A DNA stretch of 40,000 nt from Spartinivicinus ruber. Lineage in GTDB: Bacteria; Pseudomonadota; Gammaproteobacteria; Pseudomonadales; Zooshikellaceae. The notes beneath the pieces are model-generated. The model saw only the letters and a program-made list of their open reading frames with translations. It was not told the origin of the DNA and made no database searches. Each line of letters begins with the position of its first letter. The first letter of the stretch is position 1. The DNA lies in contig NZ_CP048878.1 of NCBI RefSeq assembly GCF_011009015.1, positions 2,656,354-2,696,353 on the forward strand. Direction: 5' to 3'. The translations under genes were made by a program, and so were the position numbers. Shown one piece after another: positions 1 to 40,000 of the stretch.

Positions 1-117
1 AGATAGCTAAAGCATTTGAAGTGATACTAGTTGATAAATCAGCTTTTTTACCTAGAACATAAAGTTTGTAATCTAACTCATATCAATCTCCTAAAATTAT
101 AAAGAATAGAGCATAAA

Positions 118-846
118 ATGACTGACTTACTTCGATTTGAATTTGGATCATTGTCTGTTCGTGTCATCGATAAAGATGGCGAGCCTTGGTTTGTGGCTAA
201 GGATATTTCTAGCGTATTAGGCTATTCACTACCAAGCGCAATGACACGGCATTTAGATGCTGAAGAAAAGGATATGTCAATTGTGCATACCCTTGGCGGA
301 GCCCAGGAATTGCAGACCATCAACGAATCAGGCCTTTATTCAGCCATAATAAGAAGCCGCCGCCCTGAAGCAAAAGTCTTTAAAAAATGGGTTACTAGTG
401 AAGTGCTTCCAGCTATTCGAAAAACAGGTGGCTATGGTATAACCCCAATTGATTGGACTAATACACAGCAAGTGGCAGGGATATTGGCGCAATCAATGGA
501 AAAAATCCAAGAACAAAACCAGCAAATAGGCGCTATGAAGCCTAAAGTTGAAGCGCTTGAGCGCATAGCCAACTCCGATGGTGGTATGTGCATCACCAAT
601 GCGGCTAAAGACTTACAGATTAGACCTAAAGATTTATTTAGTTGGTTATCTAAAAATAAGTGGATTTATCGTCGGGTGGGTCATGCTACCTGGACGGCTT
701 ATCAAAATAAAATACAGCAAGGTGTTTTAGAACATAAAGTTACTGTCATAGGTCGTTCAGATGGGGCAGAAAAAACTATAGAACAAGTGAAAGTGACACC
801 AAAAGGATTAACACTCTTGGCAAAGCAATTAAATCTGACCGTATAG
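118..846 (+). CDS. Phage antirepressor (BRO-N-type N-domain plus KilA-C/ANT-like C-domain)
   Basis: 242-aa ORF. The N-terminus (FEFGSLSVRVIDKDGEPWFVAKDISSVLGY ... KWVTSEVLPAIRKTGGY) fits the Bro-N pattern. The C-half (ITNAAKDLQIRPKDLFSWL) is like antirepressor C-domains. Confidence 0.8.
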   Translation: MTDLLRFEFGSLSVRVIDKDGEPWFVAKDISSVLGYSLPSAMTRHLDAEEKDMSIVHTLGGAQELQTINESGLYSAIIRSRRPEAKVFKKWVTSEVLPAIRKTGGYGITPIDWTNTQQVAGILAQSMEKIQEQNQQIGAMKPKVEALERIANSDGGMCITNAAKDLQIRPKDLFSWLSKNKWIYRRVGHATWTAYQNKIQQGVLEHKVTVIGRSDGAEKTIEQVKVTPKGLTLLAKQLNLTV

Positions 847-906
847 ATTTAACAACACTATTCTTAATATTTAGGTATGGTTTTGCGGTAACAAGAGGCT
901 GGTTGT

Positions 907-1197
907 ATGATAAGCTCTGAAAGCCTGATTAAAGGAAAAACTTATTATCTTATTGGTTTTTATGATGATGCTTTAAAAATACCAGATATAGAAACTTATA
1001 TATATGTGGGAAAGAATCTATTGTCTGATGACGGGGCTTGGTATTTTCAATGTCCTCAAACCTTTCTAAAACAAGGCCCTTTTAATGAGTTACCACCCGG
1101 CGACTACTCTGTTATGAGAGCTGATGAAGATACGCTGGAGATGATGTATGACTCACAAGGAATAGTTAACTTATTAACTAACCTTCAAGAAGCCTGA
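907..1197 (+). CDS. Hypothetical small phage protein (96 aa)
   Basis: Clean ORF co-oriented with the neighbouring genes; no motif recognised. Confidence 0.4.
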   Translation: MISSESLIKGKTYYLIGFYDDALKIPDIETYIYVGKNLLSDDGAWYFQCPQTFLKQGPFNELPPGDYSVMRADEDTLEMMYDSQGIVNLLTNLQEA

Positions 1198-1250
1198 AAT
1201 TAAATCAAGTATTGAAGATGTAGTTTGGACTTATTATTTAGGTGAACGTT

Positions 1251-1352
1251 ATGCAATTAGCTTTATTAGCAGTTTTCTTTACTTCTGTATTTAATTACTC
1301 TATTAACCAGAGCATCAAGCCGAGTAATGACAACAGTCCGACCATTATCTGA
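1251..1352 (+). CDS. Possible 33-aa hydrophobic peptide (MQLALLAVFFTSVFNYSINQSIKPSNDNSPTII)
   Basis: ATG preceded by AGGTGA at correct spacing, with a hydrophobic N-terminus. It is below the ORF-track cut-off and rests on sequence only. Confidence 0.2.
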   Translation: MQLALLAVFFTSVFNYSINQSIKPSNDNSPTII

Positions 1353-1400
1353 TTGCCATCTAAGCGCTTGTACCTGGGGACCCTGGGTGATGGTAAGTCT

Positions 1401-1428
1401 TTACGGCGGGTCACCGCGCGGCTTTCGG
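1401..1428. promoter_or_regulatory. Putative cosN-like nicking region
   Basis: The GC-rich island ttacggcgggtcaccgcgcggctttcgg lies about 200 bp upstream of terS. It parallels the lambda cosN context ttacggggcggcgacctcgcgggttttcg, recalled from memory. Confidence 0.4.
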
Positions 1429-1448
1429 CACGTTTTTCGATTTTTTAT

Positions 1449-1593
1449 AGGTGTCACCAGGTGGTGCCTTAACCTATTGATTTTATTGACTTTTTAACGT
1501 TTTCACCTGGTAACTTGGCCAAGTAGGTGTTTCCAGGTCAACATGACTTAACCCATTGAATTTACTAGACTTTTTGCGATTTCACCTGGAACA
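1449..1593. repeat. Two ~70-bp tandem units (period 76 bp), cosB-like candidate TerS binding array
   Basis: Units 1449-1514 and 1525-1593 align as aggtgtNNCCAGGT..CTTAACCnATTGA..GACTTTTT..TTTCACCTGG. Each carries an inverted CCAGGT/ACCTGG pair. Confidence 0.5.
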
Positions 1594-1625
1594 TCGCTAA
1601 AGGGTTCCAACTGAATGATCTCTCA

Positions 1626-2117
1626 ATGCCTGATAACACAGGGCTTCCAGCCAATTTCAATTGGTCTATCTCACTTATTGCGGATGCATTTGGCTTGTCA
1701 CGTCAGACTGTCCGAAAGCGTATTCGGCAGGCGGGGATTGAGCCAGCAGGTACCGTCAAAAGCAATCCGGTTTATGCCTTGGCCGATGTAGGGCCTATTT
1801 TATTTACCGATAATTTAATTGAGAGTGCGGATTTCACACCCGAAAAACTACCGCCAAAAGAGCGGAAAGACTGGTATCAATCGGAAACAGAGCGCCATAA
1901 ATTAGCAGTGCAAGTACGCGAGCTGATTCCTGAAGGTGAGGTCCGCGATGAAATGGCCACACTCTTTAAAAGTCTTGTGTCTTATTTTGAATCGCTACCC
2001 GATAAAGTGGAGCGAACCCGTTTATTTACCACCGAGCAACTCAGTCTATTGGATGACTGCCACGATAAATTTAGAGAAGAGTTGTATCAGCAGCTAATGG
2101 CTATTGATGATGATTAA
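1626..2117 (+). CDS. Terminase small subunit (HTH-type, Nu1-like position)
   Basis: N-terminal HTH (ISLIADAFGLSRQTVRKRIRQAGI). It lies directly upstream of, and overlaps, the GpA-type large terminase, downstream of the cos-like repeats. Confidence 0.6.
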   Translation: MPDNTGLPANFNWSISLIADAFGLSRQTVRKRIRQAGIEPAGTVKSNPVYALADVGPILFTDNLIESADFTPEKLPPKERKDWYQSETERHKLAVQVRELIPEGEVRDEMATLFKSLVSYFESLPDKVERTRLFTTEQLSLLDDCHDKFREELYQQLMAIDDD

Positions 2118-4143
2118 ATATGGCTCAGCCCGAAAAGTGATGCGGGAATGTGCCACCTTATTAAGGCCCCCAAAACGTCAACCACTTTCCCAAGCAGCAC
2201 GAGAAGTACTATATGTTAAGTCGGGTAATGCCATGGAGCGTTGGGATGGAGACCTTGTGCCTTATATGCATGAGCCCATGGACTGCTTAAGTGCACGTGC
2301 TTATGACGCGGTAATTTTTGTCGGGCCTGCTCGAACCTCAAAAACGGTTTCCTTAGTTGATGGCTGGGTATGCAATACCATCGTGAATGATCCGGCAGAT
2401 ATGTTGGTGGTACAAATTACCGAAGAAAAAGCCAGGGAGTTCAGTAAAAAAAGATTAAGTCGAGCCTTTGACAGTTGCCCACCAATAAAAGCGGCTATGT
2501 CACCTCGGGCCAGTGACAATAATGTGCACGATAAAGTCTTTAAAGCCGGTAATTTTTTAAAAATTGGTTGGCCCTCAAAAAATATCTTAGCCTCATCCGA
2601 TTGGAAGCGCGTGGCACTGACGGATTATGATCGCATGCCAACCGATGTGGATGGGGAGGGTAGCCCTTTTATTTTAGCAGCTAAACGAACACAAACCTTT
2701 ATGTCGTCAGGTATGGTGTTGGTAGAAAGCTCACCGAAAGGGGTGGTGACCAATCCTAATTTTCGGCCCAGCCATCCCCATGAAGCGCTGCCAGCCGATG
2801 GCATTATTAGCCTATACAACCAAGGTGATCGCCGCTGCTTTTATTGGCAATGTCCCGATTGCCAAGACTGGTTTGAACCCGATTTTGATTTATTGGTGTA
2901 TGAATATGATGAGCCTGACCCGAATAAAGCCAGTGAATCCGTCTTTTTACGATGTCCAATTTGCTCAGCGGTGATTGAGGAGCAGCTAAAAAGCCAATTA
3001 AACCAGTCGGGCCAGTGGTTACGCCAAGGTGAAACCATTGATAAACAGGGGGTTCGTGGTGGTGAGCCTCGCCAATCCCGTTATGCGTCTTTTTGGCAAA
3101 AAAGCCCTACGGCGGCTTTTCAAACTTGGTCGCAACTGGTGTATAAGTATGTGGCAGCTAAACGCAAATTTGAAGAAACGGGGATTGAAGAAGATTTAAA
3201 AACCACGATTAATGTCGATCAGGGTAAACCGTATATTCGCCCTCACACCAGTGGCTATGATGCCCAAGCCCTGCAAGATCGCCAGGCCAATTATGGAAAA
3301 CGGGTGGTACCGGACTGGGTTCGGTTTTTAACAGCCGCCATTGATATTCAAGCCGGTAAAAATGCCCGATTTGTTGTGCAAGTCATTGGTTGGGGGGAGC
3401 AATTAGAACACTTAGTGGTAGACCGGTTTTCACTGACACTCTCTAATCGCGAGGACGATAATGGCAAACGACTACGGGTGTCGCCAGGCTCTTACAATGA
3501 AGATTGGGATATTTTAATTGAGCAAGTGATATTACGGACCTATCAATTAGCGGATGACTCTAACCGCGTGATGCCCATTATCAAAGTCGCTTGTGATAGT
3601 GGTGGTGAAGCCGGTGTTACCGATAATGCTTACCAGTTTTACCGACGACTAAAAAAAGCCGGTTACGCTCGACGCTTTATGTTGATCAAAGGCGCTTCAC
3701 GGCATACTGCTCCGACCATTAATAAAACCTATCCAGATAATTCCAAGCGCAGTAACCGTAAAGCCATTGCCATGGGTGACGTGCCAGTGTATTTACTGAA
3801 TACCCATCAAATTAAGGATACTGTCTCCAATTGTTTAGACAGGGAAGTGCCCGGGCCGCGTTATGTGCATTTTCCACGGTGGTTGGATTCCTGGTTTTTT
3901 GATGAATTAACCAGTGAACGACGTTTGCCGAATGGTTGCTGGGAGCGACAAGGTTCTGCCCCTAACGAAGCCTGGGATTTAATGGTGTATAACTGGGCCT
4001 GTATTTATGAGCGCAAAGCCGATTTAATTAATTGGGATAATCCCCCTGGCTATGCCCGTCCTTGGGATGACAACTCGGAAATTCAACAAAAATCTGATGA
4101 GCGTGTGATGCCTAAACGGCGTCGCCGCCGTCGTACATTTTAG
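2104..4143 (+). CDS. Terminase large subunit, lambda GpA family
   Basis: 679 aa. It shares landmarks with lambda gpA recalled from memory: Walker-like VGPARTSKT, zinc motif CPDCQ..CPIC, LTAAIDIQ..VIGWG (lambda LTAGIDSQ..VWGWG), CDSGGE, IKGAS and NEAWDLMVY. Confidence 0.9.
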   Translation: MMMIKYGSARKVMRECATLLRPPKRQPLSQAAREVLYVKSGNAMERWDGDLVPYMHEPMDCLSARAYDAVIFVGPARTSKTVSLVDGWVCNTIVNDPADMLVVQITEEKAREFSKKRLSRAFDSCPPIKAAMSPRASDNNVHDKVFKAGNFLKIGWPSKNILASSDWKRVALTDYDRMPTDVDGEGSPFILAAKRTQTFMSSGMVLVESSPKGVVTNPNFRPSHPHEALPADGIISLYNQGDRRCFYWQCPDCQDWFEPDFDLLVYEYDEPDPNKASESVFLRCPICSAVIEEQLKSQLNQSGQWLRQGETIDKQGVRGGEPRQSRYASFWQKSPTAAFQTWSQLVYKYVAAKRKFEETGIEEDLKTTINVDQGKPYIRPHTSGYDAQALQDRQANYGKRVVPDWVRFLTAAIDIQAGKNARFVVQVIGWGEQLEHLVVDRFSLTLSNREDDNGKRLRVSPGSYNEDWDILIEQVILRTYQLADDSNRVMPIIKVACDSGGEAGVTDNAYQFYRRLKKAGYARRFMLIKGASRHTAPTINKTYPDNSKRSNRKAIAMGDVPVYLLNTHQIKDTVSNCLDREVPGPRYVHFPRWLDSWFFDELTSERRLPNGCWERQGSAPNEAWDLMVYNWACIYERKADLINWDNPPGYARPWDDNSEIQQKSDERVMPKRRRRRRTF

Positions 4144-4171
4144 AAAACTATAAATAGTCAGGGCAAGAGGC

Positions 4172-4579
4172 TTATAATTTTCTTGCAATGGTCATTTCTG
4201 CTTCGCTGGAATAATGCTTGCCACTGGATAGCGTATATTTACCACGACAAATTCTTTCTTTTTTGGTTGAAAAGCACTTTAGTTTTATTCTATCGGGTGA
4301 AGCTGTCCACATTGGGTCATCCTTTAACTGAGAAACACAATTTAAAAGTTCACTCGGTTTACCCGATTGATCAAAGGTGATCTCGCATTCAAACTTAAAT
4401 TGATTTTTAATGAATACAACGTATTTATCTTTCTCTTGCCGGATGGTCACCGCTCTTAATGAGGCAATATCATTGTCATTGCCGTATAGTTTAGATGTGA
4501 GCCATAATTGCTTTTCATTTGCACTAGCCATTCCTGATACTAAGAATGCAGCTAATAATACAGGCAATTGAATTTTCAT
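4172..4579 (-). CDS. Secreted protein of unknown function (antisense moron)
   Basis: 135 aa with a signal peptide (MKIQLPVLLAAFLVSGMASA/NE). It is AT-richer than the flanks and opposite in strand to the late operon. Confidence 0.6.
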   Translation of the reverse strand: MKIQLPVLLAAFLVSGMASANEKQLWLTSKLYGNDNDIASLRAVTIRQEKDKYVVFIKNQFKFECEITFDQSGKPSELLNCVSQLKDDPMWTASPDRIKLKCFSTKKERICRGKYTLSSGKHYSSEAEMTIARKL

Positions 4580-4704
4580 TTGTTCCTCTTATAAATAAAA
4601 CAGTGACTATGCCAGTTTATAGCGTAATGGATGCTTGAAAAGCAAATTATCCGCATTTAGGTAACATATATCCATTTCTTGAGAACTCTCCTTTAATAGA
4701 AACC

Positions 4705-4911
4705 ATGTCATTTACTGCAACTGATTTAGATGCGATTAACGAAGCCATTGCCGGTGGTGAGTTACGGGTTAAATTTAAAGACCGTGAAGTGGAATACCGC
4801 AGTATGGATGAATTAATCAAAGCCCGTCGGTTAATCCAGCGAGCCTTGGCCAGCAACCAAAAAAGCCAGGCGTTTAAAGGCTCTCGCACTTGGGTAGACA
4901 GAGGTCTGTAA
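4705..4911 (+). CDS. Head-tail joining protein, lambda gpW-like
   Basis: 68 aa lying between terminase and portal. LDAINEAIAGGELRVKFKDREVEYRSMDELIKARRLI fits the gpW pattern. Confidence 0.75.
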   Translation: MSFTATDLDAINEAIAGGELRVKFKDREVEYRSMDELIKARRLIQRALASNQKSQAFKGSRTWVDRGL

Positions 4912-6416
4912 TGAAAACCAGCCCAATATTAGGCCCTAATGGCGAGCGAATAGTGGTTGTGAATCGCTCCTATGAAGGCGCTACCCGTGGTCCTCGCTCT
5001 GTGGGGTGGTATGCACCGAGTAGTGGTCCTAACCGTGCCTTGGTCGGATCATTACCCACTTTACGTAATCGCACCCGTGCCGGTTATCGCAACAGTTTAA
5101 TGCAGCGGGCGGCCATTAATAAAAATACCTGCAATGAAATTGGCACTGGTATTCAGGTCTGCAGTAATTGTGAAGACGATGACTTTCGGCTGGCGGCGAA
5201 TAAACTATGGGGAATTTCCGTCTCGGAAATGGACCCAGAAAGCGTATTAGATTTTTATGGTCAGCAAGCCCAAATGGCCCGCAATCGTCGTCTATCGGGT
5301 GAGGTCTTTATTCGATTAAGAAGGCGTAAAACCAATAGTGGTCTAGCGGTGCCTATCCAAATTGATGTACTGGAAGCGGATTTTGTCCCCATTGAATTTT
5401 CAAAAACGTTACCCAACGGTAACCGTATTGTTCATGGGGTAGAATTTAGAGGCGCTTACCGGGTGGCCTATTGGCTGTATAAACAACACCCACAAGATGG
5501 TGATAGTGGTGATTTAACTAATTTAATCCGCGTACCTGCCAAGGATATTATTCACCATTACTTGCCCATTCGGCCTAAACAAGTCCGCGGTGAACCTGAC
5601 AGTGTAGTGGCCTTGTTAAAAGATCGGACTTTTGCGGATTATGACGACACGGAATTAATTCGGAAAAAAGAACGCTCTGCCTATACTGGCTTTTTATATC
5701 GAGAAGAAGCCTTTGAGGAGGATTATCAGTTTGATCCTATGAGCGGCAAGCCATTAATGGAAGAGGGTGACATTGAAGAAATGGAGCCCGTTCAACGGAT
5801 AGCGGCAGGTACAATGTTAAGGGGAGTACCTGGTGAAAAACTGGAATTATTTGATGGCGATAACTCCGGGCAGGGGTATGCGGATTTTATGCGCTGGCAA
5901 GCATTGCAGTTAGCCACAGGTATGGGGCTGCCTTACCAGTTATTAACGGGTGATTGGAATAATGTAAATGACCGACTGGTAAGGGGTATCCTCAACGAAT
6001 ACCACCGGGAAATCGAAATGATGCAAGATCACCTGATGGTCTATCAGGTATGTCGGCGGGTATGGCAATGGTGGATGGATACGGCAGTATTAACGGGTAA
6101 GCTAACCGCACAACACTACGCTACCAACCCCAAGTATTATCAAACTATGGAAGCTTGCCCAGACGCCTGGCGGCACTTACACCCAGTACAGGATATTCAA
6201 GCCCGGCAAGCAGCGATTAAAAGTCACTTGTCGAATATGGACAGTGAAGCCACTGAATTGGGTTATGACATTGATGACAATATGCGCCGTAATGCTCAGG
6301 CCTTTAAACGGTGGTTATCGATTTGTCAGGAAAATGGGATTGAGCCGGAAATAGCGGCTGCATTTTTTAATAATCAATCAAATACAGCCAATAATGATGT
6401 TGCAGAGAAAGTTTAG
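4911..6416 (+). CDS. Portal protein, lambda gpB family
   Basis: About 500 aa immediately after gpW. I prefer the ATG at 4911 (TAATG overlap with the gpW stop) over the TTG at 4890 given in the ORF track. Confidence 0.85.
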   Translation: MKTSPILGPNGERIVVVNRSYEGATRGPRSVGWYAPSSGPNRALVGSLPTLRNRTRAGYRNSLMQRAAINKNTCNEIGTGIQVCSNCEDDDFRLAANKLWGISVSEMDPESVLDFYGQQAQMARNRRLSGEVFIRLRRRKTNSGLAVPIQIDVLEADFVPIEFSKTLPNGNRIVHGVEFRGAYRVAYWLYKQHPQDGDSGDLTNLIRVPAKDIIHHYLPIRPKQVRGEPDSVVALLKDRTFADYDDTELIRKKERSAYTGFLYREEAFEEDYQFDPMSGKPLMEEGDIEEMEPVQRIAAGTMLRGVPGEKLELFDGDNSGQGYADFMRWQALQLATGMGLPYQLLTGDWNNVNDRLVRGILNEYHREIEMMQDHLMVYQVCRRVWQWWMDTAVLTGKLTAQHYATNPKYYQTMEACPDAWRHLHPVQDIQARQAAIKSHLSNMDSEATELGYDIDDNMRRNAQAFKRWLSICQENGIEPEIAAAFFNNQSNTANNDVAEKV

Positions 6417-6472
6417 ATAGTTGATTGCCTTTTACCCCTCATGATAAAGTAAAATTTTTTGGAGTACATATA

Positions 6473-7084
6473 ATGCAACTTAATGCATTAATCAAAAATG
6501 CTGTATTAGTTTCGTGTTTAGTTTTATCCGTGGGTTGTTCTAAAGAAGATAATAACAGCACGCCCCCTAAACAAAATAAAGTCGTTAATCTTGTGTTAGA
6601 AGAAGAAAATGGCTTAAATAACATTGGCACTAAAATTCCATTTAATGTAGATGATATAAAAAAACAACTTACAGGCTATGTTATCACTGAAGAAAAAAGT
6701 GAATGTGAAGAAGGAATGTGTAATTACATCAACATAGGCTATAACAAAAATATACCTGTTGTTATTGAAGGGGCTGGTGGGGCATATCACACAATTAAAG
6801 TGGGCAGTTATGATGTAATTCCTAGAGTACAAGGAAGAATAGGCGACTCATTTGATGGGTTTATTTTTTCAACTGACGAAGCAGTATATAAGGAGTACTG
6901 TAAGCCAGGAATGGAAACATACTCAGGCACTATTATCTGTTTAACGCGTACTGCTGATAGAAGTAAAACAACTCATATTTCACACGTATTTGCAGGTGAA
7001 TATAATGGACCTGATGGTGAACTTCCACCACTAGATAAAGTTCAAAACTTTAAAATCGTGTCTACCCTTTGGCAGAAGAAATAG
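6473..7084 (+). CDS. Lipoprotein moron (lipobox LSVGC)
   Basis: ATG at 6473 with GGAG 8 nt upstream. The product starts MQLNALIKNAVLVSCLVLSVG/CSKEDNN. The gene is AT-rich and inserted between portal and protease. Confidence 0.7.
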   Translation: MQLNALIKNAVLVSCLVLSVGCSKEDNNSTPPKQNKVVNLVLEEENGLNNIGTKIPFNVDDIKKQLTGYVITEEKSECEEGMCNYINIGYNKNIPVVIEGAGGAYHTIKVGSYDVIPRVQGRIGDSFDGFIFSTDEAVYKEYCKPGMETYSGTIICLTRTADRSKTTHISHVFAGEYNGPDGELPPLDKVQNFKIVSTLWQKK

Positions 7085-7123
7085 CCTATTACTCAAGTGC
7101 AATAAATTAATATTGTCCTAATT

Positions 7124-7151
7124 AAAAACCCGGCATCCGCCGGGTTTTTTT
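7124..7151 (+). terminator. Rho-independent terminator
   Basis: aaaaaCCCGGCatccGCCGGGttttttt: a GC-rich 6-bp stem followed by a T7 tail. Confidence 0.75.
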
Positions 7152-7173
7152 ATGCCTAAAAAAAGGAACCCCA

Positions 7174-8190
7174 ATGACTTGGTTTAATGTAATTGCCCGT
7201 CGTAATGACGATCAACAACTTACCGCTGAAATCAGTATTTACGATCAAATCGGTAAAAACTGGTTTTCTGACGATGGTGTGGCCGCCAAAGAATTTACCG
7301 AAGCGGTAGAGGCGTTGGGTGATGTCAGCCATATCAAATTAATGCTGAATAGTCCGGGTGGTAGCATCCGTGATGGCATGCAGATATACAACTTCTTACG
7401 TCGGCATCAGGCGCAAGTCGAAGTGTTAGTGTTAGCCGAAGCGTCGAGTATCGCTTCCGTGATAGTGCAAGCGGCTGATAAACGGGTGATGTGTAAAGGC
7501 GCTATTATGATGGTACATGACCCCATGGCCTGGGCTGGTGGTTATGTGAATGCCCAGCAGTGCCAAAAACTGGCTAGCACCTTAACCACCTATAAAGAAA
7601 GCCTGATTAATGCCTATACCGAAACCACCGGATTAGATCGCGATACGGTCGCCAGCTTAATGAGTGCTGAAACCTTTATGACGGCAGAAGAAGCCATCGA
7701 AAAAGGCTTTGCGGATGCGCTGGATGAAACCTATGTCAGTAACTGTCGTACAGCCGATCATGACCAATTAAAAAACCAAGTGGCCAATGAATTAAAGCCA
7801 CCGAAAGCGCCAGCTTCTCCTAAACCAACAACAGCTAATCAATCCAAGCCAATGGATGCATTGGCGTTAATTAAAGCGTGTGATCAAGCGGGTGTGGCTT
7901 TTTTAGCTCAGTCATTGTTAGAGAAACAACTCACCGAATCGGCTTTTAAACAAGCACTTAATCAAGCCCAAGCGATAAGGAATGCGTGTGTGGTTGGCAA
8001 TTTAACAGACAGTGCCGAGGGATTAATTAAAGTGATGCATGATCCCGCCAAGCTGATTGGCCAGGTGATTCAAGATGTCAAAGCATCACTGGAGCCGGAT
8101 GACCTGAACGGGGAAATTAGCAGTCATGTGAATACCCCCAAAATTAATATCAACGACATTTATCAAGCCAGACAGAGGACAACAGCATGA
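7174..8190 (+). CDS. Prohead protease (ClpP/S14-like) with C-terminal scaffold-like extension
   Basis: NSPGGSIRDGMQIYNFL...AEASSIASVI...MMVHDP is the ClpP-type head-maturation protease signature. The C-terminal ~150 aa are helical, Ala/Gln-rich and scaffold-like. Confidence 0.85.
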   Translation: MTWFNVIARRNDDQQLTAEISIYDQIGKNWFSDDGVAAKEFTEAVEALGDVSHIKLMLNSPGGSIRDGMQIYNFLRRHQAQVEVLVLAEASSIASVIVQAADKRVMCKGAIMMVHDPMAWAGGYVNAQQCQKLASTLTTYKESLINAYTETTGLDRDTVASLMSAETFMTAEEAIEKGFADALDETYVSNCRTADHDQLKNQVANELKPPKAPASPKPTTANQSKPMDALALIKACDQAGVAFLAQSLLEKQLTESAFKQALNQAQAIRNACVVGNLTDSAEGLIKVMHDPAKLIGQVIQDVKASLEPDDLNGEISSHVNTPKININDIYQARQRTTA

Positions 8191-8540
8191 TCCATGAACC
8201 CCGTTTTGCCGGTGAATATATCCTACGCGAAATTCCCGACTTTGCCCGCGACGAAAAAATTATTAGTGGTGGTCATTACCCGGCAGCGACAGTATTAGGT
8301 CAGCTCAAAGCCAGCGGCCATTTAGTGCAATTAAACCCCACTGCCAGTGATGGTTCCGAAAAAGCCGCTGCCATTTTATACGACATGACCGACGCCAGTG
8401 CTACCGATAAAATAGCGGTCGTCACGGCTCGTTTAACGGTCATTAATGGCCATAAACTCCACTGGCCGGACAATATCACTGAGAAACAACAGCAAGCCGC
8501 GATTGCTCAATTAGCCGAGCGTCATATCGTCGTCCGTTAA
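8187..8540 (+). CDS. Head decoration protein, lambda gpD-like
   Basis: 117 aa between protease and capsid. The pattern LVQLNPTASDGSEKAAAILYD...LHWPDN parallels lambda gpD LVAWDGTTDGAAVGIL...VLWPE. Confidence 0.7.
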   Translation: MIHEPRFAGEYILREIPDFARDEKIISGGHYPAATVLGQLKASGHLVQLNPTASDGSEKAAAILYDMTDASATDKIAVVTARLTVINGHKLHWPDNITEKQQQAAIAQLAERHIVVR

Positions 8541-8638
8541 TTTGACTTTCAATTTCGCTATAAATTTTCTTATTTTTTTCTCTCCGTTATTTATTTTTTT
8601 ATCTTCCATTACTTTCATTATTTAAAGGACACTACCTC

Positions 8639-9634
8639 ATGCCTGATTTAGCGCTATTAGCTGAACATGAAACCTTTACTGTCGAAGGCCTTACCTTGGC
8701 CATTAACAAAGCCGAATCCGTCCCTGGTCGTATTAGTGAATTGGGTTGGTTCCAAGAAGCCGGAATTGATACCACCACGGTTAAAATTGAATTGAGGGGC
8801 CAAACTTTTGTGCTTGTTCCTGCCAAGCCCCGTGGTGCGCCGGGTACTAACCTGGATAGTGAAAAACGACGGATGTTGACCTTTGAAGTGGTGCATTTAC
8901 CACTGGAGGGTGGGTTAGATGCCGATTCTGCGCAAAATGTCAGGGCCTTTGGTACTGAATCCGAACTACAACAAGTGGAAACCTTAGTCAACCGGGAATT
9001 AACCCGGATGCGTCAATCCTTGGATGCCACTATTGAATATCAGCGGGTGGGTGCTTTAAAAGGGCAGATACTGGATGCCGATGGCGAAACGGTATTAGAA
9101 GATTTATACAAGCGTTTTGAATTAACCCCTAACAATGCAACACTCGACTTTAAAAAAGACCTACGGGTGCAGTGTGTCCAGTTGATTCGCCAAGCTGAAA
9201 AAGAACAAGGCAATATTAAAGCCCGTGGTTATCGCGCCTTAGTCGGTGCGGAATTCATGGATGAACTCATGAAAAATGAAGATTTTAAGCGGGCTTATGA
9301 ACGTTGGCAGGATGGCCAAATGCTGCGCAATGATTTACGTAAAGGGGTGAGCTTTGGCAGTATTTTATGGGAAGAATACGACGGGCGTGTCGGTAATCGC
9401 CAATTCATCGCAGACAATGAAGCCATCTTAGTGCCAGAGCAATTGCCTAGCTTATTTATTACCCGGTTTGCACCAGCCAACTATAACGAAACCGTGAATA
9501 CCCTCGGCTTGCCTTATTACGCGAAAAAAGAATCCCGTAAATACGGCAAGGGCTGGGATTTTGAAGCGCAATCTAACCCCATTAATTTATGTACCAATCC
9601 CCGGGCATTACTGCAACTTAGCCTGAAAAAATAA
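8639..9634 (+). CDS. Major capsid protein (lambda gpE / PF03864-like)
   Basis: 331 aa following the decoration gene, with an AAAGGA Shine-Dalgarno (SD) sequence. Size and position fit. The family call is from memory of E-family N-termini. Confidence 0.8.
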   Translation: MPDLALLAEHETFTVEGLTLAINKAESVPGRISELGWFQEAGIDTTTVKIELRGQTFVLVPAKPRGAPGTNLDSEKRRMLTFEVVHLPLEGGLDADSAQNVRAFGTESELQQVETLVNRELTRMRQSLDATIEYQRVGALKGQILDADGETVLEDLYKRFELTPNNATLDFKKDLRVQCVQLIRQAEKEQGNIKARGYRALVGAEFMDELMKNEDFKRAYERWQDGQMLRNDLRKGVSFGSILWEEYDGRVGNRQFIADNEAILVPEQLPSLFITRFAPANYNETVNTLGLPYYAKKESRKYGKGWDFEAQSNPINLCTNPRALLQLSLKK

Positions 9635-9636
9635 CC

Positions 9637-10002
9637 GTGGATAAGGTGTTTGCTAAAGCCCAGCGTCGGTTATTAAAACGGCTGGGTGAGTCATTAACCT
9701 TGGTATTACCGGACAACCGCACGCAAACCATTCGGGCATTATCCGTCAGTGTCGATCAGTTTGGCATGATCAAACGCAATGGCAATCAGCACCGGGGCGG
9801 GATGAAAGAAGTGGATAATACTCGCTGTTATCAAATAGATAAATCGTTGCTGCCAGTCCCATTAAAAGACATCACCTTGCGTATAGCGGGTCAGGATTAT
9901 GCCATTACCGATCATTACCCGGTGGATGATAACACCCTGGAATGTTTATTAACCCCGACGCTGGAGACAACCCACGATGGCAATGACTGGTCTCGAAATT
10001 GA
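9637..10002 (+). CDS. Putative head-tail connector/head completion protein
   Basis: 121 aa with a GTG start 3 nt after the capsid stop. The assignment rests on position only. Confidence 0.4.
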   Translation: MDKVFAKAQRRLLKRLGESLTLVLPDNRTQTIRALSVSVDQFGMIKRNGNQHRGGMKEVDNTRCYQIDKSLLPVPLKDITLRIAGQDYAITDHYPVDDNTLECLLTPTLETTHDGNDWSRN

Positions 10003-10555
10003 TGTCAGCCAAACAATGGATTTAGCCACGGAATCGTTGCTACTGACACCCAAACAATTAGAAAAAGCCGCTAACCGGGCGGCAGTTAAAGCCTGCCAAT
10101 GGTTAAGAACCCATTCGGCCCGGGAAATTGGCCAAACCCTGAATATTAAGCGTTCCGTACTCAAACAACGCATGAAAATTTATCCCCGCTACCGGGAAGG
10201 CCAAGTGAAGTTCTGGGTCGGGTTAAACCGGATAGGTGCCCATCGGTTGGGTAATCCGACAGTGGCCAAACAAGGGGTGAAAGTAGGGCGGCGATATTAT
10301 GCGGGGGCTTTTATTGAGCCGATGCGCTCTGATCAATTATTGGTGTTTAAACGCAAACCGGAAGCCCGTTATGCCCAAGGCCGTGATAGCCAAGGACGAT
10401 TAAGACGACACCGGTTGCCCATTGAACTGGTCTCAGAAACGATAGAAGCCCCAGCGTTGGATATTATTCAACAGTGGGAACGGCGAGTATTACACCGCTT
10501 TCAGGAACTATTGGATCATGAGGTGGAGGCTTTAATTAATGGACACGTTACATAA
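9977..10555 (+). CDS. Putative tail completion protein (same length and position as lambda gpZ)
   Basis: 192 aa and translationally overlapping its neighbours. Called by position and size only. Confidence 0.4.
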   Translation: MAMTGLEIDVSQTMDLATESLLLTPKQLEKAANRAAVKACQWLRTHSAREIGQTLNIKRSVLKQRMKIYPRYREGQVKFWVGLNRIGAHRLGNPTVAKQGVKVGRRYYAGAFIEPMRSDQLLVFKRKPEARYAQGRDSQGRLRRHRLPIELVSETIEAPALDIIQQWERRVLHRFQELLDHEVEALINGHVT

Positions 10556-11072
10556 CCCAGGTGATTATTATCAGGCGATTAAAAACACCTTAAATCAAAC
10601 ACTGCACACGTCGTGTCATGTGGGTAGCTATGCTGAATATGGGCGACTGGAATTAAAAGACACGGCCTTGGTATTAATTGAGTTTGAGCAATCGACGTTA
10701 TTGTCACCCAATCATGAAGGCCGTTTAGGTCATCAATTTGAGATGGTGTTGCATGCGATTGTGAGTGGCCAATATGACCAACCAGAAATTAAAGCCCTTA
10801 ATTTAGCCGCTTATTTAGAGCGGGTGATTGTGCATCATACTTGGGGATTACCCAGCAATCAGGTGTCTTTACCGGATGAGATTCGCACGGTACCCGGTGG
10901 CTTTGATCGCCAACATGATATTGGCTACGAATCCTGGTGTGTATTGTTCTCGCAAAAGGTGTATATAGGTCCCAGTGAGTTAGAAGACGATCCACCGGTT
11001 AAAGGCATTTGGTGGGCAGATAATCCCATTAATCCAGCCGACGAAAAAGAATATGAACGGTTCCCTAATTGA
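10539..11072 (+). CDS. Hypothetical virion/tail-associated protein
   Basis: 177 aa, overlapping both neighbours within the structural operon. Confidence 0.35.
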   Translation: MDTLHNPGDYYQAIKNTLNQTLHTSCHVGSYAEYGRLELKDTALVLIEFEQSTLLSPNHEGRLGHQFEMVLHAIVSGQYDQPEIKALNLAAYLERVIVHHTWGLPSNQVSLPDEIRTVPGGFDRQHDIGYESWCVLFSQKVYIGPSELEDDPPVKGIWWADNPINPADEKEYERFPN

Positions 11073-11598
11073 GATTATCGAATCGGTGGTGCAACGGTAT
11101 TTACTGGAATACCAGGATAAAATAGCGGAACTGGTGGAAGAAGCCGACGAGATTTACCGGCGATTAGGCAATCAAATTCGGGTGGGTACGGTGGCTGCCG
11201 TTGATCCCCCAAATGCCTTAGTCAAAATAAAACATGGTGATAATTTATCACCGTTTATTCGTTTTTTTGTGCCCGCTGCAGGCCAAGTGAAAGAGTACCG
11301 TTGTCCGTCTGTGGGTGAACAAAGTTTATTAATTAACTATGCCGCCGGGGATAACTCCAGTCAGGCCTTTGCACTCTGTGGTTTTTATTGTGATCAATTC
11401 CCACCACCCTCAACCAACTTACACGAACATTGTCGGGTGTATCCTAATGGCACTCAAGTAACGATGAATCATCAAAATAACCAAGCGGTGATTAATCATG
11501 TGGGCGATTTAACCATTAAAACCACTGGTAATTTAATCTTGGATATTGGTGGCATCATTACCGAAAAAGCCCAGCAGCATATTGCTAATAAACGTTAA
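11053..11598 (+). CDS. Baseplate spike/assembly protein, P2 gpV-like
   Basis: IRVGTVAAVDPPNALVKIKHGDNLSPFIRFFVPAAGQVKEYRCPSVGEQSLLIN is the typical gpV OB-fold region. Confidence 0.8.
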   Translation: MNGSLIEIIESVVQRYLLEYQDKIAELVEEADEIYRRLGNQIRVGTVAAVDPPNALVKIKHGDNLSPFIRFFVPAAGQVKEYRCPSVGEQSLLINYAAGDNSSQAFALCGFYCDQFPPPSTNLHEHCRVYPNGTQVTMNHQNNQAVINHVGDLTIKTTGNLILDIGGIITEKAQQHIANKR

Positions 11599-11630
11599 TT
11601 ATTTTCTTCCTTTTTAATTCTTATTTTCCT

Positions 11631-11918
11631 ATGCAACCTATTTGCTTATTAGGCGACTCTTGTACCGGTCATGCCGATTTTCCGCCGCGTAATAATACCG
11701 GCTCGGATCATTATTTAGTGATCAATGGCCGTCCGGTGCATTGTGTCGGTCATGGTTGGGCGGATCACTGTAACCCGGTGCCCGTTTGTCATGCTGGGGT
11801 TTTAGCCGCTGGCTCGGCTTATATGACGGTTAATGGTAACGCTGTGGCCCGCATTGGTGATCCGATCAGTTGTGGTAGTCAAGTCGCCACGGGCGACAGT
11901 TATTGGGTATTAGACTGA
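11631..11918 (+). CDS. PAAR-like spike-tip protein
   Basis: 95 aa directly after gpV. It is Cys/His-rich with GD.C.GH ... ING.PV..VGH ... VNGN.VARIGD..SCG repeats typical of PAAR. Confidence 0.7.
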   Translation: MQPICLLGDSCTGHADFPPRNNTGSDHYLVINGRPVHCVGHGWADHCNPVPVCHAGVLAAGSAYMTVNGNAVARIGDPISCGSQVATGDSYWVLD

Positions 11919-11922
11919 CTGA

Positions 11923-12255
11923 TTAAATCACTAAGTCGCAACTCATGTTAGTGGCTAATTTTTCAAATGTGATCATTGATTTTTTTACAGAATTAACCAG
12001 TTTCTTTTTTTCTTTTTCGCTGCATACATTGCTGGTTAACATCGTTTTTAAATGGTCCTGCAACGAAACAATGTTTTTATTAAAAGCACCGCAATCTTTG
12101 TCGGCTGCACTTCTGGCTATGTCTGCTCTTAGTTGATACGACTGATGCATTTGAATAGGGCAAGCTAAGTCCTCCAGTGAGTAACTTGGTTGAGTAATAG
12201 ACAAGCCGAGTGTGCAGGAAACGATCAGTAAAGACTTCTTCATAACGCGATCCAA
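11923..12255 (-). CDS. Secreted small protein (antisense moron)
   Basis: The signal peptide MKKSLLIVSCTLGLSITQPSYS suggests the start is more likely at 12243. The mature part has 4 Cys. AT-rich and opposite in strand to the operon. Confidence 0.55.
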   Translation of the reverse strand: MDRVMKKSLLIVSCTLGLSITQPSYSLEDLACPIQMHQSYQLRADIARSAADKDCGAFNKNIVSLQDHLKTMLTSNVCSEKEKKKLVNSVKKSMITFEKLATNMSCDLVI

Positions 12256-12288
12256 TAAAAAGTTGGGCGAATCTTAACGAGATTATCC

Positions 12289-12633
12289 ATGACAATGCAA
12301 GGTGTTGATCGTACGACAGGTAAAACCTTATCCGGTCTTACCCAATTAAAAAGCCGCCTACAACAGGTGTTAAGTACCCCAATAGGAGCACGGATTAAAC
12401 GCCGGGCGTTTGGTTCCCGGGTACCGGATTTATTAGGCCGTAATGTCAGCCCCGAAGCTGCATTGAAAGCCCAGGTGTATACCTTGGAAGCGTTAATTAA
12501 TCCGGCGAATGGGGTATTGGATTTTCAGTGTCAGGTATGTCGCGTCACCGTTAATAGCGATCACACTGGCTTTGCCATTTATTTACAAGGGTTATGGCAA
12601 GACCAATTAATTACTTTGGAGTTTGCCTTATGA
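12289..12633 (+). CDS. Baseplate wedge protein, P2 gpW / T4 gp25-like
   Basis: 114 aa. LKSRLQQVLSTPIGARIKRRAFGSRVPDLL fits the GPW_gp25 motif. Confidence 0.75.
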   Translation: MTMQGVDRTTGKTLSGLTQLKSRLQQVLSTPIGARIKRRAFGSRVPDLLGRNVSPEAALKAQVYTLEALINPANGVLDFQCQVCRVTVNSDHTGFAIYLQGLWQDQLITLEFAL

Positions 12634-13622
12634 TGATTCCCGGCCATAACCAGCTGGCCATGCCTGAAGCCTTGGAAGTGCCCGATTATGAAAACCTATT
12701 CACCGAATATAAACAACGGGTCGTCGAGTTTATTGCTAAACAGGATCAAACCCAGGCTAAGGAGGTAGCCACCACCCTGGAAAACGATGCGGAAATAATC
12801 ACTAAGCTATTACAAGCTTTGGTATATATCCGCCAGCATGATATTCGACAACTGAATTATCAAGCCCAGCAGATGTTTGCCTGGTGGGCTAAAGGCTCCA
12901 ATTTAGATGCGGTGGTGAGTAATTTAGGCTTAGAACGCCACCCCAATGAGAGTGATGATGATTTACGGCTGCGGTATTTTTTAGCGCCTTATGCGTTTTC
13001 GGTGGCTGGACCCCATAAGGCGTATGTTTATCATGCCTTAATGTTGGGAGAAAAGCCCGATATTACCCTGGAAAAAACCTCACCCACGGAATTTAATTTA
13101 CGCTATCAGTTTCGTGACAATGGCTTAGCCAGCCAGATTAAATCCGCCACGGCGATTCGACCAGAGCCGGGGAAGGTGATTATTACCTTATTGGCCTACG
13201 ATCAATTACAACTAGCCTTTGCGGAAACCGAAGCAGCCAAAAAAACACTTAAACAAAAGCTTGATACGTTATTAGAAAACGCTAACGCCTATTTTGCTCG
13301 GGATGATGTAGCCCCCGCCACCGATCAGATTACCGTGCAGTTAGCCGAATTAATTCCCTATACGGTGGATGTAGAGTGTTATGTCTATTCAGGACCGGAT
13401 GCTGGACTGACGCAACAGAGTGCTAAACAGGCGCTAGAAAATTACACCGACCAACAATTTACCTTACACGCCGCCATTGATGCCGGGCAAATTTACCATG
13501 TGCTTCACCAATCGGGTGCAGTGCAAGTCGATTTAATGCAACCAGAAAAACGCTTAATCACTACCCAACAGCAAGCGCCGTATTGCACGGGTATTAACAT
13601 CACCATGAAAACCCTATCATGA
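12630..13622 (+). CDS. Baseplate protein, P2 gpJ-like
   Basis: I prefer the ATG at 12630 (ATGA overlap with the gpW stop). Size and position fit gpJ. Confidence 0.8.
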   Translation: MMIPGHNQLAMPEALEVPDYENLFTEYKQRVVEFIAKQDQTQAKEVATTLENDAEIITKLLQALVYIRQHDIRQLNYQAQQMFAWWAKGSNLDAVVSNLGLERHPNESDDDLRLRYFLAPYAFSVAGPHKAYVYHALMLGEKPDITLEKTSPTEFNLRYQFRDNGLASQIKSATAIRPEPGKVIITLLAYDQLQLAFAETEAAKKTLKQKLDTLLENANAYFARDDVAPATDQITVQLAELIPYTVDVECYVYSGPDAGLTQQSAKQALENYTDQQFTLHAAIDAGQIYHVLHQSGAVQVDLMQPEKRLITTQQQAPYCTGINITMKTLS

Positions 13623-14248
13623 ATACCGACCATTACAGTATTTTACCCGACAATAAATCCTTATTAGAACGAGGCTTAGAGGTAGGGTTTTATGAGTTAC
13701 TACAAAATATTAGCAGTCCTTATCCCACGTTATTAAACCCCAAGGAGACACCAGAGAAATTATTGCCCCATTTAGCCCAAGATCGGGGCGTCACCGATTG
13801 GCCCATGGAAGCCAGCGAAGCCGAAAAACGCCATACCATTGAAGCGATCTGGCCCATACGCCGCAAGGCGGGTACCGCTTGTGCAATTAAAATGGCGGTG
13901 GAAACCCTGGGTTATGAAGCGACGATATTACCCTGGTATGAAACCAATCAAACGCCGTATACCTTCGAATTACTGGTGTTTTTAGACGGTAAAAACCTCC
14001 CTGAAAATATCGAGCAACGGATCAGTGCCCGGTTGGAAGAAGCAGTCAGTCTTCGTGATCAATACACGATTAATTATTCCCGCTCTGAAACCAGTGAATT
14101 AACAACCGGCGTCGCGACGGAGTGCTGGGAAGTCATCGATGTGGCTCCCTACCAACCGGAGCAACTCGACTCATCCAGTCAGTTTTATAGTGGCAGTCAC
14201 TTTGCCCAACTTGAAATCATTACACTCCAGGTAACCCCGAATGAATGA
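13619..14248 (+). CDS. Tail protein, P2 gpI-like
   Basis: 209 aa. LLPHLAQDRGVTDWP...EAEKR..IE is gpI-like. It overlaps the gpJ stop. Confidence 0.7.
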   Translation: MNTDHYSILPDNKSLLERGLEVGFYELLQNISSPYPTLLNPKETPEKLLPHLAQDRGVTDWPMEASEAEKRHTIEAIWPIRRKAGTACAIKMAVETLGYEATILPWYETNQTPYTFELLVFLDGKNLPENIEQRISARLEEAVSLRDQYTINYSRSETSELTTGVATECWEVIDVAPYQPEQLDSSSQFYSGSHFAQLEIITLQVTPNE

Positions 14249-15650
14249 TAATTATTGTTTAATTACCAACAAAGGCTTAGAAAAAGAAGCCCGTGCCCGG
14301 GTCGATAATACCAAAATTAAATTAGTGGAATTTGCTGTCGGCGATGGGGAATTACCCGATAATAAAGCTGAAGTCTCTGCCCGTACTGCACTTATGAATC
14401 AGCAATTTCGCGCCGCCGTTAATGGCGTATTTATCGACAGTAAACACCCCAAGCAAATTAAAATCAATGCAGTGGTTCCTCATGATGTGGGCGGTTGGTT
14501 TATTCGCGAAGTGGGGATTTATGATGCCGATGGGGATTTATACGCCATTGGTCGAGTAGACCCGACCTTTAAAAATGAGCCGGATTCAGGCGCTAAAAAA
14601 CAAGTGGGTTTTAATTTTTATATTGCTTCGGCTAATGCGGCGCAGATCACCTTAACCATTGATCCTGATACCGTCTATGCCACCCGGGATATGCTGACCG
14701 CCACAATTGAAATGCATGTCAGTCAGGTGGACCCTCATCCACAATATATTCCAAAAAGCCAGCTGGGAAAAAATAAAGGACAAATCCCGGTGGTGGGTGA
14801 TTTTGGGTTAGGGGAATTAATTCAGGAAAATAAACCTGATATCGATACCCTAAAAAGCTTTGGTTTTTACCATATCACTGAAGCGGCGGGTACCTTGCCA
14901 TTAGGCTATGGGGTGAATGATCTAGAATCCGAGTTTTATTTAGAAGTGTTAGCGGGCGGAGACAAATTAATTTACCAACGCTTACAACCCGTGAATGAAA
15001 ATAGAAAATTCGAACGACGTTTTGTTGAGGACAGTTGGCAACCCTGGCGAGAAATCGCTTTTTTAGACGATTTAAAAAGCCATCTGTCCGCCCATGAAGC
15101 TTTGCCTGATCCTCATCCGCAGTATGTTAAAAAAGCCACCTATGACTATGAAAAGCATTTTACCGGGGAGCCATTAGAAGCCGGATCAATTGCCCATAAT
15201 GTATTTCAAGGTTATGTGGTGCGATGTAGTTTATATGGGGACGATGATAGTGGTCATGCCGGTGGAGATTTTGAACCAACATTTTTAAATACGGATAAAG
15301 ATGTCTATTGCCATTTTATTTTGCCATTAAATACCCGGCGTGACTCCCGTATGTTTTGGTTTAAAGTGCGCGGTTATAGTAATGGCTCGGCTAAAGCCAT
15401 TGATGCCACGGTGTTTGGTTATTGCATTGCAGAGGAACGGCGTTTAAAAAAACACGGTGCTACTGGTAACTGTGATCCGCTGGTCTATGAAGATCGACAC
15501 GGGAATGTGATTTTTAGGCTACATTTTCCTGATATTTATTACACCACACTCGCCATTGATTATATGAAAGTCGGCAATGGTCGTGACTTTACACGTGGTG
15601 AAATCAAAAGCGAAATTTCCAAAGAAAAAACCATCACTTACAACGGTTAA
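14241..15650 (+). CDS. Tail fibre protein (P2 gpH-like N-terminus, divergent C-terminus)
   Basis: The N-terminus ITNKGLEKEARARVDNTKIKLVEFAVGDGELPDN is gpH/tail-collar-like. Two DPHPQY fibre repeats sit near 14730 and 15115. Confidence 0.8.
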   Translation: MNDNYCLITNKGLEKEARARVDNTKIKLVEFAVGDGELPDNKAEVSARTALMNQQFRAAVNGVFIDSKHPKQIKINAVVPHDVGGWFIREVGIYDADGDLYAIGRVDPTFKNEPDSGAKKQVGFNFYIASANAAQITLTIDPDTVYATRDMLTATIEMHVSQVDPHPQYIPKSQLGKNKGQIPVVGDFGLGELIQENKPDIDTLKSFGFYHITEAAGTLPLGYGVNDLESEFYLEVLAGGDKLIYQRLQPVNENRKFERRFVEDSWQPWREIAFLDDLKSHLSAHEALPDPHPQYVKKATYDYEKHFTGEPLEAGSIAHNVFQGYVVRCSLYGDDDSGHAGGDFEPTFLNTDKDVYCHFILPLNTRRDSRMFWFKVRGYSNGSAKAIDATVFGYCIAEERRLKKHGATGNCDPLVYEDRHGNVIFRLHFPDIYYTTLAIDYMKVGNGRDFTRGEIKSEISKEKTITYNG

Positions 15651-15661
15651 TACTATTCACC

Positions 15662-15859
15662 ATGAATAAAAAACAATACCACATTGCCCGGGGATTCCCG
15701 TGGCGAGGGAGTTGGGTTGATCCAGGTGAAGTCATTCAATTAATACCCTGTGAAGCGGCCCAATTACTCCGCACCCAATTTATTCAGCCGGTAACGGTTG
15801 AGGTACCTGAAAGACGCACTCGACGCAAAAGGAACAATAGCGATGCCCCAGATAACTAA
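15662..15859 (+). CDS. Hypothetical 65-aa protein in the fibre-assembly position
   Basis: ORF only. It has a basic C-terminus and overlaps the sheath start by 17 nt. Confidence 0.3.
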   Translation: MNKKQYHIARGFPWRGSWVDPGEVIQLIPCEAAQLLRTQFIQPVTVEVPERRTRRKRNNSDAPDN

Positions 15860-17009
15860 TTTTGAACATAACGGGATTACCGTTATTACTAATGAGCCGC
15901 CCCCGCCATTGGGTCCGCCGGGTGAAAACGTGGTGGCTTGGGTCGTCACCGCCCCTGATAAACATGAATCGGTGCCATTAAACTGCCCGTATCGCGTCTC
16001 TAATTCCACGACAGCCGCTTTATTGGATAGTAAAGGTGATGAGCGTGGCACTGGTTGGCATGCGGCGATTCAAACACTGCAACGCACCCGGGTGCCCCAG
16101 TATTTTATTGTGGTGGAAGAAGGGGCCGACGAAGCGGAAACCACCAAAAACATTATCGGTGGGGTTGATACGGATACCCGACAGTTAACGGGCATTTCGG
16201 CGTTGGCGTTATGCTCCGAACGTCCAACCCTAATTGCCGCCCCTGGGTTTAGTCATCAAAAGTCGGTGGTGGATGCTTTAGCCTCCATGGCGAATAAATT
16301 ACGTTGTCGGGTCATTGCTGATGGCCCTGCACAGAATATTAAGCAAGCCACGAAATATTCCGAGCAGTTTGGCGGTGACGGTACGGGGCATGATCGGGTG
16401 TATCTTGTGGAACCGATGCCCGCCATTTACAGTAAAAAAGCCCAGGGTAATATTTATGTTCCCGCTAGCACTTTAGCGATGGGCGCGGTAGCGGCGGTAA
16501 AACCCTGGGAAAGCCCGGGTAACCAAGGGATTTATATTCAGGATGTGTCGTATCACATTGACTACAACATTATTGATAAATCCACTGATGGTAACTTGCT
16601 CAATAAACATGGTATTTCCTATTTTGCCCGCACCAGTGACGGTTGGCGTTTAATCGGTAACCGGACAGTGACTGGCGATTTTATTTCCCATATCGGATTA
16701 AAAGACGCCATTGCCAGAAAGTTAGAGGCAGCCAGCCAGCGGGCGATGAGTAAAAACCTGACCATGTCTTTTATGGAACAGGAAATTACCAAAGTCGATT
16801 TATTTATGCAGGATTTAGTCGCCTCTGAAATTATCCCCGGTGGGAAGGTGTATCTTCATCCTGAGTTAAATACGGTGAGCCGCTATAAAAACGGCAGTTG
16901 GTATATTGTGGTTGAGTATGGTCGTTATAGTCCGAACGAGCACATGATTTACCATGTGAATGCCAGTGACAATATTATTGAAGAATTCTTAGAGGAGGTC
17001 TTAAGCTAA
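15843..17009 (+). CDS. Contractile tail sheath protein, P2 FI-like
   Basis: I prefer the ATG at 15843 (MPQITNFEHNGITVITNE). About 388 aa, followed directly by the tube gene. Confidence 0.85.
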   Translation: MPQITNFEHNGITVITNEPPPPLGPPGENVVAWVVTAPDKHESVPLNCPYRVSNSTTAALLDSKGDERGTGWHAAIQTLQRTRVPQYFIVVEEGADEAETTKNIIGGVDTDTRQLTGISALALCSERPTLIAAPGFSHQKSVVDALASMANKLRCRVIADGPAQNIKQATKYSEQFGGDGTGHDRVYLVEPMPAIYSKKAQGNIYVPASTLAMGAVAAVKPWESPGNQGIYIQDVSYHIDYNIIDKSTDGNLLNKHGISYFARTSDGWRLIGNRTVTGDFISHIGLKDAIARKLEAASQRAMSKNLTMSFMEQEITKVDLFMQDLVASEIIPGGKVYLHPELNTVSRYKNGSWYIVVEYGRYSPNEHMIYHVNASDNIIEEFLEEVLS

Positions 17010-17515
17010 TGGCTGAACAACGTTATCGCACGATGTTAAGTGCCAATGTTAACGGGCATCCGTTAATGGCCGAGGTAGAAGAATTTACCCCACCTGAATT
17101 AAAACACAAAATGGAAGACAGCCAGGGCGGTAAATTTATTCCTGATGAAGTCTGGGTGGGCTTAGAAAAGCTCACCTTTGAATTAAAAATTGCCGGGGCG
17201 GGTGTAGAACTATTACAGCAATACGGCTTAAAACACGGGGAAATCTGCCAGGTGGATATTAAAGCCGCCGAGCGGGATAAAGACGGCGGTAAGTTTATTA
17301 TTCACTACAGTTTATCCGGCCAACTCACCGGCATTAAAGAAGAAGCCATTAAGATGGGCAGTAAACCCGAAGTGACCATCAGTGGCAGCTGTATCGCCTT
17401 TAAGAAAACCGAAAATGGCAAAACCCTCTGTGATATTAATACCCGTACCCAGAAAATCGATTTAGGTCAGGGGGATATTTTTGCGGAGGATCGGCGGGGA
17501 TTAGGTTTACCTTGA
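17009..17515 (+). CDS. Tail tube protein, P2 FII-like
   Basis: 168 aa with a TAATG overlap onto the sheath stop. Position and size fit. Confidence 0.8.
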   Translation: MAEQRYRTMLSANVNGHPLMAEVEEFTPPELKHKMEDSQGGKFIPDEVWVGLEKLTFELKIAGAGVELLQQYGLKHGEICQVDIKAAERDKDGGKFIIHYSLSGQLTGIKEEAIKMGSKPEVTISGSCIAFKKTENGKTLCDINTRTQKIDLGQGDIFAEDRRGLGLP

Positions 17516-17517
17516 AT

Positions 17518-17853
17518 TTAAAGATAATTTTTGGTATTCAATAATTTAATATCCATAAATTCTTTTGTCATTAGATCATTTAAACTAATCACTTTGTTTT
17601 TATAAGTACCGTTAATGAGCTGTTTAAATTCATTCTGAAAGTAATGCACAGGCGACATACACTGTTCTGCCCATAAAGACTCTGAAACAGCATATTTTCC
17701 ACACACAGAGCAATTAATAAGATAGGAATTATGGGTTTTAGAATGAATCAAGGTGGGAAGCTTTCCACAATCACCTAAACAAGACATACTCATAAATCTC
17801 TCACTGAGAAGTTGGTATAAATTTAGTTTAGTAATGATATGCTTTTTGATCAA
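17518..17853 (-). CDS. Cys4 zinc-ribbon protein (antisense moron)
   Basis: CLGDCG ... CSVCG motif. Very AT-rich. The start is ambiguous: TTG at 17853 or ATG at 17793. Confidence 0.5.
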   Translation of the reverse strand: MIKKHIITKLNLYQLLSERFMSMSCLGDCGKLPTLIHSKTHNSYLINCSVCGKYAVSESLWAEQCMSPVHYFQNEFKQLINGTYKNKVISLNDLMTKEFMDIKLLNTKNYL

Positions 17854-17927
17854 TATTTAGCTATTTAACTTCATTGTAATTTAAGTGAAATCCATAATTT
17901 AATTATTTATTTAAAAGGTAAATTATT

Positions 17928-18506
17928 ATGACCCAATGGACACCCGAAGTCTATCAATTACGCTGGGCGATTACGGATGATAAAGACCAGCCTTTAACCC
18001 AAGTCACCCTAAAACCGGTTAACCGAAAGGATCACGTTAACGCTTTAAAAGACAAGCCAGAAGACAATGAAGCTTTATATCGGTTAGCCCAATTATCCTG
18101 TGGATTATCGATCAGTGAAATTAAACGGTTAAATACACCTGACTGGAACAGTATTAAAGACAAGCTGATTGATTTAGTCAGTAAAGGCGCAGATTATTTC
18201 TTTGAAAAGTTGGGCGAGGATTTTGATAAAGACCACCCGCAATTATTAGTACCGATTAAAGGCGATGATGATCAGCTGATTAATAACATTGATTTAAAAA
18301 TCCCCACTGTTGAAACCAGCGAATTAATGCAAGCACAAAAAACCACGGAATTAAAAGGCTTATTTATTACCCGTGCCTGTACCGGGTTAAGTGAGGCTGA
18401 AATTAATCGGTTAGCCATGCCTGACTGGTTGCATATCCAAACGAGGATTACGGATTTTTTGACCGAAACGGCGGACTCCTTTCCCGTCGAGACATTAACA
18501 CCCTAA
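17928..18506 (+). CDS. Tail assembly chaperone, P2 gpE-like
   Basis: 192 aa between tube and tape measure. It contains the slippery T_TTT_TTG near its 3' end. Confidence 0.7.
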   Translation: MTQWTPEVYQLRWAITDDKDQPLTQVTLKPVNRKDHVNALKDKPEDNEALYRLAQLSCGLSISEIKRLNTPDWNSIKDKLIDLVSKGADYFFEKLGEDFDKDHPQLLVPIKGDDDQLINNIDLKIPTVETSELMQAQKTTELKGLFITRACTGLSEAEINRLAMPDWLHIQTRITDFLTETADSFPVETLTP

Positions 18507-18625
18507 CCGATACCATCCCCTTAGTTTACCATGTCACCGAACAGGAAATTTTATCCTGGCCGGTCGATAAAGCCCTGCGTCGTTATCAACTGACTCTACA
18601 ACGTTATGCCAAACGCTCAATATAG
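17928..18625 (+). CDS. Frameshift-extended chaperone (E+E'-type, -1 shift at 18455-18461)
   Basis: Hand translation after the -1 slip gives DRNGGLLSRRDINTLTDTIPLVYHVTEQEILSWPVDKALRRYQLTLQRYAKRSI, with the stop at 18623-18625. This frame is open across the otherwise non-coding 100-nt gap. Confidence 0.6.
18455..18461 (+). promoter_or_regulatory. Programmed -1 frameshift heptamer T_TTT_TTG
   Basis: The zero-frame codons TTT TTG at 18456-18461 are preceded by T. This is the same heptamer as at the P2 E/E+E' site, from memory. Confidence 0.65.
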
Positions 18626-21191
18626 TATTGCCATTGCGGCGATTGACCGCTTTTCGGCACCACTACAGTCGTATCAGCGCACCACCGAACAGTTAACATC
18701 ACAATTACGTGAGCAACGTTCTGAGGTTCGCCGATTGAATGCCGTGCAACGGGATATGAGCAGTTATGATCGATTGCAGCGGCAAATGGAAGACACCAGC
18801 CGTTCGTTATCTGATGCCAGGCTGGAGCAGCGTCAGTTAGCCCAACAGATGCGGGATACCCAAAACCCCAGCCGACAACTGACGCGACATTTTGATCGGG
18901 CTAACCGGGCGGTGACTCAGTTAAATGCGCAGTATCAAACTCAAACTAATCGGTTAGACCGCCTACAACGGGAGTTGTCTGATGCCGGTGTGGATACTAA
19001 CCGTTTAGTGGTTGAACAAATCCGCATGGCGGGTGCGGTGAACCAAGCCAATAATGCCTTAGAGTCTCAACAGCAACGAATGCAGGCGGTTAATCAGGCC
19101 CAAGCCCGAATTGATGCTAACCAAGCGGAACGGGGCAAAGTCTATGGCGCGATGATGGAAGTGGCCGCCGCGGGGTATTTAATGGCCCAGCCTGTCAGAA
19201 AAGCCATTGATTATGAATCGTCTTTTGCCGATGTAAAAAAAGTCGTGGACTTTGACGGGTCCAAAGGCGAAGACAAGCAAATGGCCAGTGACATACTGAA
19301 GCTGTCCACTAAAATCCCGATGGCCGCAGACGGCTTATCAGAAATTATTGCCGCCGGTGGCCAAAGTAATATCGCCAAAGGTGAGTTATTAAACTTTGCG
19401 ACCTCGGCGGCCAAAATGGGTGTGGCCTTTGATATTGAGGCAGAAGAAGCCGGTAAAACCATGGCCGCCTGGCGTTCGGCAATGGGATTAAATCAAGACC
19501 GGGCAATTAAGCTGGCGGATGCTACTAATTATTTATCAAATAACCTATCAGCAGAAGCCAAGGATATTGCTGGGGTAATGAAACGCCAGGGATCAGTGGC
19601 GATGTCCTCTGGCTTTTCAGAAGTCCAGGCCGCGAGTTTTTCGGCTGCCTTATTATCCGGTGGTGCAGCTGAAGAAGTCGCTGCTACGGCCTTAAAAAAT
19701 ATCACCGGGGCCATGTCCAAAGGGAAAATGGCCTCCAAACGCCAAAAACAAGTGTGGGGGCAATTAGGCTTTGACCCGGAATTATTAGCCGGTGAAATGC
19801 TACAGGATGCGCCTAACACCATTATTCGGGTCTTTGAAGCCTTTCAGGATATGCCCGAGGAAGAAATCAGCGCCTTAGTCTCTGCCTTATTTGGAGAAGA
19901 ATCGAAAGGGGCAGTGATGCCCTTAATTAAAAACCTGGATAATTTAAAAAATGCATTCAAATTAACCGGGGATGAAAGTCGTTACCTTAGCTCCATGGAA
20001 AAGGAGTATCAGGCCCGTTCAGCCACTACTGCGAATAACTTAGAATTATTAGGCAACAGTTTTGACCGCTTATTTATAGTAATGGGCGATCAGTTATTGC
20101 CGGTATTAAATGACATTGTTGATCCTCTCACCGAATTTATTAACTCATTAGCGGATGCCGCCGAGGAATATCCAACCGTAGCTAAAACCATCGGCTTAAT
20201 TGGCGCTGGTGGTGTGGCGTTAATTGGGGCTGGATTAGCCATTAAATTAATGGCCCTCGGTATTGGCCAAGGGATTAATTATTTACGCCGAGCCCGTGCC
20301 AGGTTAGGCGGTACGACAGCGACCACGGCCACCCAAACCCAACAAGCGAATACGTCACTACGACAGTTGAATAATACCTTAGCGGGTACGGGTCGAGGCA
20401 ATAACAATAGACGACAATTAGGCGCTAACTGTGCTTGCTGTTGTTGCCAGATGGACGGTGGTGGTAGACGAAGAAGGCGTGGTAGAAGAAACAGAGGGCG
20501 AAGCCGACGTGGGAGACTATCCGGCAGAGGCCGTACATTACCCGTTTTACCCAACCCTGCTGCGGCTGTTACCCCAGGAATAGGCCGACGGTTATTACAA
20601 GGCGCAGGCCGTGTGGTGAGGCCATTAGGGGTTGGACTGGCGGCAACTGCTTTAGCTGATGCGGCCATGGCGGGCGATGCGACAGAAGCCGGTGGACAGT
20701 TAGGCGATATAGCCGGCAGTTTAAGTGGAGCGATGGCCGGTGGTGCCATGGGGGCGGCAGTGGGTAGTGTGGTACCGGTCGTGGGTACCGTAATTGGTGG
20801 GGCCATTGGCAGTGTCGTTGGGGGGATTGCCGGGAGCAGTTTAGGTAAATGGATTGGTGAAGGCGTTGGCAGCTGGTTTGATGATGACGATGAAAAAGAA
20901 ACAGTCGAGCTTAAACCCAAGGTGGCTGATATTGTTAATCAACCCATTACCGATAAATTACCCTCACCTGAAAAAGTGTCTCAGCAGATCGTTACTAATA
21001 ACAACCACCAACAAGTGTCGCCTACCTTTAACCTAAGTTTTATGATGCCACCGGGCATTGATCCCAATAATACCCAAGCGCTAGCCGATAGCATTACCAA
21101 TCAAATGCAATCTCAAGTCTTACCGTTAATGGCCAGTGGTCAATTAGCCGAACGACTGGATGGTTCGCTTTCAGATAGGAATAACGATTAA
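18606..21191 (+). CDS. Tail tape measure protein
   Basis: 861 aa with a coiled-coil Q/R-rich N-terminus, a central TMP-like core, and Gly/Ala-rich hydrophobic segments. Confidence 0.9.
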   Translation: MPNAQYSIAIAAIDRFSAPLQSYQRTTEQLTSQLREQRSEVRRLNAVQRDMSSYDRLQRQMEDTSRSLSDARLEQRQLAQQMRDTQNPSRQLTRHFDRANRAVTQLNAQYQTQTNRLDRLQRELSDAGVDTNRLVVEQIRMAGAVNQANNALESQQQRMQAVNQAQARIDANQAERGKVYGAMMEVAAAGYLMAQPVRKAIDYESSFADVKKVVDFDGSKGEDKQMASDILKLSTKIPMAADGLSEIIAAGGQSNIAKGELLNFATSAAKMGVAFDIEAEEAGKTMAAWRSAMGLNQDRAIKLADATNYLSNNLSAEAKDIAGVMKRQGSVAMSSGFSEVQAASFSAALLSGGAAEEVAATALKNITGAMSKGKMASKRQKQVWGQLGFDPELLAGEMLQDAPNTIIRVFEAFQDMPEEEISALVSALFGEESKGAVMPLIKNLDNLKNAFKLTGDESRYLSSMEKEYQARSATTANNLELLGNSFDRLFIVMGDQLLPVLNDIVDPLTEFINSLADAAEEYPTVAKTIGLIGAGGVALIGAGLAIKLMALGIGQGINYLRRARARLGGTTATTATQTQQANTSLRQLNNTLAGTGRGNNNRRQLGANCACCCCQMDGGGRRRRRGRRNRGRSRRGRLSGRGRTLPVLPNPAAAVTPGIGRRLLQGAGRVVRPLGVGLAATALADAAMAGDATEAGGQLGDIAGSLSGAMAGGAMGAAVGSVVPVVGTVIGGAIGSVVGGIAGSSLGKWIGEGVGSWFDDDDEKETVELKPKVADIVNQPITDKLPSPEKVSQQIVTNNNHQQVSPTFNLSFMMPPGIDPNNTQALADSITNQMQSQVLPLMASGQLAERLDGSLSDRNND

Positions 21192-21592
21192 TGCGACAAC
21201 AAATGGCATTAGGGGATTTTGTATTCAGTATTACCCATCGCTCGGCGTATGAGCAATTACAATACAAATCTTCCGTTAAATGGGTGAATACCGAAGTGGT
21301 AAATGGTAAACCGTTAAGTCACTTTAGTGCACCGAATTTAGATACCATTAGCGTAAATGGTAAGGTCTTTGGTGTGACTGGCGAAGATAATTTATTGCGT
21401 TTACGACAGATGCAGCTGGCCGGTCAGCCTTATTTTTTAGTGGATGGCCGGGGTACCAATTTAGGGCAGTGGAAAATACTGGAAGTCACTGAAACCCATA
21501 AACGGATATTACCTACCGGGGAACCCCAAGTAATTGAATTTACCCTGTCATTAGAGGAGTATGCTAATGCGCGTCACGACCCTGGCCGGTGA
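21191..21592 (+). CDS. Tail protein, P2 gpU-like
   Basis: 133 aa. MALGDFVFS...GQPYFLVDGRG.NLG.W.I fits gpU. TAATG overlap with the tape measure stop. Confidence 0.75.
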   Translation: MRQQMALGDFVFSITHRSAYEQLQYKSSVKWVNTEVVNGKPLSHFSAPNLDTISVNGKVFGVTGEDNLLRLRQMQLAGQPYFLVDGRGTNLGQWKILEVTETHKRILPTGEPQVIEFTLSLEEYANARHDPGR

Positions 21593-21773
21593 TACGGTAG
21601 CTGATTTACTATACCGGCATTTAGGGCAAGATAATGACGAATTAGAGAACGCTTTTTATCAACTCAATCCAGAAATAACACAACTCACTTATATCTTACC
21701 CGCCGGTATTCCCCTCACTTTACCCACCCCTCAACCGATAAAACCAAAGCCAGTTATACAATTATGGGATTAG
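21561..21773 (+). CDS. Tail protein, P2 gpX-like
   Basis: About 68-70 aa. VTTLAGDTVADLLYRHLG fits the gpX N-terminus. Confidence 0.75.
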   Translation: MLMRVTTLAGDTVADLLYRHLGQDNDELENAFYQLNPEITQLTYILPAGIPLTLPTPQPIKPKPVIQLWD

Positions 21774-22774
21774 ATTATCGCGTATATCCAACTATGACGG
21801 GTGCGCATGCCAACATTATTAATCAACGGCTCATCTCCTGGGAATTAACCGATGCGGCGGGTCATCAGTCTGACCAATTAAAACTAGTCGTCGATGCGGA
21901 AGGATTACCTGGCCTACCCAAAGAAGGTGAAAGAATAGGGTTAATACTGAATTATCAAGGTGTTCCTTATGATAAAGGCGAGTTTTTAATTACCCGGATT
22001 AACGCCAAATTATTTCCGATGGAAATAACCATAGTTGCAACAGCGGCACCGTTTCAGGTGAAAGATGACAGTGCGTTTAAGAAAAGACGGTCACAGTCCT
22101 ATGAGCAATATACACTCGGTGTGTTATTTGAAAATATCGTAAAAAAACACGGTTTTTTACCTCGCGTCGATCCAGCGTTAGCTAATATTAAAGTAAGTCA
22201 TGTCGATCAAACCGACGAAACGGATATGTCGTTTATTACCCGTTTAGCCAGGCAGTATGATGCAGTCGCTAAGCCTGTCAACCAGCTGTATATTCTGGCT
22301 AAAAAAGGACAGCTAAAAAGCATATCGGGTAAACAGTTATTGACTGTTAAAGTTGGTTTGCCTGCCAATAACCAGCCGACAAATCATAATTTTATTAATG
22401 CACATGCCACTTTACCGAGTCGAGGTAAATATAATGGTGTGGTCACTCTCTGGTGGGATGGAAAAGCCGCTAAGGAACGAGAAGTGAAAATAGGCAAACC
22501 TGCCTATAAAAAACTACGACACCTGTTTGACAGTGAGGCTAAGGCCAGAGAAATAGGCCAAAGTCAGCTAAGAAAAGTGGGTCGTAAAGGTGTGAATATT
22601 TCCTTAGAAATACCAGCGAATCCGTTGTTAGTAGCGGAAGGATTGATCGAATTAGATGGGAGTTTTCCGGGTCATATGCAAGGTAAGTGGTCAATAGAGC
22701 GGGTGATGTATAGAGGTAATAAGTCGATGGGTTGTAGGTGTTCGGTGAGTGCGGGGCAACCCAGTAATAGATAA
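21764..22774 (+). CDS. Tail/late control protein, P2 gpD-like
   Basis: 336 aa and the last gene of the tail module. MSFITRLARQYDAVAKP is gpD-like. Confidence 0.85.
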   Translation: MGLDYRVYPTMTGAHANIINQRLISWELTDAAGHQSDQLKLVVDAEGLPGLPKEGERIGLILNYQGVPYDKGEFLITRINAKLFPMEITIVATAAPFQVKDDSAFKKRRSQSYEQYTLGVLFENIVKKHGFLPRVDPALANIKVSHVDQTDETDMSFITRLARQYDAVAKPVNQLYILAKKGQLKSISGKQLLTVKVGLPANNQPTNHNFINAHATLPSRGKYNGVVTLWWDGKAAKEREVKIGKPAYKKLRHLFDSEAKAREIGQSQLRKVGRKGVNISLEIPANPLLVAEGLIELDGSFPGHMQGKWSIERVMYRGNKSMGCRCSVSAGQPSNR

Positions 22775-22806
22775 TGATCAATTAATCGTTGGGTAAGGAA
22801 AGCCAA

Positions 22807-23292
22807 ATGATAAGATCTTTAGAAAAAATTACATTATCAGACCTAAAAAAATTGTATCAACTAGCTTCTGAAGATATGAGGGCTTTTTTTTAAACGAAAT
22901 CCAAGATATAAAAGCTCGTATTTTGGCAATGAAAGTTTAGTTGCGCTATGTCAGGGAACAGCATTGCATTACATTGATAGTAAAAACGGTGTTAAAGATT
23001 TTGATATATGGTTCTTTTTCCAGAAGCTGGAATCAATTTGCCTTGTCGTCGTAGAGGTGTAGTAGATTTTGGCCAATCGAAATTTGGAAAGCACCCAGAT
23101 GTAACAGAATATGAGGGTAGAACTGTTGATGTTCTAATGCGTTCAGATAAAGCATTCAATAACACTACTGCTGAATCAGGGATTGCTAATTACTTATCAA
23201 AGCCAAGAACTAAAACCGCTAGATTATTAGCACAAAAGGCGGTAATTGGTCTATATCCAGAAAATATTTTTGGTAAAGTGATGTGGCAGTAA
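22807..23292 (+). pseudogene. Gene interrupted by two compensating homopolymer frameshifts (possible nucleotidyltransferase fold)
   Basis: Frame 1 (22807-22890) stops after a T8 run. Frame 2 (22892-23019) reads KRNPRYKSSYFGNESLVALCQGTALHYIDSKNGVKDFDIWFF. Frame 1 resumes after the T5 run (23015-23019) and runs to 23292. Confidence 0.5.
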
Positions 23293-23486
23293 CTTTTAAT
23301 AAATAGTAGACAATAAAGGCAACAAAAATATTGGCCTGTTAAATCTAAATTACAGCGTAAAGGGCATTTAAATAAAAAAATACTGTTTAGTAATATGTGA
23401 AAGTAAGTCATTAGTATAACAAATGATTGTTTATTGATCTGCAATCCTATATTTAGTGATTTAAAATTTATTTACGAGTATTTATT

Positions 23487-24206
23487 ATGACACAATGGCA
23501 TTATGCAGTTAACGGAGAACAAATAGGCCCTGTTAGCATTGATGATATTAAAGTCGCTGTTAATGCAGGTAAAATAACTACTTCGACGAAAGTATGGAAT
23601 GGTAAAGGGGATTGGAAACCTGCTAAGGAAACACGGTTATTTGACATTTTAAAATCAGCAGATCCAGCAATTCCTCCACCTCTAGCTTCTGAGGATGTAG
23701 CTAATAACTTCATTTGGATATTGATAGTAGTTCCAATTCTAGGAGTTACTATTGATTTTATTATTGGTACAGTTTTGATTTTTCCATCATTTATCGCCAA
23801 TACTATTTTATGTATAATGGACATAAGAAAGTTGAAGGCAGCGGGTTACATTGCGCCAAATCATTGGACGGTTTTTATTGTACCTGTTTATATATGGAAA
23901 CGTGCAACATTACTAAATCATAAAAGGAACTACTTTTATAGTTGGATAGCTTCTTTTTTCTTGTCAATATTCCTTGCTATTAGTGGTGCTAGATTAATTA
24001 TAGAAGAAGCTGCCTGTCCTATAGTCACAGATATAATCAAATCACAATTATATAGTTCAGCAAAATGTATGGGTGTGAGTATAAATAAAGAAGTAACAAC
24101 TGGTTTTTACAAAGCAACTGCAACTTTAGATAATGGGTATGATATTAATATTACCATTGAAGAAAAAGACAATGGGATGATTTACATACGAATTCCTAAC
24201 CAGTAA
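23487..24206 (+). CDS. GYF_2 (DUF4339)-domain membrane protein
   Basis: The N-terminus WHYAVNGEQIGPVSIDDIKVAVNAGKITTSTKVWNGKGDWKPAKE is the GYF_2 pattern. Three to four hydrophobic helices and a small C-domain follow. Confidence 0.65.
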   Translation: MTQWHYAVNGEQIGPVSIDDIKVAVNAGKITTSTKVWNGKGDWKPAKETRLFDILKSADPAIPPPLASEDVANNFIWILIVVPILGVTIDFIIGTVLIFPSFIANTILCIMDIRKLKAAGYIAPNHWTVFIVPVYIWKRATLLNHKRNYFYSWIASFFLSIFLAISGARLIIEEAACPIVTDIIKSQLYSSAKCMGVSINKEVTTGFYKATATLDNGYDINITIEEKDNGMIYIRIPNQ

Positions 24207-24259
24207 TAATGTGAGTTTAGTACAGGATAAAAGTAACAAACGGATCAGATGCTAGATAT

Positions 24260-24760
24260 ATGGATCTACTTAGTTGGATCAAGGCACCAAGAGAAGTTGT
24301 ATGGCCTTTAATAATCGTTAGCTGCTTACTGCTATGGGGGCCCGGATGGTTTGTACAAGGTTTGGGACTTGAAAGTTTCATTGATGAGTATAGAAAGTGG
24401 CTTGGAGTAGTATTCTTATTTTTTCTGATCGTAGGGATTCAACCAGCTATACCATCTGCATATAAAAAAATCATAAAGATGATCGACACACGTAAAAGGT
24501 TAAACAAAGCAACTGAGGAGATATCAAATCTTACTCCAAAAGAAAAAGAAATTTTAAGATATTATATTATCAATAATATCAGGACACAAGATCTAAGTAT
24601 TCAAGATGGTAATGTAAATATTTTAATTTCAAAGGGCTTCTTAATTTTGGCATCAAGTGTCAGTTATGGAGGCATGAAGGGTAGTTTTACTTTTCCAGTA
24701 AATATAACTGACTGGACATGGAACTACATTAGAAAGAATCCAAATGTGTTGGAGGATTAG
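24260..24760 (+). CDS. Two-TM membrane protein, SieB-like (superinfection exclusion candidate)
   Basis: Two N-terminal TM helices are followed by LTPKEKEILRYYI...DGNVNILISKGFL. This resembles the SieB-family pattern as I recall it; not searched. Confidence 0.5.
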   Translation: MDLLSWIKAPREVVWPLIIVSCLLLWGPGWFVQGLGLESFIDEYRKWLGVVFLFFLIVGIQPAIPSAYKKIIKMIDTRKRLNKATEEISNLTPKEKEILRYYIINNIRTQDLSIQDGNVNILISKGFLILASSVSYGGMKGSFTFPVNITDWTWNYIRKNPNVLED

Positions 24761-24858
24761 GTAGTTAATACTATAAAGTCGGATGAAATGAATACCATCA
24801 GTGTGTGGGAAAAAACTATAAACACTATAAATGTAGTATTCATCAATCACTGTTATTA

Positions 24859-24917
24859 CCCTGAACTACCGATTTTTTAGTATATCACGTCATAGTGACG
24901 TTCATTAGTAGTTAGGA
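24859..24917 (+). other. attC-like recombination site (attC-1)
   Basis: CCCTGAAC ... ACGTCAtagTGACGT ... GTTAGGA. The arms CCT(G)AACTAC and GTAGTTAGG pair with one bulged G. The left arm is longer than canonical. Confidence 0.6.
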
Positions 24918-24940
24918 CTAGCATAAGCACAGATATAAAA

Positions 24941-25276
24941 GTGTTGCTTGAGCACTTAATATCAGACGAATGGGTTTTGGTTGATGTTGACCCTATTTAT
25001 TCTTCTGATAGAAACTCGAAAAGGCGAGAGGCTTTATACGAGCTTAAGCATGCTGAGTTGACTAGCAATGTCAGCAAAGGGGCTAAGTATTGGTTTGAAG
25101 GTGATGACGCTCTAGATTTTGTTGCTGCCTTAAGTATCTTGGAGGCTTGTGCTCTTTGGCATAGAACGGAGTTAAATTCGAATCAGCTTGAAATGAATTT
25201 ACAGGGCCAACTAACAACATATTTTGACTTATGGGAACCTGATTTTGAAAAGTGGAGGGTGATCGTTGCAATTTAG
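24941..25276 (+). CDS. Cassette ORF, hypothetical acidic 111-aa protein
   Basis: It is the only ORF in cassette 24912-25348. It has a GTG start and a weak SD. Confidence 0.45.
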   Translation: MLLEHLISDEWVLVDVDPIYSSDRNSKRREALYELKHAELTSNVSKGAKYWFEGDDALDFVAALSILEACALWHRTELNSNQLEMNLQGQLTTYFDLWEPDFEKWRVIVAI

Positions 25277-25284
25277 TCAACCCA

Positions 25285-25354
25285 GTCCTAACAAAGCGCT
25301 GCTAGGGAAAAACCTACGCTGTGCTTCGGTTTTCCCCAGAGCACGGCGTTAGGC
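25285..25354 (+). other. attC site (attC-a)
   Basis: R'' GTCCTAAC, 5-nt spacer, L'' GCTGCTAGG, stem GGGAAAAACC/GGTTTTCCCC, L' CCAGAGC, 5-nt spacer, R' GTTAGGC. Confidence 0.8.
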
Positions 25355-25376
25355 TTCAAAAAGGAGGTTATCAGCA

Positions 25377-26051
25377 TTGTTTAACCTACTTATTTCAGCA
25401 AACCCGGAGAGTTGGGATTCACCTCATTGGGAAATCGAGCGAGCTAGGGCAGTTGTTGAATATACTGCTGATGAAATCAGCGAGCGGTATAAATTCTTCG
25501 ATGAAAAAGCAATTCGGGAATTAAAAAGCTTTCCCTGCTTATTCGTCATAGAGAACGAATATAAAGAATCTCGAATTGGATATATCACAGATATTAGGGT
25601 TCGGCAGAATACCGTCGTAGTAGATTTTGAGTTTGATCCAATCCTCCCTTTCTTGCCGATTGGATCAATAGAAAACCTAAGAGCAGATATCGACCTAGGT
25701 CGTTGGGAATTGTCTCGAACTCATTGGGCTGTAAAAGATGAAGCTATTTTTGATATTTTGCTCAAGCACGGCCTAATTACCCTACAGCAGTTAAATGCAT
25801 CGCAAGCATTAAAAGAGCCACCGCCACCACCTATAGTTCCGCCAGCAACTGCTGACGGTTCGGTTCCATTCAACACATCACAAGTATTCATTGTGCATGG
25901 CCATGACGAAATCGCTAAATTAGAGATAGCCGAGTTCATCGAAAGCCTAGGCCTGGAACCTATTATTCTTCATATGCAAGCTAGTTCGGGGCGCACAATA
26001 ATCGAAAAGATCGAACATTACTCCAATGTTGGGTTTGGTGTCGTACTTTAC
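25377..26051 (+). pseudogene. TIR-like (COG4271/PF10137-type) protein, 5' part, cut by IS3-family insertion
   Basis: TTG start with AAGGAGG SD. An uncharacterised N-domain is followed by a PPPPP linker, then VFIVHGHDEIAKLEIAEFIESLGLEPIILH...GFGVVLY, which is interrupted. Confidence 0.8.
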
Positions 26052-26107
26052 CCCTCTCTGTCAGGCTAGTTGTCGTTTTTATTCACTGAGATGACGACAG
26101 ATAACTG

Positions 26108-26590
26108 ATGGCTAAATATACCAAACAGCAAAAAGAAAATATCTTAAAGCTATTGCTCCCACCCGAAAATAAATCAGTCCCAGTGGTACACAAAATGACT
26201 GGCATTCCTCAGTCAACCCTGCATACTTGGAAAACCAAAGTGCGAAGTCAATCTGCCAACATGCCGAAAGAAACATCAAATCAAAGCTGGTCATCAGAAC
26301 AAAGGCTTAATGTGATCATTGAGACAGCGGCCTTATCTCAAGCAGAGCTAGCAGCCTATTGCCGAAAAAAAGGGTTGTATGTTGAGCAAGTTGAGCAGTG
26401 GAAACAGGCATTTATTCAGCCAGAGCAACCCTCCCAGGAGCTAAAGAAAAGCTTGCAAGTGGAAAAGCAGCGGTGCCAACAACTTGAAAAAGAGCTAAAG
26501 CGAAAAGAAAAAGCACTGGCCGAAGCCGCGGCCCTGTTAGTCCTTCAAAAAAAAGCTCAGTCAATCTGGGGACCGGACGAGGAAGCCTAA
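26108..26590 (+). CDS. IS3-family transposase OrfA (HTH + leucine-zipper-like)
   Basis: 160 aa with an HTH (MTGIPQSTLHTWKTK) and a coiled-coil C-terminus. Confidence 0.85.
   Translation: MAKYTKQQKENILKLLLPPENKSVPVVHKMTGIPQSTLHTWKTKVRSQSANMPKETSNQSWSSEQRLNVIIETAALSQAELAAYCRKKGLYVEQVEQWKQAFIQPEQPSQELKKSLQVEKQRCQQLEKELKRKEKALAEAAALLVLQKKAQSIWGPDEEA
26547..26554 (+). promoter_or_regulatory. IS3 programmed -1 frameshift site (A8, A_AAA_AAA)
   Basis: The OrfA frame reads CAA AAA AAA GCT. OrfB lies in the -1 frame and is open across the site. Confidence 0.7.
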
Positions 26591-27633
26591 CGTCGTATGC
26601 GGATAGGCAACAAACAGTTCAGTTAATTGGGGAAGCCACAACTGCAGGGGCTCGGCAATTTAAGGCCTGTGAAGTATTAGGGTTAACCCCGCGCACTTAT
26701 CAACGGTGGCAGCAAGGCGGTGAGCTACAACCGGATGGCCGCACCACTGCACAGCGTCCATTGCCGCCTAATAAGCTGCCTCCCAATGTTCATCAACAGA
26801 TGCGAGAAACGCTGAATTCACCGGAGTTTGCTGACCTCCCACCTTCTCAGATTGTGCCTAAATTAGCAGATCAAGGTGAGTATATTGCCAGTGAAGCCAG
26901 CTTTTATCGGCTCATGCGGGCAGAAGGGTTATCAACCCATCGAGGGAAGACCCAATCTCGTCAACCCAAACCGAAAACCACCCACACGGCGACAGGCCCT
27001 AATCAACTTTGGTGCTGGGATATCACTTGGTTGCCAGGTCCCGTCACCGGCATCTTTTTTTACCTGTATTTGATCCTTGATGTTTTCAGCCGCAAGGTGG
27101 TTGGCTGGGAGGTGCACGATTGTGAGCGTAGTAGCCTAGCGGCAGACTTAATACAGAAAGCCTTCTGGCGGGAAAATCTCCATAAAATTCACCAGCAGCC
27201 CCTGATATTACATTCAGATAATGGGAGTCCAATGAAGGGAAGCGCTTTACAAGTCAAACTCGCTGAACTTGGTATTGAGCCTTCTTATAGTCGACCGCGA
27301 GTTAGCAATGACAATGCTTATGCAGAGTCCATATTTAAGACCACTAAATACCGACCAGATTTCCCTCACCAAGGGTTTACCTCATTAGAAAGCGCTCAAC
27401 GGTGGGTTGATCAATTTGTTCATTGGTATAACCATGAGCATCAGCATAGTGGATTAAAGTTTGTAACACCGGTACAACGCCATACAGGTGAAGACCTAGT
27501 TATTTTAAGCCGGCGGAAACAGGTTTATGAGCAAGCTAAAGCAGCTTCCCCTAACCGATGGAGTGGGAATATACGAAACTGGGAGTTGGCAGATGAAGTC
27601 CACTTAAACCCTGAGAGAAATCAAACTCGTTAA
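26554..27633 (+). CDS. IS3-family transposase OrfB (DDE/rve core), made as OrfAB fusion by -1 frameshift
   Basis: The -1 frame is open from the A8 run. It contains an HTH (ACEVLGLTPRTYQRW), WCWDITWL, HSDNGSPM and SRPRVSNDNAYAES motifs. Confidence 0.85.
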   Translation, partial: SSVNLGTGRGSLTSYADRQQTVQLIGEATTAGARQFKACEVLGLTPRTYQRWQQGGELQPDGRTTAQRPLPPNKLPPNVHQQMRETLNSPEFADLPPSQIVPKLADQGEYIASEASFYRLMRAEGLSTHRGKTQSRQPKPKTTHTATGPNQLWCWDITWLPGPVTGIFFYLYLILDVFSRKVVGWEVHDCERSSLAADLIQKAFWRENLHKIHQQPLILHSDNGSPMKGSALQVKLAELGIEPSYSRPRVSNDNAYAESIFKTTKYRPDFPHQGFTSLESAQRWVDQFVHWYNHEHQHSGLKFVTPVQRHTGEDLVILSRRKQVYEQAKAASPNRWSGNIRNWELADEVHLNPERNQTR

Positions 27634-27847
27634 TATCCATTTAAAACTGTGCAACTCCCCTCTTTAATTGAAGCTGCTGAGGATGGATGCTTTGCATCGC
27701 AAGGCGTCCACCAGAAGGAGCAATGGGTGTTGTCTGTGTTATTAATAATTAGCCCTAAATTGATTATTAATATTTATTATGCCTCACGTTTTGAGATAGC
27801 TCGATGAAGATAAGAAGATAACACGACAACTACGTTGACAAACACCG

Positions 27848-28097
27848 TTACACGCCCTGCGATGTCGGCTCTAAGTTTGGTGCTTTGAACGGCAACTATC
27901 GAGCGCGCCAAAATGTCGTATTTGAACACGGTTATTTAATTGGGAAACTAAGTCGTTCAAGAGTGACTGCGGTAGTTAAAGGCCCGGTCGAAACACCAAA
28001 CGATATTAGTGGGGTCGTTTACATTGCGCTAGACGAGAAAGGCAATTGGAAGAGTGAGCTTATAAAAGAGATGTGTAGTGCTGGTTATGTCGTATAA
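27848..28097 (+). pseudogene. TIR-like protein, 3' part
   Basis: In frame after the target duplication: TPCDVGSKFGALNGNYRARQNVVFEHGYLIGKLSRSRVTAVVKGPVETPNDISGVVYIALDEKGNW. This is the conserved core of TIR-like PF10137 proteins. Confidence 0.8.
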
Positions 28098-28177
28098 GCC
28101 TAACAATGCCGTAAACTTGGACGCATTTTTCGTTCGTTGCGCTCACTACAAATGCGCCGGTACGGCTGGCGTTATGA
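28098..28177 (+). other. attC site (attC-b)
   Basis: R'' GCCTAAC directly after the stop codon, L'' CCGTA.., L' ..TACGG, spacer CTGGC, R' GTTATGA. Confidence 0.8.
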
Positions 28178-28192
28178 CTCAAGGAGGACGAT

Positions 28193-28795
28193 TTGGCAGA
28201 GTTAGAAAATAGCAAAATAAAAGAGTTACTGCGAAGAACTAAGCTGACAACAAAGTCTCGGTACAAGGCTAGCGAGAGATTTGCAGCACACCAAAAGGTA
28301 TCGCAGTGGACTGTAGCTTTTATTTCTGCAGCTTTAATCTTTATACCTCTCTTCCAAGCCTATGGTGTAAAATTAACCATTCCTGAGCAACTATTGAATA
28401 GCTTTCAATCAGTTTTAGCTGTTATGGTGCTTGTTTATTCCTTATTGCTTGGCCAGGAAAATTTTGTATCTCGAGCGGAAGCGATGCATAGAAATGGAGT
28501 GGAGTTAGGAAGATTTGCTAGAAAGTTAAGGGGGATTCCTGATGGCTATAGTAAGTATGATGAGTTGGTAGAAGAGTACTATGGAATATTAGAAAAATAC
28601 GAAAATCACAAGCCTGTGGATTATTTATTTACTCGCCTTCACCAAAAACCCGAAAAGTTTTTAGAGTGGCCTGGATATTTTTGGCTTTGGCTTAGAGCTC
28701 AATTTTTCATGTGGCTTGGCTACACTCATTACATTGCCGCATGGTGTTTTGTTGGATACATTTTCTATTATATTTTTACAAATATTGCGTCATAA
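28193..28795 (+). CDS. SLATT-like multi-TM membrane protein
   Basis: TTG start with AAGGAGG SD. The N-terminal TKSRYKASERFAAHQK helix, two TM helices and the AEAMHRNGVELGRFARKL helix match my recollection of SLATT family layouts. There is also an aromatic-rich C-terminal TM region. Confidence 0.5.
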   Translation: MAELENSKIKELLRRTKLTTKSRYKASERFAAHQKVSQWTVAFISAALIFIPLFQAYGVKLTIPEQLLNSFQSVLAVMVLVYSLLLGQENFVSRAEAMHRNGVELGRFARKLRGIPDGYSKYDELVEEYYGILEKYENHKPVDYLFTRLHQKPEKFLEWPGYFWLWLRAQFFMWLGYTHYIAAWCFVGYIFYYIFTNIAS

Positions 28796-28830
28796 CAAGG
28801 GCCATCAAAACTGACAAATAAGTGTAGGCT
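28789..28830 (+). other. Degenerate/truncated attC remnant (attC-c)
   Basis: GTCATAAC is the exact complement of the cassette start TTATGAC at 28172. The right box is GTGTAGGCT rather than GTTAGGCT. The site is only about 40 bp with no clear L boxes. Confidence 0.35.
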
Positions 28831-28834
28831 ATAA

Positions 28835-29449
28835 ATGGAGTTTTCTAAATTGAACATAACATTTGGGATAGCTATAGGGGCAATAATAGCTGCTGTACTA
28901 AATATTATTGCGAACCATATAAGCAGAAGGGTAAATGAGAATGTCAAGAAAAAAACCTGTGTAAAAATACTGTTTGGAGAGCTTCTTAACGTTCTAAATC
29001 ATTATCAATTTTCGGGTATTCCCATTAGTCTAATAGACGGAGATGATAGAAACATTTCGGAAGTTATTAAGCGCATGGAGTTCGCCAAATACGGAGATTT
29101 TAAGGCAGTAAAAAATATAGAGCTATATGGTTTCCTTTCTGCTGTTCAAGTTCGCAATATTCACCAGCTATCACTAAAGATTCGAAATACAGACACTCTT
29201 ATAAAAAGCTATCTATCCTCAGAATTTGTAAATAATTCTGCAGCGACTCATGAAGAAATCAATCTAGTTCGTGAGATTGGCTCTCGAATGGATTACGTAT
29301 CAGATACCGCTGATCTTTTGTTATCTTATATTTCAGAACAGCACCCAGAATATAGTTCGTTATTTCAAGATACGAAGAATATCGAGAAGCCAAATTATGC
29401 GCTGTATCAGAAGCCTAATAAACAAAGGCAGCATCGCCTTGCGGGCTGA
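28835..29449 (+). CDS. Cassette ORF: N-terminally membrane-anchored 204-aa protein, unknown function
   Basis: One TM helix (ITFGIAIGAIIAAVLNIIA) followed by a predicted helical soluble domain. Confidence 0.6.
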   Translation: MEFSKLNITFGIAIGAIIAAVLNIIANHISRRVNENVKKKTCVKILFGELLNVLNHYQFSGIPISLIDGDDRNISEVIKRMEFAKYGDFKAVKNIELYGFLSAVQVRNIHQLSLKIRNTDTLIKSYLSSEFVNNSAATHEEINLVREIGSRMDYVSDTADLLLSYISEQHPEYSSLFQDTKNIEKPNYALYQKPNKQRQHRLAG

Positions 29450-29485
29450 ACGCGCTAATGCGCGCCGCTTCTTTGGTCGTTAACT
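29413..29485 (+). other. attC site (attC-d)
   Basis: R'' GCCTAAT, spacer AAACA, L'' AAGGCAGC (extrahelical G), L' GCTTCTT, spacer TGGTC, R' GTTAACT. The right half is homologous to that of attC-e (GCGCGCCGCTT..TTGG.CGTTA). Confidence 0.65.
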
Positions 29486-29498
29486 GCTCGGAGGAAAG

Positions 29499-30110
29499 AT
29501 GAGCGCTGTAGAAGTATTTTCTATAATTAAAGATGTTTTTCTTGCAGGAGCAGCAGGTACTACAGCATATGTAGCATATACTGGACTTGAAAAGTGGCAG
29601 AAGGAACTCCGAGGAAAAGCCAACTTTGAAGTTGCCAGAGAACTGATTAAGTCGGTCTACAAGTTAAGAGATGAGATTGGTTATTGTCGCTCTCCGTTTA
29701 TTTTTGCGGCGGAATTTCCTGACGGGTACAAAGGCTCACTAGGTAAGCATACAGCAGAGGAAGAAGGACAAGCATGGGCATATGTGTACTCTAAAAGATG
29801 GGAGCCTGTTGGCCAAGCAGTTCAGCATTTTGATGCTGCTGTGTTAGAAGCTGAGGCGCTTTGGGGTGTGAGCATTAAGGAAAAAGCTAAAGAGTTGCGC
29901 CAGTGTGTCCGTAGCCTTCAAGTAAATATTGAAGCCGTGATTGCAGATAAATATTCTGGTGGTGAAGATTTCAAAGACAAAGACTTTGCTAAAAAAGTAC
30001 GGTCTGCGGTTTCTGATACTAAATCCATAGAAAACGAATTAACCAATAAAATTGACGTTGCAATAGGTGGCCTAGAGTCAAAAATCAGGCCGCATCTATC
30101 GCGCAGCTAA
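29499..30110 (+). CDS. Cassette ORF: N-terminally membrane-anchored 203-aa protein, unknown function
   Basis: GGAGGAAAG SD. One TM helix (VFLAGAAGTTAYVAYTGL) followed by a helical domain. The architecture matches the preceding cassette ORF. Confidence 0.65.
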   Translation: MSAVEVFSIIKDVFLAGAAGTTAYVAYTGLEKWQKELRGKANFEVARELIKSVYKLRDEIGYCRSPFIFAAEFPDGYKGSLGKHTAEEEGQAWAYVYSKRWEPVGQAVQHFDAAVLEAEALWGVSIKEKAKELRQCVRSLQVNIEAVIADKYSGGEDFKDKDFAKKVRSAVSDTKSIENELTNKIDVAIGGLESKIRPHLSRS

Positions 30111-30165
30111 CAAGGTGCTCAAGCTAGGACGTGATACCGCGCGCCGCTTAGCTTGGCGTTAGCCT
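30106..30165 (+). other. attC site (attC-e), canonical 60-bp form
   Basis: R'' AGCTAAC, AAGGT, L'' GCTCAAGC (extrahelical C), loop, L' GCTTAGC, TTGGC, R' GTTAGCC. This is the same layout as attC(aadA7) recalled from memory. Confidence 0.85.
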
Positions 30166-30264
30166 AACAATAAACTCTTTTTTCTTGAAAATTTTTATAT
30201 TTTATCAGTCTACCTCAACTTGCAATGCCTTGTGAGTGTTTTTTCCCTCGTAGAAGGAGACTCT

Positions 30265-30790
30265 ATGTCTAAACCTATTTTTGTCTGGATGGGCGGCAAG
30301 CGCCGTTTAGCCAGGCACATCTTACCGTTATTTCCTGATCACACCTGCTAGGTTGAACCGTTCTGTGGTCAGCCGCATTATTTTTTATGAAGGAGCCGTC
30401 GAAAGCAGAGGTATTAAATGATATTTCGTCGGATGTGATTAACTTATTCCGGGTAGTGCAGCATTACTTAGAAGAATTTATCCGACAGTTTAAGAAGGCT
30501 TTGGTTAGCCGCCAGTTATTTGAGTGGGTAAAATAGTACCCCACCTGAAATGCTAACCGATATCCAACGAGCAGCACGGTTTTACTAGCTGCAGCAGCTG
30601 ATCTTTGGTGTTAAACTAACTGGCCGAACCTTTGGCACCACACTATTAAGGTTTAACTTAATCAGGCTAAAAGAAACCCTTTCACAAGCTCATTTGAGGC
30701 TAGCAAGGGTAACAATAGAGAACCTGGATTGGCAGCAATGTATTAAAACGCTACGACTGGGAACATGGAAGTTTAGAGCGCACTAGTGGG
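30265..30790 (+). pseudogene. Dam-type (D12 class) N6-adenine DNA methyltransferase pseudogene
   Basis: MSKPIFVWMGGKRRLARHILPLFPDHTC*VEPFCG, then a frameshift, then AALFFMKEPSKAEVLNDISSDVINLF..., then further stops and shifts (RAARFY*). The DPPY motif is absent. Confidence 0.75.
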
Positions 30791-30986
30791 CTGTGCTGGT
30801 ACTGAATCAGGTTTAAAGATTGGGTACCCAGTTTCAAAAAACTAATAATGAAAGGTTGTAATTGTAAGCTAGAATCAACCCTCTGCCGACAAGAGGGTGT
30901 GAACTAGGTAGGCTACTTAACTATCCTTGAGGTAGCTCTTTTTTCATTATGTAAATAAACAATACCTCAGTACTTTAAAGGGGGAA

Positions 30987-31259
30987 TTAAAAAGAGTCTG
31001 CTCTATAAAGACAAAGCATTATATCCTTCGCTTGATGTATGCTTTGCTGGTATTGCAGAATGAACGTTCTTAAAAGAATGTCATTTTGTTTTTTCAATAA
31101 ATTTATATCGTCGGTTAGCTCCTCCATTTCAGGGCTGGTCCCGTGCGTCTCTTTAATTCGGGCTAATCTCTTATCAATTTTTATAGAGCGGCTGTCAGCA
31201 ATTTTTTGTATGTCATTAAAAGAAAAGTGCTGACAGTCGTCGGGACTACGGTATTTCAT
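30987..31259 (-). CDS. Hypothetical 90-aa coiled-coil protein
   Basis: ORF only. It is divergent from the 31520 gene. Confidence 0.4.
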   Translation of the reverse strand: MKYRSPDDCQHFSFNDIQKIADSRSIKIDKRLARIKETHGTSPEMEELTDDINLLKKQNDILLRTFILQYQQSIHQAKDIMLCLYRADSF

Positions 31260-31442
31260 TGCGAATTCCTTCTATAAATAGTCCTTAACTGTCTTATGTA
31301 TGAGTAGAGCTGTCTACTCATTTAACACTGCCCAAATATACAGCATAAGCTAATGTGAAATAAAGCACATAAAACAATCAATCGGGCGTTTAGGTAAGAT
31401 TATTACCCAGATTTACGACTAATTTGCTAAAAATACGCATAG

Positions 31443-31465
31443 ATTGGGTAGGATTTTTACCCAAT
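31443..31465. promoter_or_regulatory. Operator-like palindrome ATTGGGTA-N7-TACCCAAT
   Basis: A perfect 8-bp inverted repeat in the divergent intergenic region, with an extra half-site TTACCCAG at 31403-31410. Confidence 0.3.
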
Positions 31466-31519
31466 TTTTTGAGTTCGCCAGTACCATTTCTATTACCATT
31501 TGTCTAAAATGCACTCATT

Positions 31520-31894
31520 ATGAGTAGTAATTCATCAGTTAGTAAAAGAGTTAAAGAAAGGCAAGCCAGGGTTAAGCGTGAGCTGGATAAACAGAATACA
31601 TCCGCGAGAATGCTTTCCAAGGCTTTAGGTGGTAAATGGGAAAGCAAACGAAAGATCATTACCAGTGGAGACATGAACCTGGATTTTGCCCAGGAGGTCT
31701 GCGAGATGTTGGGAAGAGATATGATCTGGTTAACTATTGGACATAATGGTGGTCACAAGCTATCAAAAACGTTCAGGATGCTGATAGACCTCTGTGATTC
31801 CAATCCTGAGTATATGGATAAGCTTATGGACGTAATTGAAATGACTTGGGAGATAGCTTGTAGGGAAAGGCTAAATACAACAAATGACTTCTAA
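31520..31894 (+). CDS. Hypothetical 124-aa protein, possible HTH regulator
   Basis: Basic N-terminus and a segment MLSKALGGKWESKRKIITSGDMNLDFAQEVCEMLG with an HTH-like appearance. This is a weak call. Confidence 0.45.
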   Translation: MSSNSSVSKRVKERQARVKRELDKQNTSARMLSKALGGKWESKRKIITSGDMNLDFAQEVCEMLGRDMIWLTIGHNGGHKLSKTFRMLIDLCDSNPEYMDKLMDVIEMTWEIACRERLNTTNDF

Positions 31895-32036
31895 TTTTGG
31901 GCATTCAAGCCCAATTGCAAATTTCATAATATACAGTGGTTTGGGTGTTTTTAAGTCATTGATTTATATAGGGTGGATAAAAAGCAGAATATTATGAAAT
32001 ATGCTGTAACACATTGAAAGCCAAAGGTTTTTCTTT

Positions 32037-32095
32037 GGACTTAAAATCCCTCGGAGGAATACTCCATGCCGGTTCTGCCCTGGGCAGCATCTCTA
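32037..32095 (+). pseudogene. tRNA-Leu(UAA)-like internal fragment
   Basis: GGACTTAAAATCCCTCGG..CCGGTTC parallels E. coli leuZ GGGATTTAAAATCCCTCGG..CGGGTTC (from memory). No D-arm or acceptor stem is present. Confidence 0.3.
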
Positions 32096-32268
32096 AATAA
32101 TTGTAGCGTTATTTAACGCAAAATCAATCTTACTTCATAATTTTTCATAATATCCAGTAGACGCAAGCAAATATTTTTTTGATCAACTGTCGTGTTTTTA
32201 TCCTTATGATTTACGGTTGGAACTACCTAAATTATTATCCCAATAAATAGCTGTTTGGCTTTATTATT

Positions 32269-32367
32269 TCAAAAATAGTCTGTTTCAAGCTCATCATGCA
32301 GTATTATTACCTGCTTAGGTTTGCTAACCTTCAGGGATTCACCGATACGACGTGTCACAGTCAACAT
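32269..32367 (-). CDS. 32-aa CsrA-like mini-protein (MLTVTRRIGESLKVSKPKQVIILHDELETDYF)
   Basis: AGGAG SD 9 nt upstream. The N-terminal 14 aa parallel CsrA MLILTRRVGETLMI and the C-terminus parallels APKEVSVHREEI. The central ~25 aa of CsrA are missing. Confidence 0.4.
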   Translation of the reverse strand: MLTVTRRIGESLKVSKPKQVIILHDELETDYF

Positions 32368-32572
32368 AGTTAAACAACTCCTAAATAGTGCGTGTACATT
32401 ACTACTCGGAAATTTTTAGGGGGTGAGAATCCAGCTTTTCTACAATCCGTTCTAATACTTCTTATTTGATCGTGAGTCAACCTAATAAAAATAGGCTGCT
32501 GAATGGAGGGAAGATCAAGAGTCGTACATCAATAATGTATAGATATACATCATCACTTTTACAATTTTATGT

Positions 32573-32938
32573 ATGAAAAAAATGACTAATAAAACCAAGC
32601 AACAACGCTTTGCAGCAGTAAACAAGCTAATCAAAATCATTGCCACTTGTGGTCGGTGCATTTTCTCAGAAAATGCAGATAAACCGAATAACGTTGAAAA
32701 CCCTTTTATTGCATCCATGGAAATTGATGGGTGTGGAAAAGTGTGGTTTACCGATTCATACACCAGAAAATGTATTTACATCCTCTATGGCTATAGCTGG
32801 AGGTACTTTACCCATGGTGGAATAAAGCGTCTCGTTGAATTCTTCAGAAATCACATAACCAGAGGAGCCCAAATTAAATCAGACTGTTTTGATCTTGGGG
32901 AGATCGGCACCCATGGGAATACGGTAAGGATATACTGA
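32573..32938 (+). CDS. Hypothetical 121-aa protein
   Basis: ORF only. I prefer it over the overlapping antisense ORF 32515-32763, but without strong grounds. Confidence 0.4.
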   Translation: MKKMTNKTKQQRFAAVNKLIKIIATCGRCIFSENADKPNNVENPFIASMEIDGCGKVWFTDSYTRKCIYILYGYSWRYFTHGGIKRLVEFFRNHITRGAQIKSDCFDLGEIGTHGNTVRIY

Positions 32939-33123
32939 TAGGAAGCAGTATTGAGACTAGGAATAGCCAAATAAAAAAAGCACTGCTTCGTCAACGTTGG
33001 TTTAGGGAGTAGTAAGTAAAACGAAGCAATGCACACGGGGGCTACCGTGTAATCAGTATGACCCGAGCCACTTAAAGAAGTTCACACATAGTGCTTTATA
33101 TTGATCCAAAGAGGATATACATC

Positions 33124-33505
33124 ATGTCAATCATGAAGGAGCTAACGGAAATTATTGGAAAGCAAGCTGCTATCAAGTTAGGCCAATGCCTTAGAGGTGT
33201 TAGGGTATATATCTCAAGAGTTATATAGGCAAAGATCATCCTTGCAGTGGGACCAGAAGTGGCTAGAAAAATTGCAAGTAACTTCAAACTATCCAACTTC
33301 CAATCAAAAGTGAAGTTAAAATTGTAAGTGATAAACTAATTAAACAAGAGTATGAAACAACTAAATCAAAGTCAGGAATATCTAGAGCTGACTTGATTGC
33401 GCTTAAGTATGGACTATCAACAAGACATATATTTAATATTATTAAAGAGATTAAATATAATTTATCGGTAACGGAAAATAACAATTCTATAGGTAAAACT
33501 ACCTA
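33124..33505 (+). pseudogene. Mor-family (Mu middle operon regulator-like) transcription activator pseudogene
   Basis: MSIMKELTEIIGKQAAIKLGQCLRGVRVYISRVI, then an in-frame TAG at 33226, then AKIILAVGPEVARKIASNF, then a frameshift near 33320, then SGISRADLIALKYGLSTRHIFNIIKE (the Mor C-terminal HTH pattern). Confidence 0.6.
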
Positions 33506-33701
33506 AAATAGGTATAGGCTCTCTTGTTTTAATTTAATTGGTTCTCTGATATGTGCTCTGAAAAATCAAGGTTTTAGTGTGCTTTTAATCTACCCACACA
33601 AATAAAAATTTTTTAAAGGTGACTGTTAATTAATTATCATTTTTTTGTTTTCTTAGAACGTATATTTATTTCGCGATTTAAGTTTGCACGAGAGAGTTTT
33701 C

Positions 33702-34832
33702 ATGAATACCATTAATCCTGTTTCTGTTACACAGCAAGTAACAAATTTAAATAATTTACCTGGTAGTGAATCTAGGAAAGTACAAAACCAAGTATCAAGT
33801 TTATCTGAATTAACTAGAAAAATTGGTGCTAGTGTTGCTGAAAGTATTCAAGATCAGCCACTTTCTAGAAAAAAACGCGGTATTCCACCTGATTGGCAAC
33901 CATCTCAACCTGAGCCAAAACCAGAAAAAAGTGATAATAGTTATGTTACTGTTGAACCAGTACCTTACGAACTAAGGTTTACATGGGGTGGTAGCTCAGC
34001 GGCAGAATATCTTGATGCTTTCGCTAGGCCTTGGTCAAATGCTGCAGAAATTGGTTCTAAATTTGTGAGCGCTGCAAGAGGCGACTCGATTCAGGAAGCT
34101 GATGCAAATTCTGCTAGTACAAAAGAGAAAGCTAAACCAGCAGATTCAATTATAACAGGGATTATTGGCTTTTTGGGTGGACCTTTTGGGAGAGGTTTTG
34201 CAGGACTCCAACAAATTGCTGGCCAAGCATCAGATACTTTAGAAACAGGCAAGCCACCTGAAATTCCAGTTGATCCACGAATCTTTGGTGGTGGTCCAAA
34301 CCTAGCTGCTGGAAGAAGACCAATTATTCCAAGAGAAGAAATTTCAGAGCCGACAATTACTCCTGAAAGTACACCTCGTGTTGAGGGTGAGCAACCGGTG
34401 GAAGTAGAAGAAGAACAAGTTAATGTTAGATGCAGAAGGACTTTAGGGGGAGAGTGTTCTCCTGGACCGTCAAGTAGCCAGGGAGCTGCTAATGTTCGTG
34501 AGACTGCTCGGGCTGATTATGAAAATGAATTTCCAATTAATAACCCTAAAGTAAAAAATACGACGGATAATCTTTTTTCGAAGACAGACCCTGCTCATGG
34601 AGGAGATACTACAGCTTCATCTGCAAGACAAGAGCTTGAAGAATCTCACTCAACTGCATTAGTACTCCATGATGGAAGTGCTCAAGCTAAACTATTTAAC
34701 TCTGAAGCTGTATCAAGACCTGACTCAGCTGGTGAAAGTGTAGACTTTGTAGGGAAGTTAAATTTGAATGGTGAAACAATAGAGGTAGGATTAGACCCCT
34801 TCCAGCCGCCTAATACCAATCCTGTTTATTAG
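33702..34832 (+). CDS. Low-complexity, probably disordered secreted/effector-like protein
   Basis: I prefer the ATG at 33702 (MNTINPVSVTQQVTNLNN...). It is S/T/N/P/E-rich with no TM helix or signal peptide. The last 5 codons are supplied by the IS630 end. Confidence 0.55.
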   Translation: MNTINPVSVTQQVTNLNNLPGSESRKVQNQVSSLSELTRKIGASVAESIQDQPLSRKKRGIPPDWQPSQPEPKPEKSDNSYVTVEPVPYELRFTWGGSSAAEYLDAFARPWSNAAEIGSKFVSAARGDSIQEADANSASTKEKAKPADSIITGIIGFLGGPFGRGFAGLQQIAGQASDTLETGKPPEIPVDPRIFGGGPNLAAGRRPIIPREEISEPTITPESTPRVEGEQPVEVEEEQVNVRCRRTLGGECSPGPSSSQGAANVRETARADYENEFPINNPKVKNTTDNLFSKTDPAHGGDTTASSARQELEESHSTALVLHDGSAQAKLFNSEAVSRPDSAGESVDFVGKLNLNGETIEVGLDPFQPPNTNPVY

Positions 34833-35904
34833 CTTGTTAAAACAGCCCAACATCTGGAGCACAAGCTTTTAATGTTATTTTTCTTATTCACAAATACATT
34901 CCATGCCTCACAACAAGACTCAACAATATCATTGAAATTTTTAAAACAACGATTTGCCAGTGAATCTTCTCTCAGTTTTTCCCATATCCGCTCTACCGGG
35001 TTAAGCTCTGGGGAAACGGGTGGTAAATTTAATAGCGTGATATTCGCAGGTATTTCTAGGCGATGAGTCGTATGCCATGCCGCTTGATCAACGATAACCA
35101 GTCCGTGTCTTCCCTTAGAAATGGCTTTTGAAATTTCTGTTAAGTGCAACCTCATTGCTTCTGTGTTAGCAATAGGTAATACAAGAGCCACTCCTCTATC
35201 TTTAGCAGGACACACAGCGCCAAAGAGATAAGCTGACTCAAACTGTTGTTGCTTTACCACTCGTGGACGCGTACCTTTCTCTGCCCAAATACGCGTACAG
35301 GTATTTTGCTGACCCACTCTGGCTTCATCTTGAAACCAAATATCAACTTTATCTGGAGAAACGCATGAGGGAAGTACTTTTAAGGCCTCTTTTTCAAAGT
35401 TTTTTTAAATGCTTGCTGTTTATCTGGGCGATGATTAGGATGTTTAGATCTTGATGTAATCCAAGAAAGTCCTGCTTTATGCAATACTTCATAAATACTA
35501 CTTAAGCTGTAGTCTATATTAAATTGTTCCAGCAGCAACTGTTGTATGTCTTTACCCTGAACTCTACCGCCTTGACGATGGTTTTGTAAGGTAATAACCG
35601 CTGCTTTAAATTCATTATATTGTGAAGGACAAAGAAACGGTTTTTTTCCTCTACCGGGTTGTTCATAAAGTCCTTCAAGGCCATCTCGTCTAAAACGGTT
35701 GAGCCAGTCCTGAATGGTATTGTTTGATTTCCTTAATGCTCGTGCTATTTCAGTTTGAGACCAACCTGCTTGTAAATGAGCCATCGCTAATAAGCGAAGC
35801 CGTGTTCTTGGATGTGGTTCTCTGTTCAGTAAGGCATCAAAGTCGTAGTCATACAATTCATCTGGAATAGAAGCAATCCTTGCCATTATTAAATTCCTAG
35901 TCAA
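34829..35904 (-). CDS. IS630-family transposase (two frames joined at an A7 run)
   Basis: The N-part has an HTH (35904-35380). The C-part has WFQDEARVGQQ...QQQFESAYLFGAVCP...LNPVERIWEKLR. The -1 frame is open from the A7 run and gives ...QQAFKKNFEKEALKVLP.... Confidence 0.8.
35400..35406 (-). promoter_or_regulatory. A7 slippage site joining the IS630 transposase frames
   Basis: The minus strand reads TTT AAA AAA ACT. A -1 shift yields AAA AAC TTT GAA = KNFE, continuing the typical AFKKNF motif. Confidence 0.55.
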
Positions 35905-36076
35905 ATTAAGTGAAATACTGTGACCAGGTATTTTACAGATTATTTACCACGATTGGTATAAGGGGTTAAAGGATGCTCCTGTTTCTGATATAAATTCAAG
36001 TAACCCTGAACTAACAAAATGGTTAAATGGTGCATTTCGAACCCACACACACAATATAAAAGGTGGGCAGGACATT

Positions 36077-36355
36077 ATGGGGACTACTGGTATACTCGAT
36101 GTTACTGGTTTTTCTCAAGAAAAAGTAGATGCGCTGTTAAAAGTAATAAATGAAACGAAAGCAAGCCGATATGAAAACCCAAGTAATCCTGAGGATATAG
36201 AAAACATAGAGAATTTTGTTGTGGTTGATCGTCAAAAAGAAACTGTAGACTGGCATATTACTGAAGATCAGTTAACTAATATTTGGGAGAGTAAATTTGC
36301 TAAAAGCCAGCAAGATGAGGATGGCTTTGGTGGATTATTCGGAGACGGAGAGTAA
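36077..36355 (+). CDS. Hypothetical acidic 92-aa protein
   Basis: ATG with AAGGTG upstream, followed by a terminator. Confidence 0.5.
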   Translation: MGTTGILDVTGFSQEKVDALLKVINETKASRYENPSNPEDIENIENFVVVDRQKETVDWHITEDQLTNIWESKFAKSQQDEDGFGGLFGDGE

Positions 36356-36361
36356 CCATAA

Positions 36362-36388
36362 AAGCCCTTTTTTCTAAAGGGCTTTTTA
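36362..36388. terminator. Bidirectional rho-independent terminator
   Basis: AAAGCCCTTttttctaAAGGGCTTTtt: a 9-bp stem with an A-run before it and a T-run after it, between convergent genes. Confidence 0.7.
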
Positions 36389-36419
36389 GTTTGTTAGCTC
36401 TACAACCGTTGAGAAGAAT

Positions 36420-36729
36420 CTAATCACTTTGTATTTTAAAGCTTTCAGCAATAGGATTTAATAAACTTGGTTTATCTATTGCTTGAGCTGTAAATGAATC
36501 ATAGAGCTTTGTTGTAAATAACTCTGCAAAATGATTCGTATCATTCATCATTGGATTAAGCCAGTTTAAAATTATATCTTCCTGTTCAAGTAACATAAGT
36601 AGCATTGACTTTTCATGTATTATTTTTAGCTTTTTATGACCAGATAACGTGATTATTATCATTTAACCCAAGCCTCTGACAAAAATGGCCCCATGTAAAG
36701 TTATTACTTAAAGCAAATTGTCCACACAT
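36420..36729 (-). pseudogene. SRAP/YedK (DUF159)-family remnant
   Basis: The N-terminus MCGQFALS... (the SRAP Cys2 signature MCGRF) at 36729 stops after 31 codons. A second frame (36662-36420) reads IIITLSGHKKLKIIHEKSMLLMLLEQEDIILNWLNP, compared with the SRAP pattern IITT..N....iH.RMPviL...d...WLdp. About 110 central residues are missing. Confidence 0.55.
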
Positions 36730-36755
36730 GCTTTCATCCTTGAATGTGCTTACTT

Positions 36756-38027
36756 TCAGTATAGCGAGACTTTCGGCAGCTCATCCCAGTTAGTAAAAAA
36801 GTGAGGTGACAGGTGACGTCTTACTAACTTCCACGAAGGATTAATACCATTACTAGCTAAGAATAGCCCTTTAGGATAACGTCTATTGATGTCATCAACT
36901 ACTTGCATTAAGCGTTTAGATTTTGGTGTATCTAGCATGGGGGTGAACAAGTCTTGTTGTATAACTTGTTGCTCACAAATCTCACTCAACATGACTCCAG
37001 CCTTAGCATAGGCATGACCAGACCTGAAAATATGGTGAAGCCCTTGGGTTGCCATTTCTACCAGTAGTCGTGTATCAGAAGTTGGGTGGGGGAGCTGCAC
37101 CAAAGCGCTATTACGGTATTGTGGTACATCCGCAAAGGGGCTAGTACGAATAGAAACAGTAATGTTATGTGCAGATGATCCCTGGGCTCGTAGCTTTTCT
37201 GCCGCTCGTGCTGTATAGGTGCTAATCGCTTCTCTCAGATGCTCCAGCTTATAAAGGCGTTGTGAAAACGAACGACTACAGATGATTTGTTGCTTAGCGG
37301 GAGCTTCGTTTTCTAAATCAATACAAGACTCTCCATTAAGCTCTCGAACAGTACGCTCTAAAACAACACTATAGCGTTGTCGGATTAACGTGGGCGGCAT
37401 ACAGGCCAGGTCATAAGCCGTTTTCATCCCCATATTAGTAAGTGACTTATAAAGGCGGTGCCCAACCCCCCATATTTCCTCCAATGGCATGAGCTTGAGC
37501 AGTTCTTCTTGAATGGTTGAATCAGTTGCGTCAAATACACCACCCGTTTCAGGGTGCTGCTTAGCATAATGATTTGCAAGTTTGGCTAGCGTTTTTGTTT
37601 TAGCAATACCAATACTGACAGGTATGCCAACTTGCTTCATGACTTGTTTTTTAATCATTACAGAGTAATCAGAGATAGAATCAATAAACTTGCAATGAGT
37701 TAGCTCCATGAACATTTCATCAATAGAGTAACGCTCGGTGTCAGGTACGAATGACTCAAGTATCTGCATGACTCGCTCAGAGATAACCCCGTAATTTTCA
37801 TAGTTTGATGAAAATAGTTGAATATTATGTTGTTTAATCAGGTGCATTACTTGAAAAACTGGTACACCCATTTTGATGCCTAGTTTTTTTACTTCATTTG
37901 ACCGCGCAACAATACAGCCATCTTGGTTTGATAAGACAGCTATTGGCTTATTTTCCAGGTCAGGCCGGAACAAACGTTCACAACTTGCATAAAAATTGTT
38001 GCAATCAACAATAGCGATTTTTTTCAT
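36756..38027 (-). CDS. umuC: DNA polymerase V catalytic subunit UmuC (Y-family)
   Basis: MKKIAIVDCNNFYASCERLFRPDL...SIDEMF... is the Y-family signature. ATGA overlap with the umuD stop. I prefer the start at 38027 over 38066. Confidence 0.9.
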   Translation of the reverse strand: MKKIAIVDCNNFYASCERLFRPDLENKPIAVLSNQDGCIVARSNEVKKLGIKMGVPVFQVMHLIKQHNIQLFSSNYENYGVISERVMQILESFVPDTERYSIDEMFMELTHCKFIDSISDYSVMIKKQVMKQVGIPVSIGIAKTKTLAKLANHYAKQHPETGGVFDATDSTIQEELLKLMPLEEIWGVGHRLYKSLTNMGMKTAYDLACMPPTLIRQRYSVVLERTVRELNGESCIDLENEAPAKQQIICSRSFSQRLYKLEHLREAISTYTARAAEKLRAQGSSAHNITVSIRTSPFADVPQYRNSALVQLPHPTSDTRLLVEMATQGLHHIFRSGHAYAKAGVMLSEICEQQVIQQDLFTPMLDTPKSKRLMQVVDDINRRYPKGLFLASNGINPSWKLVRRHLSPHFFTNWDELPKVSLY

Positions 38028-38461
38028 GGATAGCTTTTGTGAATAATATAAACAACAACACCCCAAATGATGCAGTCTTGCTCTTTAATCTCGATAGGAG
38101 AAAAATTGGGGTTCATAGGAACAAGCCAGCTCTGAGCATCTTTAATCTTTAATTGTTTGACGGTTAAGTCTCCATCCAGAGCAGCAATAACAATATTCCC
38201 TGACTTGGCTTCTATCGAGCGGTCTACAACAAGTAAGTCTCCTGGCTGAATACCTCCATTGGTCATAGAATAGCCCGATGCTTTGACAAAGAAGGTCGCA
38301 GCGGGGTGTTTGACCATGTAATCGTGAAGGTTAATCTCAGCTGTCACATAGTCAGATGCAGGGCTTGGAAAACCTGCCTCTACTGCCTCTAGATAGAGTG
38401 GAGCCGTTTGAAGGCTATCTAGCTCAAGCAGTTGGGCTCTATCAACTTGTTCTACGCGCAT
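38024..38461 (-). CDS. umuD: UmuD (LexA-like S24 self-cleaving protein)
   Basis: VEAGFPSPA (Ala-Gly cleavage site), the Ser (ASGYSM) / Lys (TVKQL) dyad, and a LexA box upstream. Confidence 0.9.
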   Translation of the reverse strand: MRVEQVDRAQLLELDSLQTAPLYLEAVEAGFPSPASDYVTAEINLHDYMVKHPAATFFVKASGYSMTNGGIQPGDLLVVDRSIEAKSGNIVIAALDGDLTVKQLKIKDAQSWLVPMNPNFSPIEIKEQDCIIWGVVVYIIHKSYP

Positions 38462-38474
38462 TTTGTTCTCCGTA

Positions 38475-38494
38475 TACTGTATGTATGTACAGTA
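38475..38494. promoter_or_regulatory. LexA (SOS) box TACTGTATGTATGTACAGTA
   Basis: A perfect CTG-N10-CAG gammaproteobacterial consensus 13 nt upstream of the umuD start. Confidence 0.85.
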
Positions 38495-38738
38495 TTATAG
38501 TGTATAGCCTTTGTAGGACAAGATGTTTGTAAGTATTTGTGTTGATTAGAGCGTATAGGGTCAGCTAAGTTATTGAAGTGCAAGAAGTAGATGAAAATAT
38601 GGGGGTGTAGACTCAATGGCGTTAGGGCGAACCAATATGGAATCAAGGGCAGGTGTGTCTAGAGCAGACCTTATTGGTCTCAAATACTCAATTTCAATTT
38701 AATATTGTTCGAGGTTATTAGTTAGCTATTTAAAAATT

Positions 38739-39866
38739 TTAGAATCCTGGGAGTCCAGATACAGGAGCTCTGCATTCAACAACTCCCTGGGAACATTTGA
38801 CTCGTGTCCAGTACCTAACCATTGATCGTTGGAATCTTAATTCGTATTTTGGTATTGAAAATAGCCGGGATTCTACATCAGGAGAGGGGTAAATTGATTT
38901 GTCATTAACTATTTCATCTTCAACTAATGACGTTGAGGAGGGAACATTGTTTGCGTACCACACAAAATTAGATATTTTAGCAATAACTTCTGGTTCCATT
39001 AGATAGTTTAAGAAGGCATGGGCAGTTTTAAGGTTATTGCTATTGCTTGGTATGGCGACAGCATCTATCCAACGAGTTGAGCCTTCCTCTGGGATTATGT
39101 ATTTTAACTCATAGCCTTTTTTCTCTTCCTCTGCATCAGAAATAGCCTGAAAGATATCACCTGAGTAACCGATGGTAATACATATTTTTCCATCTTTTAG
39201 TCGATCAATATATTCTTCAGAATCGAAGTACTTTATTGTCGGTGCTATTTTTCTTAGGTGTTTAGAGGCTAATACTATATCTGAACGTTCTTTTGATTGT
39301 CCTGACTTTCCTAAGTAGTTTAGAGTTAAAGGGAAGATTTCAATTTCACTATCTAAGTAAGAAATACCACATGATGATAGTTTTTCTGCAAATACAGGAT
39401 CAAATACAAGTTTCCAGGAGTTAGGAATATTATCTTGATTGAGAGTTTTCTTTACCTGATCAACATTGATACCTAGCCCTACTGTTCCCCAAAGATAGGG
39501 AAGTATATACTCGTTAGTTGAGTCATACTTTTTTAAATCTGCTATGGAAGTGTCGGAAAGTTTATCAATATTAGGTAGAAGGCTTTTATCAAGTTTGTAT
39601 AGTACCTTCCGCTCTATAAGAGCTGGTACATAATCAACTGGTGGAAAAACTACATCGTAAGCATCTTCTTTGGACTTAACCAAAAACTTTTGTCTAAAAC
39701 CATCGAGGTCATCAAAAGTATCGTATTTTATATCTACGTTGTGTTTTTTTCCAAAGTCTTGTAGCACTGAGTCGTCAATGTATGCAGACCAATTTAAGAT
39801 TCTAAAAGACTTAGCAAAGGAGACTTCTGAGAAGATAAGAATAAGAAAAGCAAGTAAATAGTACAT
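38739..39866 (-). CDS. Polyamine (spermidine/putrescine) ABC transporter periplasmic binding protein, PotD/PotF-like
   Basis: Signal peptide, then LNWSAYIDDSVLQDFGKKHNVDIKYDTFDD, GYSGDIFQA and IPEEGSTRWIDAVAIPSNSNN..AHAFLNYLMEPEV, all typical of PotD/PotF. Confidence 0.75.
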   Translation of the reverse strand: MYYLLAFLILIFSEVSFAKSFRILNWSAYIDDSVLQDFGKKHNVDIKYDTFDDLDGFRQKFLVKSKEDAYDVVFPPVDYVPALIERKVLYKLDKSLLPNIDKLSDTSIADLKKYDSTNEYILPYLWGTVGLGINVDQVKKTLNQDNIPNSWKLVFDPVFAEKLSSCGISYLDSEIEIFPLTLNYLGKSGQSKERSDIVLASKHLRKIAPTIKYFDSEEYIDRLKDGKICITIGYSGDIFQAISDAEEEKKGYELKYIIPEEGSTRWIDAVAIPSNSNNLKTAHAFLNYLMEPEVIAKISNFVWYANNVPSSTSLVEDEIVNDKSIYPSPDVESRLFSIPKYELRFQRSMVRYWTRVKCSQGVVECRAPVSGLPGF

Positions 39867-40000
39867 CTACAACCTTCTTGTATATGACAACTATTATCTT
39901 ATAATAGCACATGGGTTTGATCAGCTATAGATAGATGTACCATAAAATTTTATTAAAGTGCAACGTTGCACCTAAGCAGAGGCCCAGATGATGAAGCTCA

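Follow-up and report, generated by a model that had tools for sequence, protein, structure and literature searches.

Genes and features between gpD and dam

Between a conserved phage tail gene of the gpD type and a decayed DNA adenine methylase (dam) gene, a 40-kb stretch of the Spartinivicinus ruber chromosome (hereafter the window) carries several kilobases of accessory DNA, whose features are collected in Table 1. The genes on the gpD side are PHROG tail genes, and the gpD homologue of a relative, L005, is 95% identical. On the opposite flank, tblastn of the Dam protein of L006 (252 residues) against the window aligned residues 1-164 with 48% identity, the reading frame being broken by frameshifts and in-frame TAG codons. 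GC content is 32.9% in the segment following gpD (22775-24911), compared with 44.4% in the phage late genes. This segment opens with a decayed ORF without a match in Pfam or PHROG, followed by a GYF_2 gene that has no adjoining attC under the covariance model described below, and by sieB, upstream of which two promoter-like sites are predicted (24106-24134 and 24181-24210).

The remainder of the interval is made up of gene cassettes. The 111-aa product of cassette 1 found no match in Pfam, PHROG or PADLOC. When the two parts of the TIR gene in cassette 2 are rejoined across the insertion sequence, they give a 306-aa ORF matching Pfam PF10137 (3.5e-36) and PADLOC PDC-S35 (2.8e-77); the IS3-family element that splits it carries Pfam HTH_Tnp_1 and rve domains, and its ends were set by 99.4-99.9% identical copies in L012 and in marine metagenomes. 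The SLATT_5 gene (28193-28795; Pfam PF18160, 2.3e-50) is fused in one unit with a 204-aa ORF (28835-29449), and PADLOC lists both PDC-S35 and RTasSLATT among the cargo. Two cassettes recur in other genomes, one of them as a cassette of a real integron: an 82% identical SLATT_5 homologue is a cassette in a Pseudoalteromonas piscicida integron with an intI remnant and five attC, while at cassette 5 the block 29478-30111 is 85.5% identical to Vibrio mediterranei L071:606-1239 and encodes a member of a protein family of near-constant length (~203 aa) found in Vibrio, Parashewanella, Hydrogenovibrio and others. Two proteins of the cassettes match S. ruber proteins from a 6.36-Mb contig at 100% identity.

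Table 1. Features of the gpD-dam interval, in window coordinates. R1 and R2 are covariance models (see text); E-values of R1 are rough
Feature	Position	Strand	Details
gpD-type tail gene	21764-22774	+	Left flank of cargo slot, conserved; phrog_52 6.7e-88
Decayed ORF	22818-23292	+	Just after gpD, first item of low-GC cargo; frameshifts and stops (three-frame translation)
GYF_2 membrane protein	23487-24206	+	Cargo, not a cassette; Pfam GYF_2 1.9e-12, phrog_12486 2.3e-38
SieB, superinfection exclusion protein	24260-24760	+	Pfam PF14163 9.5e-28
Site a	24860-24917	+	Atypical AT-rich hairpin; R' GTTAGGA 24911-24917 is left boundary of cassette 1
Cassette 1	24912-25348	+	111-aa ORF 24941-25276, then attC b; boundaries from G/TT in R' boxes
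attC b	25286-25354	+	Canonical; R1 26.4 bits, E 2e-4; R2 42.3 bits on +, 8.9 bits on -
Cassette 2	25349-28171	+	CAP12/Pycsar-type TIR protein gene (25377-26050 and 27851-28097), IS-split
IS3-family insertion sequence	26051-27847	+	orfA 26108-26590, orfB 26761-27633; 3-bp TTA target duplication
attC c	28098-28177	+	Canonical; R1 28.8 bits, E 4e-5; R2 40.7 bits
Two fused cassettes	28172-29479	+	SLATT_5 with truncated attC d; 204-aa ORF with decayed attC e
Site d	28789-28832	+	Truncated attC; does not fold
Site e	29413-29485	+	Decayed attC; R'' is GCCTAAT, not ending AAC; R' GTTAACT (29479-29485) intact
Cassette 5	29480-30158	+	203-aa ORF 29499-30110, then attC f
attC f	30105-30164	+	Textbook 60-nt site; R1 36.0 bits, E 6e-7; R2 45.9 bits on +, 8.4 bits on -
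dam (DNA adenine methylase) pseudogene	30265-30747	+	Right flank of cargo slot, conserved

attC sites and cassette boundaries

Rfam holds no attC family, and an Rfam search of the window gave no match. Sites were therefore scored with R1, a purpose-built covariance model distinct from that of IntegronFinder, which was trained on 14 proven external attC (nine from class 1 integrons and five from a P. piscicida chromosomal integron) and run with filters off across the entire window, and with a second-round model, R2. The original prediction had described an integron-type cassette array with five good attC sites and one degenerate one. Its palindromes do lie where it placed them, all on the + strand and each following or overlapping the 3' end of a + strand ORF, and its reading of the locus as a cassette array is borne out, three attC passing an independent model and the complementarity rule holding; its count of good sites was too generous. 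R1 matched only b, c and f, on the + strand alone at 26-36 bits and within 1 nt of the predicted positions, with a runner-up in the window at 9.5 bits, while the sites at 24859-24917 and 29413-29485 scored no more than ~4 bits. Held-out true attC scored comparably under R1 (gcuF at 38 bits; four L008 sites adjoining intI at 21-33 bits), and control DNA yielded zero matches at E<=1, whether under R1 (0.73 Mb) or R2 (1.0 Mb; 1.7 Mb with the R1 set).

The tally is thus three good sites, two atypical or decayed ones and one truncated one. Site f has the full layout of R'', 5 nt, L'' with an extrahelical C, loop, L', 5 nt and R', and its right half shares a stretch of ~20 identical nt with the aac(6')-29b attC. 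Site a scores at most 0 bits under R1 and is not detected by R2; its DNA folds with a z-score of -2.8, its R' is complementary at 9 of 10 positions to the R'' of attC b, and it falls outside the canonical attC type. At the coordinates of site e R1 finds no match (the best overlapping one reaches 3.7 bits) and R2 also misses it. Site d, in its R''-L'' half, is similar to the attC that accompanies the 82% identical SLATT_5 cassette of P. piscicida.

Cassette boundaries fall between G and TT of the R' boxes. The rule that the first bases of a cassette are the reverse complement of the R'' box of its own attC was reproduced from re-derived coordinates exactly as first claimed, with 8/8, 8/8, 7/7 and 7/8 agreements. 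In 10-nt windows, R'' compared with the reverse complement of the preceding R' gave 9, 9, 9 and 8 matches, against 6 and 7 for in-place comparisons within a single site (6 for site f on a hand recount). With the fixed core set aside, agreement extends to 18 of 19 informative positions, for which our own calculation puts chance at ~2e-10. Homology of the last cassette to its V. mediterranei copy starts a single base ahead of the R' box, at 29478, and stops at the R'' box, at 30111. Shine-Dalgarno sequences sit just after the R' boxes, as had been noted (AAGGAGG at 25362 and 28181, GGAGG at 29491).

Origin of the array and its probable place in phage DNA

An integrase is missing from view, as first observed: tblastn with IntI1 against the 40-kb window gave a best E of 0.68, and no Pfam integrase domain was present among the ORFs scanned. 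With no intI in the window, the array is a CALIN, that is, an attC cluster without a nearby integron integrase. We consider it likely that this CALIN, of five cassettes, fills a cargo slot of variable content, bordered by gpD and dam, in a relative of VP882 and phiHAP-1 that is integrated in the chromosome as a prophage. Similarity to L005 stops at 22752 and restarts at 30246, both flanks being collinear with the window, each to ~20 bp, around 4 kb of unrelated cargo. A dam homologue lies directly 3' of gpD in L006, L007 and L011 and in annotated VP882 and phiHAP-1; the gap between the two genes is 150-290 bp in VP882, phiHAP-1 and related viral contigs, and 156-287 bp in five further relatives. 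Rather than abutting the end of a prophage, as originally proposed, the array sits between two genes that are neighbours in relatives, and of the two histories offered at the outset, cassettes travelling with the phage is better supported than a phage inserted into the array. Among ~90 related viral contigs none has an attC in this slot, and carriage by the phage draws no support from a family-wide pattern. The prophage boundaries assumed here are putative ones, placed by comparison only.

The right-hand 'phage' flank could be an older remnant lying outside the same prophage, as dam is truncated and mutated and rearranged early-region fragments of a second, L070-like prophage occupy 32330-33085. 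On that basis the intact prophage might end just after gpD, with an older decayed prophage at right and, between them, the remnant of a host chromosomal integron whose integrase was lost or was parted from the array by phage insertion. IS elements and pseudogenes are plentiful in the region; in L008 ~290 bp separate a related prophage from intI in a complete chromosomal integron of Vibrio, so prophages of this type can adjoin integrons; and V. anguillarum prophages flanked by attC or intIA are on record (PMC9892861). We nevertheless regard this history as rather unlikely, since a cargo slot explains the shared flanks of L005 more simply than two independent tandem insertions, adjacency of gpD and dam is the rule in relatives, and the 2 kb from gpD to the first R' box hold SieB and a phage-family protein with no host genes. 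The attC of the array are moreover heterogeneous (60-80 nt, mutually dissimilar), unlike the uniform sites of the sedentary chromosomal integron in L008.

An excised multi-cassette circle might instead have been inserted by integrase into a non-canonical GWT (attG-type) site of the phage while the phage's host had an active integron, which would make site a the junction with the target instead of an attC. Experiments have demonstrated that IntI inserts efficiently at GWT sites in genomes (bioRxiv 10.1101/2022.09.11.507474), and site a fails both models yet forms a correct G/TT boundary matching the R'' of cassette 1 itself. It keeps, however, an R''-like box (CCT-G-AAC) with 9 bp of pairing to R', as expected of a decayed attC and not of a random target, and the non-cassette cargo at left (22.8-24.8 kb) would require a separate acquisition; direct insertion of this kind is accordingly improbable. 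That the palindromes are ordinary terminators or repeated extragenic palindromes mimicking attC is refuted for practical purposes: a loose regular-expression and folding scan did find 58 AAC...GTT hairpins in the window against ~33 in shuffles, and a terminator-like stem (29451-29464) falls within one site, but the models are strand-specific at 26-46 bits with 1.7 Mb of control DNA free of matches, the boundary rule holds, homology breakpoints between genomes coincide with R' and R'' boxes, and ~20 nt of site f are those of a class 1 cassette attC.

Known systems and the probable role of the cargo

The Hapunavirus members VP882 and phiHAP-1 are telomere phages kept as linear plasmid prophages. 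The S. ruber prophage shares with them its tail-gene order and a methyltransferase gene directly after gpD (gpD of L008, a relative, shares 47-51% identity with theirs); it differs in that genes for ParA, protelomerase or Rep are absent from the window, the element lies on a 6.36-Mb chromosome contig, and its head and early modules are mosaic. Temperate phages carry hotspots for defence genes and morons, among them the P2-like cargo loci reportedly described by Rousset et al. 2022. Like such hotspots, the slot is a fixed position with differing accessory or defence genes (the window compared with L005) and is empty in other relatives, but part of the S. ruber cargo has the structure of integron cassettes, which was unseen among the ~90 related contigs.

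CALINs as previously defined (PMC4889954; Neron et al. 2022, PMC9024848) have at least two attC on one strand less than 4 kb apart, each after a promoterless ORF and with no intI nearby; the S. ruber array shares these properties and differs in lying in prophage DNA and in being small and partly decayed, with one cassette gene split by an IS. CALINs and complete integrons have also been reported from phage genomes (Qi et al. 2023, Front Microbiol, PMC9892861), where a survey of 10,705 genomes found 17 CALINs, three complete integrons and one In0; the study took in a Shewanella prophage as well as prophages of V. anguillarum with attC or intIA at their borders. A cassette array in a prophage is thus a rare but previously described type of arrangement, and less unusual than the original prediction held. 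In both cases arrays with attC of ordinary type lie in or adjoin temperate phage DNA of marine Gammaproteobacteria; set apart from the published examples are the Spartinivicinus host, the VP882/phiHAP-1-like late module, the defined gpD-dam slot, and cargo comprising defence candidates where theirs is mostly methyltransferases or unknowns. With the anti-phage cassettes of integrons, both sedentary and mobile (bioRxiv 10.1101/2024.07.02.601686, 10.1101/2024.07.02.601719) the array has in common compact single genes with predicted defence-type domains, namely a putative TIR effector (PADLOC PDC-S35) and a putative SLATT_5 membrane effector. In contrast to those, it has neither integrase nor attI and is neither a large uniform chromosomal array nor a plasmid integron, its TIR gene is inactivated, and its defence role is predicted from domains.

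Within the favoured reading of a CALIN carried in the phage cargo slot, the array may have been brought in either by IntI acting at a secondary GWT (attG) site or through some other recombination involving a chromosomal array. The cassette ORFs, which appear promoterless, have their own Shine-Dalgarno sequences and are oriented as the phage late genes, would probably be transcribed from the promoter-like sites 5' of sieB or by read-through from the late operon. Excision and shuffling would require IntI supplied from elsewhere, whether another locus of the genome or a new host after phage transfer, and such an enzyme could act at the three intact sites only. The cargo is partly decayed, with the TIR gene split by an IS, one attC truncated and one mutated. 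SieB, the TIR/PDC-S35 and SLATT_5 proteins and the uncharacterised ORFs would together probably serve the lysogen as a cargo for superinfection exclusion and defence against phages.

Attachment sites and class of the array

An attC site is recognised by its boxes, R'' (RYYYAAC) and R' (GTTRRRY), which contain an invariant AAC...GTT core and lie 57-141 nt apart, and by its folded form, in which an R stem, an unpaired spacer and an L stem are accompanied by an extrahelical base on the R''-L'' arm that gives the hairpin its strand polarity. It is as a folded bottom strand that such a site is the substrate of the integron integrase. A scan for AAC...GTT hairpins by regular expression and constrained folding was dropped as unspecific, returning 58 matches against about 33 in shuffled sequence; it missed sites a, c and e, seeing c only with a wrong R' partner. 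A covariance model was therefore built instead, and not from the window's own sites alone, since MAFFT misaligned the five of them. The first-round model (R1), a substitute for the model of IntegronFinder, was trained on nine cassette attC sites from plasmids where they lie next to intI1 (aac(6')-29a, aac(6')-29b, blaVIM-2, arr-3, aacA4, aadB, aadA1, aadA2 and dfrA12) and on five from a Pseudoalteromonas piscicida chromosomal integron that retains a remnant of intI; none of them derived from the window. Homologues of the SLATT_5 gene in Xanthomonas and Aeromonas lie outside integron arrays and so supplied no further training sites. In the R1 alignment the hand-assigned R and L stems were paired in 85.8% of cells, against 26-44% with slid partners, and both sides had changed in nine pairs, supporting the assignment.

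Across the whole window R1 matched three sites, b, c and f, all on the + strand, the next best scoring 9.5 bits. True attC sites left out of the training scored 38 bits (gcuF) and 21-33 bits (four sites beside intI in L008, a Vibrio-type contig). No R1 match at E<=1 occurred in 0.73 Mb of phage and genomic control DNA, nor any match of the second-round model (R2) at the same level in 1.0 Mb. Under R2 the + strand scores of the three sites rose to 41-46 bits, against 8-9 bits for the - strand, a gap that reflects the polarity expected from an extrahelical base, and in the alignment of each to the covariance model the base at model position 16 is unpaired. All three possess the AAC...GTT core, are 69, 80 and 60 nt long respectively, and deviate from the consensus at none to two of the four variable positions per box; site f has about 20 identical nucleotides in common with the attC of aac(6')-29b. 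The hairpin with its extrahelical base is present in these three and absent from a, d and e. R1 gave sites a and e no more than about 4 bits, and R2 missed both. Site a has an extra G inserted in its R'' box, and the R'' of site e reads AAT where AAC is expected. Site d does not fold. Rfam at gathering thresholds and a tRNA scan returned nothing in the window, and Rfam contains no attC family. The original prediction had counted five good attC sites and one degenerate; b, c and f bear it out, a and e do not, d is truncated, and the number of canonical sites is thus three. The palindromes themselves lie where it had placed them, each after or overlapping the end of a + strand ORF, and the textbook layout it ascribed to the last attC is seen in the R1 alignment of site f.

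Features of the window (bit scores and E-values of attC sites from R1, filters off, whole window; these E-values are rough, the calibration having been shortened)
Feature	Position	Strand	Content	Score or match
Late genes	1-22774	+	Ant, large terminase, portal, protease, tail fibre, sheath, tape measure, gpU-like, gpD-like	PHROGs
gpD	21764-22774	+	Tail gene, left border of slot	
Slot start			Non-cassette cargo: frameshifted ORF, GYF_2 membrane protein, SieB	32.9% GC; SieB PF14163, 9.5e-28
Site a	24860-24917		Atypical site	
Cassette 1			111-aa ORF, function unassigned	
Site b	25286-25354	+	Canonical attC	26.4 bits, E 2e-4
Cassette 2			306-aa protein, CAP12/Pycsar-type TIR domain	3.5e-36
IS3-family element	26051-27847		1797 bp, 3-bp TTA target duplication	
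Site c	28098-28177	+	Canonical attC	28.8 bits, E 4e-5
SLATT_5 and 204-aa ORF			Fused into one unit	SLATT_5 2.3e-50; RTasSLATT in PADLOC
Site d	28789-28832		Truncated site	
Site e	29413-29485		Mutated site	
Cassette 5			203-aa ORF; family of near-constant length in Vibrio, Parashewanella, Hydrogenovibrio and others	
Site f	30105-30164	+	Canonical attC	36.0 bits, E 6e-7
Overlapping boxes	30158-30172		GTTAGCCTAAC	
dam	30265-30747	+	Pseudogene, right border of slot	
Phage fragments	32330-33085		Two fragments of a second prophage	74-81% identical to early region of prophage L070
Interrupted ORF	33684-36355		Split by IS630-family element (DDE_3 and HTH ORFs, - strand, about 34.83-35.95 kb)	
umuDC	36756-38461	-	Operon	

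No intI was found in the 40-kb window, where tblastn with IntI1 as query gave a best E of 0.68, and the Phage_integrase domain was absent from the window ORFs scanned, in keeping with the original view that no integrase was in sight. The same query recovers intI in L008 (42% identity over 317 aa) and in a second contig, L056. An attI site and a Pc promoter stand at the head of the array in a complete integron; to our knowledge attI sites are integrase-specific, and we know of no general attI model. A complete integron has its intI within a few kb of the array, upstream and divergent, an arrangement absent from the window; a sedentary chromosomal integron has more than ten cassettes with near-identical, species-specific attC sites, and here five cassettes are associated with sites of 60-80 nt whose mutual alignment is poor (48% mean column identity). 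The term CALIN denotes a cluster of two or more attC sites that share a strand, are less than 4 kb apart and have no integrase in their vicinity. As the window contains no integrase, the array, with its + strand sites at 25.3, 28.1 and 30.1 kb, is a CALIN.

Boundaries and contents of the cassettes

A cassette begins at the TT of the preceding R' box, with a sequence complementary to its own R''. On re-derived coordinates this complementarity extends over 8/8, 8/8, 7/7 and 7/8 positions, reproducing the values first reported. In 10-nt windows the R'' boxes match the preceding R' at 9, 9, 9 and 8 positions, and the R' in place at 6 and 7 (the two computed) and at 6 (site f, recounted by hand). 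Of the 19 informative positions that lie outside the fixed core 18 agree, for which the calculated chance probability is about 2e-10. Cassettes in other genomes bear on the same boundaries. Positions 29478-30111, with the 203-aa ORF, are 85.5% identical to a Vibrio mediterranei contig (L071), in a block of homology that reaches from site e's R' box as far as the AAC in the R'' of site f, with no similarity beyond. A homologue of the SLATT_5 gene, 82% identical, occurs as a cassette in the P. piscicida integron, and the R''-L'' half of site d resembles the attC of that cassette. No useful relatives of the 111-aa and 204-aa ORFs turned up among metagenome contigs. Site e appears to retain a genuine R' boundary on a body that has decayed, site d is best read as an internal deletion that fused two cassettes, and site a would likewise supply a genuine R' boundary, being otherwise atypical.

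In V. mediterranei the 203-aa cassette retains both its R' and its R'' box, yet directly after the AAC unrelated sequence replaces the rest of the attC (L071 1239-1300), and positions 560-605, upstream of R', hold no recognisable attC; the attC of this cassette may have been the target of an inserting element. Homologues of SLATT_5 in Agarivorans and Aeromonas (L057 and L060, around 10001-10606) stand alone in ordinary chromosomal contexts, and the matching boundary boxes retained by the Agarivorans copy (GTTATGGC ... GCCATAAT) suggest a single cassette inserted outside any integron. At the right end of the array, the R' of site f (GTTAGCC) is followed immediately by TAAC, such that an R'-like box overlaps an R''-like GCCTAAC box, which may be what is left of another cassette site, now deleted, or else the sequence originally targeted.

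The TIR protein of cassette 2 matches the PADLOC candidate system PDC-S35 (2.8e-77), and its gene is split by the IS3-family element. Copies of this element 99.4-99.9% identical occur in L012, another prophage (IMG genome 2909979649), and in Tara Oceans and other marine metagenomes, so that it appears recently active and widespread. In the non-cassette cargo that precedes the array, the GYF_2 protein has no relatives among the viral contigs searched. A promoter search at the array yielded only weak promoter-like sites, upstream of sieB.

The slot between gpD and dam

Two of the cassette proteins match NCBI entries of the marine gammaproteobacterium Spartinivicinus ruber at 100% identity, and the window is accordingly chromosomal DNA of this species. 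Its left part, up to the end of gpD, comprises the intact late genes of a myovirus-type prophage. A megablast search of GenBank phages with 15-31 kb found no match, and searches with Ant and large terminase did not reach the left part of the closest relative, the phages being mosaic. In three viral contigs of relatives (L006, L007 and L011; gpD 55% identical) a homologue of window 30264-30639, a DNA methyltransferase gene (phrog_56), directly follows gpD. The same order is found in Vibrio phage VP882 and Halomonas phage phiHAP-1, where the methyltransferase comes within about 150 bp after gpD and is itself succeeded by ParA, protelomerase and replication genes. In five more relatives (L074, L080-82 and L107) the gap between gpD and dam is 156-287 bp; in the window it is 7.5 kb. 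The closest relative, L005, whose gpD is 95% identical and which comes from an isolate genome that also carries the identical IS3-family element, follows the window in unbroken order as far as 22752 and resumes at 30246, 19 bp ahead of the start codon of dam. Conserved flanks with differing contents thus point to a variable cargo slot between phage genes. The array had been thought to abut the end of the prophage; instead it lies between two genes that neighbour each other in relatives. The viral contigs of many integrated relatives have dam as their final gene, and the prophage therefore plausibly ends just to the right of 30.7 kb.

The slot of L005 contains an unrelated 4 kb (11056-14764, IMGVR_UViG_2909979649_000007) with two genes, one for a 326-aa SDH/ClpP-type serine protease homologue and one for an 886-aa protein with HSDR_N, AAA-ATPase and S1 domains. 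The sole PADLOC match of the pair is weak (mad3, E 0.0012), and it is possible that they form an uncharacterised two-gene defence system.

The dam gene that closes the slot has lost the C-terminal third of its product, retaining residues 1-164 of 252; its frame is shifted at least twice, and TAG stands in frame at several positions where relatives have Tyr. Recoding of TAG was rejected, the gene being also frameshifted and truncated at its 3' end. Further to the right, the two fragments that resemble the early region of L070, a prophage from the same IMG genome as L005, are adjacent in the window and 4.6 kb apart in L070, and are the remnants of a second, largely deleted prophage. The right flank is therefore a zone of decaying phage DNA. 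These rearranged fragments favour a history of two elements, and L008 shows that a related prophage can sit beside an integron; we nonetheless judge this history rather unlikely. Habitual carriage of cassettes in the slot by the phage lineage was rejected, since none of 80 dam-bearing viral contigs contained an attC match, and the arrangement in the window looks to be a one-off in this phage family.

Beyond these remnants, removal of the IS630-family element restores in-frame read-through of an ORF of about 515-525 aa that has no Pfam match. The umuDC operon follows; among species-representative genomes the closest UmuC is that of Zooshikella (55-57% identical), with no sign of shared gene order, and the UmuC search also matched a umuDC pair in viral contig L047.

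A complete integron is found about 290 bp downstream of the prophage gpD in L008 (11306-16218, IMGVR_UViG_2875330874_000002), the gpD being 48% identical to that of the window and its closest annotated relatives being those of VP882 and phiHAP-1. It encodes a 320-aa IntI, 42% identical to IntI1, and its cassettes, four or more in number, have attC sites that are uniform and 126 nt long, unlike the shorter and poorly aligning sites of the window. The contig ends inside the array, and its attC sites match those in V. anguillarum phage p16. The junction resembles those described in V. anguillarum (Qi et al. 2023, PMC9892861), and phages with a related gpD can, to judge from this contig, also adjoin integrons.

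Proposed function, origin and significance

Transcription of the cassettes would run the same way as that of the late genes, either from the promoter-like sites upstream of sieB or by read-through, and their translation would use what appear to be Shine-Dalgarno sequences of their own; together with SieB their products may provide the lysogen with exclusion or abortive-infection functions. Movement would require an IntI supplied from elsewhere and could proceed only through b, c and f, in an array that is presumably eroding in the absence of an integrase. Entry into the phage may have occurred by IntI-mediated insertion at an attG-type site (GWT) or by recombination with a chromosomal array. 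By extension, the phage might serve as both acceptor and donor: a host integrase inserts cassettes into the gpD-dam slot at an attG-type site, their expression protects the lysogen, and the integrase of the next host excises them again, making the phage an integrase-less shuttle of defence cassettes between the integrons of marine bacteria. This we regard as unlikely, and offer it as speculation.

It is now recognised that integron cassettes hold a large stock of anti-phage genes, and the cargo slots of prophages are one of the main ways in which such genes spread. The locus joins both, with cassette-structured defence candidates beside sieB, a classical gene for phage exclusion, in what is probably the interior of a prophage. 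We know of few concrete examples of phage-borne cassette transfer. Loci of this kind have already been described: 10,705 phage genomes yielded 17 CALINs, three complete integrons and one In0, prophages of V. anguillarum and Shewanella being among the genomes concerned, and phages have been proposed as a route by which cassettes move between the integrons of species (Qi et al. 2023, PMC9892861). The presence of defence genes in integron cassettes is likewise established (bioRxiv 10.1101/2024.07.02.601686, 10.1101/2024.07.02.601719). What is specific here is the defined gpD-dam slot, the defence-type cassettes beside sieB and the visible decay. The IS insertion, the truncated attC and the mutated attC illustrate how cassettes become fixed once an integrase is absent. 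If, on the other hand, the prophage is inducible and an integrase acts on the three intact attC sites, phages could ferry cassettes between the integrons of different species.

Follow-up and report, generated by a model that had tools for sequence, protein, structure and literature searches.

A TIR-like gene split by an insertion sequence lies directly beside the gene for a SLATT membrane protein in Spartinivicinus ruber, which raises the question of whether the two genes form a defence module or are neighbours by chance. The window analyzed here comprises 40,000 nucleotides of this genome, and a sequence-only reading had proposed a two-part TIR/SLATT module which, if true, would represent a new route of TIR-to-membrane-effector signalling. 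The evidence from homologous loci points to the adjacency being coincidental. Judged from sequence comparison, the locus is probably two independent cassettes beside a prophage, one carrying a single-protein abortive-infection candidate killed by an insertion sequence and the other an orphan SLATT_5. The interrupted gene and the inserted element are made up of the following features.

25377..26051, + strand: 5' part of the TIR-like gene, residues 1-225, TTG start (ORF list, reconstruction and homologue colinearity)
26048..26051, no strand: TTAC target-site duplication, left copy (direct sequence reading)
26052..27847, + strand: IS3-family insertion sequence, 1796 bp, apparently intact (ends set by three other copies)
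26108..26590, + strand: orfA of the insertion sequence, 160 aa, HTH_Tnp_1 (Pfam), with the A8G slippery site inside
26488..27633, + strand: orfB frame of the insertion sequence, -1 relative to orfA and open from 26488, with the rve DDE integrase core
27848..27851, no strand: TTAC target-site duplication, right copy (direct sequence reading)
27852..28097, + strand: 3' part of the TIR-like gene, residues 226-306 (reconstruction and homologue alignment)

The 5' part encodes the N-terminal domain, a proline-rich linker, and the first third of the TIR-like domain, while the 3' part encodes the invariant RARQNVVFEHG containing E250. Joining 25377-26051 to 27852-28097 yielded a single ORF of 306 codons without a stop, in agreement with the earlier estimate of about 306 aa, and this repaired ORF was colinear with more than 100 intact homologues of 303-307 aa. 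Across the junction of VVLY with TPCDVG, colinearity with 25 intact homologues was free of indels, and it extended to the nucleotide level for intact genes in three other genomes. The assignment of the C-terminal half to the PF10137, or Cap12/PycTIR-type, TIR domains was borne out by a Pfam match at residues 169-286 (E 3.5e-36; 124.2 bits vs a cut-off of 24.7) that covered profile positions 1-118 of 119. E250 was invariant across 26 aligned sequences, and RARQNVVFEHG aligned with VRDNVVFEFG of the solved Cap12 TIR-STING chains 9lmq and 7un8. The glutamate of the NVxFExG motif is catalytic in Cap12.

The element that splits the gene had been called an IS3 element, and this identity stood: the NCBIfam IS3 transposase model (transpos_IS3) scored 196.9 bits (cut-off 160), orfB matched rve (Pfam E 8e-22), and plasmid relatives of the element carry IS3-family annotation. 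The 0/-1 arrangement of orfA and orfB, the slippery site (26547-26555), the rve core, the inverted repeats (18-nt cores at 26059-26076 and 27823-27840, with 3 mismatches), and the TTAC duplication are all those of the IS3 family. Three more copies were found in marine metagenomes, 99.4-99.6% identical and each exactly 1796 bp, and because they start and stop at the same bases the limits are fixed at 26052-27847, the segment that the sequence-only reading had excised together with one copy of the duplication. The outermost 7 nt at the two ends of the element are non-complementary. The element would have entered the part that encodes the TIR domain, between codons 225 and 226 and ahead of the E250 codon, thereby duplicating TTAC and destroying the TIR-like gene. 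A perfect duplication, intact transposase frames, and undamaged flanking halves indicate that the hit was a recent event, insofar as age can be read from the sequence. With the insertion inside the TIR domain and the SLATT ORF intact, the proposed inactivation of the one gene and sparing of the other was also upheld, and the locus provides a clean natural case in which an IS3 element has disabled a predicted NADase-type defence cassette that was probably costly.

The two genes are set among integron-type recombination sites, with the features listed below.

25286..25354, + strand: attC of the preceding cassette, R'' TCCTAAC, R' GTTAGGC (boxes; bottom-strand hairpin of -31.4 kcal/mol)
28098..28177, + strand: attC of the TIR-like cassette, R'' GCCTAAC, R' GTTATGA (boxes; bottom-strand hairpin)
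28193..28795, + strand: SLATT_5 membrane protein gene, 200 aa, intact (Pfam, NCBIfam, PADLOC)
28790..28820, + strand: truncated attC of which the R''-L'' half, TCATAACAAGGGCCATCAAAACTGAC, is left (alignment with the complete attC of loci L009 and L093)
28835..29449, + strand: ORF of 204 aa with an N-terminal hydrophobic segment (ORF and family searches)
29413..29485, + strand: attC closing the composite cassette of the SLATT gene and the 204-aa ORF, R'' GCCTAAT, R' GTTAACT (boxes, hairpin)

Four complete attC sites with RYYYAAC...GTTRRRY-like boxes and bottom-strand folds of -21 to -31 kcal/mol were found between 25286 and 30164, the sites being called from boxes and folds and not from a curated attC model. 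The intergenic spaces around both genes are filled by attC sequence, and the arrangement, in which an attC bearing R''/R' boxes and forming an imperfect hairpin is placed after the ORF, is that of an integron cassette. The site at 25286..25354 delimits the TIR-like cassette on the left, and a homologous upstream junction, ending GGCGTTAGGCTTCAAAAAGGAG, is present in the Endozoicomonas atrinae locus. The site that divides the two genes (28098-28177) had been described as a bona fide attC and proved complete, with both boxes and a hairpin, and it closely resembles the attC that follows the E. atrinae orthologue. The TIR-like cassette would span 25349-28171 and would have measured 1023 bp before the insertion, with one gene. 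The further suggestion that each of the two cassettes could be mobilised separately held only in part: the attC between the genes is complete, but the one belonging to the SLATT gene is truncated, with no R' box before the next ORF and no site found there by the attC scan, and the SLATT gene is therefore inseparable from that ORF. The second cassette would carry an orphan SLATT_5 membrane effector, with the 3' half of its attC missing. The 204-aa ORF, which had no match in Pfam, PADLOC, NCBIfam, or PHROGs and was missing from 23 other SLATT_5 loci, is now in a composite cassette with the SLATT gene and is not a conserved SLATT partner. No integrase was found among the 28 ORFs scanned of the 52 in the window of at least 90 aa, so that the cluster, located just past the tail genes of a myovirus-type prophage, looks like a group of attC sites lacking an integrase.

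Co-occurrence of homologues had been set beforehand as a test capable of refuting the two-part module, and essentially none was found. Within 5 kb of the TIR-like gene, SLATT_5 (the only SLATT family covered by the HMM used) was detected in 0/56 full-length homologue loci from different species and in 0/5 further context loci; conversely, the TIR-like protein was absent from 23/23 SLATT_5 loci. No neighbour family was common to more than two of the 56 loci, and none of them had a CD-NTase or cyclase neighbour. Among 85 immediate neighbours the commonest Pfam family occurred 3 times, and SLATT families were absent from the 25 commonest. The full-length protein recurs at 70-92% identity in Endozoicomonas, Marinobacter, Pseudomonas, Vibrio, Desulfobacter, and Methylobacter, among others. 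Its gene often moves as a one-gene cassette, and the neighbours change from locus to locus. In E. atrinae (L001) the gene is flanked on both sides by attC, the Marinobacter, Vibrio, and Desulfobacter loci have a GTTAG box right before the gene and an attC after it, and in one Pseudomonas the gene lies beside a relaxase, outside any integron. An attC-like hairpin was detected on at least one side in 31 of the 56 full-length loci by a crude detector that misses known sites (e.g. L006). A single-gene TIR cassette thus circulates among the integron arrays of marine and soil bacteria that are unrelated to each other. The TIR-like and SLATT_5 genes would be adjacent here because cassettes were shuffled, not because of a joint function.

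The identification of the 200-aa protein as a SLATT was confirmed by matches above both cut-offs, to Pfam SLATT_5 (PF18160) at residues 6-194 (E 2.3e-50; 171.1 bits vs 29.5) and to NCBIfam NF033631 (140.1 bits vs 60). The protein is 100% identical to a Spartinivicinus ruber database protein, its gene has a TTG start and an AGGAGG Shine-Dalgarno sequence, and its hydrophobic stretches (about 39-59, 70-87, and 161-195) lie where the transmembrane helices of the family are expected. Relatives at 73-84% identity in Pseudoalteromonas, Agarivorans, Aeromonas, and metagenomes have intact ORFs and a constant length of 199-203 aa. The close homologues examined (79-82% identity) are solo genes, two with their own complete attC, and no reverse transcriptase (RT) adjoins the close relatives in L009, L010, and L093. 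Constant length, intact ORFs, solo context, and the two attC sites suggest a maintained solo clade and not independent debris. Such a clade poses the small question of what activates a SLATT_5 without an adjoining RT or TIR.

Several known systems resemble parts of the TIR-like cassette. All five PDC-S35 models of PADLOC gave matches in the C-terminal ~150 aa (E 2.8e-77 to 1.3e-36), with the matches confined to residues ~158-306 and the N-terminal ~120 profile positions unmatched. From the PDC-S naming we take PDC-S35 to be a single-gene phage-defence candidate; we know of no experimental validation, and a literature search found no paper naming it. Like PDC-S35, the gene has no conserved partner, and its C-terminal module, which shares 53-69% identity with the modules of Flavobacterium, Pseudomonas, and Clostridia proteins, is joined to at least three unrelated N-terminal domains; the 145-aa N-terminal domain found here differs from the MYYHVI... 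and MAKKQQP... types. The protein shares PF10137 and the R-x-N-V-V-F-E-x-G motif with Cap12 (CBASS TIR-STING) and PycTIR (Pycsar), but lacks a STING or cyclic-nucleotide-binding domain and has the reversed order, with the putative sensor N-terminal. Membership of either system was rejected: the N-terminal domain had no Pfam match, there was no adjacent cyclase, and the NCBIfam Cap12 equivalogs, with a cut-off of 450 bits, gave scores of 25 and 19. Cleavage of NAD+ by Cap12 upon ligand-driven oligomerisation is established, and by analogy the same chemistry is expected of the TIR-like protein. This activity of Cap12 is cited in 10.64898/2026.01.15.699771. An infection-derived ligand or partner might bind the N-terminal domain of ~145 aa, acting as sensor or adaptor, and beyond the proline-rich linker the C-terminal Cap12/PycTIR-type TIR would oligomerise and cleave NAD+ via the invariant E250, stopping the infected cell. 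Defence genes carried as integron cassettes were described by Darracq et al. (10.1101/2024.07.02.601686), in whose text TIR has 0 occurrences. Similarities include compact, attC-bounded genes of defence type in a chromosomal array and the presence of the same cassette in arrays of unrelated bacteria, whereas the present array is short, adjoins a prophage, has no integrase among the ORFs scanned, and contains a cassette inactivated by an insertion sequence.

The N-terminal part of the protein is a further feature of interest.

25377..25826, + strand: N-terminal domain of ~145 aa, modular in conflict proteins (AF2, homologue clusters, fusions)

No Pfam or PADLOC model matches this domain, which was found in 783 representative protein clusters at E<=1e-3. 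Its fusion partners include TIR_2, PF10137, Abi_C (HEPN-like), kinases, SEFIR, FRG, and KAP NTPase, and the C-termini of proteins bearing it match validated defence proteins, namely PD-T4-6 kinases, NsnA, and QatA/PifA-like proteins. Fusion to so many effector types is the pattern of a single-gene sensor plus effector, and from these partners we infer that the domain serves as sensor or adaptor.

Signalling from a TIR to a SLATT protein exists in Thoeris type VII, a validated system in which a ThsB TIR acts through cADPR on a ThsH SLATT (10.64898/2025.12.03.692087). By this precedent the TIR-like protein and SLATT_5 could be a functional pair, disarmed by the insertion, in which the TIR-like protein senses infection and produces an NAD-derived signal that triggers a membrane breach by SLATT_5; as in type VII, the SLATT gene is immediately preceded, on the same strand, by a gene of the TIR family. 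Furthermore, loci L101 and L102, one metagenomic locus on two contigs, have a 148-aa PF10137 protein 73 bp upstream of a SLATT_5 gene in the same order and orientation, their SLATT_5 being 58% identical to the one here. We nevertheless consider the pair very unlikely. A complete attC places the genes in separate cassettes, co-occurrence is absent from both sides of the survey, three further proteins of the minimal PF10137 type lack a SLATT gene nearby, and an N-terminal input domain is already built into the TIR-like protein. The PF10137 TIRs characterised so far, Cap12 and PycTIR, deplete NAD as effectors and are not known to generate signals. The type VII ThsB (Table S1 of the Thoeris type VII paper) appears to be a different, ThsB-type TIR, judged by eye without an alignment, and membership of Thoeris type VII was rejected on this difference together with the attC separation and the missing co-occurrence. 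A SLATT clade with no partner nearby makes a trans-acting signal source conceivable, and the shuffled sensor-TIR and orphan SLATT_5 cassettes might then act in trans, with an NAD-derived product released upon infection opening a SLATT_5 pore. This would amount to a split Thoeris-like system, put together from cassettes that move independently and later silenced by an insertion sequence. Because Thoeris type VII is real and the L101/L102 adjacency exists, genomic grounds leave room for such an interaction, to which we assign only a slight probability.

Two further readings concern the proteins singly. SLATT_5 is the family tied to UG17 RTs, and DRT10/UG17 consists of an RT, an ncRNA, and a SLATT_5 effector, with all three components needed for defence (10.64898/2026.04.29.721553). 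The gene could therefore be a stranded DRT10 remnant that lost its RT and is functionless or merely tolerated, its truncated attC reflecting the same decay. RTasSLATT is its best PADLOC match (2.9e-33), more distant relatives at 49-57% identity adjoin RTs, and RT + SLATT_5 pairs were recovered in L012, L104, and L105. Such a remnant is unlikely, though less so than the TIR-linked alternatives, given the solo clade of close relatives with preserved length and the intact ORF and strong Shine-Dalgarno sequence found here. DRT10/UG17 membership was rejected in the absence of a UG17 RT: the upstream neighbour is the TIR-like cassette, the downstream 204-aa ORF has no RVT_1 match, and the setting is one of integron cassettes. 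As for the TIR-like protein, older database names of homologues ('predicted nucleotide-binding protein' or 'DNA-binding protein') would fit a nucleotide-binding or regulatory cassette passenger and not an immune effector, the insertion then being a neutral loss. There is little chance of this in view of the strong PDC-S35 matches, the invariant motif aligned with the Cap12 catalytic region, the N-terminal domain shared with defence proteins, the OLD-like, AbiEii, and restriction genes among neighbours of the homologues, and a cross-phylum spread at 70-90% identity on mobile cassettes that is typical of conflict genes.

Within the preferred reading of two independent cassettes, the N-terminal domain may itself be of interest. 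Its AF2 fold has a pLDDT of 97.2, and the fold matches are weak and PUA-like (best Foldseek E 0.017, TM 0.40, to YTH domains). It is possible, and proposed here tentatively for the two properties jointly, that this is an undescribed, perhaps PUA-like, infection-sensing module common to hundreds of single-protein defence architectures, and its novelty is more probable than a trans interaction of the TIR-like protein with SLATT_5. A well-folded and widely fused domain without a family model would make a sensible target for establishing what single-protein TIR, kinase, and HEPN systems sense.

The TIR-like gene of the window is split by an IS3-family element, and the gene of a SLATT membrane protein follows in the next integron cassette. 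The most likely interpretation is that these genes represent two independent cassettes, one carrying a stand-alone sensor-TIR abortive-infection candidate, which would have been recently inactivated by the IS3 element, and the other an orphan SLATT_5 gene. A sequence-only reading had suggested that both genes may form a two-part defence module; its structural details of the locus and its domain assignments were confirmed throughout, and the partnership it proposed failed the refutation criterion it had set, co-occurrence of homologues in other genomes.

Features of the split gene and the cassette cluster (window positions; complete attC sites, the recombination sites that end integron cassettes, have R''/R' boxes and a bottom-strand hairpin)
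25286-25354, complete attC
25377-26069, + strand, 5' fragment ORF of the TIR-like gene as read in the window, last few codons foreign
25377-25826, N-terminal domain of ~145 aa (residues 1-145 of the split protein)
26052-27847, IS3-family element of 1796 bp, ends from three further copies and ORF restoration
26108-26590, IS orfA, HTH_Tnp_1 match
26488-27633, IS orfB frame, open, -1 relative to orfA, rve integrase core
26547-26555, A8G slippery run within the orfA/orfB overlap
26059 and 27840, 18-nt inverted-repeat cores, 7 nt inward of the ends that restoration of the gene implies
27852-28097, + strand, 3' fragment of the TIR-like gene, same frame as the 5' fragment
28098-28177, complete attC separating the TIR-like and SLATT genes
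28193-28795, + strand, SLATT gene, 200 aa
28790-28834, partial attC after the SLATT stop, R''-L'' half left
29413-29485, complete attC
30105-30164, complete attC

Joining 25377-26051 to 27852-28097 gave 921 nt with zero stop codons and a 306-aa product, the single ORF that excision of the element had been expected to restore. The IS-free site would read GTACTTTACACGCC, and the protein junction reads ...GFGVVLY followed by TPCDVGSKFG... Among 5.8 billion proteins searched, more than 7000 matched the rebuilt protein; the best 120 of these were 303-326 aa long with 99-100% query coverage and 71-92% identity, and hosts included Endozoicomonas atrinae (90%), Pseudomonas, Marinobacter, Desulfobacter, Vibrio, Cycloclasticus, Methylobacter, and Shewanella. 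The junction was colinear with zero indels in an alignment of 26 of the best 120 homologues, and nucleotide-level comparison revealed that both window flanks of the IS abut exactly on intact genes. The 306-aa reconstruction is therefore correct.

Assignment of the insertion to the IS3 family is consistent with orfA and orfB in 0/-1 frames, the slippery run, and a score of 196.9 bits for the orfB frame on the NCBIfam IS3 transposase model (cut-off 160). An orfA look-up in public assemblies yielded three further copies with flanks (99.4-99.6% identity), all exactly 1796 bp, starting CCCTCTCTGTCAGG and ending GACAAACACCG. Since these copies share the same ends and length, the element corresponds to 26052-27847, as previously suggested, with TTAC on either side. 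Boundaries at the TG...CA repeat cores only (26059-27840) were ruled out, given that the three copies carry an extra 7 nt per end and that the ORF is restored solely by removing 26052-27847 plus one TTAC. These outermost 7 nt are non-complementary between the ends, which is unusual among IS3-family ends. The three copies, from several marine metagenome assemblies (L116-L118, contigs of ~2 kb), had no target duplication, probably due to chimeric contig flanks, which would make them uninformative on duplication length. A plasmid search for the IS returned distant IS3 relatives only. The intact frames, perfect duplication, and undamaged gene halves in the window point to an active element that inserted recently.

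Residues 169-286 of the rebuilt protein correspond to the TIR domain of Cap12/Pycsar effectors, Pfam PF10137 (124 bits, E 3.5e-36), in agreement with the fold type proposed earlier. Furthermore, all five PADLOC models of PDC-S35, a phage-defence candidate family named in no paper found by literature search, match the protein, limited to residues ~158-306 (best 2.8e-77). The family profile retrieved solved Cap12 TIR-STING chains, with RARQNVVFEHGYLIG aligned to VRDNVVFEFGLFLG; the glutamate of the aligned motif, E250, does not vary within the family (26-sequence alignment) and corresponds to the catalytic glutamate of Cap12. Because the IS lies between residues 225 and 226, inside the TIR domain and ahead of E250, both fragments must be inactive, as the sequence-only reading had held. 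By likeness to Cap12 and PycTIR, the intact protein would undergo ligand-driven oligomerisation leading to NAD+ depletion.

Of greatest interest in the longer term is the unannotated N-terminal domain, for which residues 1-145 gave zero Pfam or PADLOC model matches and in which the motif RTHWAVKD is conserved. Searched alone against 1.84 billion cluster representatives, this domain matched 783 clusters at E<=1e-3; the matching proteins are 130-1109 aa long, and the matched segment is usually N-terminal. Pfam families C-terminal to it in 95 of the longer proteins were TIR_2 (24), PF10137 (19), Abi_C (7), TIR (6), protein kinase (5), SEFIR (5), FRG (4), and KAP NTPase, GmrSD_N, and Schlafen AlbA_2 (1-2 each), and PADLOC models identified PD-T4-6 kinases, NsnA/PD-T4-2_A, and QatA/PifA-like C-termini. 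In turn, at least three other unrelated N-terminal domains occur fused to the C-terminal TIR module, with 53-69% identity in that module. Such shuffling of domains in both directions fits the pattern expected of a putative single-protein immune gene of the sensor-plus-effector kind. The TIR module motifs (VFIVHGHD...TIIEKIE...RARQNVVFEHGYL...ETPNDISGVVY) are conserved at this identity in proteins of Bacteroidota, Pseudomonas, and Clostridia (L068-L092). An AlphaFold2 model of the N-terminal domain reached a pLDDT of 97.2 (107-sequence alignment); the full-protein model (26 close homologues; pLDDT 59.7) was left out of the fold search. The Foldseek matches of the domain were weak (best E 0.017, TM 0.40-0.44) and comprised YTH domains, the N-domain of Lon, and the PUA domain of RsmE; comparison with viral models added an uncharacterised protein of a phage (E 1.6e-3) and a weak match to ASCH. 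A PUA-like fold is a lead suggested by these matches, not a result.

The 200-aa protein matches SLATT_5 over its full extent (171 bits with Pfam, 140 bits with NCBIfam), consistent with the SLATT-like features noted before, and also matches PADLOC's RT-associated SLATT models; its sequence is that of a Spartinivicinus ruber protein (100% identity). With attC sites at 25286-25354 and 28098-28177, the TIR-like gene constitutes a single-gene cassette, 1023 bp long prior to arrival of the IS, and the boxes and hairpin of the latter site establish the separation of the two genes that had been described. An initial regex scan for attC was too strict, its sole match being a false positive within the tape-measure gene. 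Complete attC sites follow the SLATT genes of L009 and L093 (one Pseudoalteromonas, one metagenome locus). In the window, this site is cut to its R''-L'' half, so that the SLATT gene now shares a composite cassette with a 204-aa ORF. The 204-aa ORF had no family match in Pfam or PADLOC. A genuine two-gene cassette was ruled out, as the intervening attC is truncated, not absent, and none of 23 other SLATT_5 loci encodes the 204-aa protein. An integrase was not seen among the window ORFs scanned.

That the TIR-like and SLATT_5 genes act as a functional pair is highly improbable. Five contexts of close TIR-like homologues had different neighbours in each: E. atrinae has attC on both sides of the gene, in Marinobacter, Vibrio, and Desulfobacter an attC follows the gene and a GTTAG box closely precedes it, and in one Pseudomonas the gene lies outside any integron, adjoining a relaxase. 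A scan of 185,579 species genomes added 80 loci, for 85 non-redundant loci in total, 56 with full-length architecture; a crude detector placed attC-like hairpins at one or both sides of 31 of the 56. An HMM built from 80 SLATT_5 proteins detected no SLATT_5 within 5 kb of any of the 56 full-length loci, and all-against-all comparison of neighbours within 3 kb revealed no family common to more than two loci. Among the 85 immediate same-strand neighbours the commonest Pfam family was AAA_15/AAA_23 (three members), and SLATT was absent from the 25 commonest. Nor did co-occurrence emerge across the 23 SLATT_5 loci, where the closest relatives (79-82% identity) were solo, more distant loci carried a reverse transcriptase (L012, L105, L104, and likely L108), and the remainder had assorted neighbours. 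These reverse transcriptases agree with the composition of UG17/DRT10, i.e. RT, ncRNA, and SLATT-5 effector (10.64898/2026.04.29.721553). One more case of varied partners is a locus in which SLATT_5 precedes the gene of a 287-aa protein (L095 2173-3036, L096 2727-3590) whose restriction endonuclease domain is of the DpnII/MboI type (E 1.2e-44).

Pairing has a validated precedent in Thoeris type VII, a TIR and SLATT system with a canonical cADPR signal, whose listed ThsB sequences, however, resemble a different TIR type when judged by eye (10.64898/2025.12.03.692087). Two near-identical metagenome contigs also place a minimal 148-aa PF10137 protein 73 bp upstream of SLATT_5, followed by a 282-aa ORF, in a possible operon (L101 432-1566, L102 652-1789). 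However, SLATT is missing from the surroundings of three further members of the 148-aa family (L113-L115), and the window's TIR-like protein belongs to a different PF10137 subfamily with its own input domain. As a general operon the minimal arrangement was rejected, being unconserved in a homologue search and three contexts.

Upstream of the two cassettes, 1-22774 comprises a myovirus-type prophage structural module encoding anti-repressor, large terminase, portal, protease, major head, baseplate, tail fibre, sheath, tape measure, and gpD-like tail proteins. The attC cluster starts ~2 kb past the last tail gene, and the cassettes may be prophage cargo or simply abut the prophage. At 23487-24760, the intervening AT-rich region, which has no attC sites, encodes a membrane protein of 239 aa with a GYF_2 domain, along with a homologue of the superinfection-exclusion protein SieB (166 aa, E 9.5e-28). 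Directly after the last attC, a gene at 30266-30540 starting MSKPIFVWMGGKRRLARHILPLFPDH and interrupted by stop codons is probably a pseudogene; we take it to resemble the N-terminus of a Dam-type N6-adenine methyltransferase. A second mobile element at 34829-35904 (- strand) encodes an IS630-like transposase in two parts, an HTH ORF of 174 aa and a DDE_3 ORF of 162 aa, and is followed by umuD/umuC-like genes at 36756-38461.

Follow-up and report, generated by a model that had tools for sequence, protein, structure and literature searches.

Small membrane proteins encoded by single-gene integron cassettes are among the closest described counterparts of the two genes analyzed here. In published screens, anti-phage activity was assigned to 18% of the Vibrio cholerae cassettes of unknown function (Darracq et al., bioRxiv 10.1101/2024.07.02.601686) and to at least a third of the mobile-integron cassettes of unknown function, a set in which about one third carry transmembrane (TM) helices (Kieffer et al., bioRxiv 10.1101/2024.07.02.601719). 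Brigantia, from the V. cholerae superintegron, consists of TM helices only (bioRxiv 10.1101/2024.07.02.601686). From mobile integrons, Deva blocks injection and BrcWGS21 is a predicted octameric pore (bioRxiv 10.1101/2024.07.02.601719). Short runs of attC-bounded cassettes that lack intI and lie inside temperate-phage DNA have also been described (PMC9892861; Neron et al. 2022, PMC9024848); the run analyzed here is of this type and comes from a genome like that of a marine gammaproteobacterium. SieB-type exclusion and abortive-infection proteins are small inner-membrane proteins encoded by single genes in prophage accessory regions. SLATT (SMODS and SLOG-associating 2TM effector) proteins (PF18160 and relatives) are helical, membrane-inserted predicted effectors of ~200 aa. 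Their defined domain contains two TM helices, and their usual partner is a nucleotide-signal generator or a reverse transcriptase.

We analyzed a 40-kb stretch (the window) of the 6.36-Mb replicon of Spartinivicinus ruber that carries two adjacent genes, ORF1 (28835-29449, + strand, 204 aa) and ORF2 (29499-30110, + strand, 203 aa). A preliminary description of the sequence had reported both ORFs, with short peptide stretches quoted from each, and these were confirmed. It had also placed them directly after TIR-like and SLATT-like cassettes, in an array of single-gene cassettes of a chromosomal integron. The array is real: five cassettes follow one another between 24.9 and 30.2 kb, each with an attC site or attC remnant, in the order 111-aa ORF, TIR gene, SLATT_5 gene, ORF1 and ORF2. 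The chromosomal-integron setting did not hold up. We found no intI or tyrosine-recombinase ORF in or beside the array within the 40-kb window, the window contains no complete integron (adjacent intI, attI and Pc promoter), and the array lies inside prophage DNA. The setting is a short, decaying cluster of five cassettes with attC sites and no integrase in the window (CALIN), inside a prophage.

We defined attC sites as R''(RYYYAAC)-L''...L'-R'(GTTRRRY) sequences that form an imperfect hairpin. A scan requiring at least 6 of 7 complementary R''/R' positions missed one site (28098-28177) and gave many false positives inside phage genes; the sites we accepted lie directly after stop codons and are supported by homologue boundaries. 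The left edge of the cluster is a core-site (R'-type) box, GTTAGGA, read from the sequence at 24911-24917 (+ strand). No complete attC was found upstream of 24911, and the GYF and SieB genes on this side lack attC sites. Cassette A (24941-25354, + strand) contains a 111-aa ORF (24941-25276) without a family match and a textbook attC at 25286-25354 (TCCTAAC...GTTAGGC, 69 nt, 27 spanning pairs, -15.6 kcal/mol). Cassette B (25377-28177, + strand) carries a TIR gene of the PDC-S35 / CAP12-PCTIR_TIR type and the attC at 28098-28177 (GCCTAAC...GTTATGA). The TIR gene is genuine but split by an IS3-family element (~26059-27840) into an N-terminal part (25377-26069) and a C-terminal part (27885-28097). 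Both halves match Pfam and PADLOC models, and the element was recognized from its transposase ORFs and terminal inverted repeats (I19). Cassette C (28193-28829, + strand) consists of a SLATT_5 gene (28193-28795; Pfam E 2.3e-50) and a truncated attC remnant of ~40 nt, running from TCATAAC (28790-28796) to GT-AGGC (28824-28829). The cassettes hold one ORF each, all on the + strand, and the leaders of the ORF1 and ORF2 cassettes measure 17-40 nt.

The boundaries of the ORF1 and ORF2 cassettes were resolved by comparison with homologous loci. Alignment of ORF1 with its homologue L065 identifies the GT(T)AGGC box as the left boundary of the ORF1 cassette: the likeness starts at this box and ends at the GTTA of the attC. 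The ORF1 attC (29413-29485, + strand) has the R'' box GCCTAAT, mutated from GCCTAAC, and the R' box GTTAACT. It is ~88% identical to the attC of L065, which is canonical (GCCTAAC...GTTAGGT, -22.9 kcal/mol), and it is degraded here to the point that it no longer passes the fold filter. The junction between the ORF1 and ORF2 cassettes (D and E) falls at G|TT, 29479-29481. The ORF2 attC (30105-30164, + strand; AGCTAAC...GTTAGCC) forms a bottom-strand hairpin with paired ends at -11 to -12 kcal/mol. Its R'' box overlaps the stop codon, as it does in the attC sites that ORF2 homologues carry in other taxa. The 17-nt leader of the ORF2 cassette bears a strong Shine-Dalgarno sequence (GGAGGAAAG). The window and the V. 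mediterranei locus L066 have GTTAACTGCTCGGAGGAAAGATG in common and are wholly different upstream of it. The arrangement GTTAAC-TGCT-GGAG...ATG is common to ORF2, L066, L009, L011 and L037, with unrelated 5' flanks. Among 40 near-full-length loci of the ORF2 family, 15 have a GTTA[AG] box upstream (5.8% expected by chance), 17 have TAA-C at the stop codon and 11 have both. Judged by these boundaries, ORF1 and ORF2 are separate, independently mobile integron cassettes.

The cassettes occupy a cargo hotspot of the prophage, whose structural genes are also present in the window. The left anchor of this hotspot is a gpD-like phage tail gene (21764-22774, + strand) with a weak Pfam Phage_GPD match, below the cut-off. 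A 95%-identical copy is found in the IMG/VR contig L074, where synteny breaks directly 3' of the gene and another cargo of 4 kb follows. The right anchor is a fragmented pseudogene of a D12-class N6-adenine DNA methyltransferase (dam; 30265-30640, + strand). It aligns to a gene ~154 nt downstream of gpD in the related phages L075 and L080, in both of which dam comes immediately after gpD. The L075 orthologue is intact and matches Pfam MethyltransfD12 (E 9e-28), and the window copy is reduced to short ORFs. GYF and SieB genes (SieB: PF14163, 24260-24760, same strand as the array) lie to the left of the cassettes. Rfam and tRNA scans of the window found nothing. This cluster differs from those described previously (PMC9892861; PMC9024848) in occupying a defined variable slot between gpD and dam, in carrying defence-type cassettes (TIR, SLATT) and in having attC sites that vary in length and sequence and are partly decayed. 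We found no promoter-like (sigma-70-like) site upstream of ORF1 or ORF2. Here the genes have neither a promoter nor an integrase, in an array undergoing decay, and both may be silent in this genome.

We compared the two proteins with each other. The preliminary description had given them different sequences with the same architecture. The sequences are indeed different, and an hhalign probability of 0.1% between the ORF1 and ORF2 families rules out diverged paralogues; the architecture is shared insofar as both are anchored helical proteins, with no relatedness behind it. AlphaFold2 models of both proteins are all-helical, in line with the helical domains proposed earlier (pLDDT 85 for ORF1 and 90 for ORF2), and in each a long N-terminal helix runs on into a confidently predicted bundle of four helices. 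ORF1 has a predicted TM segment at residues ~8-28 followed by a cytoplasmic helical bundle. ORF2 is predicted to have a conserved, moderately hydrophobic helix at ~13-30 that leads into a four-helix bundle. The single N-terminal TM helix previously proposed for each protein is strong in ORF1 (Kyte-Doolittle 19-residue window, 2.44) but only borderline in ORF2 (1.43; family median 1.65). Conserved residues of ORF2 include D12, W33 and E36, and its N-terminal helix contains a conserved K11-D12 pair. Because of this pair and the borderline hydropathy, the membrane anchor of ORF2 is probable, not certain.

The charge distribution points to the same orientation for both proteins. The basic stretch reported after the helix was confirmed: the mean number of lysines and arginines rises from 0.18 before the helix to 4.36 in the 15 residues after it in the ORF1 family, and from 0.98 to 3.52 in the ORF2 family. 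Each protein has only one hydrophobic segment. ORF1 thus has the single TM-length helix and C-terminal-side positive charge of a bitopic inner-membrane protein, and ORF2 shows them marginally. The positive-inside rule predicts an N-out/C-in topology for both. We also compared conservation inside and outside the membrane helix. Information content was 3.27 bits in the helix and 3.19 bits in the rest of the protein for the ORF1 family, and 3.09 and 2.91 bits for the ORF2 family. By this measure, the membrane helices are conserved to the same degree as the soluble domains in both families. Each helix also has a packing face made of small residues (ORF1, GxxxGAxxA; ORF2, AAxxTAxxAxxG). Because of these faces and the high conservation, we infer that the helices probably mediate specific homo-oligomerization or docking to another membrane protein, rather than merely anchoring the protein. 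Judged by dN/dS (0.11 for ORF1 against L065; 0.094 for ORF2 against L066), ORF1 and ORF2 are intact genes under purifying selection. We are highly confident of the cassette and membrane-protein anatomy of both genes.

The statement that neither protein belongs to a recognized family withstood every search we made. Sequence profiles from Pfam, NCBIfam, PHROGs and the PDB gave nothing significant for ORF1 or ORF2. We looked for a secure assignment to a housekeeping family, which the preliminary description had named as a refuting result, and no housekeeping or transporter family was matched in Pfam or NCBIfam. PADLOC-DB v2.0.0, a library that predates post-2023 systems including those from integron cassettes, returned no families at E<=1, and SLATT profiles from Pfam and PADLOC did not match at the same threshold. 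Foldseek searches with both models against the PDB, and with the ORF2 model against BFVD, returned nothing below E 0.08. Weak matches to Phage_TTP_13 (E 0.25), a TetR regulator (E 0.027) and apolipophorin-III (E 0.55) were rejected as chance or generic bundle likeness. The best structural neighbors, none of them significant, were the four-helix-bundle (4HB) domains of chemoreceptors and sensor kinases (Tar, Tsr, 4HB_MCP). We rejected these as relatives, since Foldseek E values of 0.4-1 and TM-scores of 0.3-0.5 indicate generic bundle likeness. In both groups a TM helix continues unbroken into helix 1 of an antiparallel four-helix bundle. However, 4HB domains are periplasmic, flanked by two TM helices and feed a signaling module, whereas ORF1 and ORF2 combine a single TM helix with a bundle predicted to be cytoplasmic, and they lack an output domain.

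ORF1 and ORF2 resemble the validated membrane-protein cassettes in several respects. Like Brigantia, Deva and BrcWGS21, to which we likened them by description only, they are single-ORF, promoterless, attC-bounded cassettes encoding small membrane proteins with no recognizable domain. Validated TM-only cassettes occur both inside and outside integrons, as do ORF1 and ORF2. The two proteins differ in having a large (~170 aa) conserved, predicted cytoplasmic helical bundle in place of TM helices alone. A SieB gene is present in the same hotspot, but neither ORF1 nor ORF2 has sequence or profile likeness to SieB or to any Pfam or PHROG exclusion family. SLATT proteins share their helical character, length and predicted membrane insertion, and one is encoded by the adjacent upstream cassette. 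Unlike SLATT proteins, ORF1 and ORF2 have one N-terminal helix and are partnerless.

We examined the distribution of both families. ORF1 has 11-20 homologues, and its family comprises 20 clusters. The ORF2 family is far larger, with at least 3,393 unannotated clusters at 50% identity that range from Proteobacteria to Acidobacteriota, Chloroflexi and Patescibacteria. Members are 50-87% identical to ORF2 across integrons, ICEs, prophages and several bacterial classes, and copies are also found in ICEs, plasmids and one prophage. Unlike prophage exclusion proteins, the ORF2 family is almost missing from sequenced phages: we found no members in 50,697 phage records and five distant relatives in 2.9 million IMG/VR contigs. 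We ruled out a conserved partner of ORF2, as no neighbor cluster occurred in more than 4 of 59 loci. The ORF2 family occurs as a lone gene and spreads largely as a cassette across phyla. The neighbors are heterogeneous. Across 56 non-redundant loci, 150 neighbors fell into 116 Pfam families, mostly HTH regulators, integrases, toxin-antitoxin (TA) toxins and transposases, and ~5% of the nearest neighbors matched PADLOC defence models. Defence genes are only weakly associated with ORF2 homologues elsewhere. One homologue in a Vibrio prophage lies between the integrase and a cI-like repressor, beside AbiV and FRG genes. ORF1 homologues adjoin an nSTAND-type NTPase (L007) and an AAA_15/AAA_21 ATPase (L065). 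Eight longer members of the ORF2 family (240-386 aa) contained no Pfam domain and are probably gene-call extensions, not fusions.

Local context and published precedent suggest a possible defence or exclusion function for each gene, though we consider it somewhat short of probable. The immediate neighbors SieB, TIR and SLATT point in this direction. Because the neighbors of the ORF2 family are so heterogeneous, guilt-by-association comes mostly from this locus and the one Vibrio prophage locus. Generic mobile-element neighbors, the near-absence from phages, copies of ORF2 in ICE and plasmid transfer regions, the lack of homology to a validated defence protein in PADLOC and Foldseek searches, and the borderline hydrophobicity of the ORF2 helix all count against defence. 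The most likely role of each protein would be single-gene phage resistance at the inner membrane. We speculate that a cue of infection would be sensed by the cytoplasmic bundle, which would then make the helices assemble into a leak or pore and so cause abortive infection. Alternatively, the protein may block genome entry, as in superinfection exclusion.

These observations can be joined in a single model, which we offer tentatively and consider less likely than not. ORF2 would found a large undescribed family of stand-alone, membrane-acting anti-phage or exclusion proteins that spreads mainly as a cassette and acts by small-residue TM-helix oligomerization under four-helix-bundle control. ORF1 would represent a rare, unrelated second solution of the same design, and the gpD-dam slot would be a place where phages gather cassettes as defence cargo. 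Should phage resistance be conferred by either protein, the catalogue of defence systems would gain a compact one that acts at the membrane and is encoded by a single gene of ~600 bp. In the case of ORF2, this would also provide a function for thousands of "hypothetical" proteins in many phyla. At this locus, integron cassettes, the TIR and SLATT defence modules among them, are stockpiled within a cargo hotspot of a prophage. The locus thereby joins two gene-shuffling systems mostly studied apart, integrons and phage hotspots. For now, the two genes are well-defined candidates within a very large pool of cassettes that have no assigned function. The reading in the preliminary description is partly supported: ORF1 and ORF2 are separate single-gene cassettes for N-terminally anchored helical proteins outside recognized families, and they are candidates for the defence or toxin role that it proposed.

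The strongest competing explanation is that ORF1 and ORF2 are accessory membrane proteins without a defence role, which we regard as plausible without being probable. They might serve in envelope or stress adaptation, modulate a host membrane complex or, in the case of ORF2, act in entry exclusion or establishment during mobile-element transfer, and they would be carried like any other cassette of unknown function. In the published screens, 82% of the V. cholerae cassettes and about two thirds of the mobile-integron cassettes showed no anti-phage activity. The heterogeneous neighborhoods of the ORF2 family, poor in defence genes, fit such a role, as does a sedentary integron in which an ORF1 homologue stands amid cassettes for transporters (EamA, LysE, AzlCD, MerC). 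Some ORF2-family copies in ICEs and plasmids are found in transfer regions: next to ArdC and relaxase/type IV secretion coupling protein (T4CP) genes (L001), between T4CP and TrwC genes (L004/L005), and 3' of TraH within a run of small same-strand genes (L067). On the other hand, defence genes (SieB, TIR, SLATT) are unusually frequent around the two genes, which sit in a cargo hotspot of a prophage, and neither protein matches a transporter or housekeeping family. As a rule, an entry-exclusion protein is tied to a single transfer system, whereas ORF2 is 50-87% identical across several kinds of element and bacterial classes and has no conserved partner.

The same transfer-region copies could indicate that ORF2 serves mobile elements in anti-defence or establishment, being expressed early after transfer like leading-region genes, rather than protecting the host as a defence gene. 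We judge this very improbable. Conjugative contexts account for only 3-4 of ~56 loci, and 38-43% of loci have cassette boundaries rather than transfer regions. Membrane anchoring is also atypical of known anti-restriction and anti-CRISPR factors.

It is very improbable, in our assessment, that the two proteins are membrane toxins serving as addiction or stabilization modules of the cassette array or prophage, with no anti-phage role. TA modules are common in cassette arrays, TA toxins occur among ORF2-family neighbors, and small membrane proteins can be toxic. However, neither cassette holds a cognate antitoxin gene beside its single ORF, and there is no conserved neighbor. Type I toxins are small and hydrophobic, unlike these proteins of ~200 aa, each with a soluble domain that is large and conserved. 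The idea that ORF1, ORF2 or both belong to one multi-gene TIR-SLATT membrane system, like the "2TM-1TM-TIR" system of P2-like prophage hotspots, would account for a TIR gene, a 2-TM SLATT gene and two 1-TM genes lying co-directionally with short gaps in a prophage hotspot, but it is already largely refuted and extremely unlikely: each gene has its own attC or remnant, homologues of ORF1 and ORF2 were never found with TIR, SLATT or each other in 80 loci, which rules out an operon, no PADLOC multi-gene model matches ORF1 or ORF2 and the locus does not fit 2TM-1TM-TIR, and the TIR gene is inactivated by the IS.

The repeat D6 in the ORF1 attC is also present in attC2; we considered it as a terminator or regulatory repeat, and it is better read as the conserved L'/R' half of related attC sites. 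ORF1 has also lost its ancestral stop codon, and the reading frame now runs ~17 codons into its own attC. At the other end, the true start of ORF1 is probably the TTG at 28850, preceded by GGAG at 28837-28840.

ORF1 (28835-29449, + strand, 204 aa) and ORF2 (29499-30110, + strand, 203 aa) are real coding genes. The ORF listing and the raw sequence agreed with the preliminary description, which had placed two reading frames here and quoted their peptides. dN/dS was 0.11 between ORF1 and its closest homologue, on the metagenome contig L065, and 0.094 between ORF2 and its closest homologue, from Vibrio mediterranei (L066). A single-sequence search of 5.8 billion clusters gave 11 relatives of ORF1, and a profile search gave 20. 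ORF2 had at least 200 close relatives, and its family comprised 3,393 50%-identity cluster representatives at E ≤ 0.001 (1,931 at the stricter E ≤ 1e-10), nearly all of ~200 aa. Searches of Pfam, PADLOC, PHROGs, and NCBIfam gave no credible match to either protein, profile searches of PDB sequences gave none below E 0.027, and Foldseek similarities were confined to generic bundles of helices (best E 0.23 for ORF1 in PDB, 0.42 for ORF2 in PDB, and 0.086 for ORF2 in BFVD). Neither ORF had been assigned to a recognisable family before, and these searches agree: both protein families are undescribed, and that of ORF2 is very large. The two sequences are different, as had also been noted, and a profile-profile comparison of the families ruled out kinship (probability 0.1%). 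Motifs of the ORF1 family are GELLN..HY and IRNTD; invariant in the ORF2 family are W33, E36, G39, F43, CRSPF...EFP, LEAEALWG, and a C-terminal RPHLSR.

Comparison with homologous loci showed that ORF1 and ORF2 are two independent integron cassettes. A 33-nt repeat is present 3' of each gene. A textbook attC, GCCTAAC-AATCAAAGGCAGC...GCTGCTTTGGGC-GTTAGGT (-22.9 kcal/mol), comes after the ORF1 homologue (87% identical) in L065. Similarity to the window begins at a GT(T)AGGC box that lies 6-11 nt ahead of the ATG; it stops at the attC GTTA, and the flanks beyond are unrelated. In the window, the ORF1 attC is at 29413-29485, and its R'' outer box has mutated to GCCTAAT. ORF1 has also lost its ancestral stop codon there, so it reads through ~17 codons into the attC. 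Since a stop codon follows the upstream ATG in L065, the ORF1-family start corresponds to TTG 28850, which is preceded by GGAG.

The ORF2 attC (30105-30164, 60 nt, AGCTAAC...GTTAGCC) overlaps the stop codon with its R'' box. The window and the V. mediterranei locus are identical from GTTAACTGCTCGGAGGAAAGATG on and unrelated upstream of it, and the same leader was found in a Campylobacterales MAG, a Microbulbifer genome, and a Smithellaceae MAG. We examined 40 near-full-length family loci for cassette boundaries, seeking a box within 55 nt upstream. A GTTA[AG] box was present in 15 of the 40 (5.8% expected by chance), TAA-C occurred at the stop in 17, and 11 had both. Complete attC hairpins begin at the stop codon in several ORF2-family loci.

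Further attC sites or remnants follow three upstream genes, making an array of five co-oriented cassettes. The first encodes a 111-aa protein (24941-25276) that had no match in Pfam, PHROGs, NCBIfam, or PADLOC; its attC (25286-25354, TCCTAAC...GTTAGGC) is the best preserved in the array. The TIR cassette (25377-28097; PADLOC PDC-S35, Pfam CAP12-PCTIR_TIR) has its attC at 28098-28177 (GCCTAAC...GTTATGA), and the SLATT_5 cassette retains a 40-nt attC remnant (28790-28829). The array is decaying: besides the mutated R'' box and lost stop codon of ORF1, the SLATT attC is truncated and the TIR gene is split in two, and thereby inactivated, by an IS3-family element. This element (~26059-27840) carries orfA (26108-26590), orfB (26761-27633), and 21-nt terminal inverted repeats. 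No promoter-like site was found upstream of ORF1 or ORF2.

The array follows a phage structural module (1-22774) with a gpA-type terminase, a tape measure, and a gpD-like protein. The IMG/VR phages L075 and L080 are relatives in which an intact gene for a D12-class adenine methyltransferase (dam) begins ~154 nt after gpD. In the window, the remains of this gene begin at 30265, 7.5 kb after gpD. Stops or frameshifts have reduced the window copy (30265-30640) to short ORFs of 28 and 49 aa; the intact L075 orthologue encodes 252 aa. A third relative, L074 (gpD 95% identical), has a different 4-kb cargo in the gap: a ClpP/SDH-type protease and an 886-aa protein that combines an HSDR_N-like domain and an S1 domain with a P-loop recognised in the sequence. 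This two-gene module is defence-like in appearance and matched no PADLOC model. Judged by sequence comparison, the gpD-dam interval (22775-30264 in the window, 9989-14018 in L074, 5183-5335 in L075), empty or differently filled in relatives, is a variable cargo hotspot of the prophage lineage, filled in the window by GYF, SieB, and the five cassettes. Between gpD and the cassettes are genes for a GYF_2-domain protein (239 aa, C-terminal half hydrophobic) and for SieB, a superinfection-exclusion protein of 166 aa. Neither has an attC site, and the DNA there (23487-24760) is markedly rich in AT (GC 0.33). The preliminary description was right about cassettes and wrong about a chromosomal integron: the array lies in phage DNA, no integron integrase was found within the window, and it is an attC cluster without an integrase, for which there is precedent within phage DNA (Qi et al. 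2023, PMC9892861).

AlphaFold2 models built with family alignments were all-helical and confident for ORF1 (pLDDT 85.1, pTM 0.72) and ORF2 (pLDDT 90.3, pTM 0.78). In each, a very long helix at the N-terminus (residues 2-58 in ORF1, 3-63 in ORF2) is followed by a bundle of 3-4 more helices. The single N-terminal membrane anchor proposed for each protein is strong in ORF1 (ITFGIAIGAIIAAVLNIIA, Kyte-Doolittle 2.44) but only borderline in ORF2 (1.43; family median 1.65), where a K11-D12 pair is almost invariant. The basic juxtamembrane stretch described earlier is evident in both families: Lys+Arg averages 0.18 before the helix and 4.36 in the 15 residues after it for ORF1, and 0.98 and 3.52 for ORF2. 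By the positive-inside rule, this enrichment predicts an N-out/C-in topology with a cytoplasmic bundle; ORF1 and ORF2 are thus conserved and probably bitopic proteins of the membrane. Conservation of the N-terminal helix at least equals that of the remaining protein (3.27 vs 3.19 bits in the ORF1 family, 3.09 vs 2.91 in the ORF2 family), and the helix presents conserved small-residue faces, G11-x3-G15-A16-x2-A19 in ORF1 and A18-A19-x2-T22-A23-x2-A26-x2-G29 in ORF2. Such conservation suggests that the helix packs specifically against other helices rather than serving as a passive anchor, and the faces may mediate oligomerisation or docking.

In kind, ORF1 and ORF2 join the cassettes of unknown function with membrane proteins, among which defence genes have already been demonstrated. 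Tentatively, and at somewhat under even chances, we assign them to phage defence or exclusion. The likeliest role would be single-gene phage resistance at the inner membrane, through an infection-triggered leak or pore or through a block to genome entry. Such a role is supported by the adjoining SieB, TIR, and SLATT genes in a prophage hotspot and by published screens of cassettes of unknown function, which found protection against phage in 18% of those from V. cholerae (Darracq et al., bioRxiv 10.1101/2024.07.02.601686) and in at least one third of those from mobile integrons (Kieffer et al., bioRxiv 10.1101/2024.07.02.601719). About one third of the latter have TM helices; among them Deva appears to block injection and BrcWGS21 is predicted to form a pore. 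Brigantia is a TM-only example from the V. cholerae screen. Against a defence role, we found no homology of either protein to validated defence systems, and defence genes are weakly associated with ORF2-family loci: PADLOC models matched only ~5% of 150 nearest neighbours. Some other accessory membrane function is a serious contender, only slightly less likely than defence or exclusion. The 150 neighbours span 116 Pfam families, with HTH regulators, integrases, TA toxins, and transposases foremost. A toxin or addiction role has a small probability. So does an anti-defence or establishment function; in ICEs, ORF2 homologues lie beside T4SS coupling-protein, relaxase, and ArdC genes. A joint system with the adjoining TIR and SLATT is essentially refuted; no two of the ORF1, ORF2, TIR, and SLATT families were found together in any of the 80 fetched loci, no one gene recurred beside ORF2 homologues in more than 4 of 59 loci, and ORF1 and ORF2 are stand-alone genes. 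ORF2 is a good, cheap candidate for experiments.

ORF2 homologues also occur in cassettes, on two megaplasmids, and in a Vibrio prophage, between integrase and repressor and beside AbiV and FRG genes; none of 50,697 phage records contained the family, and IMG/VR had almost no members of it. In a Parashewanella ICE, the ORF2 homologue comes directly after a gene for an accessory peptide deformylase (L001 4367-4903); such deformylases on mobile elements are a topic of a recent paper (PMC12690207). ORF1 homologues adjoin an nSTAND-type NTPase (L007) and an AAA_15/AAA_21 ATPase (L065), and one is carried by a Vibrio campbellii plasmid. Another lies in a sedentary integron among transporter cassettes (L006), flanked by a 145-nt direct repeat (93% identical, 5828-5972 and 6670-6816) in place of a VCR-type attC. 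A second repeat there, with a GGGGA...TCCCC hairpin, follows the ORF1 homologue (6596-6637) and a LysE gene (9012-9053).

Downstream of the dam remains, a 121-aa ORF (32573-32938) matched two PHROGs of unknown function (phrog_23101, E 2e-13), and its neighbour, a 382-aa ORF (33684-34832), had no match in Pfam, PHROGs, or NCBIfam. The coding sequence of an IS630-like transposase (34829-35904, - strand) is divided between neighbouring ORFs for its HTH part (35380-35904) and its DDE_3 part (34829-35317), owing either to programmed frameshifting or to disruption of the gene. Next to the prophage-like region, directly outside it, lies a umuD-umuC pair (Peptidase_S24 and IMS polymerase, 36756-38461, - strand), followed by a solute-binding-protein gene (38739-39866) that probably marks the chromosomal flank.
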